A stretch of DNA of 64,000 bases, taken from IMG/VR virus record IMGVR_UViG_3300034106_001935, one strand, 5' to 3'. A program made the translations under genes and the position numbers. This document shows, in pieces, positions 1-64,000 of this stretch (positions within the stretch are counted from its first letter, which is position 1; each line of letters begins with the position of its first letter). Under the pieces are notes generated by a model that ran no database searches, was not told the DNA's origin, and saw nothing but the letters and a program-made list of their open reading frames with translations. This DNA comes from an uncultured virus (IMG/VR IMGVR_UViG_3300034106_001935). Lineage: Duplodnaviria; Heunggongvirae; Uroviricota; Caudoviricetes.

Positions 1-1322
1 ATACAAGTTTATTGACATTACAAAACGCCACATTCGTAGATAACAGCACCAACAACTTCACGATCACTGCCAACGGCAACAGCCAGCCCACTCAGTTCAA
101 CCCATTTGGCTGGACTAGTACCACTGGCAGTAATGCAGCCTACAGTGTCGCAAATTACGGTGGCAGCATGTATTTTGATGGCACTGGTGACTTTTTATTA
201 ACGCCAAGCGACCCAGCATTTACCCTAGGATCTTCGGGCGACTTTACCATTGAATGCTGGTTTTACTTATCATCAAGTCCTTCAAATTATGCTCCCTTGG
301 CAACAACCTGGACTGATGCTGCGTCCAGTGGTGGGTATAATAACCGTTGGGCATTGGCATTCTTTAACAGTAGATTATCCTGGTTTACTTCTGCTGGAAG
401 TATTAATGTTCAAGACCCAACAAACATCGTGTTAAATCAATGGACTCATGTGGCAATCATGAAAAGTGGATCAACATTCATTATGTACAAAAACGGAGTA
501 CTAGTTGGTTCAAACACAACTACAGATCAAAACTATACAACTCAAGGAGCATTGCGAGTAGGTTCTGTGCCCAGCGGTGGCAGCATTAACGGATACATAA
601 CAAATCTTCGTATACTAAGAGGACAAGCACTGTATACCAGTAACTTCGCCCCACCAGTAGCACCATTGTCATTCAATGCAAACGCCGTTTTACAAGTCAA
701 CGGCACCAGTGCAGCCATCTACGATAGTGCCATGATCACAACATACGAAACACTGGGCAATTCTAGTACTACTGGGGTAATCAAGAAGTACGGAAATAGC
801 AGTTTATCGTTTGATGGCACCGGAGATTATTTGAGTTTGTCAAATAATTTTGCACCATTCTTGAATTGGTATTCAGGTAACTTTACTTTAGAATATTGGA
901 TTTATGCGAATGCGTTCACCCAGGGCGGCAATAACGAAAGCGTAGTAATCGGAAACATGAATCCAACTACTTCTAGTAATTATTGGTCATTTGGTCCTAT
1001 CACAGGCGGAACAGTACGGTTCTATTACTGGAGGGGATCACAACAATCGTTCACAACTACCACTGCTTTGGCAACAGGACAGTGGTATCATTTGGCTTTT
1101 GTTAACAATGGGGGAGCATTAGCTATTTACATTAACGGAGTTTCATCAGCTACTGCATCTATAGTAGGATCACCGGTATCAGGCACAGACATACCCTTTA
1201 CTATCGGTTCCACTAATAACGCAGCTTTAAATGGTTATTTAGATGATGTGCGTATTACCCGAGGCGTGGCCCGTTATACTGCAAACTTCACACCACCCAC
1301 TAGCCCAGTAATACAATTCTAA
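1..1322 (+). CDS. LamG/concanavalin A-like repeat fibre/adhesin protein (5' truncated by window)
   Basis: Two LamG-type units (YFDGTGD..FTIECW..W.H.A..Y.NG..GYI.NLRI); paralogous to the C-terminus of the next gene; reading frame open to the left edge. Confidence 0.8.
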   Translation, partial: TSLLTLQNATFVDNSTNNFTITANGNSQPTQFNPFGWTSTTGSNAAYSVANYGGSMYFDGTGDFLLTPSDPAFTLGSSGDFTIECWFYLSSSPSNYAPLATTWTDAASSGGYNNRWALAFFNSRLSWFTSAGSINVQDPTNIVLNQWTHVAIMKSGSTFIMYKNGVLVGSNTTTDQNYTTQGALRVGSVPSGGSINGYITNLRILRGQALYTSNFAPPVAPLSFNANAVLQVNGTSAAIYDSAMITTYETLGNSSTTGVIKKYGNSSLSFDGTGDYLSLSNNFAPFLNWYSGNFTLEYWIYANAFTQGGNNESVVIGNMNPTTSSNYWSFGPITGGTVRFYYWRGSQQSFTTTTALATGQWYHLAFVNNGGALAIYINGVSSATASIVGSPVSGTDIPFTIGSTNNAALNGYLDDVRITRGVARYTANFTPPTSPVIQF

Positions 1323-1334
1323 AACATTTTTCAG

Positions 1335-1360
1335 ATAAATACTCACATATTGTGAGTATT
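1335..1360 (+). promoter_or_regulatory. T4-type late promoter (ATAAATA) overlapping a 10-bp hairpin
   Basis: ATAAATA 1335-1341; AATACTCACA-TAT-TGTGAGTATT 1338-1360. Confidence 0.6.
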
Positions 1361-1367
1361 ACTGCTT

Positions 1368-4300
1368 ATGCCAACCTATATTGACCTTACCAACCTTAGC
1401 CCTGCGACTATCACAGCACTGAGTTCAACTGCCCCCACTATCACGCAAGTTCAGATTACAACCAGTGGTTATGTTGTCAAAGACGATACTGCTGTAAGCA
1501 CTAGTGGTGGATATATTAAAATTACCGGAACTAACTTTACTGCTGGAACTCAGGTGGTCATAGGCAGTGTGACAGCAACCAGTGTTACTTTTGTAAACAG
1601 CACAACCTTAAATGTGCAAGTACCCGCACAAGCAGCCGGAACATATATTGTGTATGTTACTGTGAGCAATGGTGGCGTAGCAATATTAGTAAACGGTTTA
1701 ACATACAGTGGTGATCCCACATGGGTCACTGGCAGCACACTCACTGGTGGCCAAGTGGATAGTGCAATTAGCATACAGTTCAGTGCTACGGGAGATGCCC
1801 CGGTGACTTATGCATTACAGGCGGGTAGTACATTACCTCCCGGACTAAGTTTATCTAGCGGTGGGTTGTTGAGTGGCACAGTTACTGGTATTACTAGCGA
1901 AACCACCTACAATTTTACTGTTGAAGCCATAGACGGCCAAGCGCAAGAAAGTCCCCGAGCATTTAGTATTACTATCGCTGCTGGCGATGCTAACTTTGAA
2001 TATGTAACCACATTGTTGAGTGCTAGTAATCCATCCAGCACATTCGTTAGTGATGCCAGCACAAACAATTTTGCTGTTAGTGTGATTGGTGATACAAGAC
2101 CAAATAACTTTGGTCCATATACGCCCGGATATTACAGTAATTATTTTACATCTACTAATGCCCTTACTGTTCCTGACAATGCAGCCTGGAATTTGGATAC
2201 TGACATAACTGTTGAAGCATTCTGTTATCTAGAATCATATAACACAAGTGATCAATATTACATTGTGTCACAAGTGGCCACCGGGCAACGGGCATGGGGC
2301 TTTAGTTTGGCAAACGGAAAACTACAAGTTTACTACACGACCAATGGAAGCACAGACGCATTTATATATTCAAACTCATTTACTGTAACAGCGGGACAAT
2401 GGTATCATTTTGCCTTTACACGTACTGGTGCTGGTGTCTATACATTTTATGTGAATGGTGTCGCCACTGGGTCAACCACGGACGCAGCCTCAATCTTTGC
2501 ATCAAATCAACCCTTGACTATTGGTCAATTTGGTAACTTTGGTATATCAACACTGGGCTGGAAGGGATTTATAAGCAATCTCAGATATGTCCGTGGTACA
2601 ATTGTATACACTGGAAACTTTACCCCAAGTACAACTCCGCTTACAACCATCACAAATACACAATTGCTCACATGCCAGAGCAATAGATTCATTGACAATA
2701 GCACAAATAATTTCACCGTAACGGTCAGCGGTAGTGTATCAATAAGTGGTTTTGATCCATTCATACCTCTCAGTGCCTACAGCACTTATGGTTCGGGATA
2801 TTTTGATGGCACTGGTGATTATCTTTCACTGGCCAGTAATACAGCATTTGCAGCACCGGCGGATTTCACGGTTGAGTTCTGGGCATACACCTCGAGTCTG
2901 GCCAGCAATCCAGTTTTCTATTTGATAAACGCAACCAACGGCTTGATTGTTTATGTTACTGGCAGTAAGGTTGTAATTAGAAGTTATGGTGTTGCCGATT
3001 TATTGACTTCTAACATCAATATGCCATTGAATCAATGGGTACATATTGCAGCATCAAGAAGCGGAACTACTATGTCACTCTGGATCAATGGTTCTCGCAC
3101 AGACGGCGGTACTGTTACTAATAGTACAAGTTTTGCTCAAGGTGAGCTTCGCATAGGCAATAATGAAACGGTCGCACAGGGTGTTACTGGCTACATATCA
3201 AATGTAAGATTTGTAAAGGGCACAGCAGTATATAACCCTACGCAAACCACTATAACTGTGCCCACAGCACCATTAACCGCAGTTGCAAACACACAACTAC
3301 TAACACTACAAAACAATCAGCCCAACAACAATAATATGTTTTTGGATAGTAGTGCCAGTAACTTTTTAATTACTAGAAATGGTAATACAACACAGGGCAG
3401 TTTTACGCCCTATGGTGGTGGCTGGAGCAATTATTTTGATGGCACTGGAGATTATTTAACAATGCCTTACAGTGCATCTACAGTCCAGTGGTGGGACACA
3501 GATTACACTATTGAAATGTGGATTTTCAATAGAGTAAACGCCCAGAGTGCTACTAATAGTTTGCCATTACAAGTTGCATATGGTTTACCAACTAGTGCAG
3601 ATACATACTGGAGTTTTGGTACAAATTCATCGGGTAACTTATATTTTTATTACTATAATGGTGCTGGAGTAACTAACGCAGTCAGTACTTCTACTGTTGC
3701 TTTGAACACCTGGACTCATGTTGCCATGGTTTACACTAATTCAAATTCCACCCTTAAGGGTTACATTAACGGGGTTCAAGCATTTTCAGTATCAAAATCT
3801 GGTACCCCACAGGGGCCCTCGGGTTCTACCTTAAATTTAGGTTCGGTGCAAAATACTGGATACAATGGTTATATTTCAAATTTACGCATAGTAAGAGGTA
3901 CAGCAGTATATACCGCAGCGTTCACGCCACCCACAGCACCTCTCACACCAATCGCTAACACCAGCCTACTAACTTGTGCTGATAATAGATTCATAGATGA
4001 CAGTGGTAACAACTTTACTATAACAAGAAACGGTGATGTTAGCGTACAACGCTTCAACCCCTTCAACCCAGTGTTGACTACTCCCACAAGTTATAGTGGT
4101 TACTTTGATGGCACTGGGGATTATTTGACAGCGCCAAATAATGCTGCCACTACACTAAATGCAGACTTTACTATTGAGTTTTGGGTTTACCGTTCTGCAA
4201 GCGGCAACAACTTTTTCTTTACTCTTGGAGATTCTTTTACTTCTACGGGGATTGAAGTTTATATAGGTAGTACAGGATCTGCACTAATAGTGTATTCCAA

Positions 4301-5897
4301 TGGAGCTAACCGTATCAGTAGTGCAACATTACCTGCAGTTGGAACTTGGTCACATGTTGCTGTGGTTCGGGCAGGAACAACAGTGACTCTCTATTTAAAC
4401 GGAGCTTCACTGGGTACTTGGACTTCATCGGCTACATTTTCGGGAACAACGTATATAGGAGCTGAATTTTTCAACGGAAGTGTAACAGGTGTATGTACAG
4501 GATACATATCCAATGTGCGTTTGGTCAAAGGCACAGCAGTTTACACAGCAGCATTCACGCCCCCAACTGCACCACTAACCGCAGTGTCAGGTACAAGTCT
4601 ACTAACATGCCAAAACGCCACATTCGTTGATAATAGCACCAACAACTTCGCCATAACCGTCTTTGGTAACAGCCAGCCCACTCAATTCAACCCATTTGGC
4701 TGGACTAGTACCACTGGTAGCAATGCTACTTACAGTGTGGCAAATTACGGTGGCAGCATGTATTTTGATGGTACTGGGGATTACTTAGTTAGTGTTTTAT
4801 CACCAGTACTTAATCTTACCAATGGTAATTGGACTATAGAGGTTTGGTTATATCCAACCAGTCTAGCAGCCCAAAGTGCGTTTTTTGGTACATTTAACGG
4901 CAATTCCAGAGGATTAAGTCTCATGGTTAACACCAATGGAACTGTACAGTCAGATAATAATGGAGACGGAGCATCCGTTGGAACATCTTCGGGTTCTTCT
5001 GTTGTACGCATAAATCAATGGAACCACGTTGTTGTAACTAGGTCTGATAATACTATCAGTTACTATATAAATGGCGTTGCGTCTGGCAGTTCCGCTACAG
5101 GAACTTATTATGATCAAACAACTCAAAATTTTTATATTGGTAGCACTTTAAATCCTGCAAAGTTTTGGACTGGATACATATCTAATCTAAGATACATTAG
5201 AGGCACAGTTCTTTATACTGCGTCTTTTGCACCACCAGTGGCACCATTACAGCCTATACAAAACACCCTGATATTGGCTAACGGTACCAGTGCAGCCATT
5301 TACGACAGTGCCATGATGGCCACTTACGAAACACTGGGCAATGCTAGTACCACTGGAGTAATCAAGAAATACGGTAATAGCAGTATGTCGTTTGATGGCA
5401 CTGGCGATTACTTGGTCTCACCATTCTCAGTAAATAATAATTTAGGTACTGGAAGTTTTACTTTTGAAGCCTGGTTATACCCAAGTAGCATTGCCGGAAT
5501 ACGCGGTTTTTATGCACTAAGTGGCGGACCTGGTGGTGTGCCCAAATTTGTGATGCACCTTAATGCAGGGACACCCAGTATTCATTATAACGGATTGACA
5601 GGCGGTTCGGATATTTACACAACAGCCACTAGTGCGATCACTGCAAATACCTGGACTCACCTTGCGTTTGTGCGTAACGGAAGCACTTGGACTTGGTATA
5701 TAAACGGGGTGGCATCCGGCACTGGGTCAAATAGCACAAATATTACATTTACCACTCAACCACTCTATGTAGGGTACGGGGGAGAAAGTTATTTCACTGA
5801 ATTCAACGGCTACATAGATGACTTACGAGTAACAAACGGTGTAGCCCGTTATACAGCTAACTTCACACCGCCCACATCACCAGTTATACAGTTTTAA
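1368..5897 (+). CDS. Large virion adhesin/fibre: N-terminal IPT/TIG and putative Ig domains followed by six LamG-like domains
   Basis: ITGTNF..GTQV.IG (IPT), LPPGLSLSSGGLLSGT (Ig-like), repeated FDGTGDYL / W.HxA / GYISNLR motifs. Confidence 0.8.
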   Translation: MPTYIDLTNLSPATITALSSTAPTITQVQITTSGYVVKDDTAVSTSGGYIKITGTNFTAGTQVVIGSVTATSVTFVNSTTLNVQVPAQAAGTYIVYVTVSNGGVAILVNGLTYSGDPTWVTGSTLTGGQVDSAISIQFSATGDAPVTYALQAGSTLPPGLSLSSGGLLSGTVTGITSETTYNFTVEAIDGQAQESPRAFSITIAAGDANFEYVTTLLSASNPSSTFVSDASTNNFAVSVIGDTRPNNFGPYTPGYYSNYFTSTNALTVPDNAAWNLDTDITVEAFCYLESYNTSDQYYIVSQVATGQRAWGFSLANGKLQVYYTTNGSTDAFIYSNSFTVTAGQWYHFAFTRTGAGVYTFYVNGVATGSTTDAASIFASNQPLTIGQFGNFGISTLGWKGFISNLRYVRGTIVYTGNFTPSTTPLTTITNTQLLTCQSNRFIDNSTNNFTVTVSGSVSISGFDPFIPLSAYSTYGSGYFDGTGDYLSLASNTAFAAPADFTVEFWAYTSSLASNPVFYLINATNGLIVYVTGSKVVIRSYGVADLLTSNINMPLNQWVHIAASRSGTTMSLWINGSRTDGGTVTNSTSFAQGELRIGNNETVAQGVTGYISNVRFVKGTAVYNPTQTTITVPTAPLTAVANTQLLTLQNNQPNNNNMFLDSSASNFLITRNGNTTQGSFTPYGGGWSNYFDGTGDYLTMPYSASTVQWWDTDYTIEMWIFNRVNAQSATNSLPLQVAYGLPTSADTYWSFGTNSSGNLYFYYYNGAGVTNAVSTSTVALNTWTHVAMVYTNSNSTLKGYINGVQAFSVSKSGTPQGPSGSTLNLGSVQNTGYNGYISNLRIVRGTAVYTAAFTPPTAPLTPIANTSLLTCADNRFIDDSGNNFTITRNGDVSVQRFNPFNPVLTTPTSYSGYFDGTGDYLTAPNNAATTLNADFTIEFWVYRSASGNNFFFTLGDSFTSTGIEVYIGSTGSALIVYSNGANRISSATLPAVGTWSHVAVVRAGTTVTLYLNGASLGTWTSSATFSGTTYIGAEFFNGSVTGVCTGYISNVRLVKGTAVYTAAFTPPTAPLTAVSGTSLLTCQNATFVDNSTNNFAITVFGNSQPTQFNPFGWTSTTGSNATYSVANYGGSMYFDGTGDYLVSVLSPVLNLTNGNWTIEVWLYPTSLAAQSAFFGTFNGNSRGLSLMVNTNGTVQSDNNGDGASVGTSSGSSVVRINQWNHVVVTRSDNTISYYINGVASGSSATGTYYDQTTQNFYIGSTLNPAKFWTGYISNLRYIRGTVLYTASFAPPVAPLQPIQNTLILANGTSAAIYDSAMMATYETLGNASTTGVIKKYGNSSMSFDGTGDYLVSPFSVNNNLGTGSFTFEAWLYPSSIAGIRGFYALSGGPGGVPKFVMHLNAGTPSIHYNGLTGGSDIYTTATSAITANTWTHLAFVRNGSTWTWYINGVASGTGSNSTNITFTTQPLYVGYGGESYFTEFNGYIDDLRVTNGVARYTANFTPPTSPVIQF

Positions 5898-6043
5898 TTT
5901 TGTGTTTTCCCATTAATGGGATAAATACTATTGACATAGGCACCGAGAATAGTTTAATATTCATATTGTGTATGTTAGTTGATTCATAGGGAATCAGCGA
6001 ATTTATATTAGGCTCAACAAAGACCAACTTAAGGAGAAATATT

Positions 6044-7045
6044 ATGGCCTCATTAGCAGAAATCAGGGCACGAATTGCTGCCCAAGAAAACAAGTCAAAC
6101 AAAGGCGCATCAGGCGCTACATCTGATAACGCAATCTACCCCCACTGGAATATGGATGAAGGTACAATCGCTACTGTGCGATTTTTGCCCGATGCCAACT
6201 CTAGCAACACATTCTTTTGGGTAGAGCGTCAAATCATTAAGCTTCCCTTCAATGGTGTGAAGGGTGATCCAAACATGAAGCAAGTTGTTGTACAAGTTCC
6301 GTGCACGGAGATGTATGGCGACAGTTGCCCAGTTTTGGCAGAAGTTCGTCCTTGGTATAAGGATGAGTCATTGAAAGAAATGGCTAACAAGTATTGGAAG
6401 AAGCGTAGTTATTTGTTCCAGGGTTTCGTTCGTACAAATCCTTTAGGTGATGACAAGGCTCCTGCTAACCCTATTCGCAGGTTCATTATCAGCCCGCAAA
6501 TCTTTACTATCATCAAGTCTAGTTTGATGGATCCTGAAATGGAAGAATTGCCAACTGATTATATGCGCGGTCTTGATTTCAACATTAAGAAGACCAGCAA
6601 AGGTGGTTATGCTGATTACAGTACTTCAAACTGGGCCCGTAAGGAAAGCTCATTGACTGAGGCTGAACAAGCCGCACTTGAAAGTCATGGCTTGTTTAAT
6701 CTTGCTGACTTCTTGCCCAAGAAGCCCACTGAAGCAGAACTTCGTGTTATCAAAGAAATGTTTGAAGCAAGTGTTGATGGTAAGCCTTACGATAATGAGC
6801 GTTGGGGTCAATACTATCGTCCTTATGGACTTGAAGCTCCTGCAGGTTCTACAACGGCTGAACCAACTGCGACTGCTGGAACCAGTGCACCCGTTAAACA
6901 ACCCGTAGCAGAATCTTCTGCTCCTTGGGAAGATGAAGAACCACAAACATCTTCACAACCTGTCAAGGTTCCTAGTGCCCCATCAAGCGATAAAGCACAA
7001 GACATTTTGGCAATGATCCGAGCAAGACAGAATAAGTCTGCTTAA
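6044..7045 (+). CDS. gp32: Single-stranded DNA-binding protein, T4 gp32-like
   Basis: VRFLPD, C..MYGDSCPV zinc-site motif, ADYSTSNW; AAGGAG RBS; upstream of uvsX. Confidence 0.85.
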   Translation: MASLAEIRARIAAQENKSNKGASGATSDNAIYPHWNMDEGTIATVRFLPDANSSNTFFWVERQIIKLPFNGVKGDPNMKQVVVQVPCTEMYGDSCPVLAEVRPWYKDESLKEMANKYWKKRSYLFQGFVRTNPLGDDKAPANPIRRFIISPQIFTIIKSSLMDPEMEELPTDYMRGLDFNIKKTSKGGYADYSTSNWARKESSLTEAEQAALESHGLFNLADFLPKKPTEAELRVIKEMFEASVDGKPYDNERWGQYYRPYGLEAPAGSTTAEPTATAGTSAPVKQPVAESSAPWEDEEPQTSSQPVKVPSAPSSDKAQDILAMIRARQNKSA

Positions 7046-7052
7046 ACGGAAT

Positions 7053-7070
7053 AAGGGGCTTAGGCCCCTT
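7053..7070 (+). terminator. GC hairpin after gp32 (weak terminator or RNA-stabilising stem)
   Basis: AAGGGGC-TTAG-GCCCCTT; short U tail. Confidence 0.5.
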
Positions 7071-7085
7071 CCATAGGAGATAACT

Positions 7086-7322
7086 ATGACATTACCAGAT
7101 GAAAGATTTCGGGCTTTAAAGCAAAGTAAAAAATTACTGGAAGAGTTATGCGATCCTGGTCGTACTCCTAGAGTACCCAGTGTTGTAAGAGATAGGGCAA
7201 GAGGTTGCCTAAGGCATTATCCTAGTGATTTTGAACTAGAACGGATTGCCGATAACTGCCCAGAATACCTTGACAAACTATCATTTACTGATAGACTGTA
7301 TACAAACGGCATTACAAAATAA
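7086..7322 (+). CDS. Hypothetical protein (MTLPDER..LRHYP type)
   Basis: AGGAG RBS, 78-aa ORF in operon. Confidence 0.7.
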   Translation: MTLPDERFRALKQSKKLLEELCDPGRTPRVPSVVRDRARGCLRHYPSDFELERIADNCPEYLDKLSFTDRLYTNGITK

Positions 7323-7331
7323 GGAAATAAA

Positions 7332-7520
7332 ATGAAACTTAATAAACTTGATAAAGTAAGTGATTCCTTTACCATTTATCGTTATGATAATGGTTGGATG
7401 ATTGAAATCAGCGGGCGTGACACAGAAAATGATTGGAAAACTACTAAAATTGTGTGTAACACCGAAGAACAACTGATTGAAATGATTAAAGAATATAACA
7501 TTAAAAAGTTGGATAATTAA
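7332..7520 (+). CDS. Hypothetical protein
   Basis: AAGGA RBS, fills the gap before uvsX. Confidence 0.7.
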   Translation: MKLNKLDKVSDSFTIYRYDNGWMIEISGRDTENDWKTTKIVCNTEEQLIEMIKEYNIKKLDN

Positions 7521-7521
7521 T

Positions 7522-8577
7522 ATGGGAAAGCCATTTGACGTAAGTAAATTTAGAAAGGATATCACCAAGTCTATTGAGGGCTTGAGCATTGGTTTCAATG
7601 ACCCGACAGATTGGGTGAGTACAGGAAATTATGCTCTCAATTACCTCATTAGTGGTGACTTTAATAAAGGCGTACCTCTTGGTAAAGTTACTGTCTTTGC
7701 CGGAGAGTCAGGATCAGGAAAGTCATACATCTGTTCAGGCAACCTCGTCAGACACGCACAACAACAAGGCATCTTTGTTGTCTTGGTTGACTCAGAAAAT
7801 GCCTTGGATGAAGATTGGCTGAAAGCACTCGGTGTAGATACCAGTGAAGATAAACTATTGAAACTCAACATGGCAATGATTGATGATGTTGCCAAGACTA
7901 TTTCAGAGTTTATGAAGAACTACAAGGCACTGCCTGCTGATGATAAGCCTAAAGTTCTTTTCATCATTGACAGTCTAGGTATGCTACTGACACCTACTGA
8001 TGTTAATCAGTTTGAAGCAGGTGACATGAAGGGTGACATGGGTCGTAAGCCTAAGGCATTGACGGCACTTGTTCGCAACTGTGTTAATATGTTTGGCAGT
8101 CACAATGTAGGATTGGTTGCGACTAATCACACATATGCTTCACAAGATATGTTTGATCCTGATGATAAGATTTCAGGTGGTCAAGGCTTTATCTATGCTT
8201 CAAGTATTGTTGTTGCTATGCGTAAACTCAAACTTAAAGAAGATGAAGATGGCAACAAGGTAAGTGAAGTTAGAGGTATTCGTAGTGCTTGTAAGGTTAT
8301 GAAAACTCGCTACGCAAAACCATTTGAAAGTGTTCAAGTTAAGATCCCGTACGACCAAGGTATGAGTCCGTTTTCAGGTCTTACAGATTTGATTGAAGGA
8401 AAAGGATTACTCTCAAAAGAAGGTAATAGTCTGGTATATACCACAAAAGACGGAGAAATCATAAAAAAGTTTCGCAAAGGCTGGGAGCGAAATGACGATA
8501 ATTGTCTGAATATTGTAATGAAAGATATCATGCTTTCACCCAAAGAAACTCCGATGGAATCTCCTGATGAAGAATAA
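7522..8577 (+). CDS. uvsX: RecA-like recombinase UvsX
   Basis: Walker A GESGSGKS, DSENALD, IIDSLG, SGG.GFIYASS, K+R. Confidence 0.92.
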   Translation: MGKPFDVSKFRKDITKSIEGLSIGFNDPTDWVSTGNYALNYLISGDFNKGVPLGKVTVFAGESGSGKSYICSGNLVRHAQQQGIFVVLVDSENALDEDWLKALGVDTSEDKLLKLNMAMIDDVAKTISEFMKNYKALPADDKPKVLFIIDSLGMLLTPTDVNQFEAGDMKGDMGRKPKALTALVRNCVNMFGSHNVGLVATNHTYASQDMFDPDDKISGGQGFIYASSIVVAMRKLKLKEDEDGNKVSEVRGIRSACKVMKTRYAKPFESVQVKIPYDQGMSPFSGLTDLIEGKGLLSKEGNSLVYTTKDGEIIKKFRKGWERNDDNCLNIVMKDIMLSPKETPMESPDEE

Positions 8578-8612
8578 AATATGGATTCATAGCAGTTAGC
8601 ATAAATAATATT

Positions 8613-9374
8613 ATGGAGACTGCTATGTATTACATATACGCCCTAATAGATAATAGAACCAACCTTCCTTTTTATATAGGTAAAGGTAAAACTGAAAATC
8701 AAAGACATTTGGATCACTTCAAGGAAACTATTGACAATACTGATAATCGTCATAAGTTCTTTAAGATTCAATATTTACGAGAACAGGGATACGAGATACC
8801 TATAAGTATTTTGACTGACAATATTATTGATGAAAATGTCGCATATGAGATTGAGGCATCTTATATTAAAAAATACGGGAGAGAAAATATTGATGAAGGC
8901 GGTATATTGACCAACATTTGTTTAGATAAACGACCCCCTTCTCATAAAGGTAAAAAGCAAGCACCTGCTCATTTAGAAAAAAGAATAGAAAGTTATAAAA
9001 ATACTCTATTAGAAAATGGCAGAAAACCCATGACAGCAGAAACAAAAAAGAAAATTGGGTTAGGTGTCACAGGTGAGAAGAACGGGTTTTATAACAAGCA
9101 CCACACAGACGAAAACAAAAAGAAACATTCAGAAAGAATGAAGGGTAACAAAAACAATATAAAAACCTATAGATTTATTTCACCCGATTCAGTTGAATAT
9201 ATAGCTGAGGGGTTTTATAATTTTTGTAACCTACACAATTTAAGTGTGCCTACTATGGAAAAGATTATGAGAAATAAAAAGATACCAGCCCGCGGTTCAT
9301 GTAAAGGATGGTTTGTTGAAAAATATAATTCAAAGATAAGTAATGTATCAACAGAGGAGAACATTACAGAATGA
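8613..9374 (+). CDS. Free-standing GIY-YIG homing endonuclease with NUMOD3-like repeats
   Basis: YIYAL..PFYIGKG..R..H, E...I..YGR, LTN; NGFYNKHHTDENKKKHSE. Confidence 0.8.
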   Translation: METAMYYIYALIDNRTNLPFYIGKGKTENQRHLDHFKETIDNTDNRHKFFKIQYLREQGYEIPISILTDNIIDENVAYEIEASYIKKYGRENIDEGGILTNICLDKRPPSHKGKKQAPAHLEKRIESYKNTLLENGRKPMTAETKKKIGLGVTGEKNGFYNKHHTDENKKKHSERMKGNKNNIKTYRFISPDSVEYIAEGFYNFCNLHNLSVPTMEKIMRNKKIPARGSCKGWFVEKYNSKISNVSTEENITE

Positions 9375-9616
9375 GTTTAGATTTTGTAGCAGAAGTATGG
9401 GATGCATTAAGAGGTCATATTGATATCTCTGAAAGAAAAGATGCCGCTGACACATTGGTTAGCTTTTTAATTGACAACAATTATGAAGCAGATGAAATCA
9501 AAGAATCTTTCCGTGGTGAAAAAGAAATTTTGAACGCACTCAAAGATTATGTCAGTGAACATGAATTAGAAGAAGAATACGAAGAAGATTACGACGACGA
9601 AGATGAAGAATGGTGA
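9371..9616 (+). CDS. Acidic hypothetical protein
   Basis: ATGA overlap with the endonuclease gene, GAGGAG RBS. Confidence 0.7.
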   Translation: MSLDFVAEVWDALRGHIDISERKDAADTLVSFLIDNNYEADEIKESFRGEKEILNALKDYVSEHELEEEYEEDYDDEDEEW

Positions 9617-9619
9617 TGA

Positions 9620-10078
9620 ATGAATTGGTACACTAAAGTCACACAAAATCTTGGTGTGATACCCGATTTTATTACACATTATGAATCAGAATTAATCTCG
9701 GCAAAAAAAGAAGTTTCCATTTATGGCAATGTAGAAAAGAACATTGCCAACCTACCGGGTGTTACTGAGCATAGATTTAACCAGCTTCAAGAAATTGAGG
9801 CTGTGTTAAATTACCTCAACATACAACTTAGGAAAATTCGCCGAAAGCATTTTCAAAAATATTTAGAAGCGTATAATAGAGCATTGACTAGCCGTGATGC
9901 TGAAAAGTATGTTGATGGTGAGGATGAAGTCATTGACTTTGAAACCATTATCAATGAAGTAGCACTACTACGCAATCGTTGGTTAGGCATTATGAAGGGT
10001 CTTGAAGCCAAACAATGGCAGATGGGACACATTGTAAGATTACGAACAGCCGGTATGGAGGACATTACAATTGGCTAA
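9620..10078 (+). CDS. uvsY: Recombination mediator UvsY-like
   Basis: Helical 152 aa, DAEKYVDGEDEV..IMKGLEAKQWQM..R..G; follows uvsX. Confidence 0.8.
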   Translation: MNWYTKVTQNLGVIPDFITHYESELISAKKEVSIYGNVEKNIANLPGVTEHRFNQLQEIEAVLNYLNIQLRKIRRKHFQKYLEAYNRALTSRDAEKYVDGEDEVIDFETIINEVALLRNRWLGIMKGLEAKQWQMGHIVRLRTAGMEDITIG

Positions 10079-10871
10079 TACAAAATTATCCGCTCAACAA
10101 ATTAATAAAATATTAGGTAACATTACTTTCCCTAATAGTTTGTCTACGAACGGTACCATTCAAGGATCTGGAAATGTGAATATTTTTTCTTTTGGTGAAG
10201 AACAACAATCTAAGTATTTTAAAAAATACGAAATTTACGAATCAGAAGAAGATTTGTTGGCATTGAGTTGTGCTTGGTATAGAATACGAAACAGTTCTAC
10301 AGATACTAATCTAGCCATTCGCCCTACAATTAGTAAGCTTCTGGATAGAGATTTGTTCCCGTTAGTAACTGACGAAGATAAAGAATTAGCAGGTAAGGTT
10401 CGTGACTATTACAGCAAAAAAATTATGATGCTGAAATTAAAAAACGAACATATCTCTAACTATACTGAGGACTTGAATAAATTTGTTCACAGCGATGGAA
10501 CTAAATTTGTAGAGCAAACATTTGGATTGGCATATCGTTTGCCCCAGTTCTACTTCTATGATATAGAGATTGATAAAATTTTCAGCGGAAGAAAAACGGT
10601 AGTATCAAAAAATGTTATAGGCAAAGAGTTAAAAACATTATCATTCATTAGTAAAACTGTGTTAGATCGCCGATCATTAAAGCGTAATGAATATTGGTTT
10701 AGTGACGAAAACAATAATGTTGTTGCTCTTTACTTAGATAAAAATAATCCATTGACTGGTATATTTGAACAACTCATACAAAATCCTATCACTCTCAGTG
10801 GTCTTTATTATACTAAACGAAAGCACGATATAGGATTCTATCAAGTTGAAAAGTATGATTTGGTTAACTAA
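10071..10871 (+). CDS. Hypothetical protein
   Basis: 266-aa ORF, TTG start with GGAGG RBS. Confidence 0.7.
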   Translation: MANTKLSAQQINKILGNITFPNSLSTNGTIQGSGNVNIFSFGEEQQSKYFKKYEIYESEEDLLALSCAWYRIRNSSTDTNLAIRPTISKLLDRDLFPLVTDEDKELAGKVRDYYSKKIMMLKLKNEHISNYTEDLNKFVHSDGTKFVEQTFGLAYRLPQFYFYDIEIDKIFSGRKTVVSKNVIGKELKTLSFISKTVLDRRSLKRNEYWFSDENNNVVALYLDKNNPLTGIFEQLIQNPITLSGLYYTKRKHDIGFYQVEKYDLVN

Positions 10872-10975
10872 TCGCAGTTAATGTGCTAACTGTTCTATGT
10901 TATTACACATAGTCCTGACACTTAATATGGTACCTTATTACGGTAAATATTAGTTTGTGAAAGGAAACAAAAAAC

Positions 10976-11215
10976 ATGGAACAAGTAAGCAAAGCATTTG
11001 GCATGGCAGGAGTATTTCTAGGTCATGTTATGGATTTAGGAATCAAACTGATTGCCGTAGGCGTTGTTCTACAAATCCTATTTGGTGCGGCAGTACCATT
11101 CCTAGGCATTGATGTAGTTGGCTCTATCGCTAAGTTCGTTGGTGCATTAGGCGAGAAGGGTCTTGTAGGCTTGATTGCCCTAGCAGTTATTTTTTGGGCT
11201 TGGAACAAAAAGTAA
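10976..11215 (+). CDS. Small membrane protein (two or three hydrophobic segments)
   Basis: AAGGA RBS; LIAVGVVLQILFG and GLVGLIALAVIFWAW; own terminator. Confidence 0.75.
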   Translation: MEQVSKAFGMAGVFLGHVMDLGIKLIAVGVVLQILFGAAVPFLGIDVVGSIAKFVGALGEKGLVGLIALAVIFWAWNKK

Positions 11216-11236
11216 TCGTTTCACACACTAACACAG

Positions 11237-11260
11237 AACCCGCCTAGTGCGGGTTTTTTT
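11237..11260 (+). terminator. Rho-independent terminator
   Basis: AACCCGC-CTAGT-GCGGGTT followed by a T run. Confidence 0.85.
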
Positions 11261-11261
11261 G

Positions 11262-11290
11262 TTGACATACCCGTAAAATTACTATATAAT
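11262..11290 (+). promoter_or_regulatory. Consensus sigma70 promoter
   Basis: TTGACA-17 nt-TATAAT upstream of GAGGA RBS. Confidence 0.85.
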
Positions 11291-11320
11291 TTATTCTATA
11301 CAGTTTATTGAGAGGAACTT

Positions 11321-11917
11321 ATGAGTCTTAGCCCAGATGCACTTAAATTGATAAAAAACTATTTTTTTGGTGATAAAAAAGAATTTAACAAATTGACCAA
11401 AGTAGCACAAGAAATTATTGAGACATTTTTATTTGACAAAAATTCAAGTACATTAAGAGAGGAACTAACACTTTCTGTGGCAGGTTGCAAAAAAATAGAT
11501 AAAAAACAAGGAGCAGACGGCTATGACAGTACAAGAAAAAAATATGTTGAAGTAAAACCTGAATACGCTCACAAAAATGAAAAGGGGAAACAAAAAAAAT
11601 TAACAGGTGGCGGTAGTTTTAATGATATTACCTTGAAAAAAATCAATGATATTAAAGACTGGGATATTCTTTGTTCAGGGTTTGCAGACGATAAATGCCT
11701 TTTTGTGGTGAGGTTCCCTGCAAATCATATCACTTCAGATTTAGAAGCAAAACTCTTAAAGAAAATTAACAATTCAACCACTCGTAAATCCGTGAGATTT
11801 GGATATAAACAATATATTGACTGCCCAAATTTAGAAATACTTTACTTTGATGAAAATAATTCAAAAAAATGTATGAGTAAAGTAATGCTTCAAAAATTTA
11901 TAAACCTAACAAAATGA
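11321..11917 (+). CDS. Putative PD-(D/E)xK nuclease (restriction endonuclease-like)
   Basis: GADG..YVEVK motif; ATGA-coupled to a methyltransferase. Confidence 0.5.
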   Translation: MSLSPDALKLIKNYFFGDKKEFNKLTKVAQEIIETFLFDKNSSTLREELTLSVAGCKKIDKKQGADGYDSTRKKYVEVKPEYAHKNEKGKQKKLTGGGSFNDITLKKINDIKDWDILCSGFADDKCLFVVRFPANHITSDLEAKLLKKINNSTTRKSVRFGYKQYIDCPNLEILYFDENNSKKCMSKVMLQKFINLTK

Positions 11918-12906
11918 TTTTAAATTATTTAAATAAAAGATTTAGTTTAAGAAATTTATCAAATTCTGATTTTGAAAATCTATTGCCCCATCTTGCTAAA
12001 GAGTTAGAACAAACTAGTTTCCTACATAATTATTCTGTTGACGAATTAAAAAAAGATTGGCAAAAACTTTGCAAATGGACTACCACAGATAACGATATCA
12101 ATTCTACCTCTAGATTGGGTATGAAATTGAGTGAACACTTTTGCCCTAATTTCTATGATATTGAAAGTGCAACAGGAACTAGTTTTAAGAGTTTGTGGAA
12201 GGCAGAAAATTTAGAAAAAATTCTAAGATGGAACCGTAAAAGTCATAGCACCCCGTACATGAGTGAGTTAAAGCGTGGCATTTACTTTTGTTGTGGTCTA
12301 ACAAAAAACACAATGTACAGACCTCAAATGATGAAACTAGCCTGCATAAAATACAAGCCTGAAATAGTCCTTGATCCTTGTGCAGGTTGGGGAGGTCGCA
12401 TGCTCGGTGCAGTATCGTATGGGGCCCATTACATAGCATTTGAACCAAACACTGAAACTTATAAAAATCTAAATGACATTGTGAACTTTTTGGGGATACA
12501 AAATCGTGTGACCTTGATTTGTGATGATGCGTTAAACATGAAAAAATACAACCTACCTAAGGTAGATTTAGTTTTAACAAGTCCTCCCTACTTTGACCTT
12601 GAAGTATACGCACATCAAAATACGCAATCAATTACCAATACACCAACCTACCAAGCTTGGGCAGATACTTTTTTGCGTGGGATCATTCATTTGAGCATTG
12701 AACATCTTAAAGAAGATGGTGTTAGTTGCTGGAATGTAGGTAAGGTACGCAATCGGGACATGAGTGATGATGTACTTGCCTACCATAAAGAATTGGGTTT
12801 TAGTGTTGTGAACACCCTCAATGTGGTGAGCAGTAAAAGGCAAAGCAATCAGACTTCACAAAAGAATGCCAAGAGTGCGGATACCACTGTAGTCTATAAA
12901 AACTAA
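11914..12906 (+). CDS. DNA amino-methyltransferase (N4-C/N6-A)
   Basis: SAM motif VLDPCAGWGGR and catalytic TSPPYF. Confidence 0.85.
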   Translation: MILNYLNKRFSLRNLSNSDFENLLPHLAKELEQTSFLHNYSVDELKKDWQKLCKWTTTDNDINSTSRLGMKLSEHFCPNFYDIESATGTSFKSLWKAENLEKILRWNRKSHSTPYMSELKRGIYFCCGLTKNTMYRPQMMKLACIKYKPEIVLDPCAGWGGRMLGAVSYGAHYIAFEPNTETYKNLNDIVNFLGIQNRVTLICDDALNMKKYNLPKVDLVLTSPPYFDLEVYAHQNTQSITNTPTYQAWADTFLRGIIHLSIEHLKEDGVSCWNVGKVRNRDMSDDVLAYHKELGFSVVNTLNVVSSKRQSNQTSQKNAKSADTTVVYKN

Positions 12907-12908
12907 AT

Positions 12909-12937
12909 TTGACAATAAATGGTTCCTGTGCTATACT
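12909..12937 (+). promoter_or_regulatory. Early promoter repeat, copy 1
   Basis: TTGACA ATAAATGGTTCCTGTGC TATACT. Confidence 0.8.
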
Positions 12938-12961
12938 AAGGTATAGTTGATAAGGAACTGT

Positions 12962-13108
12962 ATGAACTACACTCTGGTAACTCCCCAAGGTCGTATCTAC
13001 ACTTTCTACATTGAAGCCACTGCATTGTGCTACCAGCAAGCATACGGTGGCGTTGTTTTTTCACAACAGATTTTGAAGGATGAACATGTCACAGCCTGTG
13101 TACAATAA
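12962..13108 (+). CDS. Small hypothetical protein, 48 aa (not in ORF track)
   Basis: MNYTLVTPQGRIYTFY...; AAGGA RBS after promoter. Confidence 0.6.
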   Translation: MNYTLVTPQGRIYTFYIEATALCYQQAYGGVVFSQQILKDEHVTACVQ

Positions 13109-13367
13109 GGAACTTAAGTGCAAGGATTGTAAACACGCCAAGGGCTCATTCATGGCTCGGCTATTGCGTGAAAGTTATTTTTTCAAGTGCCATATTCCCG
13201 AGTCCTGGAATGAGGAAAAGTATGACCCGGTGTTCGGTAAAATTACCCCGGGTTATTTTCATAGTTGCAATGTAATGCGTGGAACCTACGAAGCCTGTGG
13301 TCCTGACGGAAAGCGTTGGACTCCCCGTGACACTAAACTGATTTTTCTAGCACTAAAAAACGGTTGA
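13080..13367 (+). CDS. Cys-rich hypothetical protein
   Basis: CKDCKH..C..C..R..CGPDGK.W; start may be 13086. Confidence 0.65.
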   Translation: MNMSQPVYNKELKCKDCKHAKGSFMARLLRESYFFKCHIPESWNEEKYDPVFGKITPGYFHSCNVMRGTYEACGPDGKRWTPRDTKLIFLALKNG

Positions 13368-13392
13368 CAATAATTGGATTTGGGCATATAAT
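13364..13392 (+). promoter_or_regulatory. Early promoter repeat, copy 2
   Basis: TTGACA ATAATTGGATTTGGGCA TATAAT. Confidence 0.85.
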
Positions 13393-13398
13393 ACAAAT

Positions 13399-13572
13399 AT
13401 GCTGAAAAAACAACATGTTACCCTAATTAAGAACGCCGAGGGCTATCTTTGGGCCGAGATGGGTAAGCAATACAAAACACTCAAGGGCGCAAAAATCGGA
13501 GCCCTGCATGATGCTCGGACGCTCGCAAAGCGTGATGTCCGAGTGTATACTTTCCTTACAATTATTGGTTGA
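13399..13572 (+). CDS. Small basic hypothetical protein, 57 aa (not in ORF track)
   Basis: MLKKQHVTLIKNAEGYLW...; fills the space between promoter copies; ATG 6 nt after -10. Confidence 0.55.
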   Translation: MLKKQHVTLIKNAEGYLWAEMGKQYKTLKGAKIGALHDARTLAKRDVRVYTFLTIIG

Positions 13573-13618
13573 CAATAATTGGATTTGGTTATATAATAGT
13601 CTCATAGACAGTTAGATA
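13567..13618 (+). repeat. Early promoter repeat, copy 3 (52 bp identical to 14399-14450)
   Basis: GGTTGACAATAATTGGATTTGGTTATATAATAGTCTCATAGACAGTTAGATA. Confidence 0.9.
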
Positions 13619-13630
13619 CAGGAGCGAATT

Positions 13631-13897
13631 ATGCGTGCAAAGCGTTTGGTTGAAGGTCTGAATAACAGCCAAAAAATCCGTGTGATTGTTGACGGTGTTG
13701 GCTTCTTTACTACGGTGGCTGGCGTGTTTGATATGTGTTTTATTGCCCAGCGTGTCTCTGTGCTTATGGCTCTACAAACCATCGGTACTAGTCAGGCTCT
13801 GACGGGCAAGGAAATTACTGGTATCGCCCGTACATACAATGCCTATGACCACGATGGTCAAAAGGTTGATGTTCAGGTTCAAGTTGACCTCATTTAA
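13631..13897 (+). CDS. Hypothetical early protein
   Basis: AGGAG RBS within repeat leader. Confidence 0.7.
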   Translation: MRAKRLVEGLNNSQKIRVIVDGVGFFTTVAGVFDMCFIAQRVSVLMALQTIGTSQALTGKEITGIARTYNAYDHDGQKVDVQVQVDLI

Positions 13898-13906
13898 GGA
13901 GTAATT

Positions 13907-13996
13907 ATGGCTAAGATGATCACCTCGGCCCAGATGAATAAATGGGTAGCTGAGACATGGAAGCGTATTCAAGACCAAGCATGGAAGGGTCAGTAA
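13907..13996 (+). CDS. Micro-ORF, 29 aa (MAKMITSAQMNKWVAETWKRIQDQAWKGQ)
   Basis: AAGGAG RBS; fits exactly between neighbouring ORFs. Confidence 0.5.
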   Translation: MAKMITSAQMNKWVAETWKRIQDQAWKGQ

Positions 13997-13997
13997 A

Positions 13998-14210
13998 ATG
14001 GGTTACAAGGTTCTTGGTCGCACTGAAGATGTTTATGGTGGGTACAAGCCTATCAAGGGTCTTGAGGGTCCGTTTGCTTTCGTGGGTGGTCGTGTATTGT
14101 ATTACGATCCGAAGGCAGGTCAATACTGGGATCCCAAGACTGATTTCTATGTTGAACAATTTGAAATGAACACTCTCAATGAGGAGTTGGCTCGTTTTCT
14201 CTCACGCTGA
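13998..14210 (+). CDS. Hypothetical protein (GLEGPF..YYDPK.GQYWDP type)
   Basis: 70-aa ORF starting immediately after the previous stop. Confidence 0.7.
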   Translation: MGYKVLGRTEDVYGGYKPIKGLEGPFAFVGGRVLYYDPKAGQYWDPKTDFYVEQFEMNTLNEELARFLSR

Positions 14211-14224
14211 AAGGTTGACAAAAA

Positions 14225-14398
14225 ATGTCTAGGATGAGTGATATTTCCATGGATATTCAAGAATATTTGGAAGAGGGTATGCACCCCACTAAGATTGCTA
14301 GGATTCTTAATATTCCGTTGAGTTGGGTCTATGACACCCTAGAATCCATGGAATCTAAATCTGAGGATTTTGATCCGTTCAGCACGGTGAATTCCTGA
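14225..14398 (+). CDS. Small HTH-like protein, 57 aa (not in ORF track)
   Basis: LEEGMHPTKIARILNIPLSWVYD resembles a helix-turn-helix. Confidence 0.55.
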   Translation: MSRMSDISMDIQEYLEEGMHPTKIARILNIPLSWVYDTLESMESKSEDFDPFSTVNS

Positions 14399-14450
14399 GG
14401 TTGACAATAATTGGATTTGGTTATATAATAGTCTCATAGACAGTTAGATA
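14399..14450 (+). repeat. Early promoter repeat, copy 4
   Basis: Identical to 13567-13618; TTGACA-17-TATAAT. Confidence 0.9.
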
Positions 14451-14461
14451 ACGGAGCAAAT

Positions 14462-14929
14462 ATGAAGGTCGTCATTTACACTCAAGTCCGCGAAAACTAC
14501 GGTACCGTTGCTGAACCCTACTGGAAGATGAAGGGCGGTGAGGTCTTTGTTGTTCCCGATCTGACAGTTGAACAAACCCTTAAGGTCAAGGAGCGTGGTA
14601 TACCCACCCTCAAGGCATTGATTGAAACCCATTCGGATATGTTTGAGGAGTATGTGGTTGACTACGCCATCCTTGACAATGATGTTAAGGTTACCGAGCC
14701 GTGGGAGACCCCGTTTGAACTCCGTTGGATCGGCGGTCGTTGGATCGCTAATCGCACCGTTGAGAACGGTGAGTATGGCTATATGAACTCCAAGGTCGAG
14801 CGTAAGACCGAGGAGTATGATATGGAGATGGCTGGCGGTCGTGCCAACTATCGTGTTGTGTATACGATGCGTGACGGAGCAATTGTCACCGGTGATCAAG
14901 TGTCCGAATACCTCGCAAAGGCTGCGTAA
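14462..14929 (+). CDS. Hypothetical early protein (TQ.RENYG..YWK.KGG type)
   Basis: GGAG RBS after promoter repeat. Confidence 0.75.
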   Translation: MKVVIYTQVRENYGTVAEPYWKMKGGEVFVVPDLTVEQTLKVKERGIPTLKALIETHSDMFEEYVVDYAILDNDVKVTEPWETPFELRWIGGRWIANRTVENGEYGYMNSKVERKTEEYDMEMAGGRANYRVVYTMRDGAIVTGDQVSEYLAKAA

Positions 14930-15240
14930 TGGATAAAATTGTGCGTGACGGCATGGTTGCCGTGCTAGTATCTCCCGGCTTCGGTGCCGGCTGGTATACT
15001 TGGAACAAAGAAATGCCCGAATTGTTGTTTGATCCCACCCTTGTGGATTTGGTATTGAGCGGTGCTGAGTCTGAGGAACTTGTGGCTTATGCTGACTTGA
15101 AGTACCCTGAGGGGTACACTGGCGGAGCAGGCGACTTGATTGTAAAGTGGGTACCTGAAGGGGCACAGTTTCGTATTGATGAATACGATGGCTCCGAATC
15201 ATTGGTATTAGAATCTGAGGAAGTTTGGATCACGGCCTGA
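14929..15240 (+). CDS. Hypothetical phage protein (VAVLVSPGFGAGW..IDEYDGSE type)
   Basis: TAATG-coupled ORF. Confidence 0.75.
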   Translation: MDKIVRDGMVAVLVSPGFGAGWYTWNKEMPELLFDPTLVDLVLSGAESEELVAYADLKYPEGYTGGAGDLIVKWVPEGAQFRIDEYDGSESLVLESEEVWITA

Positions 15241-15242
15241 GG

Positions 15243-15277
15243 TTGACAATAAATGGATCCTGTGTTAAACTAGGATC
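15243..15277 (+). promoter_or_regulatory. Early promoter repeat, copy 5, with inverted repeat around -10
   Basis: TTGACA ATAAATGGATCCTGTGT TAAACT; GATCCT/AGGATC. Confidence 0.7.
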
Positions 15278-15301
15278 TTTCAGTCAACTTCAGGAATAAA
15301 C

Positions 15302-15490
15302 ATGACTCTACTTTCCGATCTTTCTGATTTTATTGAAGCCTGCAAGACCTTGGATAACTATGCAATTTTTGACTTGTTTGAAGATGGATGCACCGAGGAA
15401 TTGCGTGAACTGATTTATTCATTCGGAGATCCGGATTGCTATGAACCTTTCCGTGACGCAATGTACAACCTAGGATTTGTAGATTTTTAA
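15302..15490 (+). CDS. Small acidic hypothetical protein
   Basis: AGGA RBS; bounded by promoter repeats. Confidence 0.65.
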   Translation: MTLLSDLSDFIEACKTLDNYAIFDLFEDGCTEELRELIYSFGDPDCYEPFRDAMYNLGFVDF

Positions 15491-15492
15491 TA

Positions 15493-15556
15493 GGTTGACA
15501 ATAAATGGATTTGGCTATATAATACATACATAGACAGTTAAGACACAGGAGCAAAT
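15493..15556 (+). promoter_or_regulatory. Early promoter repeat, copy 6, with leader and RBS
   Basis: TTGACA ATAAATGGATTTGGCTA TATAAT ..CATAGACAGTTA..CAGGAGCAAAT. Confidence 0.85.
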
Positions 15557-16579
15557 ATGTCAACGATTCGCATTCTCTCTGGTTCGTATCGCAATCAAAC
15601 CGTTCGTAACGAGGTTTTTACCCTTGTCAAGGGTTTTCAAACCGGCAAGAAAGGTAACTATGTTACTGTCAAGAATGACGGCCAGTTTCCCGGCTACAGT
15701 GATGAGATTAAAATCAAGGTTGACAATATGCAGGCTATTGAATTTCTGAACGGCTCTTCGGTTGTCAGTCAAGTGTCCGAGGCTCCTGCTGAGGTTGTTA
15801 CCGAGACTGATGAGCAGGCTATGGACCGCATCAAGGAGCGTTTTGCAGTCCTTGATGAAATGTCTAAGGCATGTATCTCAGGTGATATCCGTGCTATGAT
15901 TGTGACTGGCCCCCCCGGTGTCGGTAAGAGTTTCGGCGTCACTACGCAAATGGAAAAGGCTAGCCTGTTTGATCAGGTTGTAGGCCGCAAGTTGCGTTTT
16001 GAAATTGTCAAGGGTACTATGTCCGCTATCGGATTGTTTGCTCTGTTGTACAAGTATTCGGATCGCAAGAATGTATTGGTCTTTGACGATTGCGACATTT
16101 GGGAAGATCAGGATGCTGTGAATATTCTCAAGGGTGCTTTGGATTCAGGCAAGACCCGTCGTATCTCTTACAACAAGGATAGCCGACTGTTGCGTGAAGA
16201 AGGTGTCCCCAACACTTTTGACTTCCATGGTTCTATCATTTTTATCACTAACAAGACCTTTGATAACAAGCGAGCCACTAAGATTCAGCCGCACTTGGAT
16301 GCTCTCCAGTCTCGCAGTCACTTCTTGGACCTGACTATCAACACCGAGCGTGATAAGATGCTCCGTATCAAGCAAGTCCATCGTGATGCTGACCCCGGGT
16401 TGTTCGTTGACTATGGGTTTGACAAGGAACAAGAGGAAACGATTCTGAATTTCATGTGGGACAATCACAACAAGTTGCGTGAAGTGTCCTTGCGTATGAC
16501 TTTGAAGATTGCTGATTTGGTTAAGATTAGCCCGACCAATTGGCAGAATCTGGCACGTGCCACGTGCATGAAGGGCTGA
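15557..16579 (+). CDS. AAA+/P-loop ATPase
   Basis: Walker A GPPGVGKS, Walker B VLVFDDCD, IIFITN sensor, ALQSR. Confidence 0.85.
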   Translation: MSTIRILSGSYRNQTVRNEVFTLVKGFQTGKKGNYVTVKNDGQFPGYSDEIKIKVDNMQAIEFLNGSSVVSQVSEAPAEVVTETDEQAMDRIKERFAVLDEMSKACISGDIRAMIVTGPPGVGKSFGVTTQMEKASLFDQVVGRKLRFEIVKGTMSAIGLFALLYKYSDRKNVLVFDDCDIWEDQDAVNILKGALDSGKTRRISYNKDSRLLREEGVPNTFDFHGSIIFITNKTFDNKRATKIQPHLDALQSRSHFLDLTINTERDKMLRIKQVHRDADPGLFVDYGFDKEQEETILNFMWDNHNKLREVSLRMTLKIADLVKISPTNWQNLARATCMKG

Positions 16580-16607
16580 TATTCCGTAAGTAGATTAAAC
16601 AAGTTTT

Positions 16608-16631
16608 AGGGGACTTTGGTTCCCTTTTTTT
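16608..16631 (+). terminator. Rho-independent terminator
   Basis: AGGGGAC-TTTG-GTTCCCT plus T run. Confidence 0.8.
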
Positions 16632-16677
16632 GCCTTTGTACTTGTGATTGTATATTGTAAAATGCTAAAATCAAAAG

Positions 16678-17709
16678 ATGATTGAATTAAAAACTCGGGA
16701 ACATTTGGTATACTACATGCAGGTTGGAATGATGAAACTAAGTTCGTTGGACTTAAAGTTTGTTACTAATTTGCACTTTGCCATTTTACAAAATCAGTCT
16801 GTGACTACAAACCAAATAGCGTTATTTGAAAAATTAGTGATTAAGTATCAACGACAACTAACAAAAAATAAAATTTCACCTACCTTGATATCTAAATTAA
16901 ATTGGCAAGCAACCAATATTGTCCCCAGCGAAAAAGAATATACAGAGGCAAAGGTTTCTATTGAAAACAATTTCATATACTTTCGGTCCCCCTTCAGTAA
17001 AAAATTTATAAGTGATTTAAGAACACAAACTCATTTTTTTAAATGGGATAAGGATAACAAAAGATATTCGGCTCCGTATGGGTCGTATTCTTTGAAGTTG
17101 ATTTTAGACACAGCTAAAAAATATTATCCAGTGATTAATTACTGCGATACGACTAAAACACTTTTAGAAAAACTAAAAAGACATGATTCTGTCAAGTATT
17201 GGAACCCAACTCTGGTAAAGGTAAATAATCAGTATATGATTGCGGCTATCAACAATCATATTCATAATCAGTTGTCTAATATAACACTAAATACTGATAT
17301 AAAAACACTAGCATATCTTTCTACTCTAGGTGTAGATATCTCAGACGAGATAAAATTTCAAAACAAAAAAACCAAATTTGCTAGTGAATACGATACTGAA
17401 ATTTTAATTGAAGATATTTTTGATCTACCTCATTGGCTTCGTGAAATAGAATGCGATGCAGTTGGTATAATTGCAGAACACTCTTTGCCCCAATCATTGA
17501 AGACCGAACTAAGACAAAAGTTTTCTGAATCTGGAATTCAAGTTTTTAATTTAATGAAATTATTCTTAGAAGATGTTGATAGTTATCAAACTAAAAAAAT
17601 AGCTATCATTTATTTTTCTAGCAAAATGAATTACAAGCATACTGTATCCGATCTTAACATTACTAAAAGAATCAAAGTACTCAACAACACTCCCATAAAG
17701 ATATCATGA
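16678..17709 (+). CDS. Hypothetical protein
   Basis: 343-aa ORF, ATGA-coupled to uvsW. Confidence 0.7.
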   Translation: MIELKTREHLVYYMQVGMMKLSSLDLKFVTNLHFAILQNQSVTTNQIALFEKLVIKYQRQLTKNKISPTLISKLNWQATNIVPSEKEYTEAKVSIENNFIYFRSPFSKKFISDLRTQTHFFKWDKDNKRYSAPYGSYSLKLILDTAKKYYPVINYCDTTKTLLEKLKRHDSVKYWNPTLVKVNNQYMIAAINNHIHNQLSNITLNTDIKTLAYLSTLGVDISDEIKFQNKKTKFASEYDTEILIEDIFDLPHWLREIECDAVGIIAEHSLPQSLKTELRQKFSESGIQVFNLMKLFLEDVDSYQTKKIAIIYFSSKMNYKHTVSDLNITKRIKVLNNTPIKIS

Positions 17710-19163
17710 AAACTTGTAAAATTATTGTTAAGGATGAAGTTAATTGTAAAATAGAAAACTTGGATTTAGGAGACAGAAAAACGTTACTTCATATGTTTGA
17801 GTACGAAATTCCTGGTGCAAGGTATTTGCCCGCGGTTAGGTTAGGTCGTTGGAATGGTAAGGTAAGTTATTTTAGTTTAGGTGGTAGCACTTATCTTAAT
17901 CTATTGCCTGAGATTTTGCCCTTACTTGATCAGGCAGGATATGACATTCAGTTAGAGGACTTGCGCGAATACTCCACAACATTCAATTTTGCTCAAGTGT
18001 CCGAGGATCTATTTTCTCAACATGTATGGCCCAAGAAGCATCCATTAGAGGGTCAGCCTATTAAGTTGCGTGACTATCAAGTAGAAGTTATCAACCGTTT
18101 CTTAGAGAATCCGCAGTGTATTCAGGAAGTAGCAACAGGTGCAGGTAAAACAATTACAACGGCAGCATTGAGTTATAGCATACAAAACTATGGTCGCAGT
18201 ATCGTAATCGTTCCTAACAAGTCACTTGTTACACAAACAGAAGAAGATTATCGCAATGTAGGATTAGATGTAGGTGTCTACTTCGGTGATAGAAAAGAAA
18301 TAGGCAAGACACACACAATTTGTACTTGGCAAAGTCTCAACAATATGTTGAAGAAAACTAAAGCAGGTGAAGCAGAAATTCCTATCGGTGAGTTTATTGA
18401 AGATGTTGTTTGTATCATTGTAGACGAGGTGCATCAAGCAAAGGCAGACGCACTTAAAACACTAATGACTAGCGTATTCAGTCATGTACCTATTCGTTGG
18501 GGTCTTACTGGAACTATTCCCAAAGCAAAGTTTGAAGCACAAGCATTGTTTGTTAGTATCGGGTCCGTTGTAGGAAAACTAAGTGCCAGCGAATTACAAG
18601 ACAAAGGTGTGTTGGCACAATGTCATGTAAACATTGTGCAGTTACAAGATGGCGTAGAGTTTACAAACTATCAAAGTGAGCTAAAACATCTATTAGAAGA
18701 TAAGAAAAGATTAGACACAATCGCCGAGCTAATCTTAAAAATAAAAGACAGTGGTAATACTTTAATCCTTGTTGACCGTGTAGCAGCCGGCAAAGAATTA
18801 GTAGACCGATTACCTAATGCAGTATTTGTCAGTGGCGAAACAAAATTAACTGAAAGAAAAGAAGAATATGATGAGGTGGCGACGAGTAGTGATAAGATTA
18901 TTGTGGCGACTTACGGTGTGGCCGCTGTGGGTATTAATATTCCTCGGATTTTTAATCTGGTTCTTTTGGAGCCCGGAAAAAGCTTTGTTAGGGTTATACA
19001 ATCTATTGGGCGAGGCATTAGAAAAGCTGAGGACAAGGACTTCGTACAAATCTGGGACATAACAAGTAGTTGCAAGTTTGCCAAACGGCATTTGAGCCAA
19101 CGAAAAGCCTTTTACAAAGAGGCAAGTTATCCATTTGATATTGAAAAACTTAATTATAAGTGA
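17706..19163 (+). CDS. uvsW: SF2 DNA helicase UvsW-like
   Basis: LRDYQ, ATGAGKT, DEVH, GLTGT, QSIGRGIR. Confidence 0.9.
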   Translation: MKTCKIIVKDEVNCKIENLDLGDRKTLLHMFEYEIPGARYLPAVRLGRWNGKVSYFSLGGSTYLNLLPEILPLLDQAGYDIQLEDLREYSTTFNFAQVSEDLFSQHVWPKKHPLEGQPIKLRDYQVEVINRFLENPQCIQEVATGAGKTITTAALSYSIQNYGRSIVIVPNKSLVTQTEEDYRNVGLDVGVYFGDRKEIGKTHTICTWQSLNNMLKKTKAGEAEIPIGEFIEDVVCIIVDEVHQAKADALKTLMTSVFSHVPIRWGLTGTIPKAKFEAQALFVSIGSVVGKLSASELQDKGVLAQCHVNIVQLQDGVEFTNYQSELKHLLEDKKRLDTIAELILKIKDSGNTLILVDRVAAGKELVDRLPNAVFVSGETKLTERKEEYDEVATSSDKIIVATYGVAAVGINIPRIFNLVLLEPGKSFVRVIQSIGRGIRKAEDKDFVQIWDITSSCKFAKRHLSQRKAFYKEASYPFDIEKLNYK

Positions 19164-19175
19164 TATATTCATAAT

Positions 19176-19676
19176 ATGCGGATATTAACATTAGACAATC
19201 AACCTTACAACCTAGAAAATCTTCCCGAAGAAATAGACGATCTGCGTTTTGCAATACTAGACAACAGTAATCCACAAAATGTAGACTATCATTATATTCC
19301 ATTAATCTTTTTAGAAAGCTTTAGTGCGCCTGCACTGGTATTAAACATTGGCAACAAGCGTATTAAGATGCCAGTAGATTGGCAGATACTTATCGGTGAG
19401 AAAGAACACGGCGACTTAGAAACACTTCCACTTACTAGTATTAACGACAGGGGCTTTTCAGCATTTGAATTTAATCCACTTAGTAGCTTTAGACCAGATT
19501 TTCTACCCATTGAAATCATAGACATATACCATGATGTAACTTGGTATGCTCCTAGATTAAAGAACGGGCAGTTTTTATCTGTGCCCATTGACGATGGTCC
19601 TAAGCCCAGATGTGTTTACTTTGTTAAAGAGATTAGTAGAAACTGTGAGATTGTAGATTATAATCAGGCGTTTTGA
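19176..19676 (+). CDS. Hypothetical protein
   Basis: 166-aa ORF preceded by TTGAAA-17-TATATT. Confidence 0.7.
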   Translation: MRILTLDNQPYNLENLPEEIDDLRFAILDNSNPQNVDYHYIPLIFLESFSAPALVLNIGNKRIKMPVDWQILIGEKEHGDLETLPLTSINDRGFSAFEFNPLSSFRPDFLPIEIIDIYHDVTWYAPRLKNGQFLSVPIDDGPKPRCVYFVKEISRNCEIVDYNQAF

Positions 19677-20263
19677 TGGCAAAAGAAAAGTTATCCAAAG
19701 ACGAAAAGTTTGAAAAGCAGGATCTTGACTTGTTTGAAGTGCTTGCGGCTTTAGACAAAAAAGATTATGGATACTATGATAAGTTGACTGAGGAGCAACA
19801 GAAAAAGTTTGTTCCCTTTATGATGACTCATTGGATGAGCGCAATCAAAGGTAGTGAAGGCTTAAGCCGTTACTATGTAATGAGCGTTAACCAGTTCGCT
19901 AACAAATATTTGTTTAATGAAAATGTACAAAAGCATCCTAAACTAGTTTGGATGATGTTGTGTGCATCAAGTCCGGGTGTAGGTAAACAGTTTCATCAGT
20001 GGATCCCGCATATCTCAAGTAGTGTAAGTAAGTTAAAATCTCCGGCAAAAGTCAAAGACATTAAAGAGTACTTTGCAAAGGTATATCCAAACACAGATAG
20101 TAGTACATTGCAAGAATTCGCAGAAGAATTCGTCCGAGACAACAAGCGTAAAATTCATTTAAGTGAATTGTTTCCTTATCTTAAAATTGAAGATATTGAA
20201 ACATTAAATCAAATCGTAACCGACAAAGACATTGAACAATATGAAAAAGACAGGGGCAACTGA
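19673..20263 (+). CDS. Possible clamp-loader small subunit (gp62-like)
   Basis: LFEVLAAL..KKFVPFMM..WMS..N pattern and size; replication context. Confidence 0.45.
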   Translation: MMAKEKLSKDEKFEKQDLDLFEVLAALDKKDYGYYDKLTEEQQKKFVPFMMTHWMSAIKGSEGLSRYYVMSVNQFANKYLFNENVQKHPKLVWMMLCASSPGVGKQFHQWIPHISSSVSKLKSPAKVKDIKEYFAKVYPNTDSSTLQEFAEEFVRDNKRKIHLSELFPYLKIEDIETLNQIVTDKDIEQYEKDRGN

Positions 20264-20942
20264 AACTAAAAATTTTAGTTGTGATTTTTGTGGGCGTAGT
20301 TTTTTGCGCGAGACTACCATCGCAAAGCATTTGTGTGAATACAAACAACGATGGTTGAACAAAGAACTGCAAGGTAATAGACTGGGCTTTCAAGCATGGC
20401 TACAGTTTTACAAAAAGAATACTAGTACTAAAAAGCAAAAAACCTACGAAGAATTTATTAAGTCGGCATACTATACTGCATTCGTAAAATTCGGCACATA
20501 TTGTAGTGATGCCAATGTGTTGAATGTTAGCAGATTTGTAGATTGGCTGTTAAAGAATCAAGTCAAGATTGATACATGGAATACTGACACCACCTATACA
20601 AAATTTCTAGTTGAATACTTGCGTGAAGAAGATCCACTTGATGCAGTTGCAAGAAGTATTGAAACAACACAAAAACTAGCTGAAGTTGAAACGATACAAA
20701 CTAAAGATGTATTGCGTTATGCTAACCGTAACCGTGTTTGTTATGCGATAACAACAGGTAAAATTAGCCCATGGATGTTATATCAAAGTAATAGTGGCAC
20801 AAAGTTTTTAGATGAACTAGATCAAACACAGGTTAAGATGGTTCTTGATTATATTAATCCTGAACTATGGGCTATCAAATTTAAACGGAATCCCGACAAA
20901 GTAAAAGAAATCAAGGGTTTGCTTGATGCCGCAGGATACTAA
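20232..20942 (+). CDS. Hypothetical protein with N-terminal zinc finger
   Basis: CDFCGRSF..E.T..KHLC. Confidence 0.7.
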   Translation: MNNMKKTGATETKNFSCDFCGRSFLRETTIAKHLCEYKQRWLNKELQGNRLGFQAWLQFYKKNTSTKKQKTYEEFIKSAYYTAFVKFGTYCSDANVLNVSRFVDWLLKNQVKIDTWNTDTTYTKFLVEYLREEDPLDAVARSIETTQKLAEVETIQTKDVLRYANRNRVCYAITTGKISPWMLYQSNSGTKFLDELDQTQVKMVLDYINPELWAIKFKRNPDKVKEIKGLLDAAGY

Positions 20943-21135
20943 ATACAAGTATACCGTCAATATTCCATGGAAGTACGGAGATACAATTTCAAATTGGGAT
21001 GAAAAATGTATCTTTGCCATAGAAACATTTGGACTTCCGGGGTTGAAGTATATTACTCATCTTACCGAAGATAGTATGGATTTTATTTTTATGGAAGAAA
21101 AGGACGCTATACATTTTTCTTTAGTATGTTTATAA
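20923..21135 (+). CDS. Small protein, F.F..E.DA..F.L paralog family
   Basis: C-terminus FIFMEEKDAIHFSLVCL. Confidence 0.6.
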   Translation: MMPQDTKYKYTVNIPWKYGDTISNWDEKCIFAIETFGLPGLKYITHLTEDSMDFIFMEEKDAIHFSLVCL

Positions 21136-21392
21136 AATTACTAAAATTTGATTTGCCATATGGTGCTGGTGGTATGTCAGCGCAAATGGCTAGAGCATTA
21201 GTACTAAGAAGATTTGAACGATTCCGCAAAGAACAAGGTGTAGAGTTTAAGTATCAAACTGCGGGTTATGAATTGTTTGTATGGTTCACTAAAGAAAGTG
21301 ACTATACATACTTTACATTGATGTATGATCCTAACGATGATTGGCGCCCATACACATTAGTAGAAAAAGAGATTACAGGTGAGCAAGACTGA
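21126..21392 (+). CDS. Small protein, same paralog family
   Basis: VWFTKESDYTYFTLMY. Confidence 0.65.
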   Translation: MFIKLLKFDLPYGAGGMSAQMARALVLRRFERFRKEQGVEFKYQTAGYELFVWFTKESDYTYFTLMYDPNDDWRPYTLVEKEITGEQD

Positions 21393-21630
21393 TGTTGCTG
21401 TCTTTAATTACTATGATTATGATAAAGGATGGGACAATACTAATCCAGGATGGTATACTATCATTTTAGAAAACACAAGTCCGTTCAAACACTCTGAAAT
21501 AGTAACTTGGCTCTATGAGAATATAGATGGAACTGAACGGCATACTAGATGGATACGATTTGCGGAAAGTTCTGGCTTTAAATTTAGATATGAGCGTGAT
21601 TATATTATGTTTACATTGAGATGGTCATGA
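21379..21630 (+). CDS. Small protein, same paralog family
   Basis: FKFRYERDYIMFTLRWS. Confidence 0.65.
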   Translation: MSKTDVAVFNYYDYDKGWDNTNPGWYTIILENTSPFKHSEIVTWLYENIDGTERHTRWIRFAESSGFKFRYERDYIMFTLRWS

Positions 21631-21959
21631 GTAGCCCTTTTATATTAAATAAGTTAAAACACAAATACACAGTTACATGGCCCGCATTCCACGACATACG
21701 AGGTAATGACAGTTGCAATAACTTACTCAAAATGTTATTTGAAAAATTTAAATTAAATCAGGTGCAGTTGCTATTGAATACCGACAACATGGTTACTATT
21801 AATGCCCATGTTTGGTATAGCAATAGTGGAATGAATTATAGCGAATGGTTAATGAGCCAATATAACATTACTGGAGTTGTGTTTGATAGTAAAGAACACG
21901 CAACTGACCTACAAACAGAATTAGAAAAAAGGTACATGTGGAAACTCCTAAAAGCATAA
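21621..21959 (+). CDS. Small protein, probable divergent member of the family
   Basis: VVFDSKEHA..L. Confidence 0.6.
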   Translation: MVMSSPFILNKLKHKYTVTWPAFHDIRGNDSCNNLLKMLFEKFKLNQVQLLLNTDNMVTINAHVWYSNSGMNYSEWLMSQYNITGVVFDSKEHATDLQTELEKRYMWKLLKA

Positions 21960-22171
21960 ATATAGAATGGGTAGATAATGTAGTTAGGCTGTACAAAATT
22001 AAAGCTACAGAAGCAATAGACTACAAGTATGAACTTATAAGAGCAGGTCTTGTTCTTGATGTTGATTTTCAATGGGTATGGTATACACCTACTGAGGACG
22101 CAACATCAAAAGTAGAATTTATTTTTAAAAACCCTGCTCATGCTACCTTATATAAATTAAAATGGGAATAG
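21938..22171 (+). CDS. Small protein, same paralog family
   Basis: FIFKNPAHATLYKLKWE. Confidence 0.65.
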   Translation: METPKSINIEWVDNVVRLYKIKATEAIDYKYELIRAGLVLDVDFQWVWYTPTEDATSKVEFIFKNPAHATLYKLKWE

Positions 22172-22172
22172 T

Positions 22173-22874
22173 ATGAATGTAGTTAAACACCAGCTTACCA
22201 CAGGCAACGGCTACCTTATCCTTGAAAAAATAATACCAGATGAATTGATTGATAGTATCTTGGCTAAAAAAGAATTACTGTATCCAGTTCGTGCTAGTTC
22301 TAGTAACAAAAAGTATGCCGAGCGTAATGAGATTGAAAAATTACCTAATGTAAGTGTTTGGTGGAGCCAATTTGTTATGGATTGGCCCGAAGTTATACAA
22401 ATAGAACAATTAATAAACCCCACAGTTAATATGCATCTGCCTAAAGCAGAATGGTATGCTAGCGACATTGTAACTATAAACGCAGGATCTACTTGGATCA
22501 ATCCCCATGTTGATACTCCGCATAGATTTAAAAAATATAACTTTAACAAAAACTTTTTAGGCATACAAGCTATAGTTTCCTTATATGACTTAGATAAAAC
22601 TAATGGAGCTACAGGTATAGTTCCTAAAAGTCAAATGGTAAATTACAATATAGATTTTTGTTATCAGGGAATGTACGACGGATTCTTTAAAGCGAATTCT
22701 ATTCAGCCCTCTTTACCAAAAGGTAGTGTGTTGCTATATAACTCTAGGGTATTGCATTCTAGTATGCCCAATCCTACTAAACAAAATCGCCCAGCTCTCT
22801 TGCTTAATTATCTTGACAGTAGTATCATTGAAGATGTAAGAAGTCTAGATAATATTTGGCAAAGTAATGGCTAG
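22173..22874 (+). CDS. Fe(II)/2-oxoglutarate dioxygenase, PhyH family
   Basis: NGYLILEKII, HVD (HxD), NGATGIVPKS, GSVLLYNSRVLHSS.PN....R. Confidence 0.85.
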   Translation: MNVVKHQLTTGNGYLILEKIIPDELIDSILAKKELLYPVRASSSNKKYAERNEIEKLPNVSVWWSQFVMDWPEVIQIEQLINPTVNMHLPKAEWYASDIVTINAGSTWINPHVDTPHRFKKYNFNKNFLGIQAIVSLYDLDKTNGATGIVPKSQMVNYNIDFCYQGMYDGFFKANSIQPSLPKGSVLLYNSRVLHSSMPNPTKQNRPALLLNYLDSSIIEDVRSLDNIWQSNG

Positions 22875-23148
22875 CATCCCTAAAAGTTTTCAAGACTATG
22901 ATGAAGATGACCCGTTGAACGATCAACGGAAAAAACGCTGGGATTACTGGGCAGCATTAAAACAAGTTCGGCAAGAATATATGAGTATCTTGGATACATC
23001 AAGTAATCAATTTGATGCCTACGAATTTGAAGATTATCTAGAAAATAATTATGGTGTAAAGATGAACATGGTCAATGGTAACATTACTGATGGTTACAAG
23101 ATTATGGACGAGAAAAAATATTTACTATTTCTATTAAAGTTTCAGTAA
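22867..23148 (+). CDS. Hypothetical protein, related to the small paralog family
   Basis: YKIMDEKKYLLFLLKFQ C-terminus. Confidence 0.65.
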   Translation: MASIPKSFQDYDEDDPLNDQRKKRWDYWAALKQVRQEYMSILDTSSNQFDAYEFEDYLENNYGVKMNMVNGNITDGYKIMDEKKYLLFLLKFQ

Positions 23149-23705
23149 TGGCAAATGATATAATGGTTGATCTGGAGACGCTTGACACAAGCCCTTATTG
23201 TGTTATACTTACCATCGGGGCTGTGAGATTTGATCCTAAGGGTCAAGGTGTTATAGAACGGTTAGAGTTGCGTCCTACAATTGAGGATCAGACAGAAATA
23301 CACAACAGAGTTATCAACGAAGATACATTGCGTTGGTGGAGTACACAAAGTCCTGAAGCAATGGAAGAAGCATTGGGAGATAGGGATCGTATTTCATTTA
23401 AAGAATGTATGGAACAACTTTATAAGTTTTGTTGGAATCGTAGAGCAGTTTGGAGTAACGGAGCGGCATTTGATGTGGTCGCATGCGAAACAGGCATGCG
23501 TCAAACATTAACTGATTATCCTAATCCTATACCCTGGCCTTTCTATACTGTTCGTGATACTAGAACATTGTATGAGATTGCCGGAGTAAAATTAAAAGAT
23601 GGTGGACACAAGACTAGTCACAAAGCAGTAGAAGATGCTGAACGACAGGCAATTGTTGTACAACAGGCTTACATGAAATTAATGAAGGCAGGTTTTATGT
23701 CATGA
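23148..23705 (+). CDS. DEDD(h) 3'-5' exonuclease
   Basis: MVDLETL, WSNGAAFD, RDTRTL, HKAVEDA. Confidence 0.85.
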   Translation: MANDIMVDLETLDTSPYCVILTIGAVRFDPKGQGVIERLELRPTIEDQTEIHNRVINEDTLRWWSTQSPEAMEEALGDRDRISFKECMEQLYKFCWNRRAVWSNGAAFDVVACETGMRQTLTDYPNPIPWPFYTVRDTRTLYEIAGVKLKDGGHKTSHKAVEDAERQAIVVQQAYMKLMKAGFMS

Positions 23706-24292
23706 CCTACACATTTGTTTCAGCATTGATGCTACTGATACTTATATTTGATCCGTTTGGAAATTTTCCCATCTTTAGTAGTACACTAAAAAAGTATAGC
23801 GTAGAAAAAAGAAGTTGGATTATCGTGCGTGAGCATTTTATTGCTTTCGGTATTCTATTTCTTTTTATGATTGTGGGTCAGCACTTTTTAAGTGCATTGG
23901 GATTAAGTAATGCTAGTCTCCAATTAGCAGGCGCAGTTATTTTATTTCTTATTGCTATAAAAATGGTATTTCCTAATGATTCTAATGTTGAAGAAGAAAT
24001 ATTGGACCATGAACCATTTATAGTGCCATTGGCAATACCATTGATTGCAGGACCTAGTGCGTTAGCTACTGTGATGTTATTAGTTAGTCAGCAACCCGAT
24101 GAGTTTTGGGTATGGGTGGCAGCGATGGGAGTAGGTATTACCATAAGTATGATTGCTTTATTAATAGGTGATAGAATACAACATCTATTGGGTAATAGAT
24201 TTTTAATTGCTATGGAAAGATTAATGGGTCTTATATTGGTAGCAGTTAGCGTTGAAATGTTATTGCGTGGCATAAAAACAATACAATTATGA
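23702..24292 (+). CDS. marC: MarC family inner-membrane protein
   Basis: DPFGNFPIF, AGAVILFLIAIKM, VPLAIPLIAGPSALA, ERLMGLIL; about six TM segments. Confidence 0.88.
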   Translation: MTYTFVSALMLLILIFDPFGNFPIFSSTLKKYSVEKRSWIIVREHFIAFGILFLFMIVGQHFLSALGLSNASLQLAGAVILFLIAIKMVFPNDSNVEEEILDHEPFIVPLAIPLIAGPSALATVMLLVSQQPDEFWVWVAAMGVGITISMIALLIGDRIQHLLGNRFLIAMERLMGLILVAVSVEMLLRGIKTIQL

Positions 24293-24873
24293 AAATTGAT
24301 ACTGATGTAGACATTGACTTAGCAGATAGAAGTACATTACTGCAACATATAAAACATATCCCTTCAGCTATGCTAAAGGTAAATCCTATTCGCAAGCATG
24401 CTACTGGAGTTCATATTACAGAAATACCCTACGATCCTGTAAATGATATGGCAGCTATTGACTATTCAGACGCAGAAAAGAGGGGTTATTTTAAGTTGGA
24501 TTTATTGAATGTACATGTTTATAAGCATGTCCGTGATGAAAAGCATTTGATAGAACTTATGCGGGATCCTGACTGGAAGAAATTGAATGATCCGTTCTTT
24601 GTAGAAAAACTAATTCATATTGGAAATCATTATCCGTCACTAACTAAGATGCCTGAACCAGTCAATAGTATTCCTAGACTTGCTATGTTTCTAGCATTGA
24701 TTCGCCCGGGAAAAAAGCATCTGATTGGACTACCCTGGATTGAAGTAGCAAAAACAATATGGGATCGTGGCACTGACGGATATCAGTTTAAGAAAGCACA
24801 CGCGGTTGGGTATGCGTGGCTAGTAGCAGTACATATGAATTTATTAGTAGAATTAGGAAATACGCTTGACTAG
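24289..24873 (+). CDS. Miniature DNA polymerase III alpha (DnaE)-like protein
   Basis: DVDIDL, KHATGV, GYFKLDLL, ALIRPG, GYQFKKAHAVGYA in DnaE order within 194 aa. Confidence 0.75.
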   Translation: MKIDTDVDIDLADRSTLLQHIKHIPSAMLKVNPIRKHATGVHITEIPYDPVNDMAAIDYSDAEKRGYFKLDLLNVHVYKHVRDEKHLIELMRDPDWKKLNDPFFVEKLIHIGNHYPSLTKMPEPVNSIPRLAMFLALIRPGKKHLIGLPWIEVAKTIWDRGTDGYQFKKAHAVGYAWLVAVHMNLLVELGNTLD

Positions 24874-25233
24874 CGTGATACTACGCCTCTTACTACGGCG
24901 TTTGTGAAGTTCATTCATACTACATGTGGGCCCGTGTAAAATTACTAAACTTTTATTATTAAAAGTTCTTAGATAGGGCTTAAAAATACTCCATTCATCT
25001 TTCAAAAATAGATTTATAGGTATAAGTCTATTGCTTTCCCACCACCAAATATCACCTAGTTCTAAGAATTTACTCTTGATTTCCTGATCAACAATGGCTC
25101 CGTAATCATATATTGTGGTGACTGTATCATCCCTGTTTTGCACTATTCCTACATAGTCTTGATTAGCGTATGAGCAAACCGTTATAAAGGGATGATTTTC
25201 GCTCAACTTCTTAAAAAAATCGTTTAAAGCCAT
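24853..25233 (-). CDS. Hypothetical protein
   Basis: 126-aa ORF with basic C-terminus; convergent overlap. Confidence 0.7.
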   Translation of the reverse strand: MALNDFFKKLSENHPFITVCSYANQDYVGIVQNRDDTVTTIYDYGAIVDQEIKSKFLELGDIWWWESNRLIPINLFLKDEWSIFKPYLRTFNNKSLVILHGPTCSMNELHKRRSKRRSITLVKRIS

Positions 25234-25325
25234 TAATTATTATATGAATAACTATTATTTACTCACCTTACCCGAACTATTTATTTTAATTTTTTTCATG
25301 CTAAATACAGTAAAGGAAATCTTTT

Positions 25326-26108
25326 GTGTATTCAACATCGGTTTTTATTTACACACAACGACAGATAGTTGTGTTATTGACGGGCAATTCAGTAAGGAAA
25401 TATATGCCACAGTATGCCAAACCTCTAACTCTACATAAGGGAGTTGACAATCAGCTCCAGTTTCAATTTTTAAATCAAGAACAAAAGCCAGTTGACATTA
25501 CTGGAAAAAGCATAGTTTTTAGAGCTATCAGTTATAATGGTAGCGAAGTTCTATTGCGAAAAGCATTGACATTACAGTTACCATTAACAGGTATCGCATC
25601 ATTATATTTGAATGCAGCAGACATTGAAAATATTGATGCACAAAGAGCACATTATTCATTAGAAATTCCAATCGGTGAATTTGATTTCCCGGTTTTCGTG
25701 GATCAGAATGCAGGCGCCCGCGGAGATTTGTATATTGTTAATTCTGTATTACCTGCATTTATTCCTAGCGAAACTATTACAATTCCTACAGGACAACCGT
25801 TTCCTAATTTAAATCCTGATGTAAATCCCAATAATCCATTACCTAACGCTAACATTTACTATAGTAGTGTTATCAACACAGAAGACAATCCCGTACTAAC
25901 CATACAAACTCATTTGACAGAGTTTAACGGTACGGTTGGAATTGAAGGATCTACTATTGTTGACGGTGATTGGTATCCAATTACTATTAGTGAAGATTAT
26001 GCCAATGTAACTGACACATTTGGATGGTCTATTCGTGGATATCACCCATATGTAAGAATGGTATTTACGAGCAACGCCGGCGTTGCAACAAACATATTGG
26101 CTAGATAA
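25326..26108 (+). CDS. Hypothetical, probably late/structural beta-rich protein
   Basis: CTAAATA promoter variant and AAGGA RBS; GTG start. Confidence 0.65.
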   Translation: MYSTSVFIYTQRQIVVLLTGNSVRKYMPQYAKPLTLHKGVDNQLQFQFLNQEQKPVDITGKSIVFRAISYNGSEVLLRKALTLQLPLTGIASLYLNAADIENIDAQRAHYSLEIPIGEFDFPVFVDQNAGARGDLYIVNSVLPAFIPSETITIPTGQPFPNLNPDVNPNNPLPNANIYYSSVINTEDNPVLTIQTHLTEFNGTVGIEGSTIVDGDWYPITISEDYANVTDTFGWSIRGYHPYVRMVFTSNAGVATNILAR

Positions 26109-26143
26109 TAGTTGATCTTCTATAGAAATCATGTTATACTTAC

Positions 26144-27118
26144 ATGATGTTTGATATCCTGTCTGTTATTCCGGGTAAGAAAAAACTCACACAAAGCGGT
26201 TGGCATAGTTTCAACGCAGTGTGTTGCCATAATCGTGGTCACAAACCCGATAAACGCAGTCGCGGCGGAATCAGAATGGACGGTGATAATTGGAGTATGC
26301 ATTGTTTCAACTGTGGGTTCAAGTGTGGATTCATGTTGGGAAAAAGCATAACCAAAAATACAAAACAATTATTGATGTGGTCTGGCATAGACGAACAGCA
26401 AATCCAACGCTGGAGCCTTGAAAGTTTACAGCATAAAGATTTATTGTCTTATGTACAAGTTAAAAAGAATAAAAAGAAAATCAAGTTTAAAGAACATACT
26501 CTTCCCGAAGGTGAATTACTTGATGTAAACAATCCATTACACAAAGTATATGTGGATTATGTGCAGGCACGGGGTATAAATGTTAGTGACTACCCGTTCA
26601 TGATTACACCAAATGAAAGTGGTCGCCAAGGCAATAGAATAATCATTCCATATACCTATCAAAATAAAATTGTAGGTCACACCAGTCGCTTCTTAGACAA
26701 CAAGACACCTAAATACATCAATGAGCAACAGCAAGGATATGTGTTTGGTATTGATTTTCAAAAACCTGAATATGAAGTTTGTATATTGGTAGAAGGTATT
26801 TTTGACGCATTAAGTATCAATGGTTGTGCGTTAACTCATAACACAATTAATGATGACCAAGTTGAGTTATTGAGCCAACTCAATAGAAAAATTATCTTTG
26901 TACCAGATCGTGATAAGACAGGGCTTAGTACTTGTGATAAAGCATTAGAATTAGGATATAGTGTTAGTATACCAAATTGGGACAATGATGTAAAAGATGT
27001 AAACGATGCAGTAGTAAAATATGGTAAACTCCCTACATTACTAAGTATCTTACAGAGTGCAACTACAAGTAAAGTCAAAATAGAAATACAGAGGAGAAAA
27101 CTTGAGCACAGAATATAA
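26144..27118 (+). CDS. gp61: DNA primase (gp61-like)
   Basis: Zn-binding CCH..HCFNCG, TOPRIM LVEGIFDA and PDRD, KDVND. Confidence 0.88.
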   Translation: MMFDILSVIPGKKKLTQSGWHSFNAVCCHNRGHKPDKRSRGGIRMDGDNWSMHCFNCGFKCGFMLGKSITKNTKQLLMWSGIDEQQIQRWSLESLQHKDLLSYVQVKKNKKKIKFKEHTLPEGELLDVNNPLHKVYVDYVQARGINVSDYPFMITPNESGRQGNRIIIPYTYQNKIVGHTSRFLDNKTPKYINEQQQGYVFGIDFQKPEYEVCILVEGIFDALSINGCALTHNTINDDQVELLSQLNRKIIFVPDRDKTGLSTCDKALELGYSVSIPNWDNDVKDVNDAVVKYGKLPTLLSILQSATTSKVKIEIQRRKLEHRI

Positions 27119-28517
27119 TAGTGATATGCAGTTGTTGTTTTTGCGTATGATGGTTACAAACGCAGAACTGTATACACGGGTCATGAATATCATGAACCCA
27201 AGTAATTTTGACCGCAAATTAAAACCTGTAGCAGAATTTTTAGTAGAGCATAGCAAAAAATATAACATTATGCCCGACCCTGCGCAGGTAAAGGCATCAA
27301 CAGGAGTTGAAGTTGAAAACATTTCAGAACTTGATGATGGGCACTATCAGTGGTTTCTAGATGAATTTGAACAATTCACTAAACGACAAGAACTTGAAAG
27401 AGCGATTCTTAAATCAGCAGACTTACTTGAAAAGGGTGAGTATGGTCCTGTAGAAAAACTAATCAAAGACGCCGTGCAGATTAGTCTACAGAAAGATATG
27501 GGTACAGATTACTTTGCTGATCCTAGAGCACGATTGATGGCATTGAAATCTAACAATGGACAGAATAGCACTGGCTGGCCTAGTATGGATCAGAAATTAT
27601 ATGGTGGTTTCAATCGCGGTGAACTTCAAATTTTTGCAGGTGGCTCAGGATCAGGCAAGAGTTTGTTCATGCAGAATTTAGCAGTTAACTGGGCACAAGC
27701 AGGATTAAACGGTGTGTATGTAACACTAGAACTTAGTGAGGGCTTGTGTAGTATGCGTATTGATAGTATGATGACAGATACAAGCAGCCGTGAAATCTTC
27801 AAAGACATTGACAATGTTGAAATGAAGGTCAAGATGCTACAAAAGAAAGCAGGTGGCTTGCGAATCAAATATATGCCTGCTCAAAGTACAGTAAATGATT
27901 TAAGAGCATATTGTAAAGAACTTCAAATTCAAACAGGTTTGAGACTTGACTTTTTGTGTGTAGACTATTTGGACTTGCTCATGCCTGTCAGCGCAAAGGT
28001 CAGTCCTTCAGACTTGTTTGTGAAAGACAAATATGTATCGGAAGAGTTGCGTAACTTGGCTAAAGAATTAAATGTATTATTTGTCACAGCAAGTCAGTTG
28101 AACCGTAGTGCTGTAGAAGAAATTGAATTTGATCATAGTCATATCTCAGGTGGTATTTCAAAGATTAACACAGCAGATAATGTGTTCGGTATCTTTACTT
28201 CTAGGTCTATGCGTGAGCGTGGACAGTATCAATTACAGTTAATGAAAACCCGTAGTAGTTCGGGTGTGGGACAAAAGATTGAGTTGGAATTTAATGTAGA
28301 AACATTAAGAATTACGGATCCTAATCCTGACGCAAATACTTACAAAGCTCCGCAACCTAGTCCCAATGATCTAATGAATAGGCTTAAAACTCAGAGTACA
28401 GTAGTTTCAGAAACTGTAGATCCAAACACAGGCGAAATTCAGCCTGAAACTAAGAAAGTGGTCGCTGATGTAGGAAGTGCAAAACTCAAGGCCCTATTAA
28501 ATTCGCTCAAAAAATAA
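27102..28517 (+). CDS. gp41: Replicative DnaB-like helicase (gp41-like)
   Basis: GGSGSGKS, TLELSE, VDYLDL, TASQLNR. Confidence 0.9.
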   Translation: MSTEYNSDMQLLFLRMMVTNAELYTRVMNIMNPSNFDRKLKPVAEFLVEHSKKYNIMPDPAQVKASTGVEVENISELDDGHYQWFLDEFEQFTKRQELERAILKSADLLEKGEYGPVEKLIKDAVQISLQKDMGTDYFADPRARLMALKSNNGQNSTGWPSMDQKLYGGFNRGELQIFAGGSGSGKSLFMQNLAVNWAQAGLNGVYVTLELSEGLCSMRIDSMMTDTSSREIFKDIDNVEMKVKMLQKKAGGLRIKYMPAQSTVNDLRAYCKELQIQTGLRLDFLCVDYLDLLMPVSAKVSPSDLFVKDKYVSEELRNLAKELNVLFVTASQLNRSAVEEIEFDHSHISGGISKINTADNVFGIFTSRSMRERGQYQLQLMKTRSSSGVGQKIELEFNVETLRITDPNPDANTYKAPQPSPNDLMNRLKTQSTVVSETVDPNTGEIQPETKKVVADVGSAKLKALLNSLKK

Positions 28518-28540
28518 TCTAGATACTAGATAAATACTAG

Positions 28541-28792
28541 ATGCAAAAGAAAACCCGTAGCCTATTAGAAGAATTAGAGTCCATTGGCAGTAATCGTGAC
28601 ATGTCACATATTATTGAAAATAGGGCTCATAATATCATTACCAGTGCTATTAATTTACTAGAACTTATTAATAGACATTACGATAAAGATAAGTCTGAGG
28701 TTTTAGAAAGAAAACTTTTGAATGCTATAAAAAGCAGAGACCAAAACCGTTTTTCAAAATCATTAAAGAAAACTAAAGAACAAGACGAATAA
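28541..28792 (+). CDS. Hypothetical late protein
   Basis: ATAAATA 4 nt upstream of ATG. Confidence 0.7.
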   Translation: MQKKTRSLLEELESIGSNRDMSHIIENRAHNIITSAINLLELINRHYDKDKSEVLERKLLNAIKSRDQNRFSKSLKKTKEQDE

Positions 28793-28793
28793 T

Positions 28794-29951
28794 ATGAACT
28801 TATCGGAATCTTTATCTAAATTGACAGACAGGCTAAAGGATTTGGATTCTTTAGTCTTTGAGGCAAAGGGTCATTTAGACCATCCTGAGGATCTGGTATT
28901 TTTAGGTGGAAGTGACGGCGCCAATCAAGCTGTAGATGCAATTGTAAACACCGTTAAAAATCCCAAAGCAATTACAATTAAATGGGACGGATATCCTGCA
29001 TTGATATTCGGGCGTGGTTCTGATGGGAAGTTTTCTATCATGGACAAGCATATGTTCAACAAAAAAGACGGGTCCGGTAGAGCAATCTACAGCCCTAGTC
29101 AGTTTGTCAAATATGACAGTGATAGGGGAGTAGATAGAAGTCAGTTACATCAACTAATTGGTGAGATATGGTCTGGGTTAGAAAAGTCAACCCCGGGTAA
29201 GGGCTATTACTGGGGAGACTTATTGTTTAGTCAACCGTTAAAACCCAGCAATGATGGATTATATCATTTTAAAGCTAATCCAAACGGTATAGAATACACA
29301 GTAGATCCTGATAGTGAAATTGGAAAAGAATTAACAAACAAAACAGCAGGAATTGTAGTTCATCAATATATTCCCGAGGGAGCTATCACAACCGATCAGG
29401 CTACTCCATTAAATGGTACTATAGGTAATTTAAAGAACGCAAGTGATGTAGCGATTGTTCCTGCTAAGATGCCCATGACTCCTGATCTTAGAGTAGATCC
29501 TAAATTGATTAGAAATGCACAAGCTGAGATTACCAAGTATGGACCTGCTGTAGATAAACTAATGAGTACAGCCCCTCAGGCTGCTAGCGCATTTCAAAAC
29601 TTGTTCACTACCTACATAAACAAAAAAATAGTTAGTAAAAATTTAAGTAATTTGTATGACGGGTTTATGGAATACTTTGAAAGTAGACCCATGACAGATA
29701 ATATGCGTACTAAATTGACACAGCATATTGAAGCTAATAAAGAAGGCTTGTTGGGTGCATTTAGAATTTGGATAGCATTATACAACTTAAAAATGGCTGT
29801 AGTTCAGCAACTAAACAAAGCCGCTGAATCTGCTCCTGTACAGGGTTACCTACAAGACGGTACTAGAACCCAAGAAGGATTCGTCAGTCAGGGCTTGAAA
29901 TTTGTAGATAGAATGGGCTTTTCAGCACAAAATTTAGCCGGAAGAACCTAA
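28794..29951 (+). CDS. Putative covalent nucleotidyltransferase (RNA ligase-like fold)
   Basis: HLDHPED, KWDG (motif I), WGDLLF, EGFV, LKFVDR. Confidence 0.55.
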   Translation: MNLSESLSKLTDRLKDLDSLVFEAKGHLDHPEDLVFLGGSDGANQAVDAIVNTVKNPKAITIKWDGYPALIFGRGSDGKFSIMDKHMFNKKDGSGRAIYSPSQFVKYDSDRGVDRSQLHQLIGEIWSGLEKSTPGKGYYWGDLLFSQPLKPSNDGLYHFKANPNGIEYTVDPDSEIGKELTNKTAGIVVHQYIPEGAITTDQATPLNGTIGNLKNASDVAIVPAKMPMTPDLRVDPKLIRNAQAEITKYGPAVDKLMSTAPQAASAFQNLFTTYINKKIVSKNLSNLYDGFMEYFESRPMTDNMRTKLTQHIEANKEGLLGAFRIWIALYNLKMAVVQQLNKAAESAPVQGYLQDGTRTQEGFVSQGLKFVDRMGFSAQNLAGRT

Positions 29952-30030
29952 CCAAAACCAACATTTTTTTGTGCCAGGCATAAATACTATCATGCAACAG
30001 TAGGTTGCAACTTATTTAAGGAATATTAAA

Positions 30031-30399
30031 ATGGCACAATTTACAAAAGTTAACGGCGACTTTCAACCAGTCATCAACTATGACTCTCCAGCATATACCA
30101 ACAATGGCTTAAACGCAGTTGTTTCTGGTGCAACAGTTCAACCACAAGGTCCTAAGCTAGAGTTCTTCACTCTAACCAAGGACACAGGTGCATTCAGCAC
30201 AGCAAACGTTGCTACAATCGTTCAGACTGTTCAGCAATTAGCTACAATCTATATCTATGAGTATACAGACGCTTCTGACGATACATTCGCAATGGCTGTA
30301 TATCCAGTTGGTGCATGGACAGCAGCAACATTAGATACCGCTGTAACAGCAGCTGGTATTGCAGTAACAGTAGCTGCAAGTGCTACATTCACAAACTAA
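30031..30399 (+). CDS. Probable virion structural protein
   Basis: Late promoter at 29980, AAGGA RBS, Ala/Thr-rich, own terminator. Confidence 0.65.
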   Translation: MAQFTKVNGDFQPVINYDSPAYTNNGLNAVVSGATVQPQGPKLEFFTLTKDTGAFSTANVATIVQTVQQLATIYIYEYTDASDDTFAMAVYPVGAWTAATLDTAVTAAGIAVTVAASATFTN

Positions 30400-30415
30400 T
30401 CTTTTAGTTTGACAC

Positions 30416-30446
30416 AAAAACCCGAGAATTATTCTCGGGTTTTTTT
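30416..30446 (+). terminator. Rho-independent terminator
   Basis: AAAAACCCGAGAAT-T-ATTCTCGGGTTTTTTT. Confidence 0.85.
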
Positions 30447-30463
30447 ACCTCATAAATATCTTC

Positions 30464-30916
30464 ATGAGCCATAGGATGATTTGCTATACATTATTTGATA
30501 TTACTCAAACAGGGGTGTCAAATAGGTCCAAACCACCTGAAGATCACATTGAAGAATGGAAGTCAAAAAGAAATTCTCAATGCAACCTAGATACCATCTT
30601 GCAGGTAATCTCATTAAGATCACAGCCTGAACAAATATCGGTACCTAAAAAATTTGATTTAAAATTAAACGAAGTTGAATATTTTGGGTTTTTACTATCT
30701 GAACAAGAAACAGTTTCTGTACCCTGCTGGACATTTAATTTTTCTGTACAACATCCCAGTGTATTTTATAATGGTATAACTGAATTAGGGGCATTATATA
30801 ATGATTGTCATGGAGTGCCGATGTTGTTGTCGGGAAACGAATATCCAAAAACTAACAATTTTTTGGATTCAACTCCTGAACTTAGAAACATTTATTTTAG
30901 TATTGTAAATGAATAA
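30464..30916 (+). CDS. Hypothetical protein
   Basis: TLFDIT.TG motif; ATAAATA 5 nt upstream. Confidence 0.7.
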   Translation: MSHRMICYTLFDITQTGVSNRSKPPEDHIEEWKSKRNSQCNLDTILQVISLRSQPEQISVPKKFDLKLNEVEYFGFLLSEQETVSVPCWTFNFSVQHPSVFYNGITELGALYNDCHGVPMLLSGNEYPKTNNFLDSTPELRNIYFSIVNE

Positions 30917-31388
30917 AAACATAGAAACAAAGGTAACAAATTTTTTCATCCGAGAAATGAACTCGGTTACTGGAGATTTATCCATCTTTAAAAATGAAGA
31001 TGGAAATTATGAGTTGTTTAACCGATATAAAATAACTAGAATAGATTCTAATCTATTTGAAGTTATCGGATTATATGGAGATTCTAAATCAATCTTTTCA
31101 AACCTTAAAAATGCAGTTACCTGGTGCATCTATGAAAAGCGTAAAAAATGGCAGATTTCTAACAGAGTAGCAGAACTGGATGCTAAAATATCCGGACTTG
31201 AAGTTTCTATGTCTATTATTAAAAGATTAATAGCAAAAGAAAACAATTTAGATGCAAAGTTTTTGCATATGATAAAGCTTAATGAAGAAAAACTCAAAAG
31301 AAAGACTATGCTGGCGGAACTAGAAGGTTACTCAGCAACCGCTAAATTCCATCAGTATAATACTCTTTACTTAAAAGACCAAAAATAA
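30909..31388 (+). CDS. Hypothetical protein
   Basis: 159-aa overlapping ORF. Confidence 0.65.
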   Translation: MNKNIETKVTNFFIREMNSVTGDLSIFKNEDGNYELFNRYKITRIDSNLFEVIGLYGDSKSIFSNLKNAVTWCIYEKRKKWQISNRVAELDAKISGLEVSMSIIKRLIAKENNLDAKFLHMIKLNEEKLKRKTMLAELEGYSATAKFHQYNTLYLKDQK

Positions 31389-31431
31389 ATTCATTAAAGA
31401 TAAATACATTATAACATTTTGGAAAACCACT

Positions 31432-32136
31432 ATGAAATTAACAGATTTTGATAAAAAAGACTATGCTGCTAAAGCACTTAAAGAAAACTATAAAGTTTCT
31501 TTTGATGTGTCAAAAATGACATTACCTGAAGTAAAAATGATGTTGCAAAAGGTAAGAGCTTTGGCAATGGAAGCTAAACAAGACAAAGACTTTTACACAG
31601 AAAGTTCAAAGCCTTCATACATGAAACTAGTGTTCATGGAGCAGGCACTTGTTAGTCATCACAATGAACTAATGGCAAGACCACAACCTCGTATCGTTAT
31701 TGAAAACGAAGAAGTTGAAAAGTCTCAAGTTGTTTTAGCGGCACAAGACATGGTTGACAGCATTCAAAAAATGGTTGAAGATGTCAGTGACATGTTAGTT
31801 AAAGAATTGCCTGCTTTAGTTAATAGCATTCAATCTGAAATGGGTGTTAACGAAAGCGAACAATTCAACAATCAAGCCACAGAAGCATTGACTTCTCTAC
31901 AAACCGCACTTAGCCAATCAAAGGCTTCTATGCAAGGTGCATTGAATACAATCACAGGTCAAGGTGCACAACCTGATGCATTTGCCGCTCCTGATATGGG
32001 AGCAGATATGGGATCTGAAGAAGAGGTTGACCTTGATGTGTCCGACGATGAAATGGCAGAATTACCTGAGCCAGACTTAGAGCCTGAAGAGCCAGAAGTT
32101 GGTCCAGTCGGAGGCGCTGGTAGAGAAAAGCGTTAA
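31432..32136 (+). CDS. Coiled-coil acidic late protein (possible prohead core/scaffold-like)
   Basis: Late promoter at 31400; helical body, acidic tail. Confidence 0.6.
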   Translation: MKLTDFDKKDYAAKALKENYKVSFDVSKMTLPEVKMMLQKVRALAMEAKQDKDFYTESSKPSYMKLVFMEQALVSHHNELMARPQPRIVIENEEVEKSQVVLAAQDMVDSIQKMVEDVSDMLVKELPALVNSIQSEMGVNESEQFNNQATEALTSLQTALSQSKASMQGALNTITGQGAQPDAFAAPDMGADMGSEEEVDLDVSDDEMAELPEPDLEPEEPEVGPVGGAGREKR

Positions 32137-32137
32137 T

Positions 32138-32461
32138 ATGCGTATATTTGAATTGGATCAAATTGATCCTAGAGCGACCGCACTAGCTGCGGTCACTGAC
32201 CAATTAAAATCCGATTTAGATGCCGGTGACATTTCACCTGAAATGTCACTGGAAGAACTATTAAAGTACCTACGCAAGTACGATATTTCATTGAGTAATC
32301 AAGATTTATACAATATGATTAAGAGACCACCCTTAAACAAATTGATTTCTAATATCAAGGGTGATCAAGTTATATTTAAAGGGTACGATTTAGGAGTATC
32401 TGCACCTGTTGACCAACAAAAGAAAGTTGTTCAACAAATGGCTAAAAGAGCCATTAAGTAA
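32138..32461 (+). CDS. Hypothetical protein
   Basis: ATG 1 nt after previous stop (track start 32099 unlikely). Confidence 0.65.
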   Translation: MRIFELDQIDPRATALAAVTDQLKSDLDAGDISPEMSLEELLKYLRKYDISLSNQDLYNMIKRPPLNKLISNIKGDQVIFKGYDLGVSAPVDQQKKVVQQMAKRAIK

Positions 32462-32505
32462 CCTTTTTTGTTGCAATCTGTTCATGAAAGCATTACAATT
32501 TCCTA

Positions 32506-33189
32506 ATGCTTACTCAAAAATTTAATTACACAGCGATCAACCGCGAAAACATAGATGGCGCCCGTAAATACGCCACACCTGACGGTGAAAAGCTTCCAAG
32601 CGTTACTACGATTTTAGATGCAACAAAACCAGAGGAAGCAAAAAAAGCTTTGCGTGAATGGCGTCAACGGGTCGGTGAAAAGCAAGCGCAAGCTATAACT
32701 ACTGAGGCAGCGGGCCGCGGAACTCGCATGCATAAGTGGATTGAAGATTATATTAAGACTGGTGAACTGGGGACGCCCGGTTCTAATCCATATAGCATTC
32801 AAAGTCATCAAATGGCTCAATCTATCATTAATCAAGGACTTATCAAGTGTAATGAGTTTTGGGGCACAGAAGTATCATTATACTTTCCTAAAATATACGC
32901 AGGAACTACCGACTTAGTGGGCGTACATGATGGCAGTCCTGCTATCATGGATCACAAGCAATCTAACAAATTAAAGAAGCGCGAGTGGATTGAGGATTAC
33001 TTCTTACAATTAGTAGCCTATGCTAATGCACACAACGAAGTACACGGTACTAACATACGCAAGGGTGTTATTTTTATGTGTACAGCAGACAACATTTACC
33101 AAGAATTCATTGTTGAGGGTAATGAATTTGATCAATGGACAGATAAGTGGTTTAAACGGGTAGAAGAATATTACATGAAGTTTGTCTAA
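32506..33189 (+). CDS. PD-(D/E)xK exonuclease (phage exonuclease/Cas4-like)
   Basis: PSVTTIL, GTRMH, YAGTTD, IMDHKQS, YFLQ..AYA. Confidence 0.85.
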   Translation: MLTQKFNYTAINRENIDGARKYATPDGEKLPSVTTILDATKPEEAKKALREWRQRVGEKQAQAITTEAAGRGTRMHKWIEDYIKTGELGTPGSNPYSIQSHQMAQSIINQGLIKCNEFWGTEVSLYFPKIYAGTTDLVGVHDGSPAIMDHKQSNKLKKREWIEDYFLQLVAYANAHNEVHGTNIRKGVIFMCTADNIYQEFIVEGNEFDQWTDKWFKRVEEYYMKFV

Positions 33190-33231
33190 AGAAATTTGAT
33201 AAATAAGTGTAATAACCTAAAGATTACACTT

Positions 33232-35526
33232 ATGGCAATTGTACAGATATCAAAAATCCAAACAAGATCAGGGAACTTAGTTGATTTACCTCAACTTGAT
33301 GAAGGCGAACTGGGCTGGGCTACGGATGCAAAAAGACTTTTTATTGGTAAAACTACACCCAACGAAAATATTGAAGTACTGACTTCATATTCTAATATAG
33401 ATTTCAGTCAAATTGAAGGTTCGTACGGTAATCTCAACATTAGCATTAGTAATGCTAATGTTGCAGCGAATAGTGTGGGAGAAGTATTAGCATTTGATGG
33501 CAATAATTGGATCAATGCTGGAGGCAATGCAGGTGGACTAATCAATTTAGGCACCGTTTCAAATGTTAAAATCGGTGGCGGAGCAATCGGTTATGTCCTT
33601 GAAACTGACGGCACTGGTAACTTAAGTTGGACACCTAAGGGAACTATTAGAGCTAATGTTATTGGCTTGACCCGAGACACATCCAATTCGTTTGGTATAT
33701 TGGCAAATGCTGTGATTATGCGTGTTGCTAACACTACACCATATACCAATGGTGCAGCAGTAACCATTTCAGGTGTAAATGGTGTCAGTAATTCATCAAT
33801 TAACTCAAGTACATTTTATGTGAAGTTGGCAACCGATTTTCCAACTTCAGGAAATACAATACTATTCACAACAAGTGATTTAGTTTCTGCGAATGCTTTT
33901 ACTTTAGGTTCTCTGACATATACAAATAGTCCAAATGCTATTGCTGTTACTGACCTAAGTGGAGGTGGCGGTGGTGTTGCAGGCGGAGCAAACAGCACCG
34001 TTCAATATAATTCTAGTAATATTTCAAGTGGTAGCGCAAACTTTACATATAACTCAGTTACAAATGTTTTAACTTTAACTGGTAATGCTAATGTAGGAAA
34101 TTTGAATAGTACAAGTTTAGTGACAGCTTCTAGATTTATATCTAATGTGTCTACGGGTACAACACCATTACAAGTATCATCAACCACTCGCGTTCCTAAC
34201 TTAAATGTAAGCTATTCCAATGTTTCAGATTTTGTCAACATAACAACCTCTACTACAGGAACACAGTATGTGTTGCTTTCAAATGCATTAACAGGAAATG
34301 TTTCCGAAAGTGCTAACGCTAATTTAACATTTAATTCTGCAACTGGTAATTTAGGTGCAACATTATTAAATGTTACATCAAACGCTAATGTAGGAAATTT
34401 AGGAACTAGTGGATTAATTGTTGCTACCGGTAATATCACTGGTGGAAACCTTGTTACAGCTGGCAATGCTTCTATAACAGGTAATGTATCTGCGGGAAAC
34501 ATTTCAGCAACATTATTAACAGGCACATTAGCAACTGCGGCCCAACCAAATATTACATCAGTAGGTACATTAACAGGGTTAGGTGTTAATGGAACAGTTA
34601 CCGCTGCAAACTTTACAGCAAATACAGGTATATTTACAGGCAATGGTTCGGGCTTGACTAATCTTGCAGGTGGAAATATATCTGGACAAGTAGCAAATGC
34701 TCTTGTTGCGGGTACAGTATATACCAATGCCCAACCTAATATTACTAGCGTAGGCACATTAACATCATTGGGTGTAAATGGAAATATAACAGCAGCTAAC
34801 ATTACAGCAAATACAGGTGTCTTTACAGGAAATGGTAGTGGATTAAGTCAGCTGGCAGGAGCAAATGTTACCGGAACGGTCGCTAATGCAGCATACGCCA
34901 CTAGTGCAGGCTCAGCAACGACAGCCACATCAGCAACGACAGCCACATCAGCAACGTCAGCTACATCAGCAACGACTGCAGGCACAGTTACAACAAACGC
35001 ACAACCAAACATCACAAGCGTAGGTACATTAACTTCTTTAACTGTTGGTAGCAATGGAGCATTAACAACTACAAACTTAACAGCAGGATCAAATGTAACT
35101 CTTGGTTACATTACCGGAAATTGGACATTAACTTCTGGATCAAGGCTTAATGCAACATACGCTGACTTGGCAGAATACTATGAAGCTGACCAGCACTATG
35201 AACCCGGAACAGTTTTAGAGTTCGGCGGAGAGAAAGAAGTAACTGTTGCCGAAGATGCTACGATTCGTGTTGCGGGTGTAGTGTCAACTGATCCTGCATA
35301 CGCAATGAATACAGGATGTAAAGGTATTGCAGTTGCTATAGCACTTCAAGGTCGTGTTCCGGTAAAAGTTCGTGGCATTGTATCTAAAGGTGATATGATG
35401 ATTAGCGGTGGTAATGGATATGCTAGACCCTGTAACTCTCCAGTAATGGGGTCAGTTATCGGCAAAGCACTAGAAAACTTTGACGGAATCGAAGGCGTCA
35501 TTGAAGTTGCTGTCGGAAGATTATAA
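33232..35526 (+). CDS. Tail fibre/spike-like protein with AQPNITSVGTL repeats and a C-terminal chaperone-like domain
   Basis: MAIVQISKIQ.R.G..LPQL..GELGW start; YADLAEYY..GRVPVKV..GKALE end. Confidence 0.75.
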   Translation: MAIVQISKIQTRSGNLVDLPQLDEGELGWATDAKRLFIGKTTPNENIEVLTSYSNIDFSQIEGSYGNLNISISNANVAANSVGEVLAFDGNNWINAGGNAGGLINLGTVSNVKIGGGAIGYVLETDGTGNLSWTPKGTIRANVIGLTRDTSNSFGILANAVIMRVANTTPYTNGAAVTISGVNGVSNSSINSSTFYVKLATDFPTSGNTILFTTSDLVSANAFTLGSLTYTNSPNAIAVTDLSGGGGGVAGGANSTVQYNSSNISSGSANFTYNSVTNVLTLTGNANVGNLNSTSLVTASRFISNVSTGTTPLQVSSTTRVPNLNVSYSNVSDFVNITTSTTGTQYVLLSNALTGNVSESANANLTFNSATGNLGATLLNVTSNANVGNLGTSGLIVATGNITGGNLVTAGNASITGNVSAGNISATLLTGTLATAAQPNITSVGTLTGLGVNGTVTAANFTANTGIFTGNGSGLTNLAGGNISGQVANALVAGTVYTNAQPNITSVGTLTSLGVNGNITAANITANTGVFTGNGSGLSQLAGANVTGTVANAAYATSAGSATTATSATTATSATSATSATTAGTVTTNAQPNITSVGTLTSLTVGSNGALTTTNLTAGSNVTLGYITGNWTLTSGSRLNATYADLAEYYEADQHYEPGTVLEFGGEKEVTVAEDATIRVAGVVSTDPAYAMNTGCKGIAVAIALQGRVPVKVRGIVSKGDMMISGGNGYARPCNSPVMGSVIGKALENFDGIEGVIEVAVGRL
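34912..34980 (+). repeat. 9/18-bp tandem repeat encoding SATTATSATTATSATSATSATTA
   Basis: TCAGCAACGACAGCCACA twice plus 9-bp variants. Confidence 0.8.
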
Positions 35527-35538
35527 TAGGAAAATAAA

Positions 35539-35826
35539 ATGGCATCAGCAATTTACACAGCAAATGGTACAAGTCAACTAACAGCAGTAGCAACTACTGA
35601 TAAAGTGCGTATTGCTACAACAACATCAGCAATCGCGGTAGCGGTAGGTAACTCTAGTGTTACTGCTAATCTAACAACAGGTGAGATCATTCCTGCAAAC
35701 ACAGTAGACAACAACTTTTTAGTTGGACAAGGTAATTACATAGCATATATTAACGTAGCCGGTACAGCAGGTGCATTTAGTGTTAGTACATTAGGTATGA
35801 ATCACGCTAATACCGGCACAGAATAA
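35539..35826 (+). CDS. Small structural protein
   Basis: AGGA RBS; Ala/Thr/Asn-rich. Confidence 0.65.
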   Translation: MASAIYTANGTSQLTAVATTDKVRIATTTSAIAVAVGNSSVTANLTTGEIIPANTVDNNFLVGQGNYIAYINVAGTAGAFSVSTLGMNHANTGTE

Positions 35827-35929
35827 TACTTATTATTGATAAATACATTATACACTCTCATTCGGAGAGTTTATGCAGTAACCCACTGCGTAGCGGCTAG
35901 AACCCGCTAATTTTACAAAGGAAAAACAA

Positions 35930-37186
35930 ATGGGACGTCCTCTAAAAATCGCAAAGGCGCAAGCCATATTAACAATCACGGGTACAGATGCAACATCTGA
36001 AGAAGTAACGGTTTCACAAAACCTATCAACTTTAGGTGTTATCAAAGGTATGCCGTTCATTCCAGCAAGCACAACAGGTGGTTTAACTGCCAATACAACT
36101 TACTGGATTTTAAATGTAACAAGTAATACTACTTTCACTGCATCCGCAACTGAACTAAGTGCTAATCCAACATATACTCCAGTTAATTTGAGTGCAACAA
36201 GTGGAACAACAGTATCAACATCAGTTGGTGTAGTTGATGCATATTTTAACAATCCAAATGGTGGCGTTGGTTTCCCAACAACAAATAGCAATACATATAG
36301 CGTAGTTGGTGGTAATACAGCTATTATTGGCCCACAAGTATTAGCACAAGTTGCTATCGGTATCAATGGTACAGGTACACTTTATGGTGATACAGCTAAT
36401 ATGAACGTATATGGTTCTGGTACAGATTTTGCCAATACATTATCCGTTGGTTCTGCTGTTCAAGTTGCTTCTGCAAATATTAACGGTGGTACTGACTATA
36501 CAACAGTTGGTTTCGTTTCTACTAATACCGGATACATCACCGTTGCAGTTGCTAATACAAACGCTACTGGTAATGTAATTGGTACTTCAGGTAATGCACA
36601 AACATTGTTTGTTGGTGCTCCAGTAACATTTGATGCAAACACCGGTGGCTTAGTTGCAGGCTCAACATACTTTGTTAAAACTATTGCCAACGCAGCCGCA
36701 TTTACAGTATCTAATACACAATATGGTCCTGTAAGAGCAGTTACAACTGGTACAACAGCGGCAAATGCTACTATTGACGTTACTGTATTGACGGCAAATG
36801 CTACTGCAAACTTTGAAGGCGCGGCGTTTGTGTATGCAAATGACGAAGCAGGTTACATTGTTCGTCAAAAAGGCAAGCAAAAGTATTTGGTAACAGGTAG
36901 TACATCAGGCTTGACAGCACAGTGCTTAATGGCTAACGTTGCAAATACTGCATTAACACCAAATACAATGCGTGTTCTTGCTACCTACGCCAATAGTGCT
37001 ACACAAACTGTTCAAAGTCTAAGCGATCATACAGGTGAGTTGTTTACAGCTACATCCGGTCCAATCGCAACTGGAAACATTGTATTAGCCAATGCTACAC
37101 CAGTTTATGTGACATTTAACACAGCCGAAGATGCTAATACATCTAACGCTATGCCATACAACTTAGTTACAATTTCTAATGCATAA
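35930..37186 (+). CDS. Probable virion structural protein
   Basis: MGRPLK start, YIVRQKG..KYLV; two internal repeats (GGL.A..TY.....F). Confidence 0.7.
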   Translation: MGRPLKIAKAQAILTITGTDATSEEVTVSQNLSTLGVIKGMPFIPASTTGGLTANTTYWILNVTSNTTFTASATELSANPTYTPVNLSATSGTTVSTSVGVVDAYFNNPNGGVGFPTTNSNTYSVVGGNTAIIGPQVLAQVAIGINGTGTLYGDTANMNVYGSGTDFANTLSVGSAVQVASANINGGTDYTTVGFVSTNTGYITVAVANTNATGNVIGTSGNAQTLFVGAPVTFDANTGGLVAGSTYFVKTIANAAAFTVSNTQYGPVRAVTTGTTAANATIDVTVLTANATANFEGAAFVYANDEAGYIVRQKGKQKYLVTGSTSGLTAQCLMANVANTALTPNTMRVLATYANSATQTVQSLSDHTGELFTATSGPIATGNIVLANATPVYVTFNTAEDANTSNAMPYNLVTISNA

Positions 37187-37188
37187 TC

Positions 37189-37500
37189 ATGATAGCCAAG
37201 ACTATAACTATGCCACAGCAAGCACAAACTGATATTGCAGTTCTTCAAGTTCAAGTTCAAAACATCGAGGAAAAAATCGGTGAATTAAAGGACGACTTGA
37301 AATCCGTGCATGAGTGTTTGGATAGGAATAGTGATGAGATGAAACAAATGATTAAGGAGATGCAAGAAAGCGATTCAAAAGCTCATGCATCTCTAGCATC
37401 AAAAGTTTCAGCTTTAGAAAAATGGAGATGGATGATGATGGGAGCCGGTATTGTTATCGGTTCGTTAGGATTTGACGCGATAGCTAAATTGCTACAATGA
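37189..37500 (+). CDS. Coiled-coil protein with C-terminal TM segment (holin/XhlA-like candidate)
   Basis: Heptad region followed by LEKWRWMMMGAGIVIGSLG. Confidence 0.55.
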   Translation: MIAKTITMPQQAQTDIAVLQVQVQNIEEKIGELKDDLKSVHECLDRNSDEMKQMIKEMQESDSKAHASLASKVSALEKWRWMMMGAGIVIGSLGFDAIAKLLQ

Positions 37501-37525
37501 AAAAGGGGCTTAAGGCCCCTTTTTT
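37501..37525. terminator. Bidirectional terminator between convergent genes
   Basis: AAAAGGGGC-TTAAG-GCCCCTTTTTT. Confidence 0.8.
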
Positions 37526-37923
37526 GTTAATGACTTTAATTTTTCTTGTACTACGTCAAAATTGACTGTACTGAACAATCCCGGATGTAATGGTTTTGGA
37601 TACTGATTATCCCCTACCCAGGCATATCCGCAATGTTCATAATTCAACTCTGGTATAAATTCATTGTCAACTTGGCAGAAGAATGTGTGATAAGTGAATG
37701 TATTATTCACAAACTTTTGTATAGGAATTAATTTAGAATCCGGGGGCCAAAAATTAATTTCTTCAATGCACTCTCTTTCTAATCCCTCAAGAATCATTTC
37801 GCCGGCTTCAATTTTTCCGCCAGGAATACCCCAATTAGATGGATTTTTATTATCTGACCTTAGGAGATATAAAAATCTATCTGTTGATTTGGAATAAAAG
37901 AAAACGCCTGCTGATTGACTCAT
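37510..37923 (-). CDS. NUDIX hydrolase
   Basis: Nudix box WGIPGGKIEAGE..LERECIEE; EH..YAW. Confidence 0.88.
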   Translation of the reverse strand: MSQSAGVFFYSKSTDRFLYLLRSDNKNPSNWGIPGGKIEAGEMILEGLERECIEEINFWPPDSKLIPIQKFVNNTFTYHTFFCQVDNEFIPELNYEHCGYAWVGDNQYPKPLHPGLFSTVNFDVVQEKLKSLTKKGP

Positions 37924-37940
37924 ACTATGATTTATCTAAA

Positions 37941-39311
37941 TTAAATCACAATAGAATAATCTCCCTGATCATACCAGCCCTCATACGATTTCATCCACAT
38001 GTTATCGGTATATCTATATTGAATATTGGTTGTAAGGTTAGTAACATACTGAACTGTTGTAGATGCTGACGCATTAAAACTTACAAACCATTTTCCTGTA
38101 CCAACATTATATTCAATAATGTCATTGGCTTCAGCAATCAAGTCTCCCCAAGCAGTGGTAGTATTATTGTCGCTTCCTATATTTTCAACGATTAGATATC
38201 TACGACCCTGTACAGGTCCGGGCAATCCTGCATTAGGTCCCGATACCAATGGATTGATAACACTATCAACTGGATTAAGTGTGTTTTGTGGTAATGTGTC
38301 TGGGTCAATATTATAGATTAACAATCTATCATCCATTGGATCTGGTACGATAGTTCCTACAATCTCAGTATCCATGAATGGGTTTTGCAACCAAATTTGA
38401 CTTATACCGGGTCTTAATGTACCGTATACATTCAATAAACTAGACCAATATAAATTTGTGTTGGGTGCAGGTGGCGCATCCAAGTTAGCATTGCTAGGAT
38501 AAAATGCTTGATTGGCTGGCAACAACTGTAATGTATTGCCTAACAATAAAACCTTGTAGCCGTACGGCGTAATTTTTTGTCTTGTGCCCAACAATAAATC
38601 ATCGTCCTGAATGTCTGACATTGCTTTGCCTGCAAAAATACTTGCGATGATTTTCTGAATAACACCCATCTTTTTAAGTTTAGCTGCGGTGCTAATCCAA
38701 ATAGGCATGTAAAACTTCCAGGTCATTACATCAATTGGATTACCTGTGCCCTGTGGTATACTTCTACTGGTGAATGTCAATCCATCTTGGTATACAACAC
38801 TCAATGATGTCCAATCAATGAAGTTGTCAGTACTTTGAATTTCTAATGACGGGTTAAACAATGCACCAAGTTGTTCAATAAGTTCTAACTTTTGATTATA
38901 ATTGGTAGTCCAAAAATCTACTGTTATTCTTAGTGTGTATGGCACAGGCATTAATCTTTCAATCGTAAATGCTTGGCCCTGCGTAGTTTCATACTGTTGA
39001 TTTTCTTGGTTATATGCCCTTTGTCTTACATTTATTCTATCAACAAATGTAGGATCTTGTGTTCTACGCTGGTCATACTCTAATGCTGTTATGTAATAGG
39101 TGATTAGTGGTGCACTAGGTAAATTACTTGCACTATTGTTTGCGATAATTGTGCTAGCTTGTCTACTGCTGTCACCGTACATCACGGGTACACGAACCAA
39201 TATATCATTACCGGCTGGATCTTTACCTTTAGTTACATACCAGTTGCTAAAGATTTTTGCAAATTGAATCAGGAACCTTCGTACCTGATTATCATAAAAG
39301 TATTGTGCCAT
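37941..39311 (-). CDS. gp15: Tail sheath stabiliser/terminator gp15-like, C-terminally extended
   Basis: YFYD.Q.RR...F...F, VPVMYG, MPVPY.L, LIEQ....FNP. Confidence 0.75.
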   Translation of the reverse strand: MAQYFYDNQVRRFLIQFAKIFSNWYVTKGKDPAGNDILVRVPVMYGDSSRQASTIIANNSASNLPSAPLITYYITALEYDQRRTQDPTFVDRINVRQRAYNQENQQYETTQGQAFTIERLMPVPYTLRITVDFWTTNYNQKLELIEQLGALFNPSLEIQSTDNFIDWTSLSVVYQDGLTFTSRSIPQGTGNPIDVMTWKFYMPIWISTAAKLKKMGVIQKIIASIFAGKAMSDIQDDDLLLGTRQKITPYGYKVLLLGNTLQLLPANQAFYPSNANLDAPPAPNTNLYWSSLLNVYGTLRPGISQIWLQNPFMDTEIVGTIVPDPMDDRLLIYNIDPDTLPQNTLNPVDSVINPLVSGPNAGLPGPVQGRRYLIVENIGSDNNTTTAWGDLIAEANDIIEYNVGTGKWFVSFNASASTTVQYVTNLTTNIQYRYTDNMWMKSYEGWYDQGDYSIVI

Positions 39312-39313
39312 GT

Positions 39314-41026
39314 TTATGTTCTAGGTGGAATAGGGTCAGGTGTTAACTGAAGTATAGTTGATAATCCCTGTTTCTGCGGTACTATTGCCCCATCAGTCTT
39401 AACCGTCACATTACTGTTATTTATGAAGCCTGACAACTGTGATGTATCATTCTGTGTGAAGCCAGTATCTGTTCTTACATTGGTAGAAATTCTGACCCAA
39501 AGTTTACCGTCCCAGCGATATAGTATTTGTGGGAAATAGTCAATGCGCAAGAAATAGTCTCCAACTTTTGGATTTTGTGGGAAACTGATTCCTGCACCAG
39601 TTGGTTCACCGTTGGGAGCTTGATCGGTTCCATCAAGATAACCCATTGTGTAACCGAATGTTCTAGGACTGCTTCTTGTAATATATTGGAATCTTGGATC
39701 GCAGTCTGCACGGAAGTCCATTTGTGGAGTAATTGTTCCAGTAAATCCGGGTTGTGTTGGATCTTGGTCTGCTGTAGCATATGTATTGTCAGCAGTACCA
39801 TATGGTCCTGTAATTGTACCCAATGATTGTACAGATAGAACTAACTCTCCCTCTAGTGCGCCCGAACCAGTGTCAAGCTTTGTCGGAGCTTTCTCAACAA
39901 TTTCTAAACTAGTAGTCGCAAATTTATCTAGTATCTCTGCATGATCCATGTCGGCTGTCATGTCCCATATGCTTTGAACAGCTTGTTGAGGAATTCTAAT
40001 GACAGGACTTGCTTTCTTGAACTTTGGATCTCTAATCATTAATACACTACCAGTAGCCGTTGTTGGGCCACCAGTACCGTCAATGACAACATTGATGGGT
40101 GGTGCAGGTTGATTTGTTTTTCCAGATAATTGTGTATTTGTTTCGTAGGTGCCATAAGTAGGTACAATATACATTTGACTTCTATCGTAACCTGCTTTGG
40201 GCACTAAGCGTTGTGCTTCTTCTAGTTGTGCATTATTAATTTCAATATTTCTATTGTAAGTAGCAAGAATATCTTTGAGATTCTCGGCAGTGTCCAATTC
40301 CCAATATGTGTCGTTGGGCGGAGCAATACCTATAGGTACTTCAATCTTAGAGATATAATTCTTGTCACCATAACTGATAACATAGCCCGGTGGGTATGTT
40401 TTATCCTTATCCCATAAACCAAGATAATTGTCTTGGTTTACTGGTTCTTGTAATATCTGACTAAACTCTTGACTATCAACTAATGGTTCGCATTTAATAC
40501 GCCACAAGTGTGGGAACCATGTTTGACTGAAACCTTCACTAGCATAGTTTGCGTCGGTGATTTGCATAAATCTTTTCAACGCTGTGGGAATAGATTCTTT
40601 TAAAGGATTGTAATCAAGTAAATGCGGCAATTCAAGAACATCACCAACCATCAATTTACGACCCACAATATCAATCATGTCGTTATAGTGAACGGTGATG
40701 AAAATAATATCGTTGTTTAAGAACAATCCAAACTGACTTAAATCAAAATCTAGATTTTGAACATTATAATGACCGCGCAATCTATAAATATTAGGATCGT
40801 ATGTTCTGTCTCTGTTTTCAAGGAACAACAAATCTTGAATATTTGTAGGATCTAGTTTATCATACTGGGGCTGAGTATAGTCTATTGACGCACCTTGATC
40901 CGTTGGACCTAGATACTTGTGGATGTATAAATCAGTACCGCCAACAGTCAATTGTTCCGAAATAGTTCTATCTAAGAATCGGTAATCGTTTTGCTTGTTA
41001 GGGCGGTATAAGGATAATCTTGGCAT
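39314..41026 (-). CDS. gp14: Neck protein gp14-like, extended
   Basis: LSQFGLFL.ND..FIT, GDVLELP; adjacent to gp15; late promoter. Confidence 0.65.
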   Translation of the reverse strand: MPRLSLYRPNKQNDYRFLDRTISEQLTVGGTDLYIHKYLGPTDQGASIDYTQPQYDKLDPTNIQDLLFLENRDRTYDPNIYRLRGHYNVQNLDFDLSQFGLFLNNDIIFITVHYNDMIDIVGRKLMVGDVLELPHLLDYNPLKESIPTALKRFMQITDANYASEGFSQTWFPHLWRIKCEPLVDSQEFSQILQEPVNQDNYLGLWDKDKTYPPGYVISYGDKNYISKIEVPIGIAPPNDTYWELDTAENLKDILATYNRNIEINNAQLEEAQRLVPKAGYDRSQMYIVPTYGTYETNTQLSGKTNQPAPPINVVIDGTGGPTTATGSVLMIRDPKFKKASPVIRIPQQAVQSIWDMTADMDHAEILDKFATTSLEIVEKAPTKLDTGSGALEGELVLSVQSLGTITGPYGTADNTYATADQDPTQPGFTGTITPQMDFRADCDPRFQYITRSSPRTFGYTMGYLDGTDQAPNGEPTGAGISFPQNPKVGDYFLRIDYFPQILYRWDGKLWVRISTNVRTDTGFTQNDTSQLSGFINNSNVTVKTDGAIVPQKQGLSTILQLTPDPIPPRT

Positions 41027-41047
41027 ATTGTATTTATCGGAATAGGC

Positions 41048-41076
41048 TTGACAGAAAATGGTTATTGATATATAAT
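41048..41076 (+). promoter_or_regulatory. Early sigma70 promoter related to the repeat family
   Basis: TTGACA GAAAATGGTTATTGATA TATAAT. Confidence 0.8.
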
Positions 41077-41105
41077 CATCGTATAAATGTTAATTTGGAG
41101 TCAAC

Positions 41106-42302
41106 ATGACTAAGAAATCTAAGAAGGTTATTGATACTACTGGTGTCCGAGCATTGAATCCACGGGATCCGGACACCAAGTATATGGGTGATGAGCCTTT
41201 GTTTGCGCTACAACCCGAGCCTGACTTGCGTAATCATGCTCTTGGTCGCGCACTGAACTGGTACAGTAAGTTTTATGGCCGCAAAGACGCAAAAGACCTA
41301 CTCATTCAATATTTGGAACTGAGCAACCGCAAAGATGATGCTAAAATCATTAGAAAAGTTGCCGACAATGAACTAATGATGAGTTGGTGTTGGGTCGCAC
41401 GAATGAAACTTCGTGGTTTGGAATTGACAGAACATGAAGAAACTACACTAGAAAACGAGATTCAACGGCTAATCAAGGCAGTTCATAAGCCCGAAATCAA
41501 AGTCAGTAAAACCAGTGTAACTAAGATTGCTGAGGATAAAGAACCTGTCAATCGTCCCAATGTGCAAGAAATTATGAAGGAAAAGGCACGGGAAGCAGGG
41601 GGCGAACTTGAAGGACTCTTTGACGACTTTGTACTATCCGGCGCACCTAGTAAGTTTGCTACTAAAGCACTGGATGAAGTTGCTAAAAAGAATGTATTGC
41701 CTCAGCATATCAGTATTCTAACTGATGTTTGGAAAAAGAAACTAAATGAATTTACTGAGTTGCTTGAGGCTAAGGACAAGCAATTGGTTGAGGGATACAG
41801 CTACCTAACCAAAACACAAGTTAAAAATATTATCAAATTTATTGAACAGGTAATCGCTGACCTTAATAGTTATATTAGCGTCAAGAAGGCAGCTAAGGCA
41901 CCCCGGGCCCGTAAGGCAGTTCCTGTTGAAAAGCTTGTCAGTAAGCTTAAGTATCTGAAGGAGTTCAAAGATCCTGCAATGAAATTGGACCTTGTTAGTT
42001 TGCATCCTGTTAAACTGCATGGTGCTAGTGAATGTTATCTATACGACAGTGCCAAACGCAAGTTAATCTATCTATGTGCGGATGAGTATAGCAAGTCATT
42101 TACTGTGAAAGGTACTGCTATTCTTGGGTTTGACTCCGGTAAAAGTCAAGTCAAAACTATTCGCAAACCAGGAGAACAATTAAAAGAATTTCTAAAACTC
42201 GGTAAGCCCTCAGGTAGAAAGTTTTTTGCTGACATTAAGGCAGTGGCAACATCATTTAATGGAAGAACGAATGAGAATATGTTAATTCTTAAGGCTTGGT
42301 GA
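41106..42302 (+). CDS. Hypothetical early protein
   Basis: 398 aa, GGAG RBS, basic C-terminus (NGRTNE..LIL). Confidence 0.75.
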   Translation: MTKKSKKVIDTTGVRALNPRDPDTKYMGDEPLFALQPEPDLRNHALGRALNWYSKFYGRKDAKDLLIQYLELSNRKDDAKIIRKVADNELMMSWCWVARMKLRGLELTEHEETTLENEIQRLIKAVHKPEIKVSKTSVTKIAEDKEPVNRPNVQEIMKEKAREAGGELEGLFDDFVLSGAPSKFATKALDEVAKKNVLPQHISILTDVWKKKLNEFTELLEAKDKQLVEGYSYLTKTQVKNIIKFIEQVIADLNSYISVKKAAKAPRARKAVPVEKLVSKLKYLKEFKDPAMKLDLVSLHPVKLHGASECYLYDSAKRKLIYLCADEYSKSFTVKGTAILGFDSGKSQVKTIRKPGEQLKEFLKLGKPSGRKFFADIKAVATSFNGRTNENMLILKAW

Positions 42303-42999
42303 CAAAATACCAATTCATATGTGCGGATTTTCTTTTGCCTGTAATCATTTTGATAATTTCATTTTTGTTTAATCCATAAACATGTATCATGTCATAACGG
42401 GTAGAATTAATAACTTCTCCTGTTATGGCATTTTTCCATACATATAGTGTGGCATCAAATCTTCCGTTTCCGGAACCCCTTTTTCGTTCTCTGATGGCAG
42501 GAACCAAAGACGGGTTAGTAACACCGTACTTTTCCAGCATCTTCTTTTTATGATTTTCACTACCAATCATTGACGAATGACCCTTCGGTGTGACGCCTGA
42601 CCTACCAATACTAATATTCTTTGGATCTGGCCCTCGCCACTCAGCCCATCTCTTATATGATGCTTGACTTTTCTTTTTCTTATCTTGTTCTGATAATGGC
42701 TTGTATTTTCTCTTCGGAGATCCATCACCTCCCTCGGTCATGTTTCTCAAAATACCGGTACACAAGTCTTTGCGCCCATACCAGCGAATATACCAACGTT
42801 CCATTGCTAATGCCCATAATTCAGTAAGACCATAATGGGTTATGAGAATCTTGTTAGTATCGTGCGGCGGCTTTATTCTATGATTTAGAGACCACGCTCT
42901 GCCTTTACTACCCTTTCCGACATAATACGGCGTACCGTCTTCTCTTAGGTAGATATAAACATAATATCCTGAAGGATAATTTCTTTTGCTAAATATCAT
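42289..42999 (-). CDS. Free-standing GIY-YIG homing endonuclease
   Basis: YYVYIY.REDGTPYYVGKG..RAW, E...IRWYGRKD..GILRN.TEGGDG. Confidence 0.82.
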   Translation of the reverse strand: MIFSKRNYPSGYYVYIYLREDGTPYYVGKGSKGRAWSLNHRIKPPHDTNKILITHYGLTELWALAMERWYIRWYGRKDLCTGILRNMTEGGDGSPKRKYKPLSEQDKKKKSQASYKRWAEWRGPDPKNISIGRSGVTPKGHSSMIGSENHKKKMLEKYGVTNPSLVPAIRERKRGSGNGRFDATLYVWKNAITGEVINSTRYDMIHVYGLNKNEIIKMITGKRKSAHMNWYFVTKP

Positions 43000-43123
43000 T
43001 GCTGTGATTCCTTTTCAATCATAGAGTAGTTGGGGATTCCCGTCCCGCGAACTACACTTTTATTTAGTCCTTTTCTATTGTTTTTCTGTATAGTTAGTGT
43101 ATAATTGACTATAGGAGAAACAC

Positions 43124-43561
43124 ATGTCCAATAATCAAATTGACCTAACAAAATACACACAATTCGTAGAAGCAGTAACAAGTAATCCAAGTAACCATTT
43201 TCATATTTTTCAGCAACGATGTGAAGAATTGAATTCTCAAAATGGCGAAAATGTAACTGGTCCGAGTGTTAATATTCCATTGCTACTAACGGCATGTCTT
43301 GGATTAGCCGCAGAGAGCGGAGAGTTTATTGAAATCAATAAGAAAATCTTTTTTCAAGGTAAACCATTGAGTGATGAAAATGTATATCATCTAAAAAGAG
43401 AACTCGGAGATATCATTTGGTACTGGATTAATGCATGTAGGGCACTCGGCTACGATCCTAATGAGGTCATTGCCGAGAATGTCAAGAAGCTTGAAGCACG
43501 ATATCCGGGCGGACACTTTGACGCATTTTACTCTGAGAACCGAAAAGAGGGAGACCTGTAA
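43124..43561 (+). CDS. mazG: MazG-like NTP pyrophosphohydrolase
   Basis: GLAAESGEF.E..KK, ELGDIIWY, NV.KL.ARYP. Confidence 0.88.
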   Translation: MSNNQIDLTKYTQFVEAVTSNPSNHFHIFQQRCEELNSQNGENVTGPSVNIPLLLTACLGLAAESGEFIEINKKIFFQGKPLSDENVYHLKRELGDIIWYWINACRALGYDPNEVIAENVKKLEARYPGGHFDAFYSENRKEGDL

Positions 43562-43592
43562 TTCCTGATAAATAATATATCTGGGATTACTT

Positions 43593-44378
43593 ATGACCGC
43601 AAATATTTTAACAACACCTACCAATCTTACAGAAGATGAACTAAAGCAAGCATTGTTTAAAAATCTTGCGTTGCGTTTGGGTGACGGCATAATTGATATT
43701 GAATTAGATCCTCAACACTATGAGGCTGCATTCACTTATGCTATCAAACTATATCGTCAAAGAGCACAAAATGCTACAATTGAATCATATACCTTAATGA
43801 CGGTTATAAAAAATGTAGACACATATACTCTCCCTCAAGAATTTATTAATGTAAGATGCTTATACCGTAGAACAGTGGGCTTAGAAACAGGCCCTAGTTC
43901 TACTGCATTTGACCCATTTTCAAGTGCGATTCTAAACACATATCTATTGAACTATAACTATACAGGTGGCATGGCAACATACGATTTTTACGCCGGCTAT
44001 GTAGAATTGGCAGCACGAATGTTCGGTGGATATGTAAACTATACATTCAACCCTGTAACTAAAGTATTAAAAGTAGTACGAGATTTCAAGGGCTCGGGTG
44101 AGCGTATTCTTATTTGGGCTGATGTACAAAGGCCTGTAATTGAATTATTGCAGGATCCGGGTGCCGGAGTTTGGATAGGGGACTTCACATTAGCAACATT
44201 AAAAACTATCATTGGTGAGGCCCGTGAAAAATTCGGCAGTATTGCAGGCCCGGGCGGCGGCACTAGCCTAAATGGTACAGCTATGAAAGCTGAAGGCAAG
44301 GCATTACAAGAATCACTAATTGATGACTTACGCAAGTATCAAGATTACAGTCAACCATTAACTTGGATTCAGGGCTAA
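43593..44378 (+). CDS. gp13: Neck protein gp13-like
   Basis: LRLG..IIDIELD, G.AREKF..I.GPGGG.SLNG. Confidence 0.8.
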   Translation: MTANILTTPTNLTEDELKQALFKNLALRLGDGIIDIELDPQHYEAAFTYAIKLYRQRAQNATIESYTLMTVIKNVDTYTLPQEFINVRCLYRRTVGLETGPSSTAFDPFSSAILNTYLLNYNYTGGMATYDFYAGYVELAARMFGGYVNYTFNPVTKVLKVVRDFKGSGERILIWADVQRPVIELLQDPGAGVWIGDFTLATLKTIIGEAREKFGSIAGPGGGTSLNGTAMKAEGKALQESLIDDLRKYQDYSQPLTWIQG

Positions 44379-44437
44379 TTGCTTCTTTTCTTTTTTATAC
44401 TCCTGTCTTATACTAAGTATTTGACAGGAGTTTTTAC

Positions 44438-45070
44438 ATGATTCTAGGGGTTACGGGACTGATTGGAAGTGGTAAGGATACTATTGCAGACTATCTATGC
44501 ACTTTTCATGGATTCCAGAGATTAAGTTTTGCGGCTAGTTTAAAGGATGCAGTGAGTTCTGTATTTGGCTGGGATAGAGAACTATTAGAGGGAACTACTA
44601 AGTCAAGCCGTGAATGGCGAGAGCAAGTGGATCCTTGGTGGGCAGAACGATTAAATATTCCAAATCTGACTCCAAGGTGGGTACTACAATATTGGGGTAC
44701 TGAAGTTTGTAGAAACGGATTTCACACCGATATTTGGGTTGCCAGTGTAGAAAATAAGCTTCGTCAATCTAAAGATAATATTGTTATTACCGATTGTAGA
44801 TTTGCCAACGAGTTACAAGCTATCAAAAAGGCAGGGGGAATCACTTGTCGGGTGGAAAGAGGTCTACAACCTGACTGGTATAGTGATGCGATAAACCTAA
44901 ACAAAGGACCTACTCAGATTGGCTGGGCAATAGCTAAAGACAGACTCAACAAACTGGGTATTCATGCCAGTGAATATTCTAGTGTAGGATTAGATTATGA
45001 TCATTATATTGACAACAACGGTACTATAGATTCGTTGCACCACCAAATTAAGTCAATAATCAACTTCTAA
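44438..45070 (+). CDS. gp1: Deoxynucleoside monophosphate kinase (gp1-like)
   Basis: GLIGSGKDT, SFA..LKD, TPR..LQ..GTE, ITDCRF.NE, HASE. Confidence 0.88.
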   Translation: MILGVTGLIGSGKDTIADYLCTFHGFQRLSFAASLKDAVSSVFGWDRELLEGTTKSSREWREQVDPWWAERLNIPNLTPRWVLQYWGTEVCRNGFHTDIWVASVENKLRQSKDNIVITDCRFANELQAIKKAGGITCRVERGLQPDWYSDAINLNKGPTQIGWAIAKDRLNKLGIHASEYSSVGLDYDHYIDNNGTIDSLHHQIKSIINF

Positions 45071-45406
45071 ATCTCCCCGTTTCCAAGTTACATTTTTCTT
45101 TTTAACAACTTCTACACAGTTAAGACAAATACTTCTTAGATTATTAAGAGCAATATTTTCTAAGTTACCATCAATATGAAAGACAGTAATTTGACTTGGG
45201 AATATACTATGAAAGCCACATAAATCACATGTGGCTTTTTTCTTATATCCACTTTTGATCCAGTTCGCTTTTCTGGGTTTTAGTTTGTTCTTTTTTCTAC
45301 CACACTCATCACAAATGCTACGGTAATGTGTGACCCCATTGCGTATGTAATTTACAGCAGAAAAGTTTTTGTTACACTTACTACAAATAGGTCTAAGAAT
45401 CGGCAT
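45053..45406 (-). CDS. Zn-ribbon/degenerate HNH protein
   Basis: CSKC, CDEC, CDLCG, VFHIDGN..N...NL..ICLNC; start moved to the ATG 4 nt after TATAAATA. Confidence 0.65.
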   Translation of the reverse strand: MPILRPICSKCNKNFSAVNYIRNGVTHYRSICDECGRKKNKLKPRKANWIKSGYKKKATCDLCGFHSIFPSQITVFHIDGNLENIALNNLRSICLNCVEVVKKKNVTWKRGDLEVDY

Positions 45407-45524
45407 TAAGTATTTATAGACCTTTGAAGGTACGGTAAACCACTGTTTTCCTAATATTTTTATAAATACTTTTATGCATTTCAAGGTGGTAAACCTCATA
45501 ATTTTACAATAAAGGAAAAAGAAA

Positions 45525-48500
45525 ATGGCATTAACATCTCCAGGCGTAGAAGTATCAATTATTGATCAAAGTCAATATCTTCCAGCCCCAACTGGCTCTG
45601 TTCCATTAGTTGTACTTGCTACAGCACAGAACAAAGCTGATCCAAACGGTATTGGCGTTGCACAAGCAACAACTGCTGCAAACGCCGGAAAATTATTTGA
45701 AGTCACAAGTCAGCGTGATTTGACAACCTTATATGGTGTACCTTTCTTCTATACAACGACAAATGGTACCCCTATTCAGGGTTATGAACTCAACGAATAT
45801 GGTTTATTAGCAGCTTATAGTTTATTAGGTGTAACCAATCGTTGCTATGTTTTACGTGCTGATATTGACTTAGCAAGTTTAGTCGGTCAAACAGGTCGCC
45901 CAGTTGGTGCACCTGACAATGGTACATACTGGTTAGATGCAACAACTTCTACCTGGGGTATTTTTGAATTTGACGAAACAACTGGCCAGTTCACTGAGCA
46001 AAGTCCAGTTGTTATTACTGATTCTGTAAATCTTTCAAGTGGAGTACCTCTAGCAAGTATCGGAAGTATCGGTGACTATGCGGTAGTAGCAATTCCTGTA
46101 ACTACTGTTTCAACAATTGATTCTGAGAAAACTTATTATTATAAAACCACTCAAAACGCCTGGACCCCATTAGGTTCTCCAGAATGGATGAGTGATGTTC
46201 CTACAGTAATAAGCACAGCAACTAATCCATCATTAGTTGCTGGAACATTTACGATCACACTTAGTACTGGCACTGTTCTTACTGTAACAATCACTCCAGG
46301 TAATACAATAAGTAACGTGGTTACTGCAATAAATAACTTTGGTGTTTCATATGTCAGTGCTGCTGTCCGTAATGGAAGATTGTGTATATTTTCTTCTCAA
46401 AACGGTGGTCCAGTTGGTTCTCGCTCAATTCAAATTGCTAGTGGAACTGCCGGGTTGTTAACTGCATTGGGTATCCCTGCAGGAACATATTATCAGCCTT
46501 CAGTAGCATATGGTACTTCTGCTCAAATGCCTTTGTGGACAAGCAGTCAAACAACTCCTATGCCAACTGGATCTGTCTGGATTAAAATAGGTAATGCAGG
46601 TGGAGGTTTAAATTCTGTTCTAAGTCAATATAATTCTAGTATTGCTAGCTGGGTTGCAAAGACAGTTACAATGTCAACATCTGATGCAGCAGTTAACCTT
46701 GAACTAGATCCTACGGGCGGTCAAGCTATCCCTGCAGGAACAATTTACGGTCAGTACAATTTCGGTACACAACTATCTTCAGTTGGAACTGTTCCTGTTT
46801 ACTATTGGGAAAGAATTGCTACAGGACCTACAGTAGTAACTGGAACAAACACAAATCCAAATTTTGACAATGGACCTTATACATTCCTTGTTACTATTAG
46901 TGTTCCAAATTCATCTAGCCAGTCTACATACACCGTAACATTAGCTGACAATTCTGATGCAACTGATTTTGTTACTGCCTGGTATGCAGCTGGTATTCCA
47001 TTTACTACGGCTGCTGTAACTACCAGTGGTGCGATACAAATCACGCACACTGAGGGTGGATCAATTACAATTGATGATAACGAAAACGGGGTGTCCACTG
47101 GACTATGTCTAGAAGCAGGTTTTGTTGCAGGTACGACTGCCGGTGTTAAATTTGGACCAAACAGTCAGCAAGTATATAATGCAGTCAGTGCCGCCGGCGG
47201 CAGTGGTTCAGGATGTACATTGACTGTTGTTAGAAACAACGGTGTGTATAATATCACAGGTACATCTTTTAACAATGCAGGATCTGGATATACAGTAGGT
47301 GATACACTATATGTAGATGGTTCAAACTTGGGAGGTGTAACTGGAAATTACCCATCTGGTAATAACCTTGAAATTCGTGTTATCACTACATCAGGAGCTC
47401 CTACTAACGCGGTAACGTCTGTGGCTATTGTATCTGGTCAGGCAGTTAATAATACCACTGTTCAACTAAGTAACTGGGTAGAGTTTTCATACTTCACACC
47501 TAATGAGGGTGCTCCAGTAGCAGAACCTGCTAATAATACAAATTGGTTCTATAGCGTTACTGATGAAGTTGACATCATGGTTAACTACAACGGTAACTGG
47601 AGAGGATACAAGAATCAAAACTATGATACCAATGGATTTCCTACACCAACAGGTAGCAATGCAACTGATCCAAATGGTCCTATCGTAAGTGCTACTGCAC
47701 CTACAAGCCAGAGTGACGCTACTGCACTGGTATACGGTGATCTATGGATTTCTACTGCTGATCTAGAAAACTATCCAGTTATCTATCGTTGGCAGCTAGT
47801 AGACGGTGCTGATCAGTGGGTGTTACTAAACAACACAGATCAAACAAGTTCAGAAGGCATTGTATTTGCTGATGCACGTTGGGCAACTAACGGTGTAACA
47901 AGCGTTACTGATGATCCTATTCCAACAATAGTGTCATTGTTAACAAGTAACTATCTAGATTTAGATGCACCTTCTAGCGCATTGTATCCAACAGGAATGT
48001 TGTTGTTTAACACACGCCGTTCAGGATATAATGTAAAACAATTCCGTTCAAATTACTTTAATACAACTAACTTCCCAGGAGCATCATTGCCCACTGAGAC
48101 AAATGCTTGGGTAAGTCAGAGTGGATTACAGAGCAACGGTGCACCATATATGGGTCGTAAGGCTCAGCGTGCAATGGTAGTTCAATCATTGAGAAGTGCA
48201 ATTGACACTAATTTGGCAATCCGTGATGAAGATAATTTCTTCAATCTAATGGCTGCTCCAAATTATCCTGAATTGCAGCCTAACATGATTACTCTTAATA
48301 GTGATCGTGGAGAGACTGGCTTCATTATCGGTGACACTCCATTAGGTCTATCTGACAATGCAACTGCAATTCAAAATTGGGCAACCAATGCTGCAGGCGC
48401 AACAAGCACAGGTGAAGAAGGTCTTGTAAACCGTAGTTCTTACATGGGATTGTTCTATCCAAGTGGCTTGGCAACTGACCTAAGTGGTAACTTAGTAGCT

Positions 48501-49094
48501 GTTCCTGCATCACACATGATGCTACGCACTTTCTTACGCAATGATACTGTTGCTTATCCTTGGTTAGCAGCAGCAGGTACACGCCGTGGTATTATTGACA
48601 ACGCAGCAAATATTGGCTATGTTGACAGAACAACTGGCGAATTCGTAGTCATCAAGACTCGCGTAGGTGTCCGTGATGTTCTATACACAAACTTCATCAA
48701 CCCATTAGTGTTCTTCACTGGTAACGGTTTGTTGAACTATGGTAACAAGTCTAGCTTCAATAGTCAAAGCGCACTAGATAGATGCAACGTTGCAAGACTA
48801 GTTGCATATATCCGCAGACAATTGACATTAGCAGGAAGACCATTCGTGTTTGAACCTAATGATGCATTGACAAGACAGCAAATCGCTGGTGTCATTGAGT
48901 CATTAATGGTTGATCTAGTCGCAAAACGTGGTATCTATGACTATCTAGTAGTTTGTGATGAGTCAAACAACACTCCTGCTAGAATTGATAGAAATGAATT
49001 GTGGGTAGATGTTGCAGTTGAGCCTGTCAAGGCTGCTGAATTCATCTATATACCAGTTCGTATCTTGAACACAGGTGAACTAGGCGGAGCATAA
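45525..49094 (+). CDS. gp18: Contractile tail sheath protein (gp18-like), 1189 aa
   Basis: SPGVEVSIID, PW.A.AG.RRG, FEPND..TR, VCDESNNTP.RIDRNEL..P.KA.EFI. Confidence 0.92.
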   Translation: MALTSPGVEVSIIDQSQYLPAPTGSVPLVVLATAQNKADPNGIGVAQATTAANAGKLFEVTSQRDLTTLYGVPFFYTTTNGTPIQGYELNEYGLLAAYSLLGVTNRCYVLRADIDLASLVGQTGRPVGAPDNGTYWLDATTSTWGIFEFDETTGQFTEQSPVVITDSVNLSSGVPLASIGSIGDYAVVAIPVTTVSTIDSEKTYYYKTTQNAWTPLGSPEWMSDVPTVISTATNPSLVAGTFTITLSTGTVLTVTITPGNTISNVVTAINNFGVSYVSAAVRNGRLCIFSSQNGGPVGSRSIQIASGTAGLLTALGIPAGTYYQPSVAYGTSAQMPLWTSSQTTPMPTGSVWIKIGNAGGGLNSVLSQYNSSIASWVAKTVTMSTSDAAVNLELDPTGGQAIPAGTIYGQYNFGTQLSSVGTVPVYYWERIATGPTVVTGTNTNPNFDNGPYTFLVTISVPNSSSQSTYTVTLADNSDATDFVTAWYAAGIPFTTAAVTTSGAIQITHTEGGSITIDDNENGVSTGLCLEAGFVAGTTAGVKFGPNSQQVYNAVSAAGGSGSGCTLTVVRNNGVYNITGTSFNNAGSGYTVGDTLYVDGSNLGGVTGNYPSGNNLEIRVITTSGAPTNAVTSVAIVSGQAVNNTTVQLSNWVEFSYFTPNEGAPVAEPANNTNWFYSVTDEVDIMVNYNGNWRGYKNQNYDTNGFPTPTGSNATDPNGPIVSATAPTSQSDATALVYGDLWISTADLENYPVIYRWQLVDGADQWVLLNNTDQTSSEGIVFADARWATNGVTSVTDDPIPTIVSLLTSNYLDLDAPSSALYPTGMLLFNTRRSGYNVKQFRSNYFNTTNFPGASLPTETNAWVSQSGLQSNGAPYMGRKAQRAMVVQSLRSAIDTNLAIRDEDNFFNLMAAPNYPELQPNMITLNSDRGETGFIIGDTPLGLSDNATAIQNWATNAAGATSTGEEGLVNRSSYMGLFYPSGLATDLSGNLVAVPASHMMLRTFLRNDTVAYPWLAAAGTRRGIIDNAANIGYVDRTTGEFVVIKTRVGVRDVLYTNFINPLVFFTGNGLLNYGNKSSFNSQSALDRCNVARLVAYIRRQLTLAGRPFVFEPNDALTRQQIAGVIESLMVDLVAKRGIYDYLVVCDESNNTPARIDRNELWVDVAVEPVKAAEFIYIPVRILNTGELGGA

Positions 49095-49095
49095 T

Positions 49096-49118
49096 AAAAG
49101 GGGGCTAGTCCCCCTTTT
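49096..49118 (+). terminator. Terminator after sheath gene
   Basis: AAAAGGGGG-CTAGT-CCCCCTTTT. Confidence 0.75.
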
Positions 49119-49152
49119 ACTAAGATAAATAATACATAGGAGAACTTAAAAA

Positions 49153-49791
49153 ATGGCAACAGCCTCACAATCATTGTTCAACATGACCGTAGCGTCTGAC
49201 AACGCTGGTGGAAACCAAGGCTTGTTGATGCCCAAACTACAATATCGCTTTAGAGTTAATTTCTTAAACTTTGGCGTAGATGCAGTTAATGGATTACAGT
49301 TAACAAAGCAAGTAGTAGACGTTACTCGTCCTAACCTATCATTTGCTGAAATCACATTGCCCGTATATAACTCAACATTATATCTAGCAGGTAAGCACAC
49401 CTGGGCACCAATCACTGTTAATATTCGTGATGATGCTTCAGGATCTGTTTCAAAAGCAGTTGGTCAGCAATTACAGAAACAATTAGACTTCGTAGAGCAG
49501 GCTTCAGCAGCAACAGGTCAAGATTACAAGTTCCAAACAAACATTGAAATTCTTGATGGTGGTAATGGAGCAAACGCACCAATCGTATTAGAAACATGGG
49601 AACTTTATGGTTGCTTCTTACAGACAGCTAACTATAACACATTAAACTATGCGGCAAGCGATGCAGTAACTGTATCATTGACAATTCGTTATGATAACGC
49701 AGTTCAGTCACCATTGACTTCTGGGGTTGGTACATCAGTTGGTCGTATACTTGGCGGCTCAGTCGTAACAGGTATCGGTGGCGGAACCTAA
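49153..49791 (+). CDS. gp19: Tail tube protein (gp19-like)
   Basis: Follows sheath; PKLQYRFRV, LAGKHTW.PIT, W.LYGCF, LTIRYDNA. Confidence 0.85.
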   Translation: MATASQSLFNMTVASDNAGGNQGLLMPKLQYRFRVNFLNFGVDAVNGLQLTKQVVDVTRPNLSFAEITLPVYNSTLYLAGKHTWAPITVNIRDDASGSVSKAVGQQLQKQLDFVEQASAATGQDYKFQTNIEILDGGNGANAPIVLETWELYGCFLQTANYNTLNYAASDAVTVSLTIRYDNAVQSPLTSGVGTSVGRILGGSVVTGIGGGT

Positions 49792-49820
49792 TAGGGATTT
49801 AAGATCCTAAAAGGATTCTG

Positions 49821-51071
49821 ATGCCAGGCGCAATCAAAACTTTTCTTAAGGACGTTGCCGGAGGATTCTTCGGCAACGATTACCTTAGGGATTACACTCA
49901 CGCAAGCAAGACATTTAAACCTGGGTTCTATGCAAACGCACCCAAGTTTAAGTTTCTTTTCCATGTCTATTTTGAAATTAATCCAGAAGCACAACCTAGA
50001 ACATCACAGACTAATTTTGGTTTATTAGTTAAATCTGTTAAGTTACCTAACTTCAGTTTTGATACACATCAATTAAATCAGTACAACAGAAAAAGAATTG
50101 TACAAACTAAAATCAAATATGACCCTATAGATATTCAATTCCATGATGATAATGATGATTCTATAGCAAATTTGTGGTACAAGTACTATACATATTATTA
50201 CAAAGACGGCACAAAGCCTAAAGTAGTTTTTAAAGGCAACAGAGGTGGTGCTCCAGCTTCAGATATAGTTGGTGGAGGAAACTCTGCGACTGCTACCTTA
50301 GCAAACTATAACGAAAGAACTACCTATTTAGATTCTATAACCGGTGGTGATGATTGGGGTTATATCGGAGAAACAGGCGATCCTAGTAAGGGCAAAGCAA
50401 CATTCTTTAAAAATATTACTATCTTTGGATTTAATCAACATAACTTTTTAGCATATACTTTAATAAATCCAATAATTACACGATTTGGCCATGACACATA
50501 TGACTACGCTGAAGCCGCCGGTACTATGACTAATAGCATGACATTAGACTATGAAACAGTAGTCTATAACAGAGGAAACATGGACGGTCAAAAATCATCG
50601 GACATTGTTACTGGATTTGGTTTAGAGGCAAATTACGATAAGCGTCTAAGTCCGATAGCTACACCTGGTTCTAATTCAAATGTTTTAGGTCCAACGGGAC
50701 TGATTGCAAGTGCAGGTGGTGCAATTAAAGATATGGCTGAAGGAAATCTTTTAACAGGCATAAGAACCGCAGGTGCTGCATATAACTCTGCAAAAAATAT
50801 TAATCTAAAAGCCACATTAAGTGCAGAACTCAAGCAAGGTATCCAGAATGCCTTGCAAGGAGCCACAAATAATACACGCTCTAAAAACTTTGATATACCT
50901 ACATATGGGGCTACTGCTTCTACACAAGGTACAGCAGGTACCCCACCTGTTGCTAGAGCAGCTCCGCAGGATGTAGGTACTATAAATACTGCAGGTCAAC
51001 AAAATAATATTAATGGATTAGATTTGGACACAACCAATCCACAAGATAATATTAACGGATTAGACATATGA
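49821..51071 (+). CDS. Tube-fold protein (tube initiator/baseplate gp48/gp54-like)
   Basis: VKSVKLPNFSF..YN......KYDPI.I.FHDD aligns by eye with the gp19 segment VVDVTRPNLSF..YN..HTWAPITVNIRDD. Confidence 0.6.
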   Translation: MPGAIKTFLKDVAGGFFGNDYLRDYTHASKTFKPGFYANAPKFKFLFHVYFEINPEAQPRTSQTNFGLLVKSVKLPNFSFDTHQLNQYNRKRIVQTKIKYDPIDIQFHDDNDDSIANLWYKYYTYYYKDGTKPKVVFKGNRGGAPASDIVGGGNSATATLANYNERTTYLDSITGGDDWGYIGETGDPSKGKATFFKNITIFGFNQHNFLAYTLINPIITRFGHDTYDYAEAAGTMTNSMTLDYETVVYNRGNMDGQKSSDIVTGFGLEANYDKRLSPIATPGSNSNVLGPTGLIASAGGAIKDMAEGNLLTGIRTAGAAYNSAKNINLKATLSAELKQGIQNALQGATNNTRSKNFDIPTYGATASTQGTAGTPPVARAAPQDVGTINTAGQQNNINGLDLDTTNPQDNINGLDI

Positions 51072-51430
51072 CACAAATTATAGATAATAGAACATCATTA
51101 GATCAAACAATAAGAATTTTTGATAGTTTTTATGCTACCAATTTAGTAGTTGGCGCTGCTCAATATGATATAGTTTTCGGATATTTTAGAGGCGTTTGCC
51201 CAACAAAAAATATAGCAGAAAACTTTACTGCTTTATTTTTCAGAGTTGCACAAGAAGCTAATGTAGATGTATTAGAACTATTGAACGAAATCAAAGGCTT
51301 GAATAATAAGTTACAAATGAATAAAGTTTTAGCCTATTATTTAAATAGTTTTAAATCAAAGACATCATTATACGGCGTTGCAAGTATACCCAAGCCTAAT
51401 CAATTTGCTGCAAGAAATGTGGTTTTATAA
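51068..51430 (+). CDS. Hypothetical protein
   Basis: ATGA-coupled 120-aa ORF. Confidence 0.7.
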   Translation: MTQIIDNRTSLDQTIRIFDSFYATNLVVGAAQYDIVFGYFRGVCPTKNIAENFTALFFRVAQEANVDVLELLNEIKGLNNKLQMNKVLAYYLNSFKSKTSLYGVASIPKPNQFAARNVVL

Positions 51431-51868
51431 ATGGCTAAGTGGGCACAAGGCATTTATAACATTAAAAATCCTCAGAAATATGTAGGTAAACATAAACCTA
51501 AATACCGCAGTGGTTGGGAACTTACATTCATGACCTTCTGCGATGGTAATGATAATGTAATATATTGGGCTAGTGAGGCGATGGCTATTCCATATAGGCA
51601 TCCATTAACAGGTAAACCTACAAATTACATACCTGATTTTTTTGTACTATACAAAAACAAGTACGGAAAACAAATTGCAGAAGTAGTAGAAATAAAGCCC
51701 AAAAAACAAAGTATCATAGAAAGTAAAGTAGTAAGTGCAAAGGATAGGGCAGTTATTGCTATAAATCATGCTAAGTGGGCAGCAGCAATGGCATATTGCA
51801 AGTCGCAGGGCTATACTTTTCGCGTAATAACTGAAGATGACCTTTTCTACAACGGTAGAAAAAGGTAA
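51431..51868 (+). CDS. gp4: Head completion nuclease (gp4-like)
   Basis: NPQKYVG, YRSGWE, WASE..IPY, YIPDF, EIKP, KW.AA..F..ITE. Confidence 0.85.
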   Translation: MAKWAQGIYNIKNPQKYVGKHKPKYRSGWELTFMTFCDGNDNVIYWASEAMAIPYRHPLTGKPTNYIPDFFVLYKNKYGKQIAEVVEIKPKKQSIIESKVVSAKDRAVIAINHAKWAAAMAYCKSQGYTFRVITEDDLFYNGRKR

Positions 51869-51879
51869 ATAAATACTTC

Positions 51880-52362
51880 ATGACTAAGAAACTTGAAGAA
51901 TTGTTTGAATTACCTCAGCCTGAAAAAGAAGCTAACGAGTCTAATTTAGAGAAGGCTGAGTATGATATAACTTCGCAAGAAGCTTACACCAACTTAGAAA
52001 AAATAGAAAATGCATTGCCTCAAGTTCGTGGCTTGGAAGCTACTGACACTGAAATGGATGAGCTTACAAGTCTTGCCACTAACAGTTACAAAGACTTAAT
52101 GGATCTTGGGATGCAAGTGGATAGTCGTTTTAGTGCTGAAATATTTGGTGTTGCCGGAACAATGTTAGGTCATGCTATTACAGCAAAAACAGCTAAAATC
52201 AACAAAAAACTTAAAATGATTGAGTTGCAATTAAAGAAAGCAGCACTGGATCAAAAGCAACAGACTAAAGACGAACAAATTGAAGCCACCCCATTGGGAG
52301 AGGGTAAGTCACTAGACCGTAACGAGTTGCTTAGAGCCCTGCTCAATAAAAACAGTGAATAA
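51880..52362 (+). CDS. Probable terminase small subunit (gp16-like)
   Basis: 160-aa helical protein, EIFGVAGTML..A, R.ELL.AL C-terminus; late promoter. Confidence 0.45.
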   Translation: MTKKLEELFELPQPEKEANESNLEKAEYDITSQEAYTNLEKIENALPQVRGLEATDTEMDELTSLATNSYKDLMDLGMQVDSRFSAEIFGVAGTMLGHAITAKTAKINKKLKMIELQLKKAALDQKQQTKDEQIEATPLGEGKSLDRNELLRALLNKNSE

Positions 52363-52390
52363 TGATAAATAATTAATACAGGATTAAAAC

Positions 52391-53020
52391 ATGCGAAGCC
52401 TTAAACAATACATCGTAGAAAGTGTACATACATATAATTACACTATTAAAATTGCGGGTGAAGTGGATAAGAACTTCTTAGATATGTTTGCCTACAATCT
52501 AAAGAAGTTTGATCCTATCAAAATTGATACCCCAAAATCAACTCCTATTCAGAAAGACCCATATGGTTTTCCTAATATGAGTAATGTCCCTGTGACAATT
52601 ATTAAATGCGAATTTAGATATCCAGCAACAGAGCCAATGATTCAACAAATTGCTCAATTGCTTGGTTATAATGTAAATGCTGTTCGTGTTGTTTCTACAA
52701 AGTATGATGACAGTATTAATACTGAACATGATGACTATGTAAATCAAATGAGTCAAGACCCATTACTAACTAAAGAAGAAATGGGAAGTGCACCAGGCGC
52801 TAAAGAAGCTAGTGATGCATATGGCAATAGTTATCTAAACAGCATTAAAGATCAAACTAAAGACGACAAAATTGATATACCATATGAAGGTAAGAAAACA
52901 CCTGATAGTTTTGATCCCTTCAAGCCAGAAACATATATGGCATCAATGGGCAAAGAAAGCCCCATGTCAAAGATTACAAGACCAGCCAAACCACAAACCG
53001 GTGCTGCGTTTAACAAATAA
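52391..53020 (+). CDS. Hypothetical late protein
   Basis: MRSLKQYIVES leader; late promoter at 52365. Confidence 0.7.
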   Translation: MRSLKQYIVESVHTYNYTIKIAGEVDKNFLDMFAYNLKKFDPIKIDTPKSTPIQKDPYGFPNMSNVPVTIIKCEFRYPATEPMIQQIAQLLGYNVNAVRVVSTKYDDSINTEHDDYVNQMSQDPLLTKEEMGSAPGAKEASDAYGNSYLNSIKDQTKDDKIDIPYEGKKTPDSFDPFKPETYMASMGKESPMSKITRPAKPQTGAAFNK

Positions 53021-53035
53021 TAAGGAAATAAGAAA

Positions 53036-55039
53036 ATGGATTTCAAATCAATGTTAAATCAACTTAGCCAGTTAAGTGAAGCAACTAAAGAAACTTCAAC
53101 TGGTAAAGTACACAAAGCAGAACCAGGTGGTTATGGCCGTAAATTTGACACCGATGAAGAGGGTGATGAGAAAAAAGAAAAGAAGCCCGAAGTAAAGCGT
53201 GGTCGTGGTCGTCCTAAGAAGGGTGCCGATAGCGACACCGGAGAAGTAAAAACATACGGCGGTGCTAAAGAACTACAATCATATATGATTGGTAATTTAC
53301 CAAAAGGTAAACTTCCAGGCAAGGCTAGCAAGAAGCATAGCTTGAAAGAGTGGGTTCAAGAGATTGAAGAAAAGTATGTTGCTGAAGCAGAACAAGTTAC
53401 AATTCAACCAGCCCAACAAAATACACAGGTTATTAAGCAAGGTACAAAGACATTAGGAACTGTAACTAATCCTCAACTAGCTGCACAAATTAAGCAATCT
53501 ATTGGTAAGGGTGAAATGACCTTAGCAGGTGATCATAAGCTAGGTGAAGGTGATGAAGATTACAGTGCAAAGAAAGCCCGTGCTGGTAAAGATATTGGTA
53601 AGCCAGGTAAGCAGTTTGCTAAGATTGCTAAGGCAGCCGGTGAAAAGTACGGTAGCAAAGAGCGTGGTGAAAAAGTAGCTGGCGCCGTTCTTGCTAAATT
53701 GCGCGCCAAAACAAATGAAGGTGACATTCCTTCATCTTCAAGTATAGATACTATTGGAGCTGGTCTAGGTGCTGGTCGTAGTCAAACAACATTAGAGGCA
53801 GCAAAGCCTGACTTTATAGATTTAGATAAAGATGGTAATAAAAAAGAATCTATGAAGAAAGCAGCAGACGATGCTAAAAAAGACAAAAAGAAAGTAAATG
53901 AAAGTATGCATAAGCACACCGCAGCAAGATTATTAGGTAAGCACCATGCTCTAGCTAAAGAAGCATATAATTGCAAATATGAAGACATGGAAGAAGCAAG
54001 ACAGTATCACGAAGGTTTCAAAGAAGGTCTTGATGAGTGCTATGGTCAACAACCTATCGTTGGTTTAGTAAAAGAAACTCCACCAGCAACAGTTCCTGGA
54101 ATGGCAAGTCAAGCTATGCCAGCAATGGAAGATGACATGTACGAAATGGATAAGTCTGAGTGGATGAAACACAAAGCAAAAACAACACCGGGCGATACAT
54201 TCAAAGCATTCGGTCAAACCATGAAAGACAAAGATGTTTTAGAAATGGACTCTATGGCTTTTGAATCACTAGACAAGCAGTTAAATGCTTTGTTAACTGA
54301 AGGTGAGCAAGTAGACGAAGGCATGACTGTAAGTATCAGTAAAGGTCAACAAGGCATGCCAGACTCAGTAAGTGTTTCAGCACAAGACGGTGAAGCGGAA
54401 CAATTGCTAGGTCTTATTAAGCAAGCTGGTTTAGGTTTATTTGGTGGTGAAGAATCAAACGGTTATGGTGCTCCACAGGGTGATACACCTCAACACGGTG
54501 GTGTAGATGTTGTGGGAGACCATGATGGTATGATGGCTCTAATTAAGAAAGTAACCGGTGGTGAGCCTAGTAACGGTGATTATGCTGATGAAGAAGGATC
54601 TGAAGAACACGACCATGAGCATTCCGATGAAGAAACATGTAACGAATGTGGGTACATGGAAAGCAAGTGCGAATGTGACAAAGAAATGGTTGATGAAGTA
54701 GAATCTGAAGATCAAATGACATACGAAGTCGCTGAAGATAATGCCCCTGATAGTGATGAAGCAGAAACTGCAGCCGATGAAAATGCAGAAGCTCAGGAAG
54801 ATGAGGCATTGGCAAAAGCTGACAGCTTAAAAGAGTGGGCTAATCAAACAGGATCAGGACCCGGAAAAGGTACTGATGCAAGTTTTGAGCAAGATATTGA
54901 ATTCATGACTAAAGTGATTGCGGGCGGCTTGAACAAGCCTAAGTCAACGGGTCAAACAACTATTCCAGTTATTGCTGGTCAAGATACCCGTATGGAAGAT
55001 CCAATGGCCTGGGCAAGACTTGCTGGCATTAAGAAGTAA
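53036..55039 (+). CDS. Charged low-complexity late protein (probable internal head polyprotein)
   Basis: AT-hook KRGRGRPKK, DLDKDGNKKE loop, many hydrophobic-x-E sites. Confidence 0.6.
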   Translation: MDFKSMLNQLSQLSEATKETSTGKVHKAEPGGYGRKFDTDEEGDEKKEKKPEVKRGRGRPKKGADSDTGEVKTYGGAKELQSYMIGNLPKGKLPGKASKKHSLKEWVQEIEEKYVAEAEQVTIQPAQQNTQVIKQGTKTLGTVTNPQLAAQIKQSIGKGEMTLAGDHKLGEGDEDYSAKKARAGKDIGKPGKQFAKIAKAAGEKYGSKERGEKVAGAVLAKLRAKTNEGDIPSSSSIDTIGAGLGAGRSQTTLEAAKPDFIDLDKDGNKKESMKKAADDAKKDKKKVNESMHKHTAARLLGKHHALAKEAYNCKYEDMEEARQYHEGFKEGLDECYGQQPIVGLVKETPPATVPGMASQAMPAMEDDMYEMDKSEWMKHKAKTTPGDTFKAFGQTMKDKDVLEMDSMAFESLDKQLNALLTEGEQVDEGMTVSISKGQQGMPDSVSVSAQDGEAEQLLGLIKQAGLGLFGGEESNGYGAPQGDTPQHGGVDVVGDHDGMMALIKKVTGGEPSNGDYADEEGSEEHDHEHSDEETCNECGYMESKCECDKEMVDEVESEDQMTYEVAEDNAPDSDEAETAADENAEAQEDEALAKADSLKEWANQTGSGPGKGTDASFEQDIEFMTKVIAGGLNKPKSTGQTTIPVIAGQDTRMEDPMAWARLAGIKK

Positions 55040-55056
55040 TACTTTACTTCACAAAC

Positions 55057-55085
55057 ATACCCGGCTTAATGTCGGGTATTTTTTT
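55057..55085 (+). terminator. Rho-independent terminator
   Basis: ATACCCGGC-TTAAT-GTCGGGTAT plus T run. Confidence 0.85.
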
Positions 55086-55137
55086 GGGTATAGTGTTTGT
55101 ATATTAACGATAAATACAAAATAAGGTAAAAAATAAA

Positions 55138-56556
55138 ATGGCTCAACAGTTTATTGATTTTGGTTCATTTCCTGATGATCCAGATGCAGATGCGATTAGA
55201 ACCGCGTTTCAAAAAACACAGAATAACTTTAATCAACTATTCACACAAGCCTCTTCGGGAAGCGTACAGACTATATCAAGCCCTACAGGTGGAGGCATTG
55301 ATGTAAGCAGCCCAGCAGGAAATGTAGTTTTAATTGCAAATATTGCCTGTGTTCAAGTGCATACTAGCACACTTTCTGTTGGTATAGGTGCCAATGGTCT
55401 TACAGATGCAACATTAACATCTTCATCTCAGGTTCTTTGGGTAGATTTACCTATCAACATTTCTAATGTTCAATCTATCAACTTACAACCTACTACAACT
55501 TTATTATCAAATGCGCCTGCAGTAAGAATACAACAAACTTGGAATAGTGCATCAAATACATTCATTGCTTTCTATACAAATATTACAGATACTAATAGTT
55601 CATCCGCCTCAAAACTAATTGATTTACAAGTAAATGCAGCTAGTAAATTTAGTGTTAATAAAGACGGTGATATCTCAGCTAACTCAATTAGCATCACGGC
55701 GTTCACTACAGGTAATATTAGTGTAGGTAACGGTTCATTCAGCGGTAATCTTTTAGTATCCGGAAATATAACCGGTGGTAATTTAATCACTAGTGGAAAT
55801 GTGTCTGCAACTGGCAATGTGTCAGGTGCAAACCTTGTTACAACAGGCAATGCTTCTATAACAGGCAATGTGTCTGCCGGAAACATTTCAGCGACATTGT
55901 TAACAGGTACAATAACAACTAATGCACAACCTAATATCACTAGTGTTGGTACATTAACTTCTTTAGCAGTAACTGGTAATGTGACCGCTGGTAATGTTTA
56001 TGCGAATAGTGGCACGATTGGTGCTTTATTATTAACAGGCACGTTGACAACTAATGCACAACCTAATATTACTAGTGTCGGTACATTAACAAGTCTATCT
56101 GTTACGGGTAATATTACCGGAGCAAATTTACAAGGTTCATTGGCCAATGGTAACAGTAATATAAGCATACCAAATGCCAATGGTAATATCAACCTTAGTG
56201 CTGTAGGGAATGCCAACGTAGTAGTAGTAACTGGCACGGGTGCAAATGTTACTGGTACACTTAATGTTACAGGAAATACGACCGCAGGTAATGTTATTCT
56301 AAGCGGAGCAACATCAGGAGTCTCATTGAGTGGTAGCTTTGGAACTAGGGGGCAAACACTCAAGTCAGATGGTAACAGTAATGCGATTTGGTCTACACAA
56401 TTTTATTATGGTAACACTCCACCGACCTTTAGTGATTTAAATTATGGAGACATATTCTTTTACATTGATGCACCAAATAATTTTCAAAGACTATATATGT
56501 GGGTTACTGATGGATCAAGTGACTACTTCTATGACTTTTTACCACCAAGCTTTTAA
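55138..56556 (+). CDS. Baseplate/tail fibre protein
   Basis: IDFG..PDD..AD.IRTAF.K...NF N-terminus (gp9/10-like); AQPNITSVGTL repeats. Confidence 0.7.
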   Translation: MAQQFIDFGSFPDDPDADAIRTAFQKTQNNFNQLFTQASSGSVQTISSPTGGGIDVSSPAGNVVLIANIACVQVHTSTLSVGIGANGLTDATLTSSSQVLWVDLPINISNVQSINLQPTTTLLSNAPAVRIQQTWNSASNTFIAFYTNITDTNSSSASKLIDLQVNAASKFSVNKDGDISANSISITAFTTGNISVGNGSFSGNLLVSGNITGGNLITSGNVSATGNVSGANLVTTGNASITGNVSAGNISATLLTGTITTNAQPNITSVGTLTSLAVTGNVTAGNVYANSGTIGALLLTGTLTTNAQPNITSVGTLTSLSVTGNITGANLQGSLANGNSNISIPNANGNINLSAVGNANVVVVTGTGANVTGTLNVTGNTTAGNVILSGATSGVSLSGSFGTRGQTLKSDGNSNAIWSTQFYYGNTPPTFSDLNYGDIFFYIDAPNNFQRLYMWVTDGSSDYFYDFLPPSF

Positions 56557-56568
56557 GGATAATTAATT

Positions 56569-59500
56569 ATGCCATTTCCAGTAAGTCCTACAAATAATCA
56601 AATCTACAACGATGGTACTTATAATTACCGTTATAATTCTATGTTCAGATCCTGGACTAAGATAGCACAAACGGTTTCTAATATTTCATCTCCTAGTGCC
56701 AATGTTGTAACTTCAAATGGCAATGTTACTACAGGAAATGTTGCTGTTAGCCCTGCCAATATTACTGTAGGTAATACTACAGTTGCTAATAATAGTGTAA
56801 CTGTGGGTAATACAACTGTCAATAATGCAAACGTTACTGTTGGTAATACAGTCGTAGCAAATAACACAGTGACAGTGGGTAATACAACGATTAATAATGC
56901 AAACATTGTAATAGGAAATACCACCGTTGCTAATAATAATGTCACGGTTGGTACAACGGTTATCGGAAACACTTCAATTTCAACACCTAATGTGACTGCA
57001 AACATAACCAGCGGTAATACAAGTATCGTTCCTGTTGCCAATGGTAACGTTGCAATAAGTGTGGCTGGAACTTCTAATGTAGTTGTTGTTTCAAACACCG
57101 GTGCTAACATTAGTGGAAATGTAGCAGTAACATCAAATATTTCTGCTGCTAATATTTCTACAGGAAATATTGCTATAACAGGATCCGGTAATATTACCGG
57201 TGACTTAAATGTTACTGGTAACTTGACTTCGGGAAATGCAAATTTAGGTAACTTAGCTAAAGCTAACTTCTTTCAAGGTGATGGTAGCTTATTAACTAAT
57301 GTTTCAGTAGCAGCTGGAAGCTATATTTTAAATGGTACTAGTAATGTATATGTAGATATTAATAGTAATGTAAGGACTAGTGTTGGTGGAAACGCAAATG
57401 TATTTGTAGTCACTGGTACCGGTGTTACTGTGGCAGGAACATTAAATGCTACTGGCAATGCTAACGTAGGAAACCTAGGTGCTACTACTATTGTTGGAAA
57501 CTTATCTGGTAATGTTACTACATCAGCACAACCTAATATCACAAGTTTAGGCACATTAACAGGTTTAACAGTTAGTGGTACAACTAATTTAGGTGCCGTT
57601 GGTAATGTGACAATTACAGGTGGCACTGCAAATTATTTTTTGATGACAAACGGATCAGGATCTCTATCATGGAATAATGCAGCAGGAGTTCCCGCGCCCG
57701 GGTCTAACACACAAATCTTTTTTAATGACAATGGCAATTATGCTGCTAACTCAGGATTTACATTTAATAAGACTACCGGTAATGTAAATTTACCAAGTAA
57801 TTTAGTTGTAGGCAATAATGTTACTGCGACAACTTTTACCGGTGCTTTAACAACAAGTTCGCAACCAAATGTTACTAGTGTTGGTACTTTAGTATCTTTA
57901 GTTCTTTCCGGAAATATCAATAGCAGCGGAAATATTATTCTAAATGCAGGTTTCGTAAATGCCGCCGGCAATGTCACGGGTGGAAATCTAACTACAGCCG
58001 GACAAGTAGTAGCTACTGGAAACATCACTGGTAATTATTTTATAGGAAATGGTAGTCAACTAACAGGTATAGATGCAACTGCAATACAAAACGGAAATGC
58101 TAATGTAAGAACTTTCAGTAATAGTAATGTAACTATCAGTGCATCAGGTAATGCTAATATTGTTGTAGTAACAGGTACGGGAGTAAACGTTGCAGGTACA
58201 TTGAATGTAACCGGTAATGCTAACGTTGGTAATTTAGGAGCTGCGGGTGTTGTCGCAACGACATTAGGTGGCACACTAACTACCGCAAGCCAGCCAAACA
58301 TCACTGGAGTGGGTACACTAACTTCACTAGGTGTTAACGGCACAGTCACCGCAGTAAACTTCACTGCTAATACAGGTGTATTTGCCGGTAGTGGTGCTAA
58401 CTTAACGACACTAAATGCAAGTAACATTTCAAGTGGTACATTAGCACAAGCAAGGCTTGCTAACGCATCATTAACTGTTAACGGCACAAGTATTACGCTT
58501 GGTGGTTCAGGCACAATTACTGCTAATACTACTCAAAGCCATAGTAATGGTTCATATATAACCGGTGGTAGTTTCAACGGTGGAACTGCTATTACTTGGG
58601 CAGTTGATGCAACAGATGCAGCCACAGCAAGTAAGGTTGTGGCGCGTGATACAAATGGTAGTTTTGCAGGTAACGTAATAACCGCAACAACATTTAGTGG
58701 TAGTGGTGCTAACTTAACGACACTAAATGCAAGTAACATTTCAAGTGGTACTCTTGCACAAGCAAGACTTGCTAACAGTTCATTGACTGTTAACGGCACA
58801 AGTATTACGCTTGGTGGTTCAGGAACTATTACTGCAAACACTACACAAACATTGACTTTAGGTTCATTCCTAACTGGTACAAGTTTCAATGGTGGTACAG
58901 CAGTAACAGCGGCAGTTGATGCTACATCAGCGAATACTGCAAGCAAGGTTGTTGCTAGAGATGCTAGCGGTAACTTTAGTGCAGGAACTATTACTGCAAC
59001 ACTTAGTGGCTCAGCAACAAGTGCAACTACTGCAGGTACAGTAACAACAGCGGCTCAACCAAATATTACTAGTGTTGGTACATTAACTTCTGTTGCAGTA
59101 ACAGGAAATGCTAACGTCGGTAATTTAAATGCGACTACTGCGGTTGTTGCAAGTACATTAACTTCAAACGTAGCAACTGGTACCGCTCCACTAACAGTAA
59201 CAAGCACTACCCGCGTTTCAAATTTGAACGTTGCTTATGCAAACGTTGCTGATAATATTAACGTGGCTGCCGGCACAGGAAACAACTTCCTTATTTTTGC
59301 AAATGCGGCAACAGGCAACGTTGCAGAACTAACAAGTACCGGTCTTACCGCTAACTTATCTAATAACTCTATTACTGCTACAACATTCGTCGGTGCATTG
59401 AGCGGTGCTGCTACTAGCGCAACTACAGCAGGTACAGTAACAACAGCCGCTCAACCAAATATTACATCTGTCGGTACTTTAACAAGTTTATCATCTAGCG

Positions 59501-59853
59501 GTAATATTAGTGCTGCGAATGTTTCAGTAAGTGGATTCCATATTCGTTCAGTAACTACTGGTATTGCGGCAGCAGGTACTGCTCAAGGCAATGCTACAGC
59601 ATTGACTACAGAAATTAACATGATATCAACTGTTTCAAGCGGGCAAGGTGTAAGATTACCAACAGCCGTTGCAGGTATGGTTATAATAATTACGAACTTG
59701 TCTGCTAATTCATTACTAGTTTATCCGCATACAGGTGGCGATATTAACGGTGCTGCAGCCAACGTTGCATATACACAGACTGCAGGTTCAACACTGCAAT
59801 TCATGACTCCAAATACCACAGATTGGTACACAGTTGGAGCAACATACGCATAA
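56569..59853 (+). CDS. Long tail fibre protein (Gly/Asn/Thr/Ala-rich repeats)
   Basis: FP.SPT..Q N-terminus; TVGNTTV.NN repeats; multiple QPNITSVGTL. Confidence 0.75.
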   Translation: MPFPVSPTNNQIYNDGTYNYRYNSMFRSWTKIAQTVSNISSPSANVVTSNGNVTTGNVAVSPANITVGNTTVANNSVTVGNTTVNNANVTVGNTVVANNTVTVGNTTINNANIVIGNTTVANNNVTVGTTVIGNTSISTPNVTANITSGNTSIVPVANGNVAISVAGTSNVVVVSNTGANISGNVAVTSNISAANISTGNIAITGSGNITGDLNVTGNLTSGNANLGNLAKANFFQGDGSLLTNVSVAAGSYILNGTSNVYVDINSNVRTSVGGNANVFVVTGTGVTVAGTLNATGNANVGNLGATTIVGNLSGNVTTSAQPNITSLGTLTGLTVSGTTNLGAVGNVTITGGTANYFLMTNGSGSLSWNNAAGVPAPGSNTQIFFNDNGNYAANSGFTFNKTTGNVNLPSNLVVGNNVTATTFTGALTTSSQPNVTSVGTLVSLVLSGNINSSGNIILNAGFVNAAGNVTGGNLTTAGQVVATGNITGNYFIGNGSQLTGIDATAIQNGNANVRTFSNSNVTISASGNANIVVVTGTGVNVAGTLNVTGNANVGNLGAAGVVATTLGGTLTTASQPNITGVGTLTSLGVNGTVTAVNFTANTGVFAGSGANLTTLNASNISSGTLAQARLANASLTVNGTSITLGGSGTITANTTQSHSNGSYITGGSFNGGTAITWAVDATDAATASKVVARDTNGSFAGNVITATTFSGSGANLTTLNASNISSGTLAQARLANSSLTVNGTSITLGGSGTITANTTQTLTLGSFLTGTSFNGGTAVTAAVDATSANTASKVVARDASGNFSAGTITATLSGSATSATTAGTVTTAAQPNITSVGTLTSVAVTGNANVGNLNATTAVVASTLTSNVATGTAPLTVTSTTRVSNLNVAYANVADNINVAAGTGNNFLIFANAATGNVAELTSTGLTANLSNNSITATTFVGALSGAATSATTAGTVTTAAQPNITSVGTLTSLSSSGNISAANVSVSGFHIRSVTTGIAAAGTAQGNATALTTEINMISTVSSGQGVRLPTAVAGMVIIITNLSANSLLVYPHTGGDINGAAANVAYTQTAGSTLQFMTPNTTDWYTVGATYA
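58387..58847 (+). repeat. Internal direct repeat of about 150 bp, period 312 bp (104 aa)
   Basis: GGTAGTGGTGCTAACTTAACGACACTAAATGCAAGTAACATTTCAAGTGGTAC at 58387 and 58699. Confidence 0.85.
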
Positions 59854-59862
59854 AGGTGAAAT

Positions 59863-60486
59863 ATGGTAACATTAGAATTATTAACGGCAATGTGCCCAAA
59901 AACAAAAAGAGCTATATTAGAAGGTTATGTGGAACCTTTAAATACAGTAGCAGAATATTATGAGATGTTTCAGAATCCGCGCAGAGTTGCAGGATTCTTG
60001 GCACAAATAGCACACGAATCAGGTGGATTTACTGCTGTTGTAGAAAATCTTAACTACAGTGCTAAAGGTTTGATGACTACATTTAAGAAATACTTTCCTA
60101 CAGAAGAATTAGCAAAGCAGTATGAAAGAAAACCACAAATGATTGCTAACCGTGTTTATGCTAATCGCATGAAGAACGGTGATGAAGCAAGTGGTGATGG
60201 ATTTAAGTTCAGAGGTCGTGGGTTGATTCAACTTACCGGTCGTGACAACTACACACGCTTTGCAGAAGCACTAGATATGGATCTTGACAGTACAATTGCT
60301 TATTTAGAAACACCCAATGGTGCTGTAGCAAGTGCCGGCTGGTTCTGGGACAATAATAAGTTAAATCAGTTCTGCGACAAAGATGATTTCATTACATTGA
60401 CAAAAAGAATCAATGGTGGCACCATTGGTTTAGCGGATAGACAACATCACTATCATTTGGCATTACAACATTTAGGCGCACATTAA
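59863..60486 (+). CDS. Glycoside hydrolase family 19 lysin
   Basis: FLAQIAHESGGF, ENLNYS, FRGRGLIQLTGRDNY, TKRINGG..GLADR. Confidence 0.9.
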   Translation: MVTLELLTAMCPKTKRAILEGYVEPLNTVAEYYEMFQNPRRVAGFLAQIAHESGGFTAVVENLNYSAKGLMTTFKKYFPTEELAKQYERKPQMIANRVYANRMKNGDEASGDGFKFRGRGLIQLTGRDNYTRFAEALDMDLDSTIAYLETPNGAVASAGWFWDNNKLNQFCDKDDFITLTKRINGGTIGLADRQHHYHLALQHLGAH

Positions 60487-60487
60487 A

Positions 60488-63271
60488 ATGGCAAAGCCAG
60501 TTTGGACGACAGATTATAACCTAAGTTCTTATCCAGCCGGAGAAGAAATTAGTATTTCTTTAATTGCAAAATCTATACTACCCGCAACATCAATTGTATC
60601 ATACACTTTGGCGAATGGTAGTTTACCGGCTGGCACAACTTTAAATATTAATGGATTACTAAGTGGCACTTTGTCATATGTATTAAGCACTACAAACTAC
60701 ACTTTTACAGTTTTAGCAACAGACAATTTAGGTAATTCTTCAACGAAAACTTTTGTATTAACCACTACATACAATCCCATACAACCTGTATGGGTGTCAC
60801 CCTCAGGTACTGATTTGGGATCATTTATTACTAACGCACCGTTAGAAGTAAGTGTTGTGGCTATTCCTGTATTGCCGGCTACTACTATTTCATACACTTT
60901 GATATCAGGAATACTTCCTTCGGGATTATCTTTTACTAATGGTACTATTGCAGGTACTCCTACTACCATTAGCCAAGCCGAAACTAACAAATTAGTAATA
61001 AGGGCAACTGATAATTTAGGCAATATCAAAGATAAAACTTTTACTATAACTATTAATGGATCTGCGACACCCAGCTTTACAACCCCCTCTGGTATTTTGT
61101 TTAGCACGAACGATAGCGTATGGATTGAATTTCCGATAGATTATCTAAATCCTCTAGTAGATAATCCTATTAAAATATCAGTAACTCAAGGATTATTACC
61201 ACCGGGGTTAGAAATTAATGATCAGGGTATTATTAGAGGTTACGCACAACCCCCTACAAATAATGTAACTGTGCCACAAATAACGACCTCTGCGACGGCT
61301 ACTTCCGCGAGTGATGTAATTACCTGTGTAAGTACAACTAATTTTTTTGCGGGCAGACCTGTATATTTTACTGGTGCTACAGCATTTGATAACATAGAAA
61401 TAGGCACCATCTATTATATTAAGAGTGTTATAGACGCAACTAGTTTTACAATAAGTACAATTCAAAACGGTGCAACATTTAATTTAAACAATGATACTGG
61501 ATTTATGACTGTTGTATTGCCACCGGTATCTGTTGGGCAACCTACAATTAGAAGTTATGGTTTTAATCTAACTCTAACAAGTCCATTAGGTAACACTACA
61601 CAATCCTATTCAATTACTGTAGTAAATCAAAATGCTCCCAATGGTCCTAACTTTTTGCCGAACACACGTATACCAACAATTTATAATACAAGGCCACCTA
61701 CATACAACTTAAACGATACTGATCCATATTATGGGTACTATGTTTTACCTGTTGAAGGAACATATCCTCCTTCAACTCCGGCATTTATCGGTACTATAAA
61801 AAATGATAATTTCTTTGCATTTAAAATCATAGGACATGATTTTGATGGAACAGGATTGAATTATCTATTCGCTGATTTGCCTTCATTCTTAACAGGTAAT
61901 TCAGAAACAGGTTGGGTAACAGGTACACCTAGTTTAAGCACAGTAAATATAAATAATTTTTCTTTTAGAGTATCTGTAAACAAAATTTCTAATCCAGCAA
62001 TTCAGACACCTTTCTTTATATTTTCTTTTAATGTATCTAATGAAATTAATGGTGATATTGTATGGGTATCCCCAAGCAGTTTAGGAAATATTTTTAATGG
62101 GTCGTTAAGTATCAAATCTGTGGTTGCAGAATCTGATGTAGAATTGCAATATAGAATAATTTCGGGATCATTGCCACCCAACTTAGTATTATTAAGTAAC
62201 GGAGAAATTACCGGGTATACTGCATTTCAGCCAACAGACGAAATTTTACCTATAGGTGCCGAAACAGAATTTACATTTACAGTAGAGGCTTATTCACCTC
62301 AATATCCAGTTGTTAAATCAGAAAAAACATTTACTATTACTGTTGTTCAAGAATTTGATCAACCTACAGATACTCTATATATTAAGTGTGCTCCTGATAT
62401 TCAGGACAGAAATATTTTAGAAAGTTTACTAACAAACTCTGAAATCTTCCCACCCAATGTGCTATATAGACCAAATGACCCTTATTTTGGTTTATCTACA
62501 AGTGTGATTTATGAACATGCATACGGCATACATGCTAGTGATGTACAAGAATATATAGCAGCCGTTACTAGAAACCATTATGACCGCAGCATAACATTGG
62601 GTGAAATTAAAACAGCTATTGCAAGAGATGAAAATGGTAGAATAATATACGAGGTCGTATATAGTGAAATTATTGATGACTTAATCAATCCTCGGGGAAT
62701 AAGTATTCCTGAAGAAATTGCTTGGCCTAGAACCATCAATTTAAATTTAGGACCATGGTATACTAGCATAACAAACATTTATACCAGCTATGTTGAAATT
62801 TTAGGTCAACAATTTTACACCAGTTTAACACCCGGTAGCGCAAACACATTGTATCCTAATAGTCTACCGAACATGCGTGACCGTGTTGGTCAAGAACTTG
62901 GGCAAGAATTTGATAGCAGAATTTTACCATTATGGATGACTAGTCAACAAGAAAATGGTAGTACTTTAGGCTACACTCCTGCATGGGTAATTTGCTATAC
63001 TAAGCCAGGATATAGTACGACAGTTAAAACGAATATTGAAACAATGTGGTTGGATCCAATTGGCAATGCTTATCAACTCAATTTGATTAATTTTGCACTT
63101 GATAGATTTACTGTAGATAAGTCGTTAACTTACAACTACGATAACTTTGTCACACCACCGAGTTGGACAGGATTACCTAGTGGAACTCCCGTACCATCGC
63201 CCATTGATAGCAAAGATTTTTATGTATTGTTCCCCCGTAAAACTATTTTACCCGATCAGACACAATACTAA
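60488..63271 (+). CDS. Putative-Ig-repeat baseplate/virion protein
   Basis: Repeated GSLP.GL.L...G.I.G and F...ATD motifs. Confidence 0.7.
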   Translation: MAKPVWTTDYNLSSYPAGEEISISLIAKSILPATSIVSYTLANGSLPAGTTLNINGLLSGTLSYVLSTTNYTFTVLATDNLGNSSTKTFVLTTTYNPIQPVWVSPSGTDLGSFITNAPLEVSVVAIPVLPATTISYTLISGILPSGLSFTNGTIAGTPTTISQAETNKLVIRATDNLGNIKDKTFTITINGSATPSFTTPSGILFSTNDSVWIEFPIDYLNPLVDNPIKISVTQGLLPPGLEINDQGIIRGYAQPPTNNVTVPQITTSATATSASDVITCVSTTNFFAGRPVYFTGATAFDNIEIGTIYYIKSVIDATSFTISTIQNGATFNLNNDTGFMTVVLPPVSVGQPTIRSYGFNLTLTSPLGNTTQSYSITVVNQNAPNGPNFLPNTRIPTIYNTRPPTYNLNDTDPYYGYYVLPVEGTYPPSTPAFIGTIKNDNFFAFKIIGHDFDGTGLNYLFADLPSFLTGNSETGWVTGTPSLSTVNINNFSFRVSVNKISNPAIQTPFFIFSFNVSNEINGDIVWVSPSSLGNIFNGSLSIKSVVAESDVELQYRIISGSLPPNLVLLSNGEITGYTAFQPTDEILPIGAETEFTFTVEAYSPQYPVVKSEKTFTITVVQEFDQPTDTLYIKCAPDIQDRNILESLLTNSEIFPPNVLYRPNDPYFGLSTSVIYEHAYGIHASDVQEYIAAVTRNHYDRSITLGEIKTAIARDENGRIIYEVVYSEIIDDLINPRGISIPEEIAWPRTINLNLGPWYTSITNIYTSYVEILGQQFYTSLTPGSANTLYPNSLPNMRDRVGQELGQEFDSRILPLWMTSQQENGSTLGYTPAWVICYTKPGYSTTVKTNIETMWLDPIGNAYQLNLINFALDRFTVDKSLTYNYDNFVTPPSWTGLPSGTPVPSPIDSKDFYVLFPRKTILPDQTQY

Positions 63272-63291
63272 ATATAATACGGAATTAAATT

Positions 63292-64000
63292 ATGAGTACA
63301 ATTAACACAAACGGAATTGATGTAAATTATCCAGTGCCCGGACAAAATAATAGTTCACAGGGCTTTAGAAATAATTTTGCCGCCATCAAAACAAATTTAG
63401 ATGCAGCAGGAAATGAAATTTCTGATTTACAGAATAAAGTAGTTCTTAAATCAGCATTGGCTAATGCTGCATTGAATAATGATATGGCCAACACACTGAT
63501 CAGTAATGCATCCACACGCAGTTTCAGAGCCACAACTTATAATTTAGGAAATAATCTTTCCGGTACAGTTTTAATAGATGCATCATTGGGTGATGTTCAA
63601 TATGGTACAGTAGCAGAAGATGTAGTAATTCAGTTCGGCGGATGGTCCCCAGTAGCTACTCAAGGTGGTATAAAATTAGAATTGGCAGTTAGCAATGCTA
63701 ATGCGTCAATCACTTTCCCAAGTGAAGTTGTTTGTACAAACAATAACTTTGGTGCTACAACCTTAGAAAATTTCACTAATACTGCTAATGCAGCCGTGAT
63801 TACTACTCCATATGGAGTCTCACAATTAAATTATCAACTTAATTCTAATGATTGCGGTGACACAATTGTTATATCACCAACAAACAGGCCTCGTATAACA
63901 ACTCAGATTCAAAATAGAACTCCTTCCCCAACAGGATTTAAGGGGGATGTAGCTGGAACTGTCGCTGTTGATGCGGACTATTTGTATGTATGCACCGGCA
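63292..64000 (+). CDS. Virion structural protein (3' truncated)
   Basis: MSTINTNGIDVNYPVPGQNNSSQGFRNNF..IK; CTAAATA upstream; open to window end. Confidence 0.7.
   Translation, partial: MSTINTNGIDVNYPVPGQNNSSQGFRNNFAAIKTNLDAAGNEISDLQNKVVLKSALANAALNNDMANTLISNASTRSFRATTYNLGNNLSGTVLIDASLGDVQYGTVAEDVVIQFGGWSPVATQGGIKLELAVSNANASITFPSEVVCTNNNFGATTLENFTNTANAAVITTPYGVSQLNYQLNSNDCGDTIVISPTNRPRITTQIQNRTPSPTGFKGDVAGTVAVDADYLYVCTG

Follow-up and report, generated by a model that had tools for sequence, protein, structure and literature searches.

Judging from its sequence, the 194-aa open reading frame studied here is the C-terminal half (C-half) of a split minimal Pol III alpha and not a stand-alone palm, and the window gene is a further member of the family described in 2021 (Iyer et al. 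2021, Viruses 13:63, PMC7824862). The frame lies within a 64,000-nucleotide stretch of viral DNA, referred to below as the window, and the complementary N-terminal half (N-half) was located past the window end on an overlapping assembly. On the basis of the residues that they carry, the two halves together probably constitute a templated, dNTP-selective, distributive DNA polymerase without clamp binding or intrinsic editing, acting as a helper of the phage family B polymerase. What is added here is the matched pair and the B polymerase tied to the window, a natural fusion of the halves, a residue inventory, and limits on the link to the neighbouring exonuclease. The puzzle posed by these genes is why a minimal family C core should be retained as a second polymerase in T4-like giants, which have a family B replicase.

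The C-terminal half and its register with DnaE

An earlier note on this DNA had described the frame as having clean ends and five DnaE-like motifs in order, and both points were confirmed. The frame starts with an ATG overlapping the MarC stop codon by 4 nt and ends with TAG, beyond which the same frame closes within 24 codons and the two shifted frames within at most 12, so that no readthrough or frameshifted continuation was found. The motifs are DxDVDID at residues 4–10, HATGV at 37, KLDLL at 69, ALIRPG at 136, and FKKAHAVGY at 167. The proposed homology to DnaE was likewise borne out by the match to PHROG 11778 "DNA polymerase" (E 2.4e-55) and by the profile built from 120 C-half homologues, which found E. 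coli Pol III alpha among the PDB entries (E 6e-5); Pfam and NCBIfam models gave no match to the C-half.

Homologues were abundant, with 5,540 confirmed among 5,587 candidates. In a collection of 50,697 phage records, the C-half was matched in 96, with at least 80% of its length covered in every one, and the 60 among the matches listed were all phages of the RaK2, PA5oct/Paride, and Atu_ph07 types. Length was 185–216 aa in 119 of the 120 closest homologues, while the best 150 cluster representatives comprised 83 of 175–220 aa, 65 shorter ones, many of which were probably cut at contig ends, and two longer ones. The median dN/dS was 0.073 (127 pairs from 52 distinct gap-free sequences), close to the 0.082 of the primase. 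The frame is thus real, conserved in length, and under purifying selection; because of these lengths and this ratio it is not a decayed fragment, and the random-length, decaying homologues named beforehand as a refutation were not seen. RNA data yielded a single 252-base contig from one run, which gives support in neither direction, and the record nearest to the window (G001), an 8% fragment, contained neither half.

The AF2 model of the C-half (pLDDT 95) aligned along its whole length with PolC (3f2b; Z 10.0, rmsd 3.2, 190 residues aligned) and also matched residues 398–784 of E. coli alpha (Z 7.8, rmsd 3.9, 191 aligned). The top seven rows of the structure comparison were all family C polymerases and the next row stood at Z 4.0; Foldseek alone gave at best only E 5e-3. 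In the resulting register, D6, D8, and D10 correspond to D401, D403, and D405 of E. coli alpha, an assignment made because these three are conserved and D4 is not, H37 corresponds to H511, K69 and D71 to K553 and D555, R139-P140 to R639-P640, and Y165, F167, H171, and Y175 to Y754, F756, H760, and Y764, respectively. Over 83 diverse full-length homologues, D6, D8, and D10 were each kept in 81, K69 and D71 in all 83, R139 and P140 in 82 each, and H171 in 78, in agreement with the earlier claim of intact catalytic Asp residues; the equivalents of Tyr754 and G641 were kept in 59 and 35 of the 83. Two newly conserved lysines, K142 and K168 (75/83 each), may stand in for lost arginines.

The deletions relative to E. 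coli alpha are large. Between D405 and H511 the spacing shrinks from 106 residues in E. coli to 27 in the C-half, and between R639 and F756 from 117 to 28. In the model, the first gap is closed by a strand pair (residues 24–28 and 35–42), which probably represents the two thumb strands placed in the minor groove by the cryo-EM preprint (10.64898/2026.06.29.735100). The C-half is thus the second palm part with, probably, thumb strands and finger remnants, and is devoid of the Gly-Ser (GS) motif. The label "palm-only" applied to it previously did not hold, since the N-terminal palm part with the GS motif is absent and finger remnants are kept. That the PHP, clamp, and OB domains are missing was correctly stated; the PHP, thumb, full finger, clamp-binding, and OB domains of replicative DnaE are absent from both halves. 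The window contained no other DnaE-like stretch (best E 0.82).

The N-terminal half, a natural fusion and a modelled heterodimer

The IMG/VR locus L104 (record G008) matches window positions 58810–64000 over 5,191 bases with no mismatch, and carries the N-half (Table 1), an N-terminal palm part scoring over the PF07733 cut-off. The distance between the halves is about 41 kb in window/L104 coordinates, the link being the overlap of two assemblies and not one contig. A separate PF07733 gene of about 170 aa was found in 5 of 5 records of relatives and then in 2 of 5 more, which were both of the complete ones (the three misses being 8–58% complete); the N-half was thus present in 7 of 7 complete or near-complete records, with one PF07733 match per relative genome. 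In four colinear genomes, 34–46 kb separate it from the C-half, compared with about 180 kb in Atu_ph07. The N-half stops at about residue 393 of E. coli alpha and the C-half begins at about 398. Global profile alignments to the E. coli pieces were poor, and only local blocks were used. The GS motif, R137-G138-S139, is invariant in 122 N-halves; Arg390 is replaced by Glu in 122 of 122 close N-halves, in three cultured phages, and in the fusion described below. The three catalytic Asp residues plus the GS motif of a Pol-beta-like palm were accordingly found in the two halves jointly and not in the C-half alone, so that the earlier suggestion of a self-sufficient minimal nucleotidyltransferase could not be upheld, the GS motif being in the separate N-half.

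The first 30 residues of the N-half (L104:6663–6760) loosely align to residues 238–265 or so of E. coli alpha, the end of the PHP domain; this likeness was seen in the aquatic clade, not clearly in the cultured phages, and may be due to chance. The N-half sits in a conserved run (L104:6018–10474) of a 202-aa protein, the N-half, a 125-aa protein, a GroES-like protein, and a loader-type AAA+ protein, with a similar order in RaK2, Paride, and Atu_ph07. The 202-aa protein had no Pfam match; its fold may be QueD-like.

A natural in-frame fusion of the N- and C-halves was identified in the cluster representative P0287 (375 aa, about 7 residues between the halves), which is 32% identical to the N-half (161 columns) and 39% identical to the C-half (184 columns). 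It aligns continuously to E. coli alpha over the junction and retains all checked catalytic motifs. Its model aligned to residues 272–773 of E. coli alpha, and to 5lew at Z 12.5 (rmsd 5.3, 268 aligned); P0287 was folded with C-half rows only, its N part being weak (pLDDT below 50 over 85 residues), and a mixed N+C alignment, which scrambled the halves, was left out. The NCBIfam DnaE models scored the N-half and the fusion far below every cut-off. P0287 is a single sequence on one 2,415-base ENA contig; faulty assembly or a fusion that arose late could account for it. Used as a query, it matched 96 phage records at 188 places, and 92 records would hold both halves if none has more than two places (30 rows among the matches listed). 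A fusion at one place was found in none of these 96 records, an N-half within 3 kb of the C-half in none of the best 80 of 594 confirmed loci, and DNA context for P0287 in no viral or metagenome contig; a word search for longer fused forms gave none in 337 candidates, a weak search, as it should have reached P0287. The 233-aa P0353 consists of a C-half start with an unrelated tail, looks chimeric, and was dropped.

For the window C-half with the L104 N-half, the predicted complex scored 0.91 and the best of three controls 0.00, with contacts agreeing to at least 98% and a partner pLDDT of 89. The mark applied to this score is reached by 116 of 157 solved pairs and 2 of 215 mismatched pairs, and split halves tend to pass this test by likeness to solved structures, here possibly those of Pol III, so that the score shows likeness, not binding. 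In the model, D10 is predicted to contact N-half residues 133–134, adjacent to the GS motif.

Gene setting, family B polymerase and neighbouring exonuclease

Table 1. Positions of the two polymerase halves and of associated genes (window coordinates unless a locus is named)
Feature	Position	Strand	Remarks
SSB	6044–7045		upstream of UvsW
UvsX	7522–8577		upstream of UvsW
UvsY	9620–10078		upstream of UvsW
UvsW-like helicase	17706–19163	+	
Conserved protein	19676–20263	+	PHROG 11758; same operon
C2H2-finger protein	20238–20942	+	PHROG 11058
DEDDh 3'-5' exonuclease, Rv2179c/RNase AS-like	23148–23705	+	PF16473 E 2e-30; PHROG 255 E 9e-36
MarC/NAAT membrane protein	23702–24292	+	PF01914 E 1e-47; between DEDD and C-half genes, 4-nt overlap with each
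C-half, judged C-terminal half of split minimal Pol III alpha	24289–24873	+	194 aa; spans E. coli alpha ~398–784 with large deletions
Convergent gene, 126 aa	24853–25233	-	PHROG 11637; 3' end overlaps C-half
DNA primase (Toprim)	26144–27118	+	
DnaB-like replicative helicase	27102–28517	+	
N-half	L104:6663–7169		168 aa; window-equivalent 65472–65978, past the window end by ~1.5 kb
Family B polymerase frame	L230:487–1674		396 aa, cut by end of record G008; window-equivalent start ~87,080; PF03104 E 2.6e-22

In cultured and uncultured phages alike, the C-half gene lies between the UvsW gene and the primase/DnaB genes. The replication set of group 2 (SSB, UvsW, DnaB, primase, RFC-type loader) was found, the loader-type AAA+ gene being on L104; a genome above 200 kb was seen only in relatives. 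A gp43-type polymerase, for which a search had been advised, was found as a family B frame in the same record as L104, and full-length family B frames were present in 4 of 4 near-complete relatives. The 525-kb record G005, which underlies locus L043, has two such frames of 1,117 and 917 aa, which could reflect a second polymerase or a chimeric assembly.

The DEDD exonuclease does stand two genes upstream of the C-half, as first noticed, with the MarC gene between them. Its acidic motifs are present (residues 8–10, 108, and the H159–D164 region), and its nearest solved relative is PDB 8KEL, "Exodeoxyribonuclease" (227 aa; E 6e-5), which we take to be T4 DexA. It gave no match to the DnaQ/epsilon-type PF00929 at E 0.1, and neither this domain nor the constant linkage of an epsilon-type proofreading subunit was found for it. 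The family is widespread in phages without this polymerase (433 records). Out of 80 close loci, 56 span the full upstream interval and 46 of these have the exonuclease gene. Of the 65 loci in which this gene was seen, 45 show a 4-nt overlap between it and the start of the C-half; on a 42-row tree, its presence changes four times, at least twice on well-supported branches. Among the diverse loci (the best 80 of 594 confirmed, 70 of them with at least 1.5 kb upstream), it was adjacent in 0 of 46 below 55% identity and in 8 of 24 above, none of the eight falling under 61%. In two records that carry both halves, G002 (95% complete) and G006 (100%), searches with the DEDD protein, PF16473, and PF00929 all came back empty; G003 and G005 served as positive controls in the protein search. 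A different exonuclease of DEDD type (PF00929) is encoded about 5 kb upstream within the same run of genes in RaK2; the PF00929 exonucleases of Paride and Atu_ph07 lie elsewhere in their genomes. The window exonuclease is under selection, as seen from two pairs plus one strain pair with 15 synonymous and 2 non-synonymous differences. We read it as a clade-level gain in the close aquatic relatives, translationally coupled and not a core subunit, although perhaps useful to the polymerase; of the partnership proposed earlier, what stood is thus the association within one aquatic clade, whereas a general pairing is contradicted by the diverse loci and by G002 and G006.

The MarC gene is a recent insert, present in 2 of 80 close loci, both of this phage species, and in none of the best 80 of 594 diverse loci. 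MarC is rare in phages (4 records, below 30% identity); the gene is intact and differs from that of locus L005 by 4 synonymous and 0 non-synonymous changes. In the variable interval upstream of the exonuclease lies a PhyH-family 2-oxoglutarate/Fe dioxygenase gene (22173–22874), which stands directly upstream of the C-half in a clade without the exonuclease (L006–L016). Further upstream, positions 20923–22171 hold a run of five small genes (70–112 aa), several with F-x-L-x-W-like tails.

The most constant neighbour of the C-half is the convergent 126-aa gene, downstream in 73 of 74 diverse loci (among the best 80 of 594). Its product has a WWWES motif and a basic tail, and against the PDB reached only the anti-CRISPR 9wa8 at a non-significant E 0.68. 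The C2H2 gene was upstream in 63 of 70 diverse loci (again among the best 80 of 594) and is the immediate upstream gene in Paride; its N-terminal zinc finger resembles eukaryotic fingers (profile E 2e-6 to Gfi-1). A possible likeness of the 19676–20263 protein to the T4 clamp-loader small subunit was not confirmed. As candidates for missing DnaE parts these constant neighbours were rejected, the Atlas, PDB, and Pfam giving no match beyond the C2H2 finger.

Proposed working, alternatives and known systems

According to the cryo-EM preprint (10.64898/2026.06.29.735100), the GS motif binds the dNTP, D401/D403 bind metal, K553 contacts the primer phosphate, and R639-P640-G641 the templating base, while Y754 makes a stacking contact with the incoming base, and a gating role against rNTPs is proposed for H760; R390A caused a 27-fold loss, and the thumb wedge Tyr453 serves Pol III proofreading. 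The paired halves retain the metal, primer, template, and rNTP-gate residues; Arg390, the thumb helices, and the greater part of the index finger are missing. Arg396 falls in the split between the halves, Lys543 aligns to Tyr, and the Arg709/Arg710/Lys714/Lys715 stretch is deleted in the C-half, as is the part with the Y453 wedge. Even at about 30% identity, the four acidic residues, K553, and the GS motif hardly vary.

In the reading that we prefer, the C-half would supply metal, primer, and template binding to a two-subunit family C core, to which the N-half would contribute the Arg-Gly-Ser nucleotide-binding motif; the rebuilt enzyme of about 360 aa would extend a templated strand by a few dNTPs at a time, with neither a clamp nor proofreading of its own, and would help the phage family B replicase. 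It might extend primase-made primers before a hand-off or fill short gaps in UvsX/UvsW recombination and repair; these jobs are about equally likely, and gene context cannot separate them. The heterodimer is a modelled one, and we infer its activity, dNTP choice, and low processivity. Against this reading count the lost dNTP-binding residues, namely Arg390, Arg396, the Arg709–Lys715 stretch, and Lys543. Synthesis of RNA primers or signalling nucleotides, as suggested in the earlier note, would fit poorly because the His760 and RPG equivalents are retained. More tentatively, the split core possibly acts in connection with the replisome to extend primers with DNA, much as Bacillus DnaE or eukaryotic Pol alpha does; it would make DNA-ended primers from primase products for the family B replicase with a rewired pocket, in which Arg390 has become Glu, Asn757 has become Lys, and the closing index finger is missing. 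Were this true, the 375-aa fusion would be a working single-chain family C polymerase at a third of DnaE size.

Another Pol-beta-fold transferase, engaged in untemplated tailing, DNA or protein nucleotidylation, pyrophosphorolysis, or signal synthesis, would also be in keeping with a core that lacks Arg390, Arg396, its index-finger arginines, and its thumb helices, and with a phage that has a full family B polymerase; we regard this as unlikely in view of the kept R639-P640 (82/83), K553 (83/83), and His760 gate (78/83) and the constant position among replication genes. The lost triphosphate-binding arginines could also point to a catalytically idle scaffold or to a mimic of the host Pol III, with primer ends or components of the host replisome as its binding targets. 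Near-invariance of the four acidic residues, K553, and the GS motif makes this highly improbable, and the clamp-, tau-, and epsilon-binding regions that a mimic would presumably need are absent.

The idea that the 194-aa protein is sufficient by itself, and that the DEDD nuclease is dedicated to proofreading or trimming for it, draws on the 46 of 56 close loci, the 4-nt overlap in 45 of 65, and the PF00929 exonucleases of RaK2, Paride, and Atu_ph07; yet the GS motif sits in the N-half, adjacency falls to 0 of 46 below 55% identity (best 80 of 594), both halves but no DEDD gene were detected in G002 and G006, and the Tyr453 proofreading wedge is in the deleted part, leaving the chance of such a pairing very slim. 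Least credible, to the point of being negligible, is a conventional multi-part DnaE replicase with other parts elsewhere. A complementary piece does exist in the N-half, as the earlier note had allowed, and there are constant neighbours without assignment; the halves, however, total only about 360 aa and form no conventional replicase, one PF07733 match per genome and no other DnaE-like stretch in the window were detected, a family B polymerase is present, and the thumb and finger deletions cannot be plain splits because they are internal to the C-half.

Considered as a two-subunit family C core, the pair shares with DnaE/PolC (E. coli alpha, Geobacillus 3f2b) the palm fold and order, the GS motif, D401/D403/D555, K553, the RP pair, and the F-x-K-x-H helix-loop-helix. 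It differs in having about 360 aa in two chains instead of about 1,160, in the absence of the PHP barrel, thumb helices, most of the fingers, and the clamp-binding and OB parts, and in the Glu and Lys at the positions of Arg390 and Asn757. If active, the split core would set the minimum requirement of a family C polymerase; an easy assay is offered by the single-chain form and by the two matching halves, which come from one phage population, and the culturable phages (Paride/PA5oct, RaK2-like) make genetics possible. Bacillus subtilis DnaE, a primer extender acting before PolC (PMC3664799), offers a functional analogy only, in that it is a second polymerase, of family C, that is tied to primase and helicase and then gives way to the main replicase; unlike that full-length, biochemically demonstrated enzyme, the pair would serve a family B main enzyme.

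No experimental study of split minimal Pol III alpha was found in the literature, subscription papers being mostly outside the coverage. For the split minimal Pol III alpha found in jumbo phages of group 2.2, the 2021 account suggested that it works jointly with the family B polymerase, either in synthesizing strands or in repair (PMC7824862). The genes described here resemble that group in the stand-alone C-terminal Mg/template-binding subdomain of about 190 aa, the distant separate gene for the N-terminal NTP-binding subdomain, and the family B polymerase in the same genome. Section 3.4.1 of that account makes no mention of the fused form, the Arg390 loss, or the index-finger loss, which its supplement may cover. 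Differing from the account as published are the uncultured aquatic clade, the PF16473 exonuclease beside the C-half, and the species-specific MarC insert.
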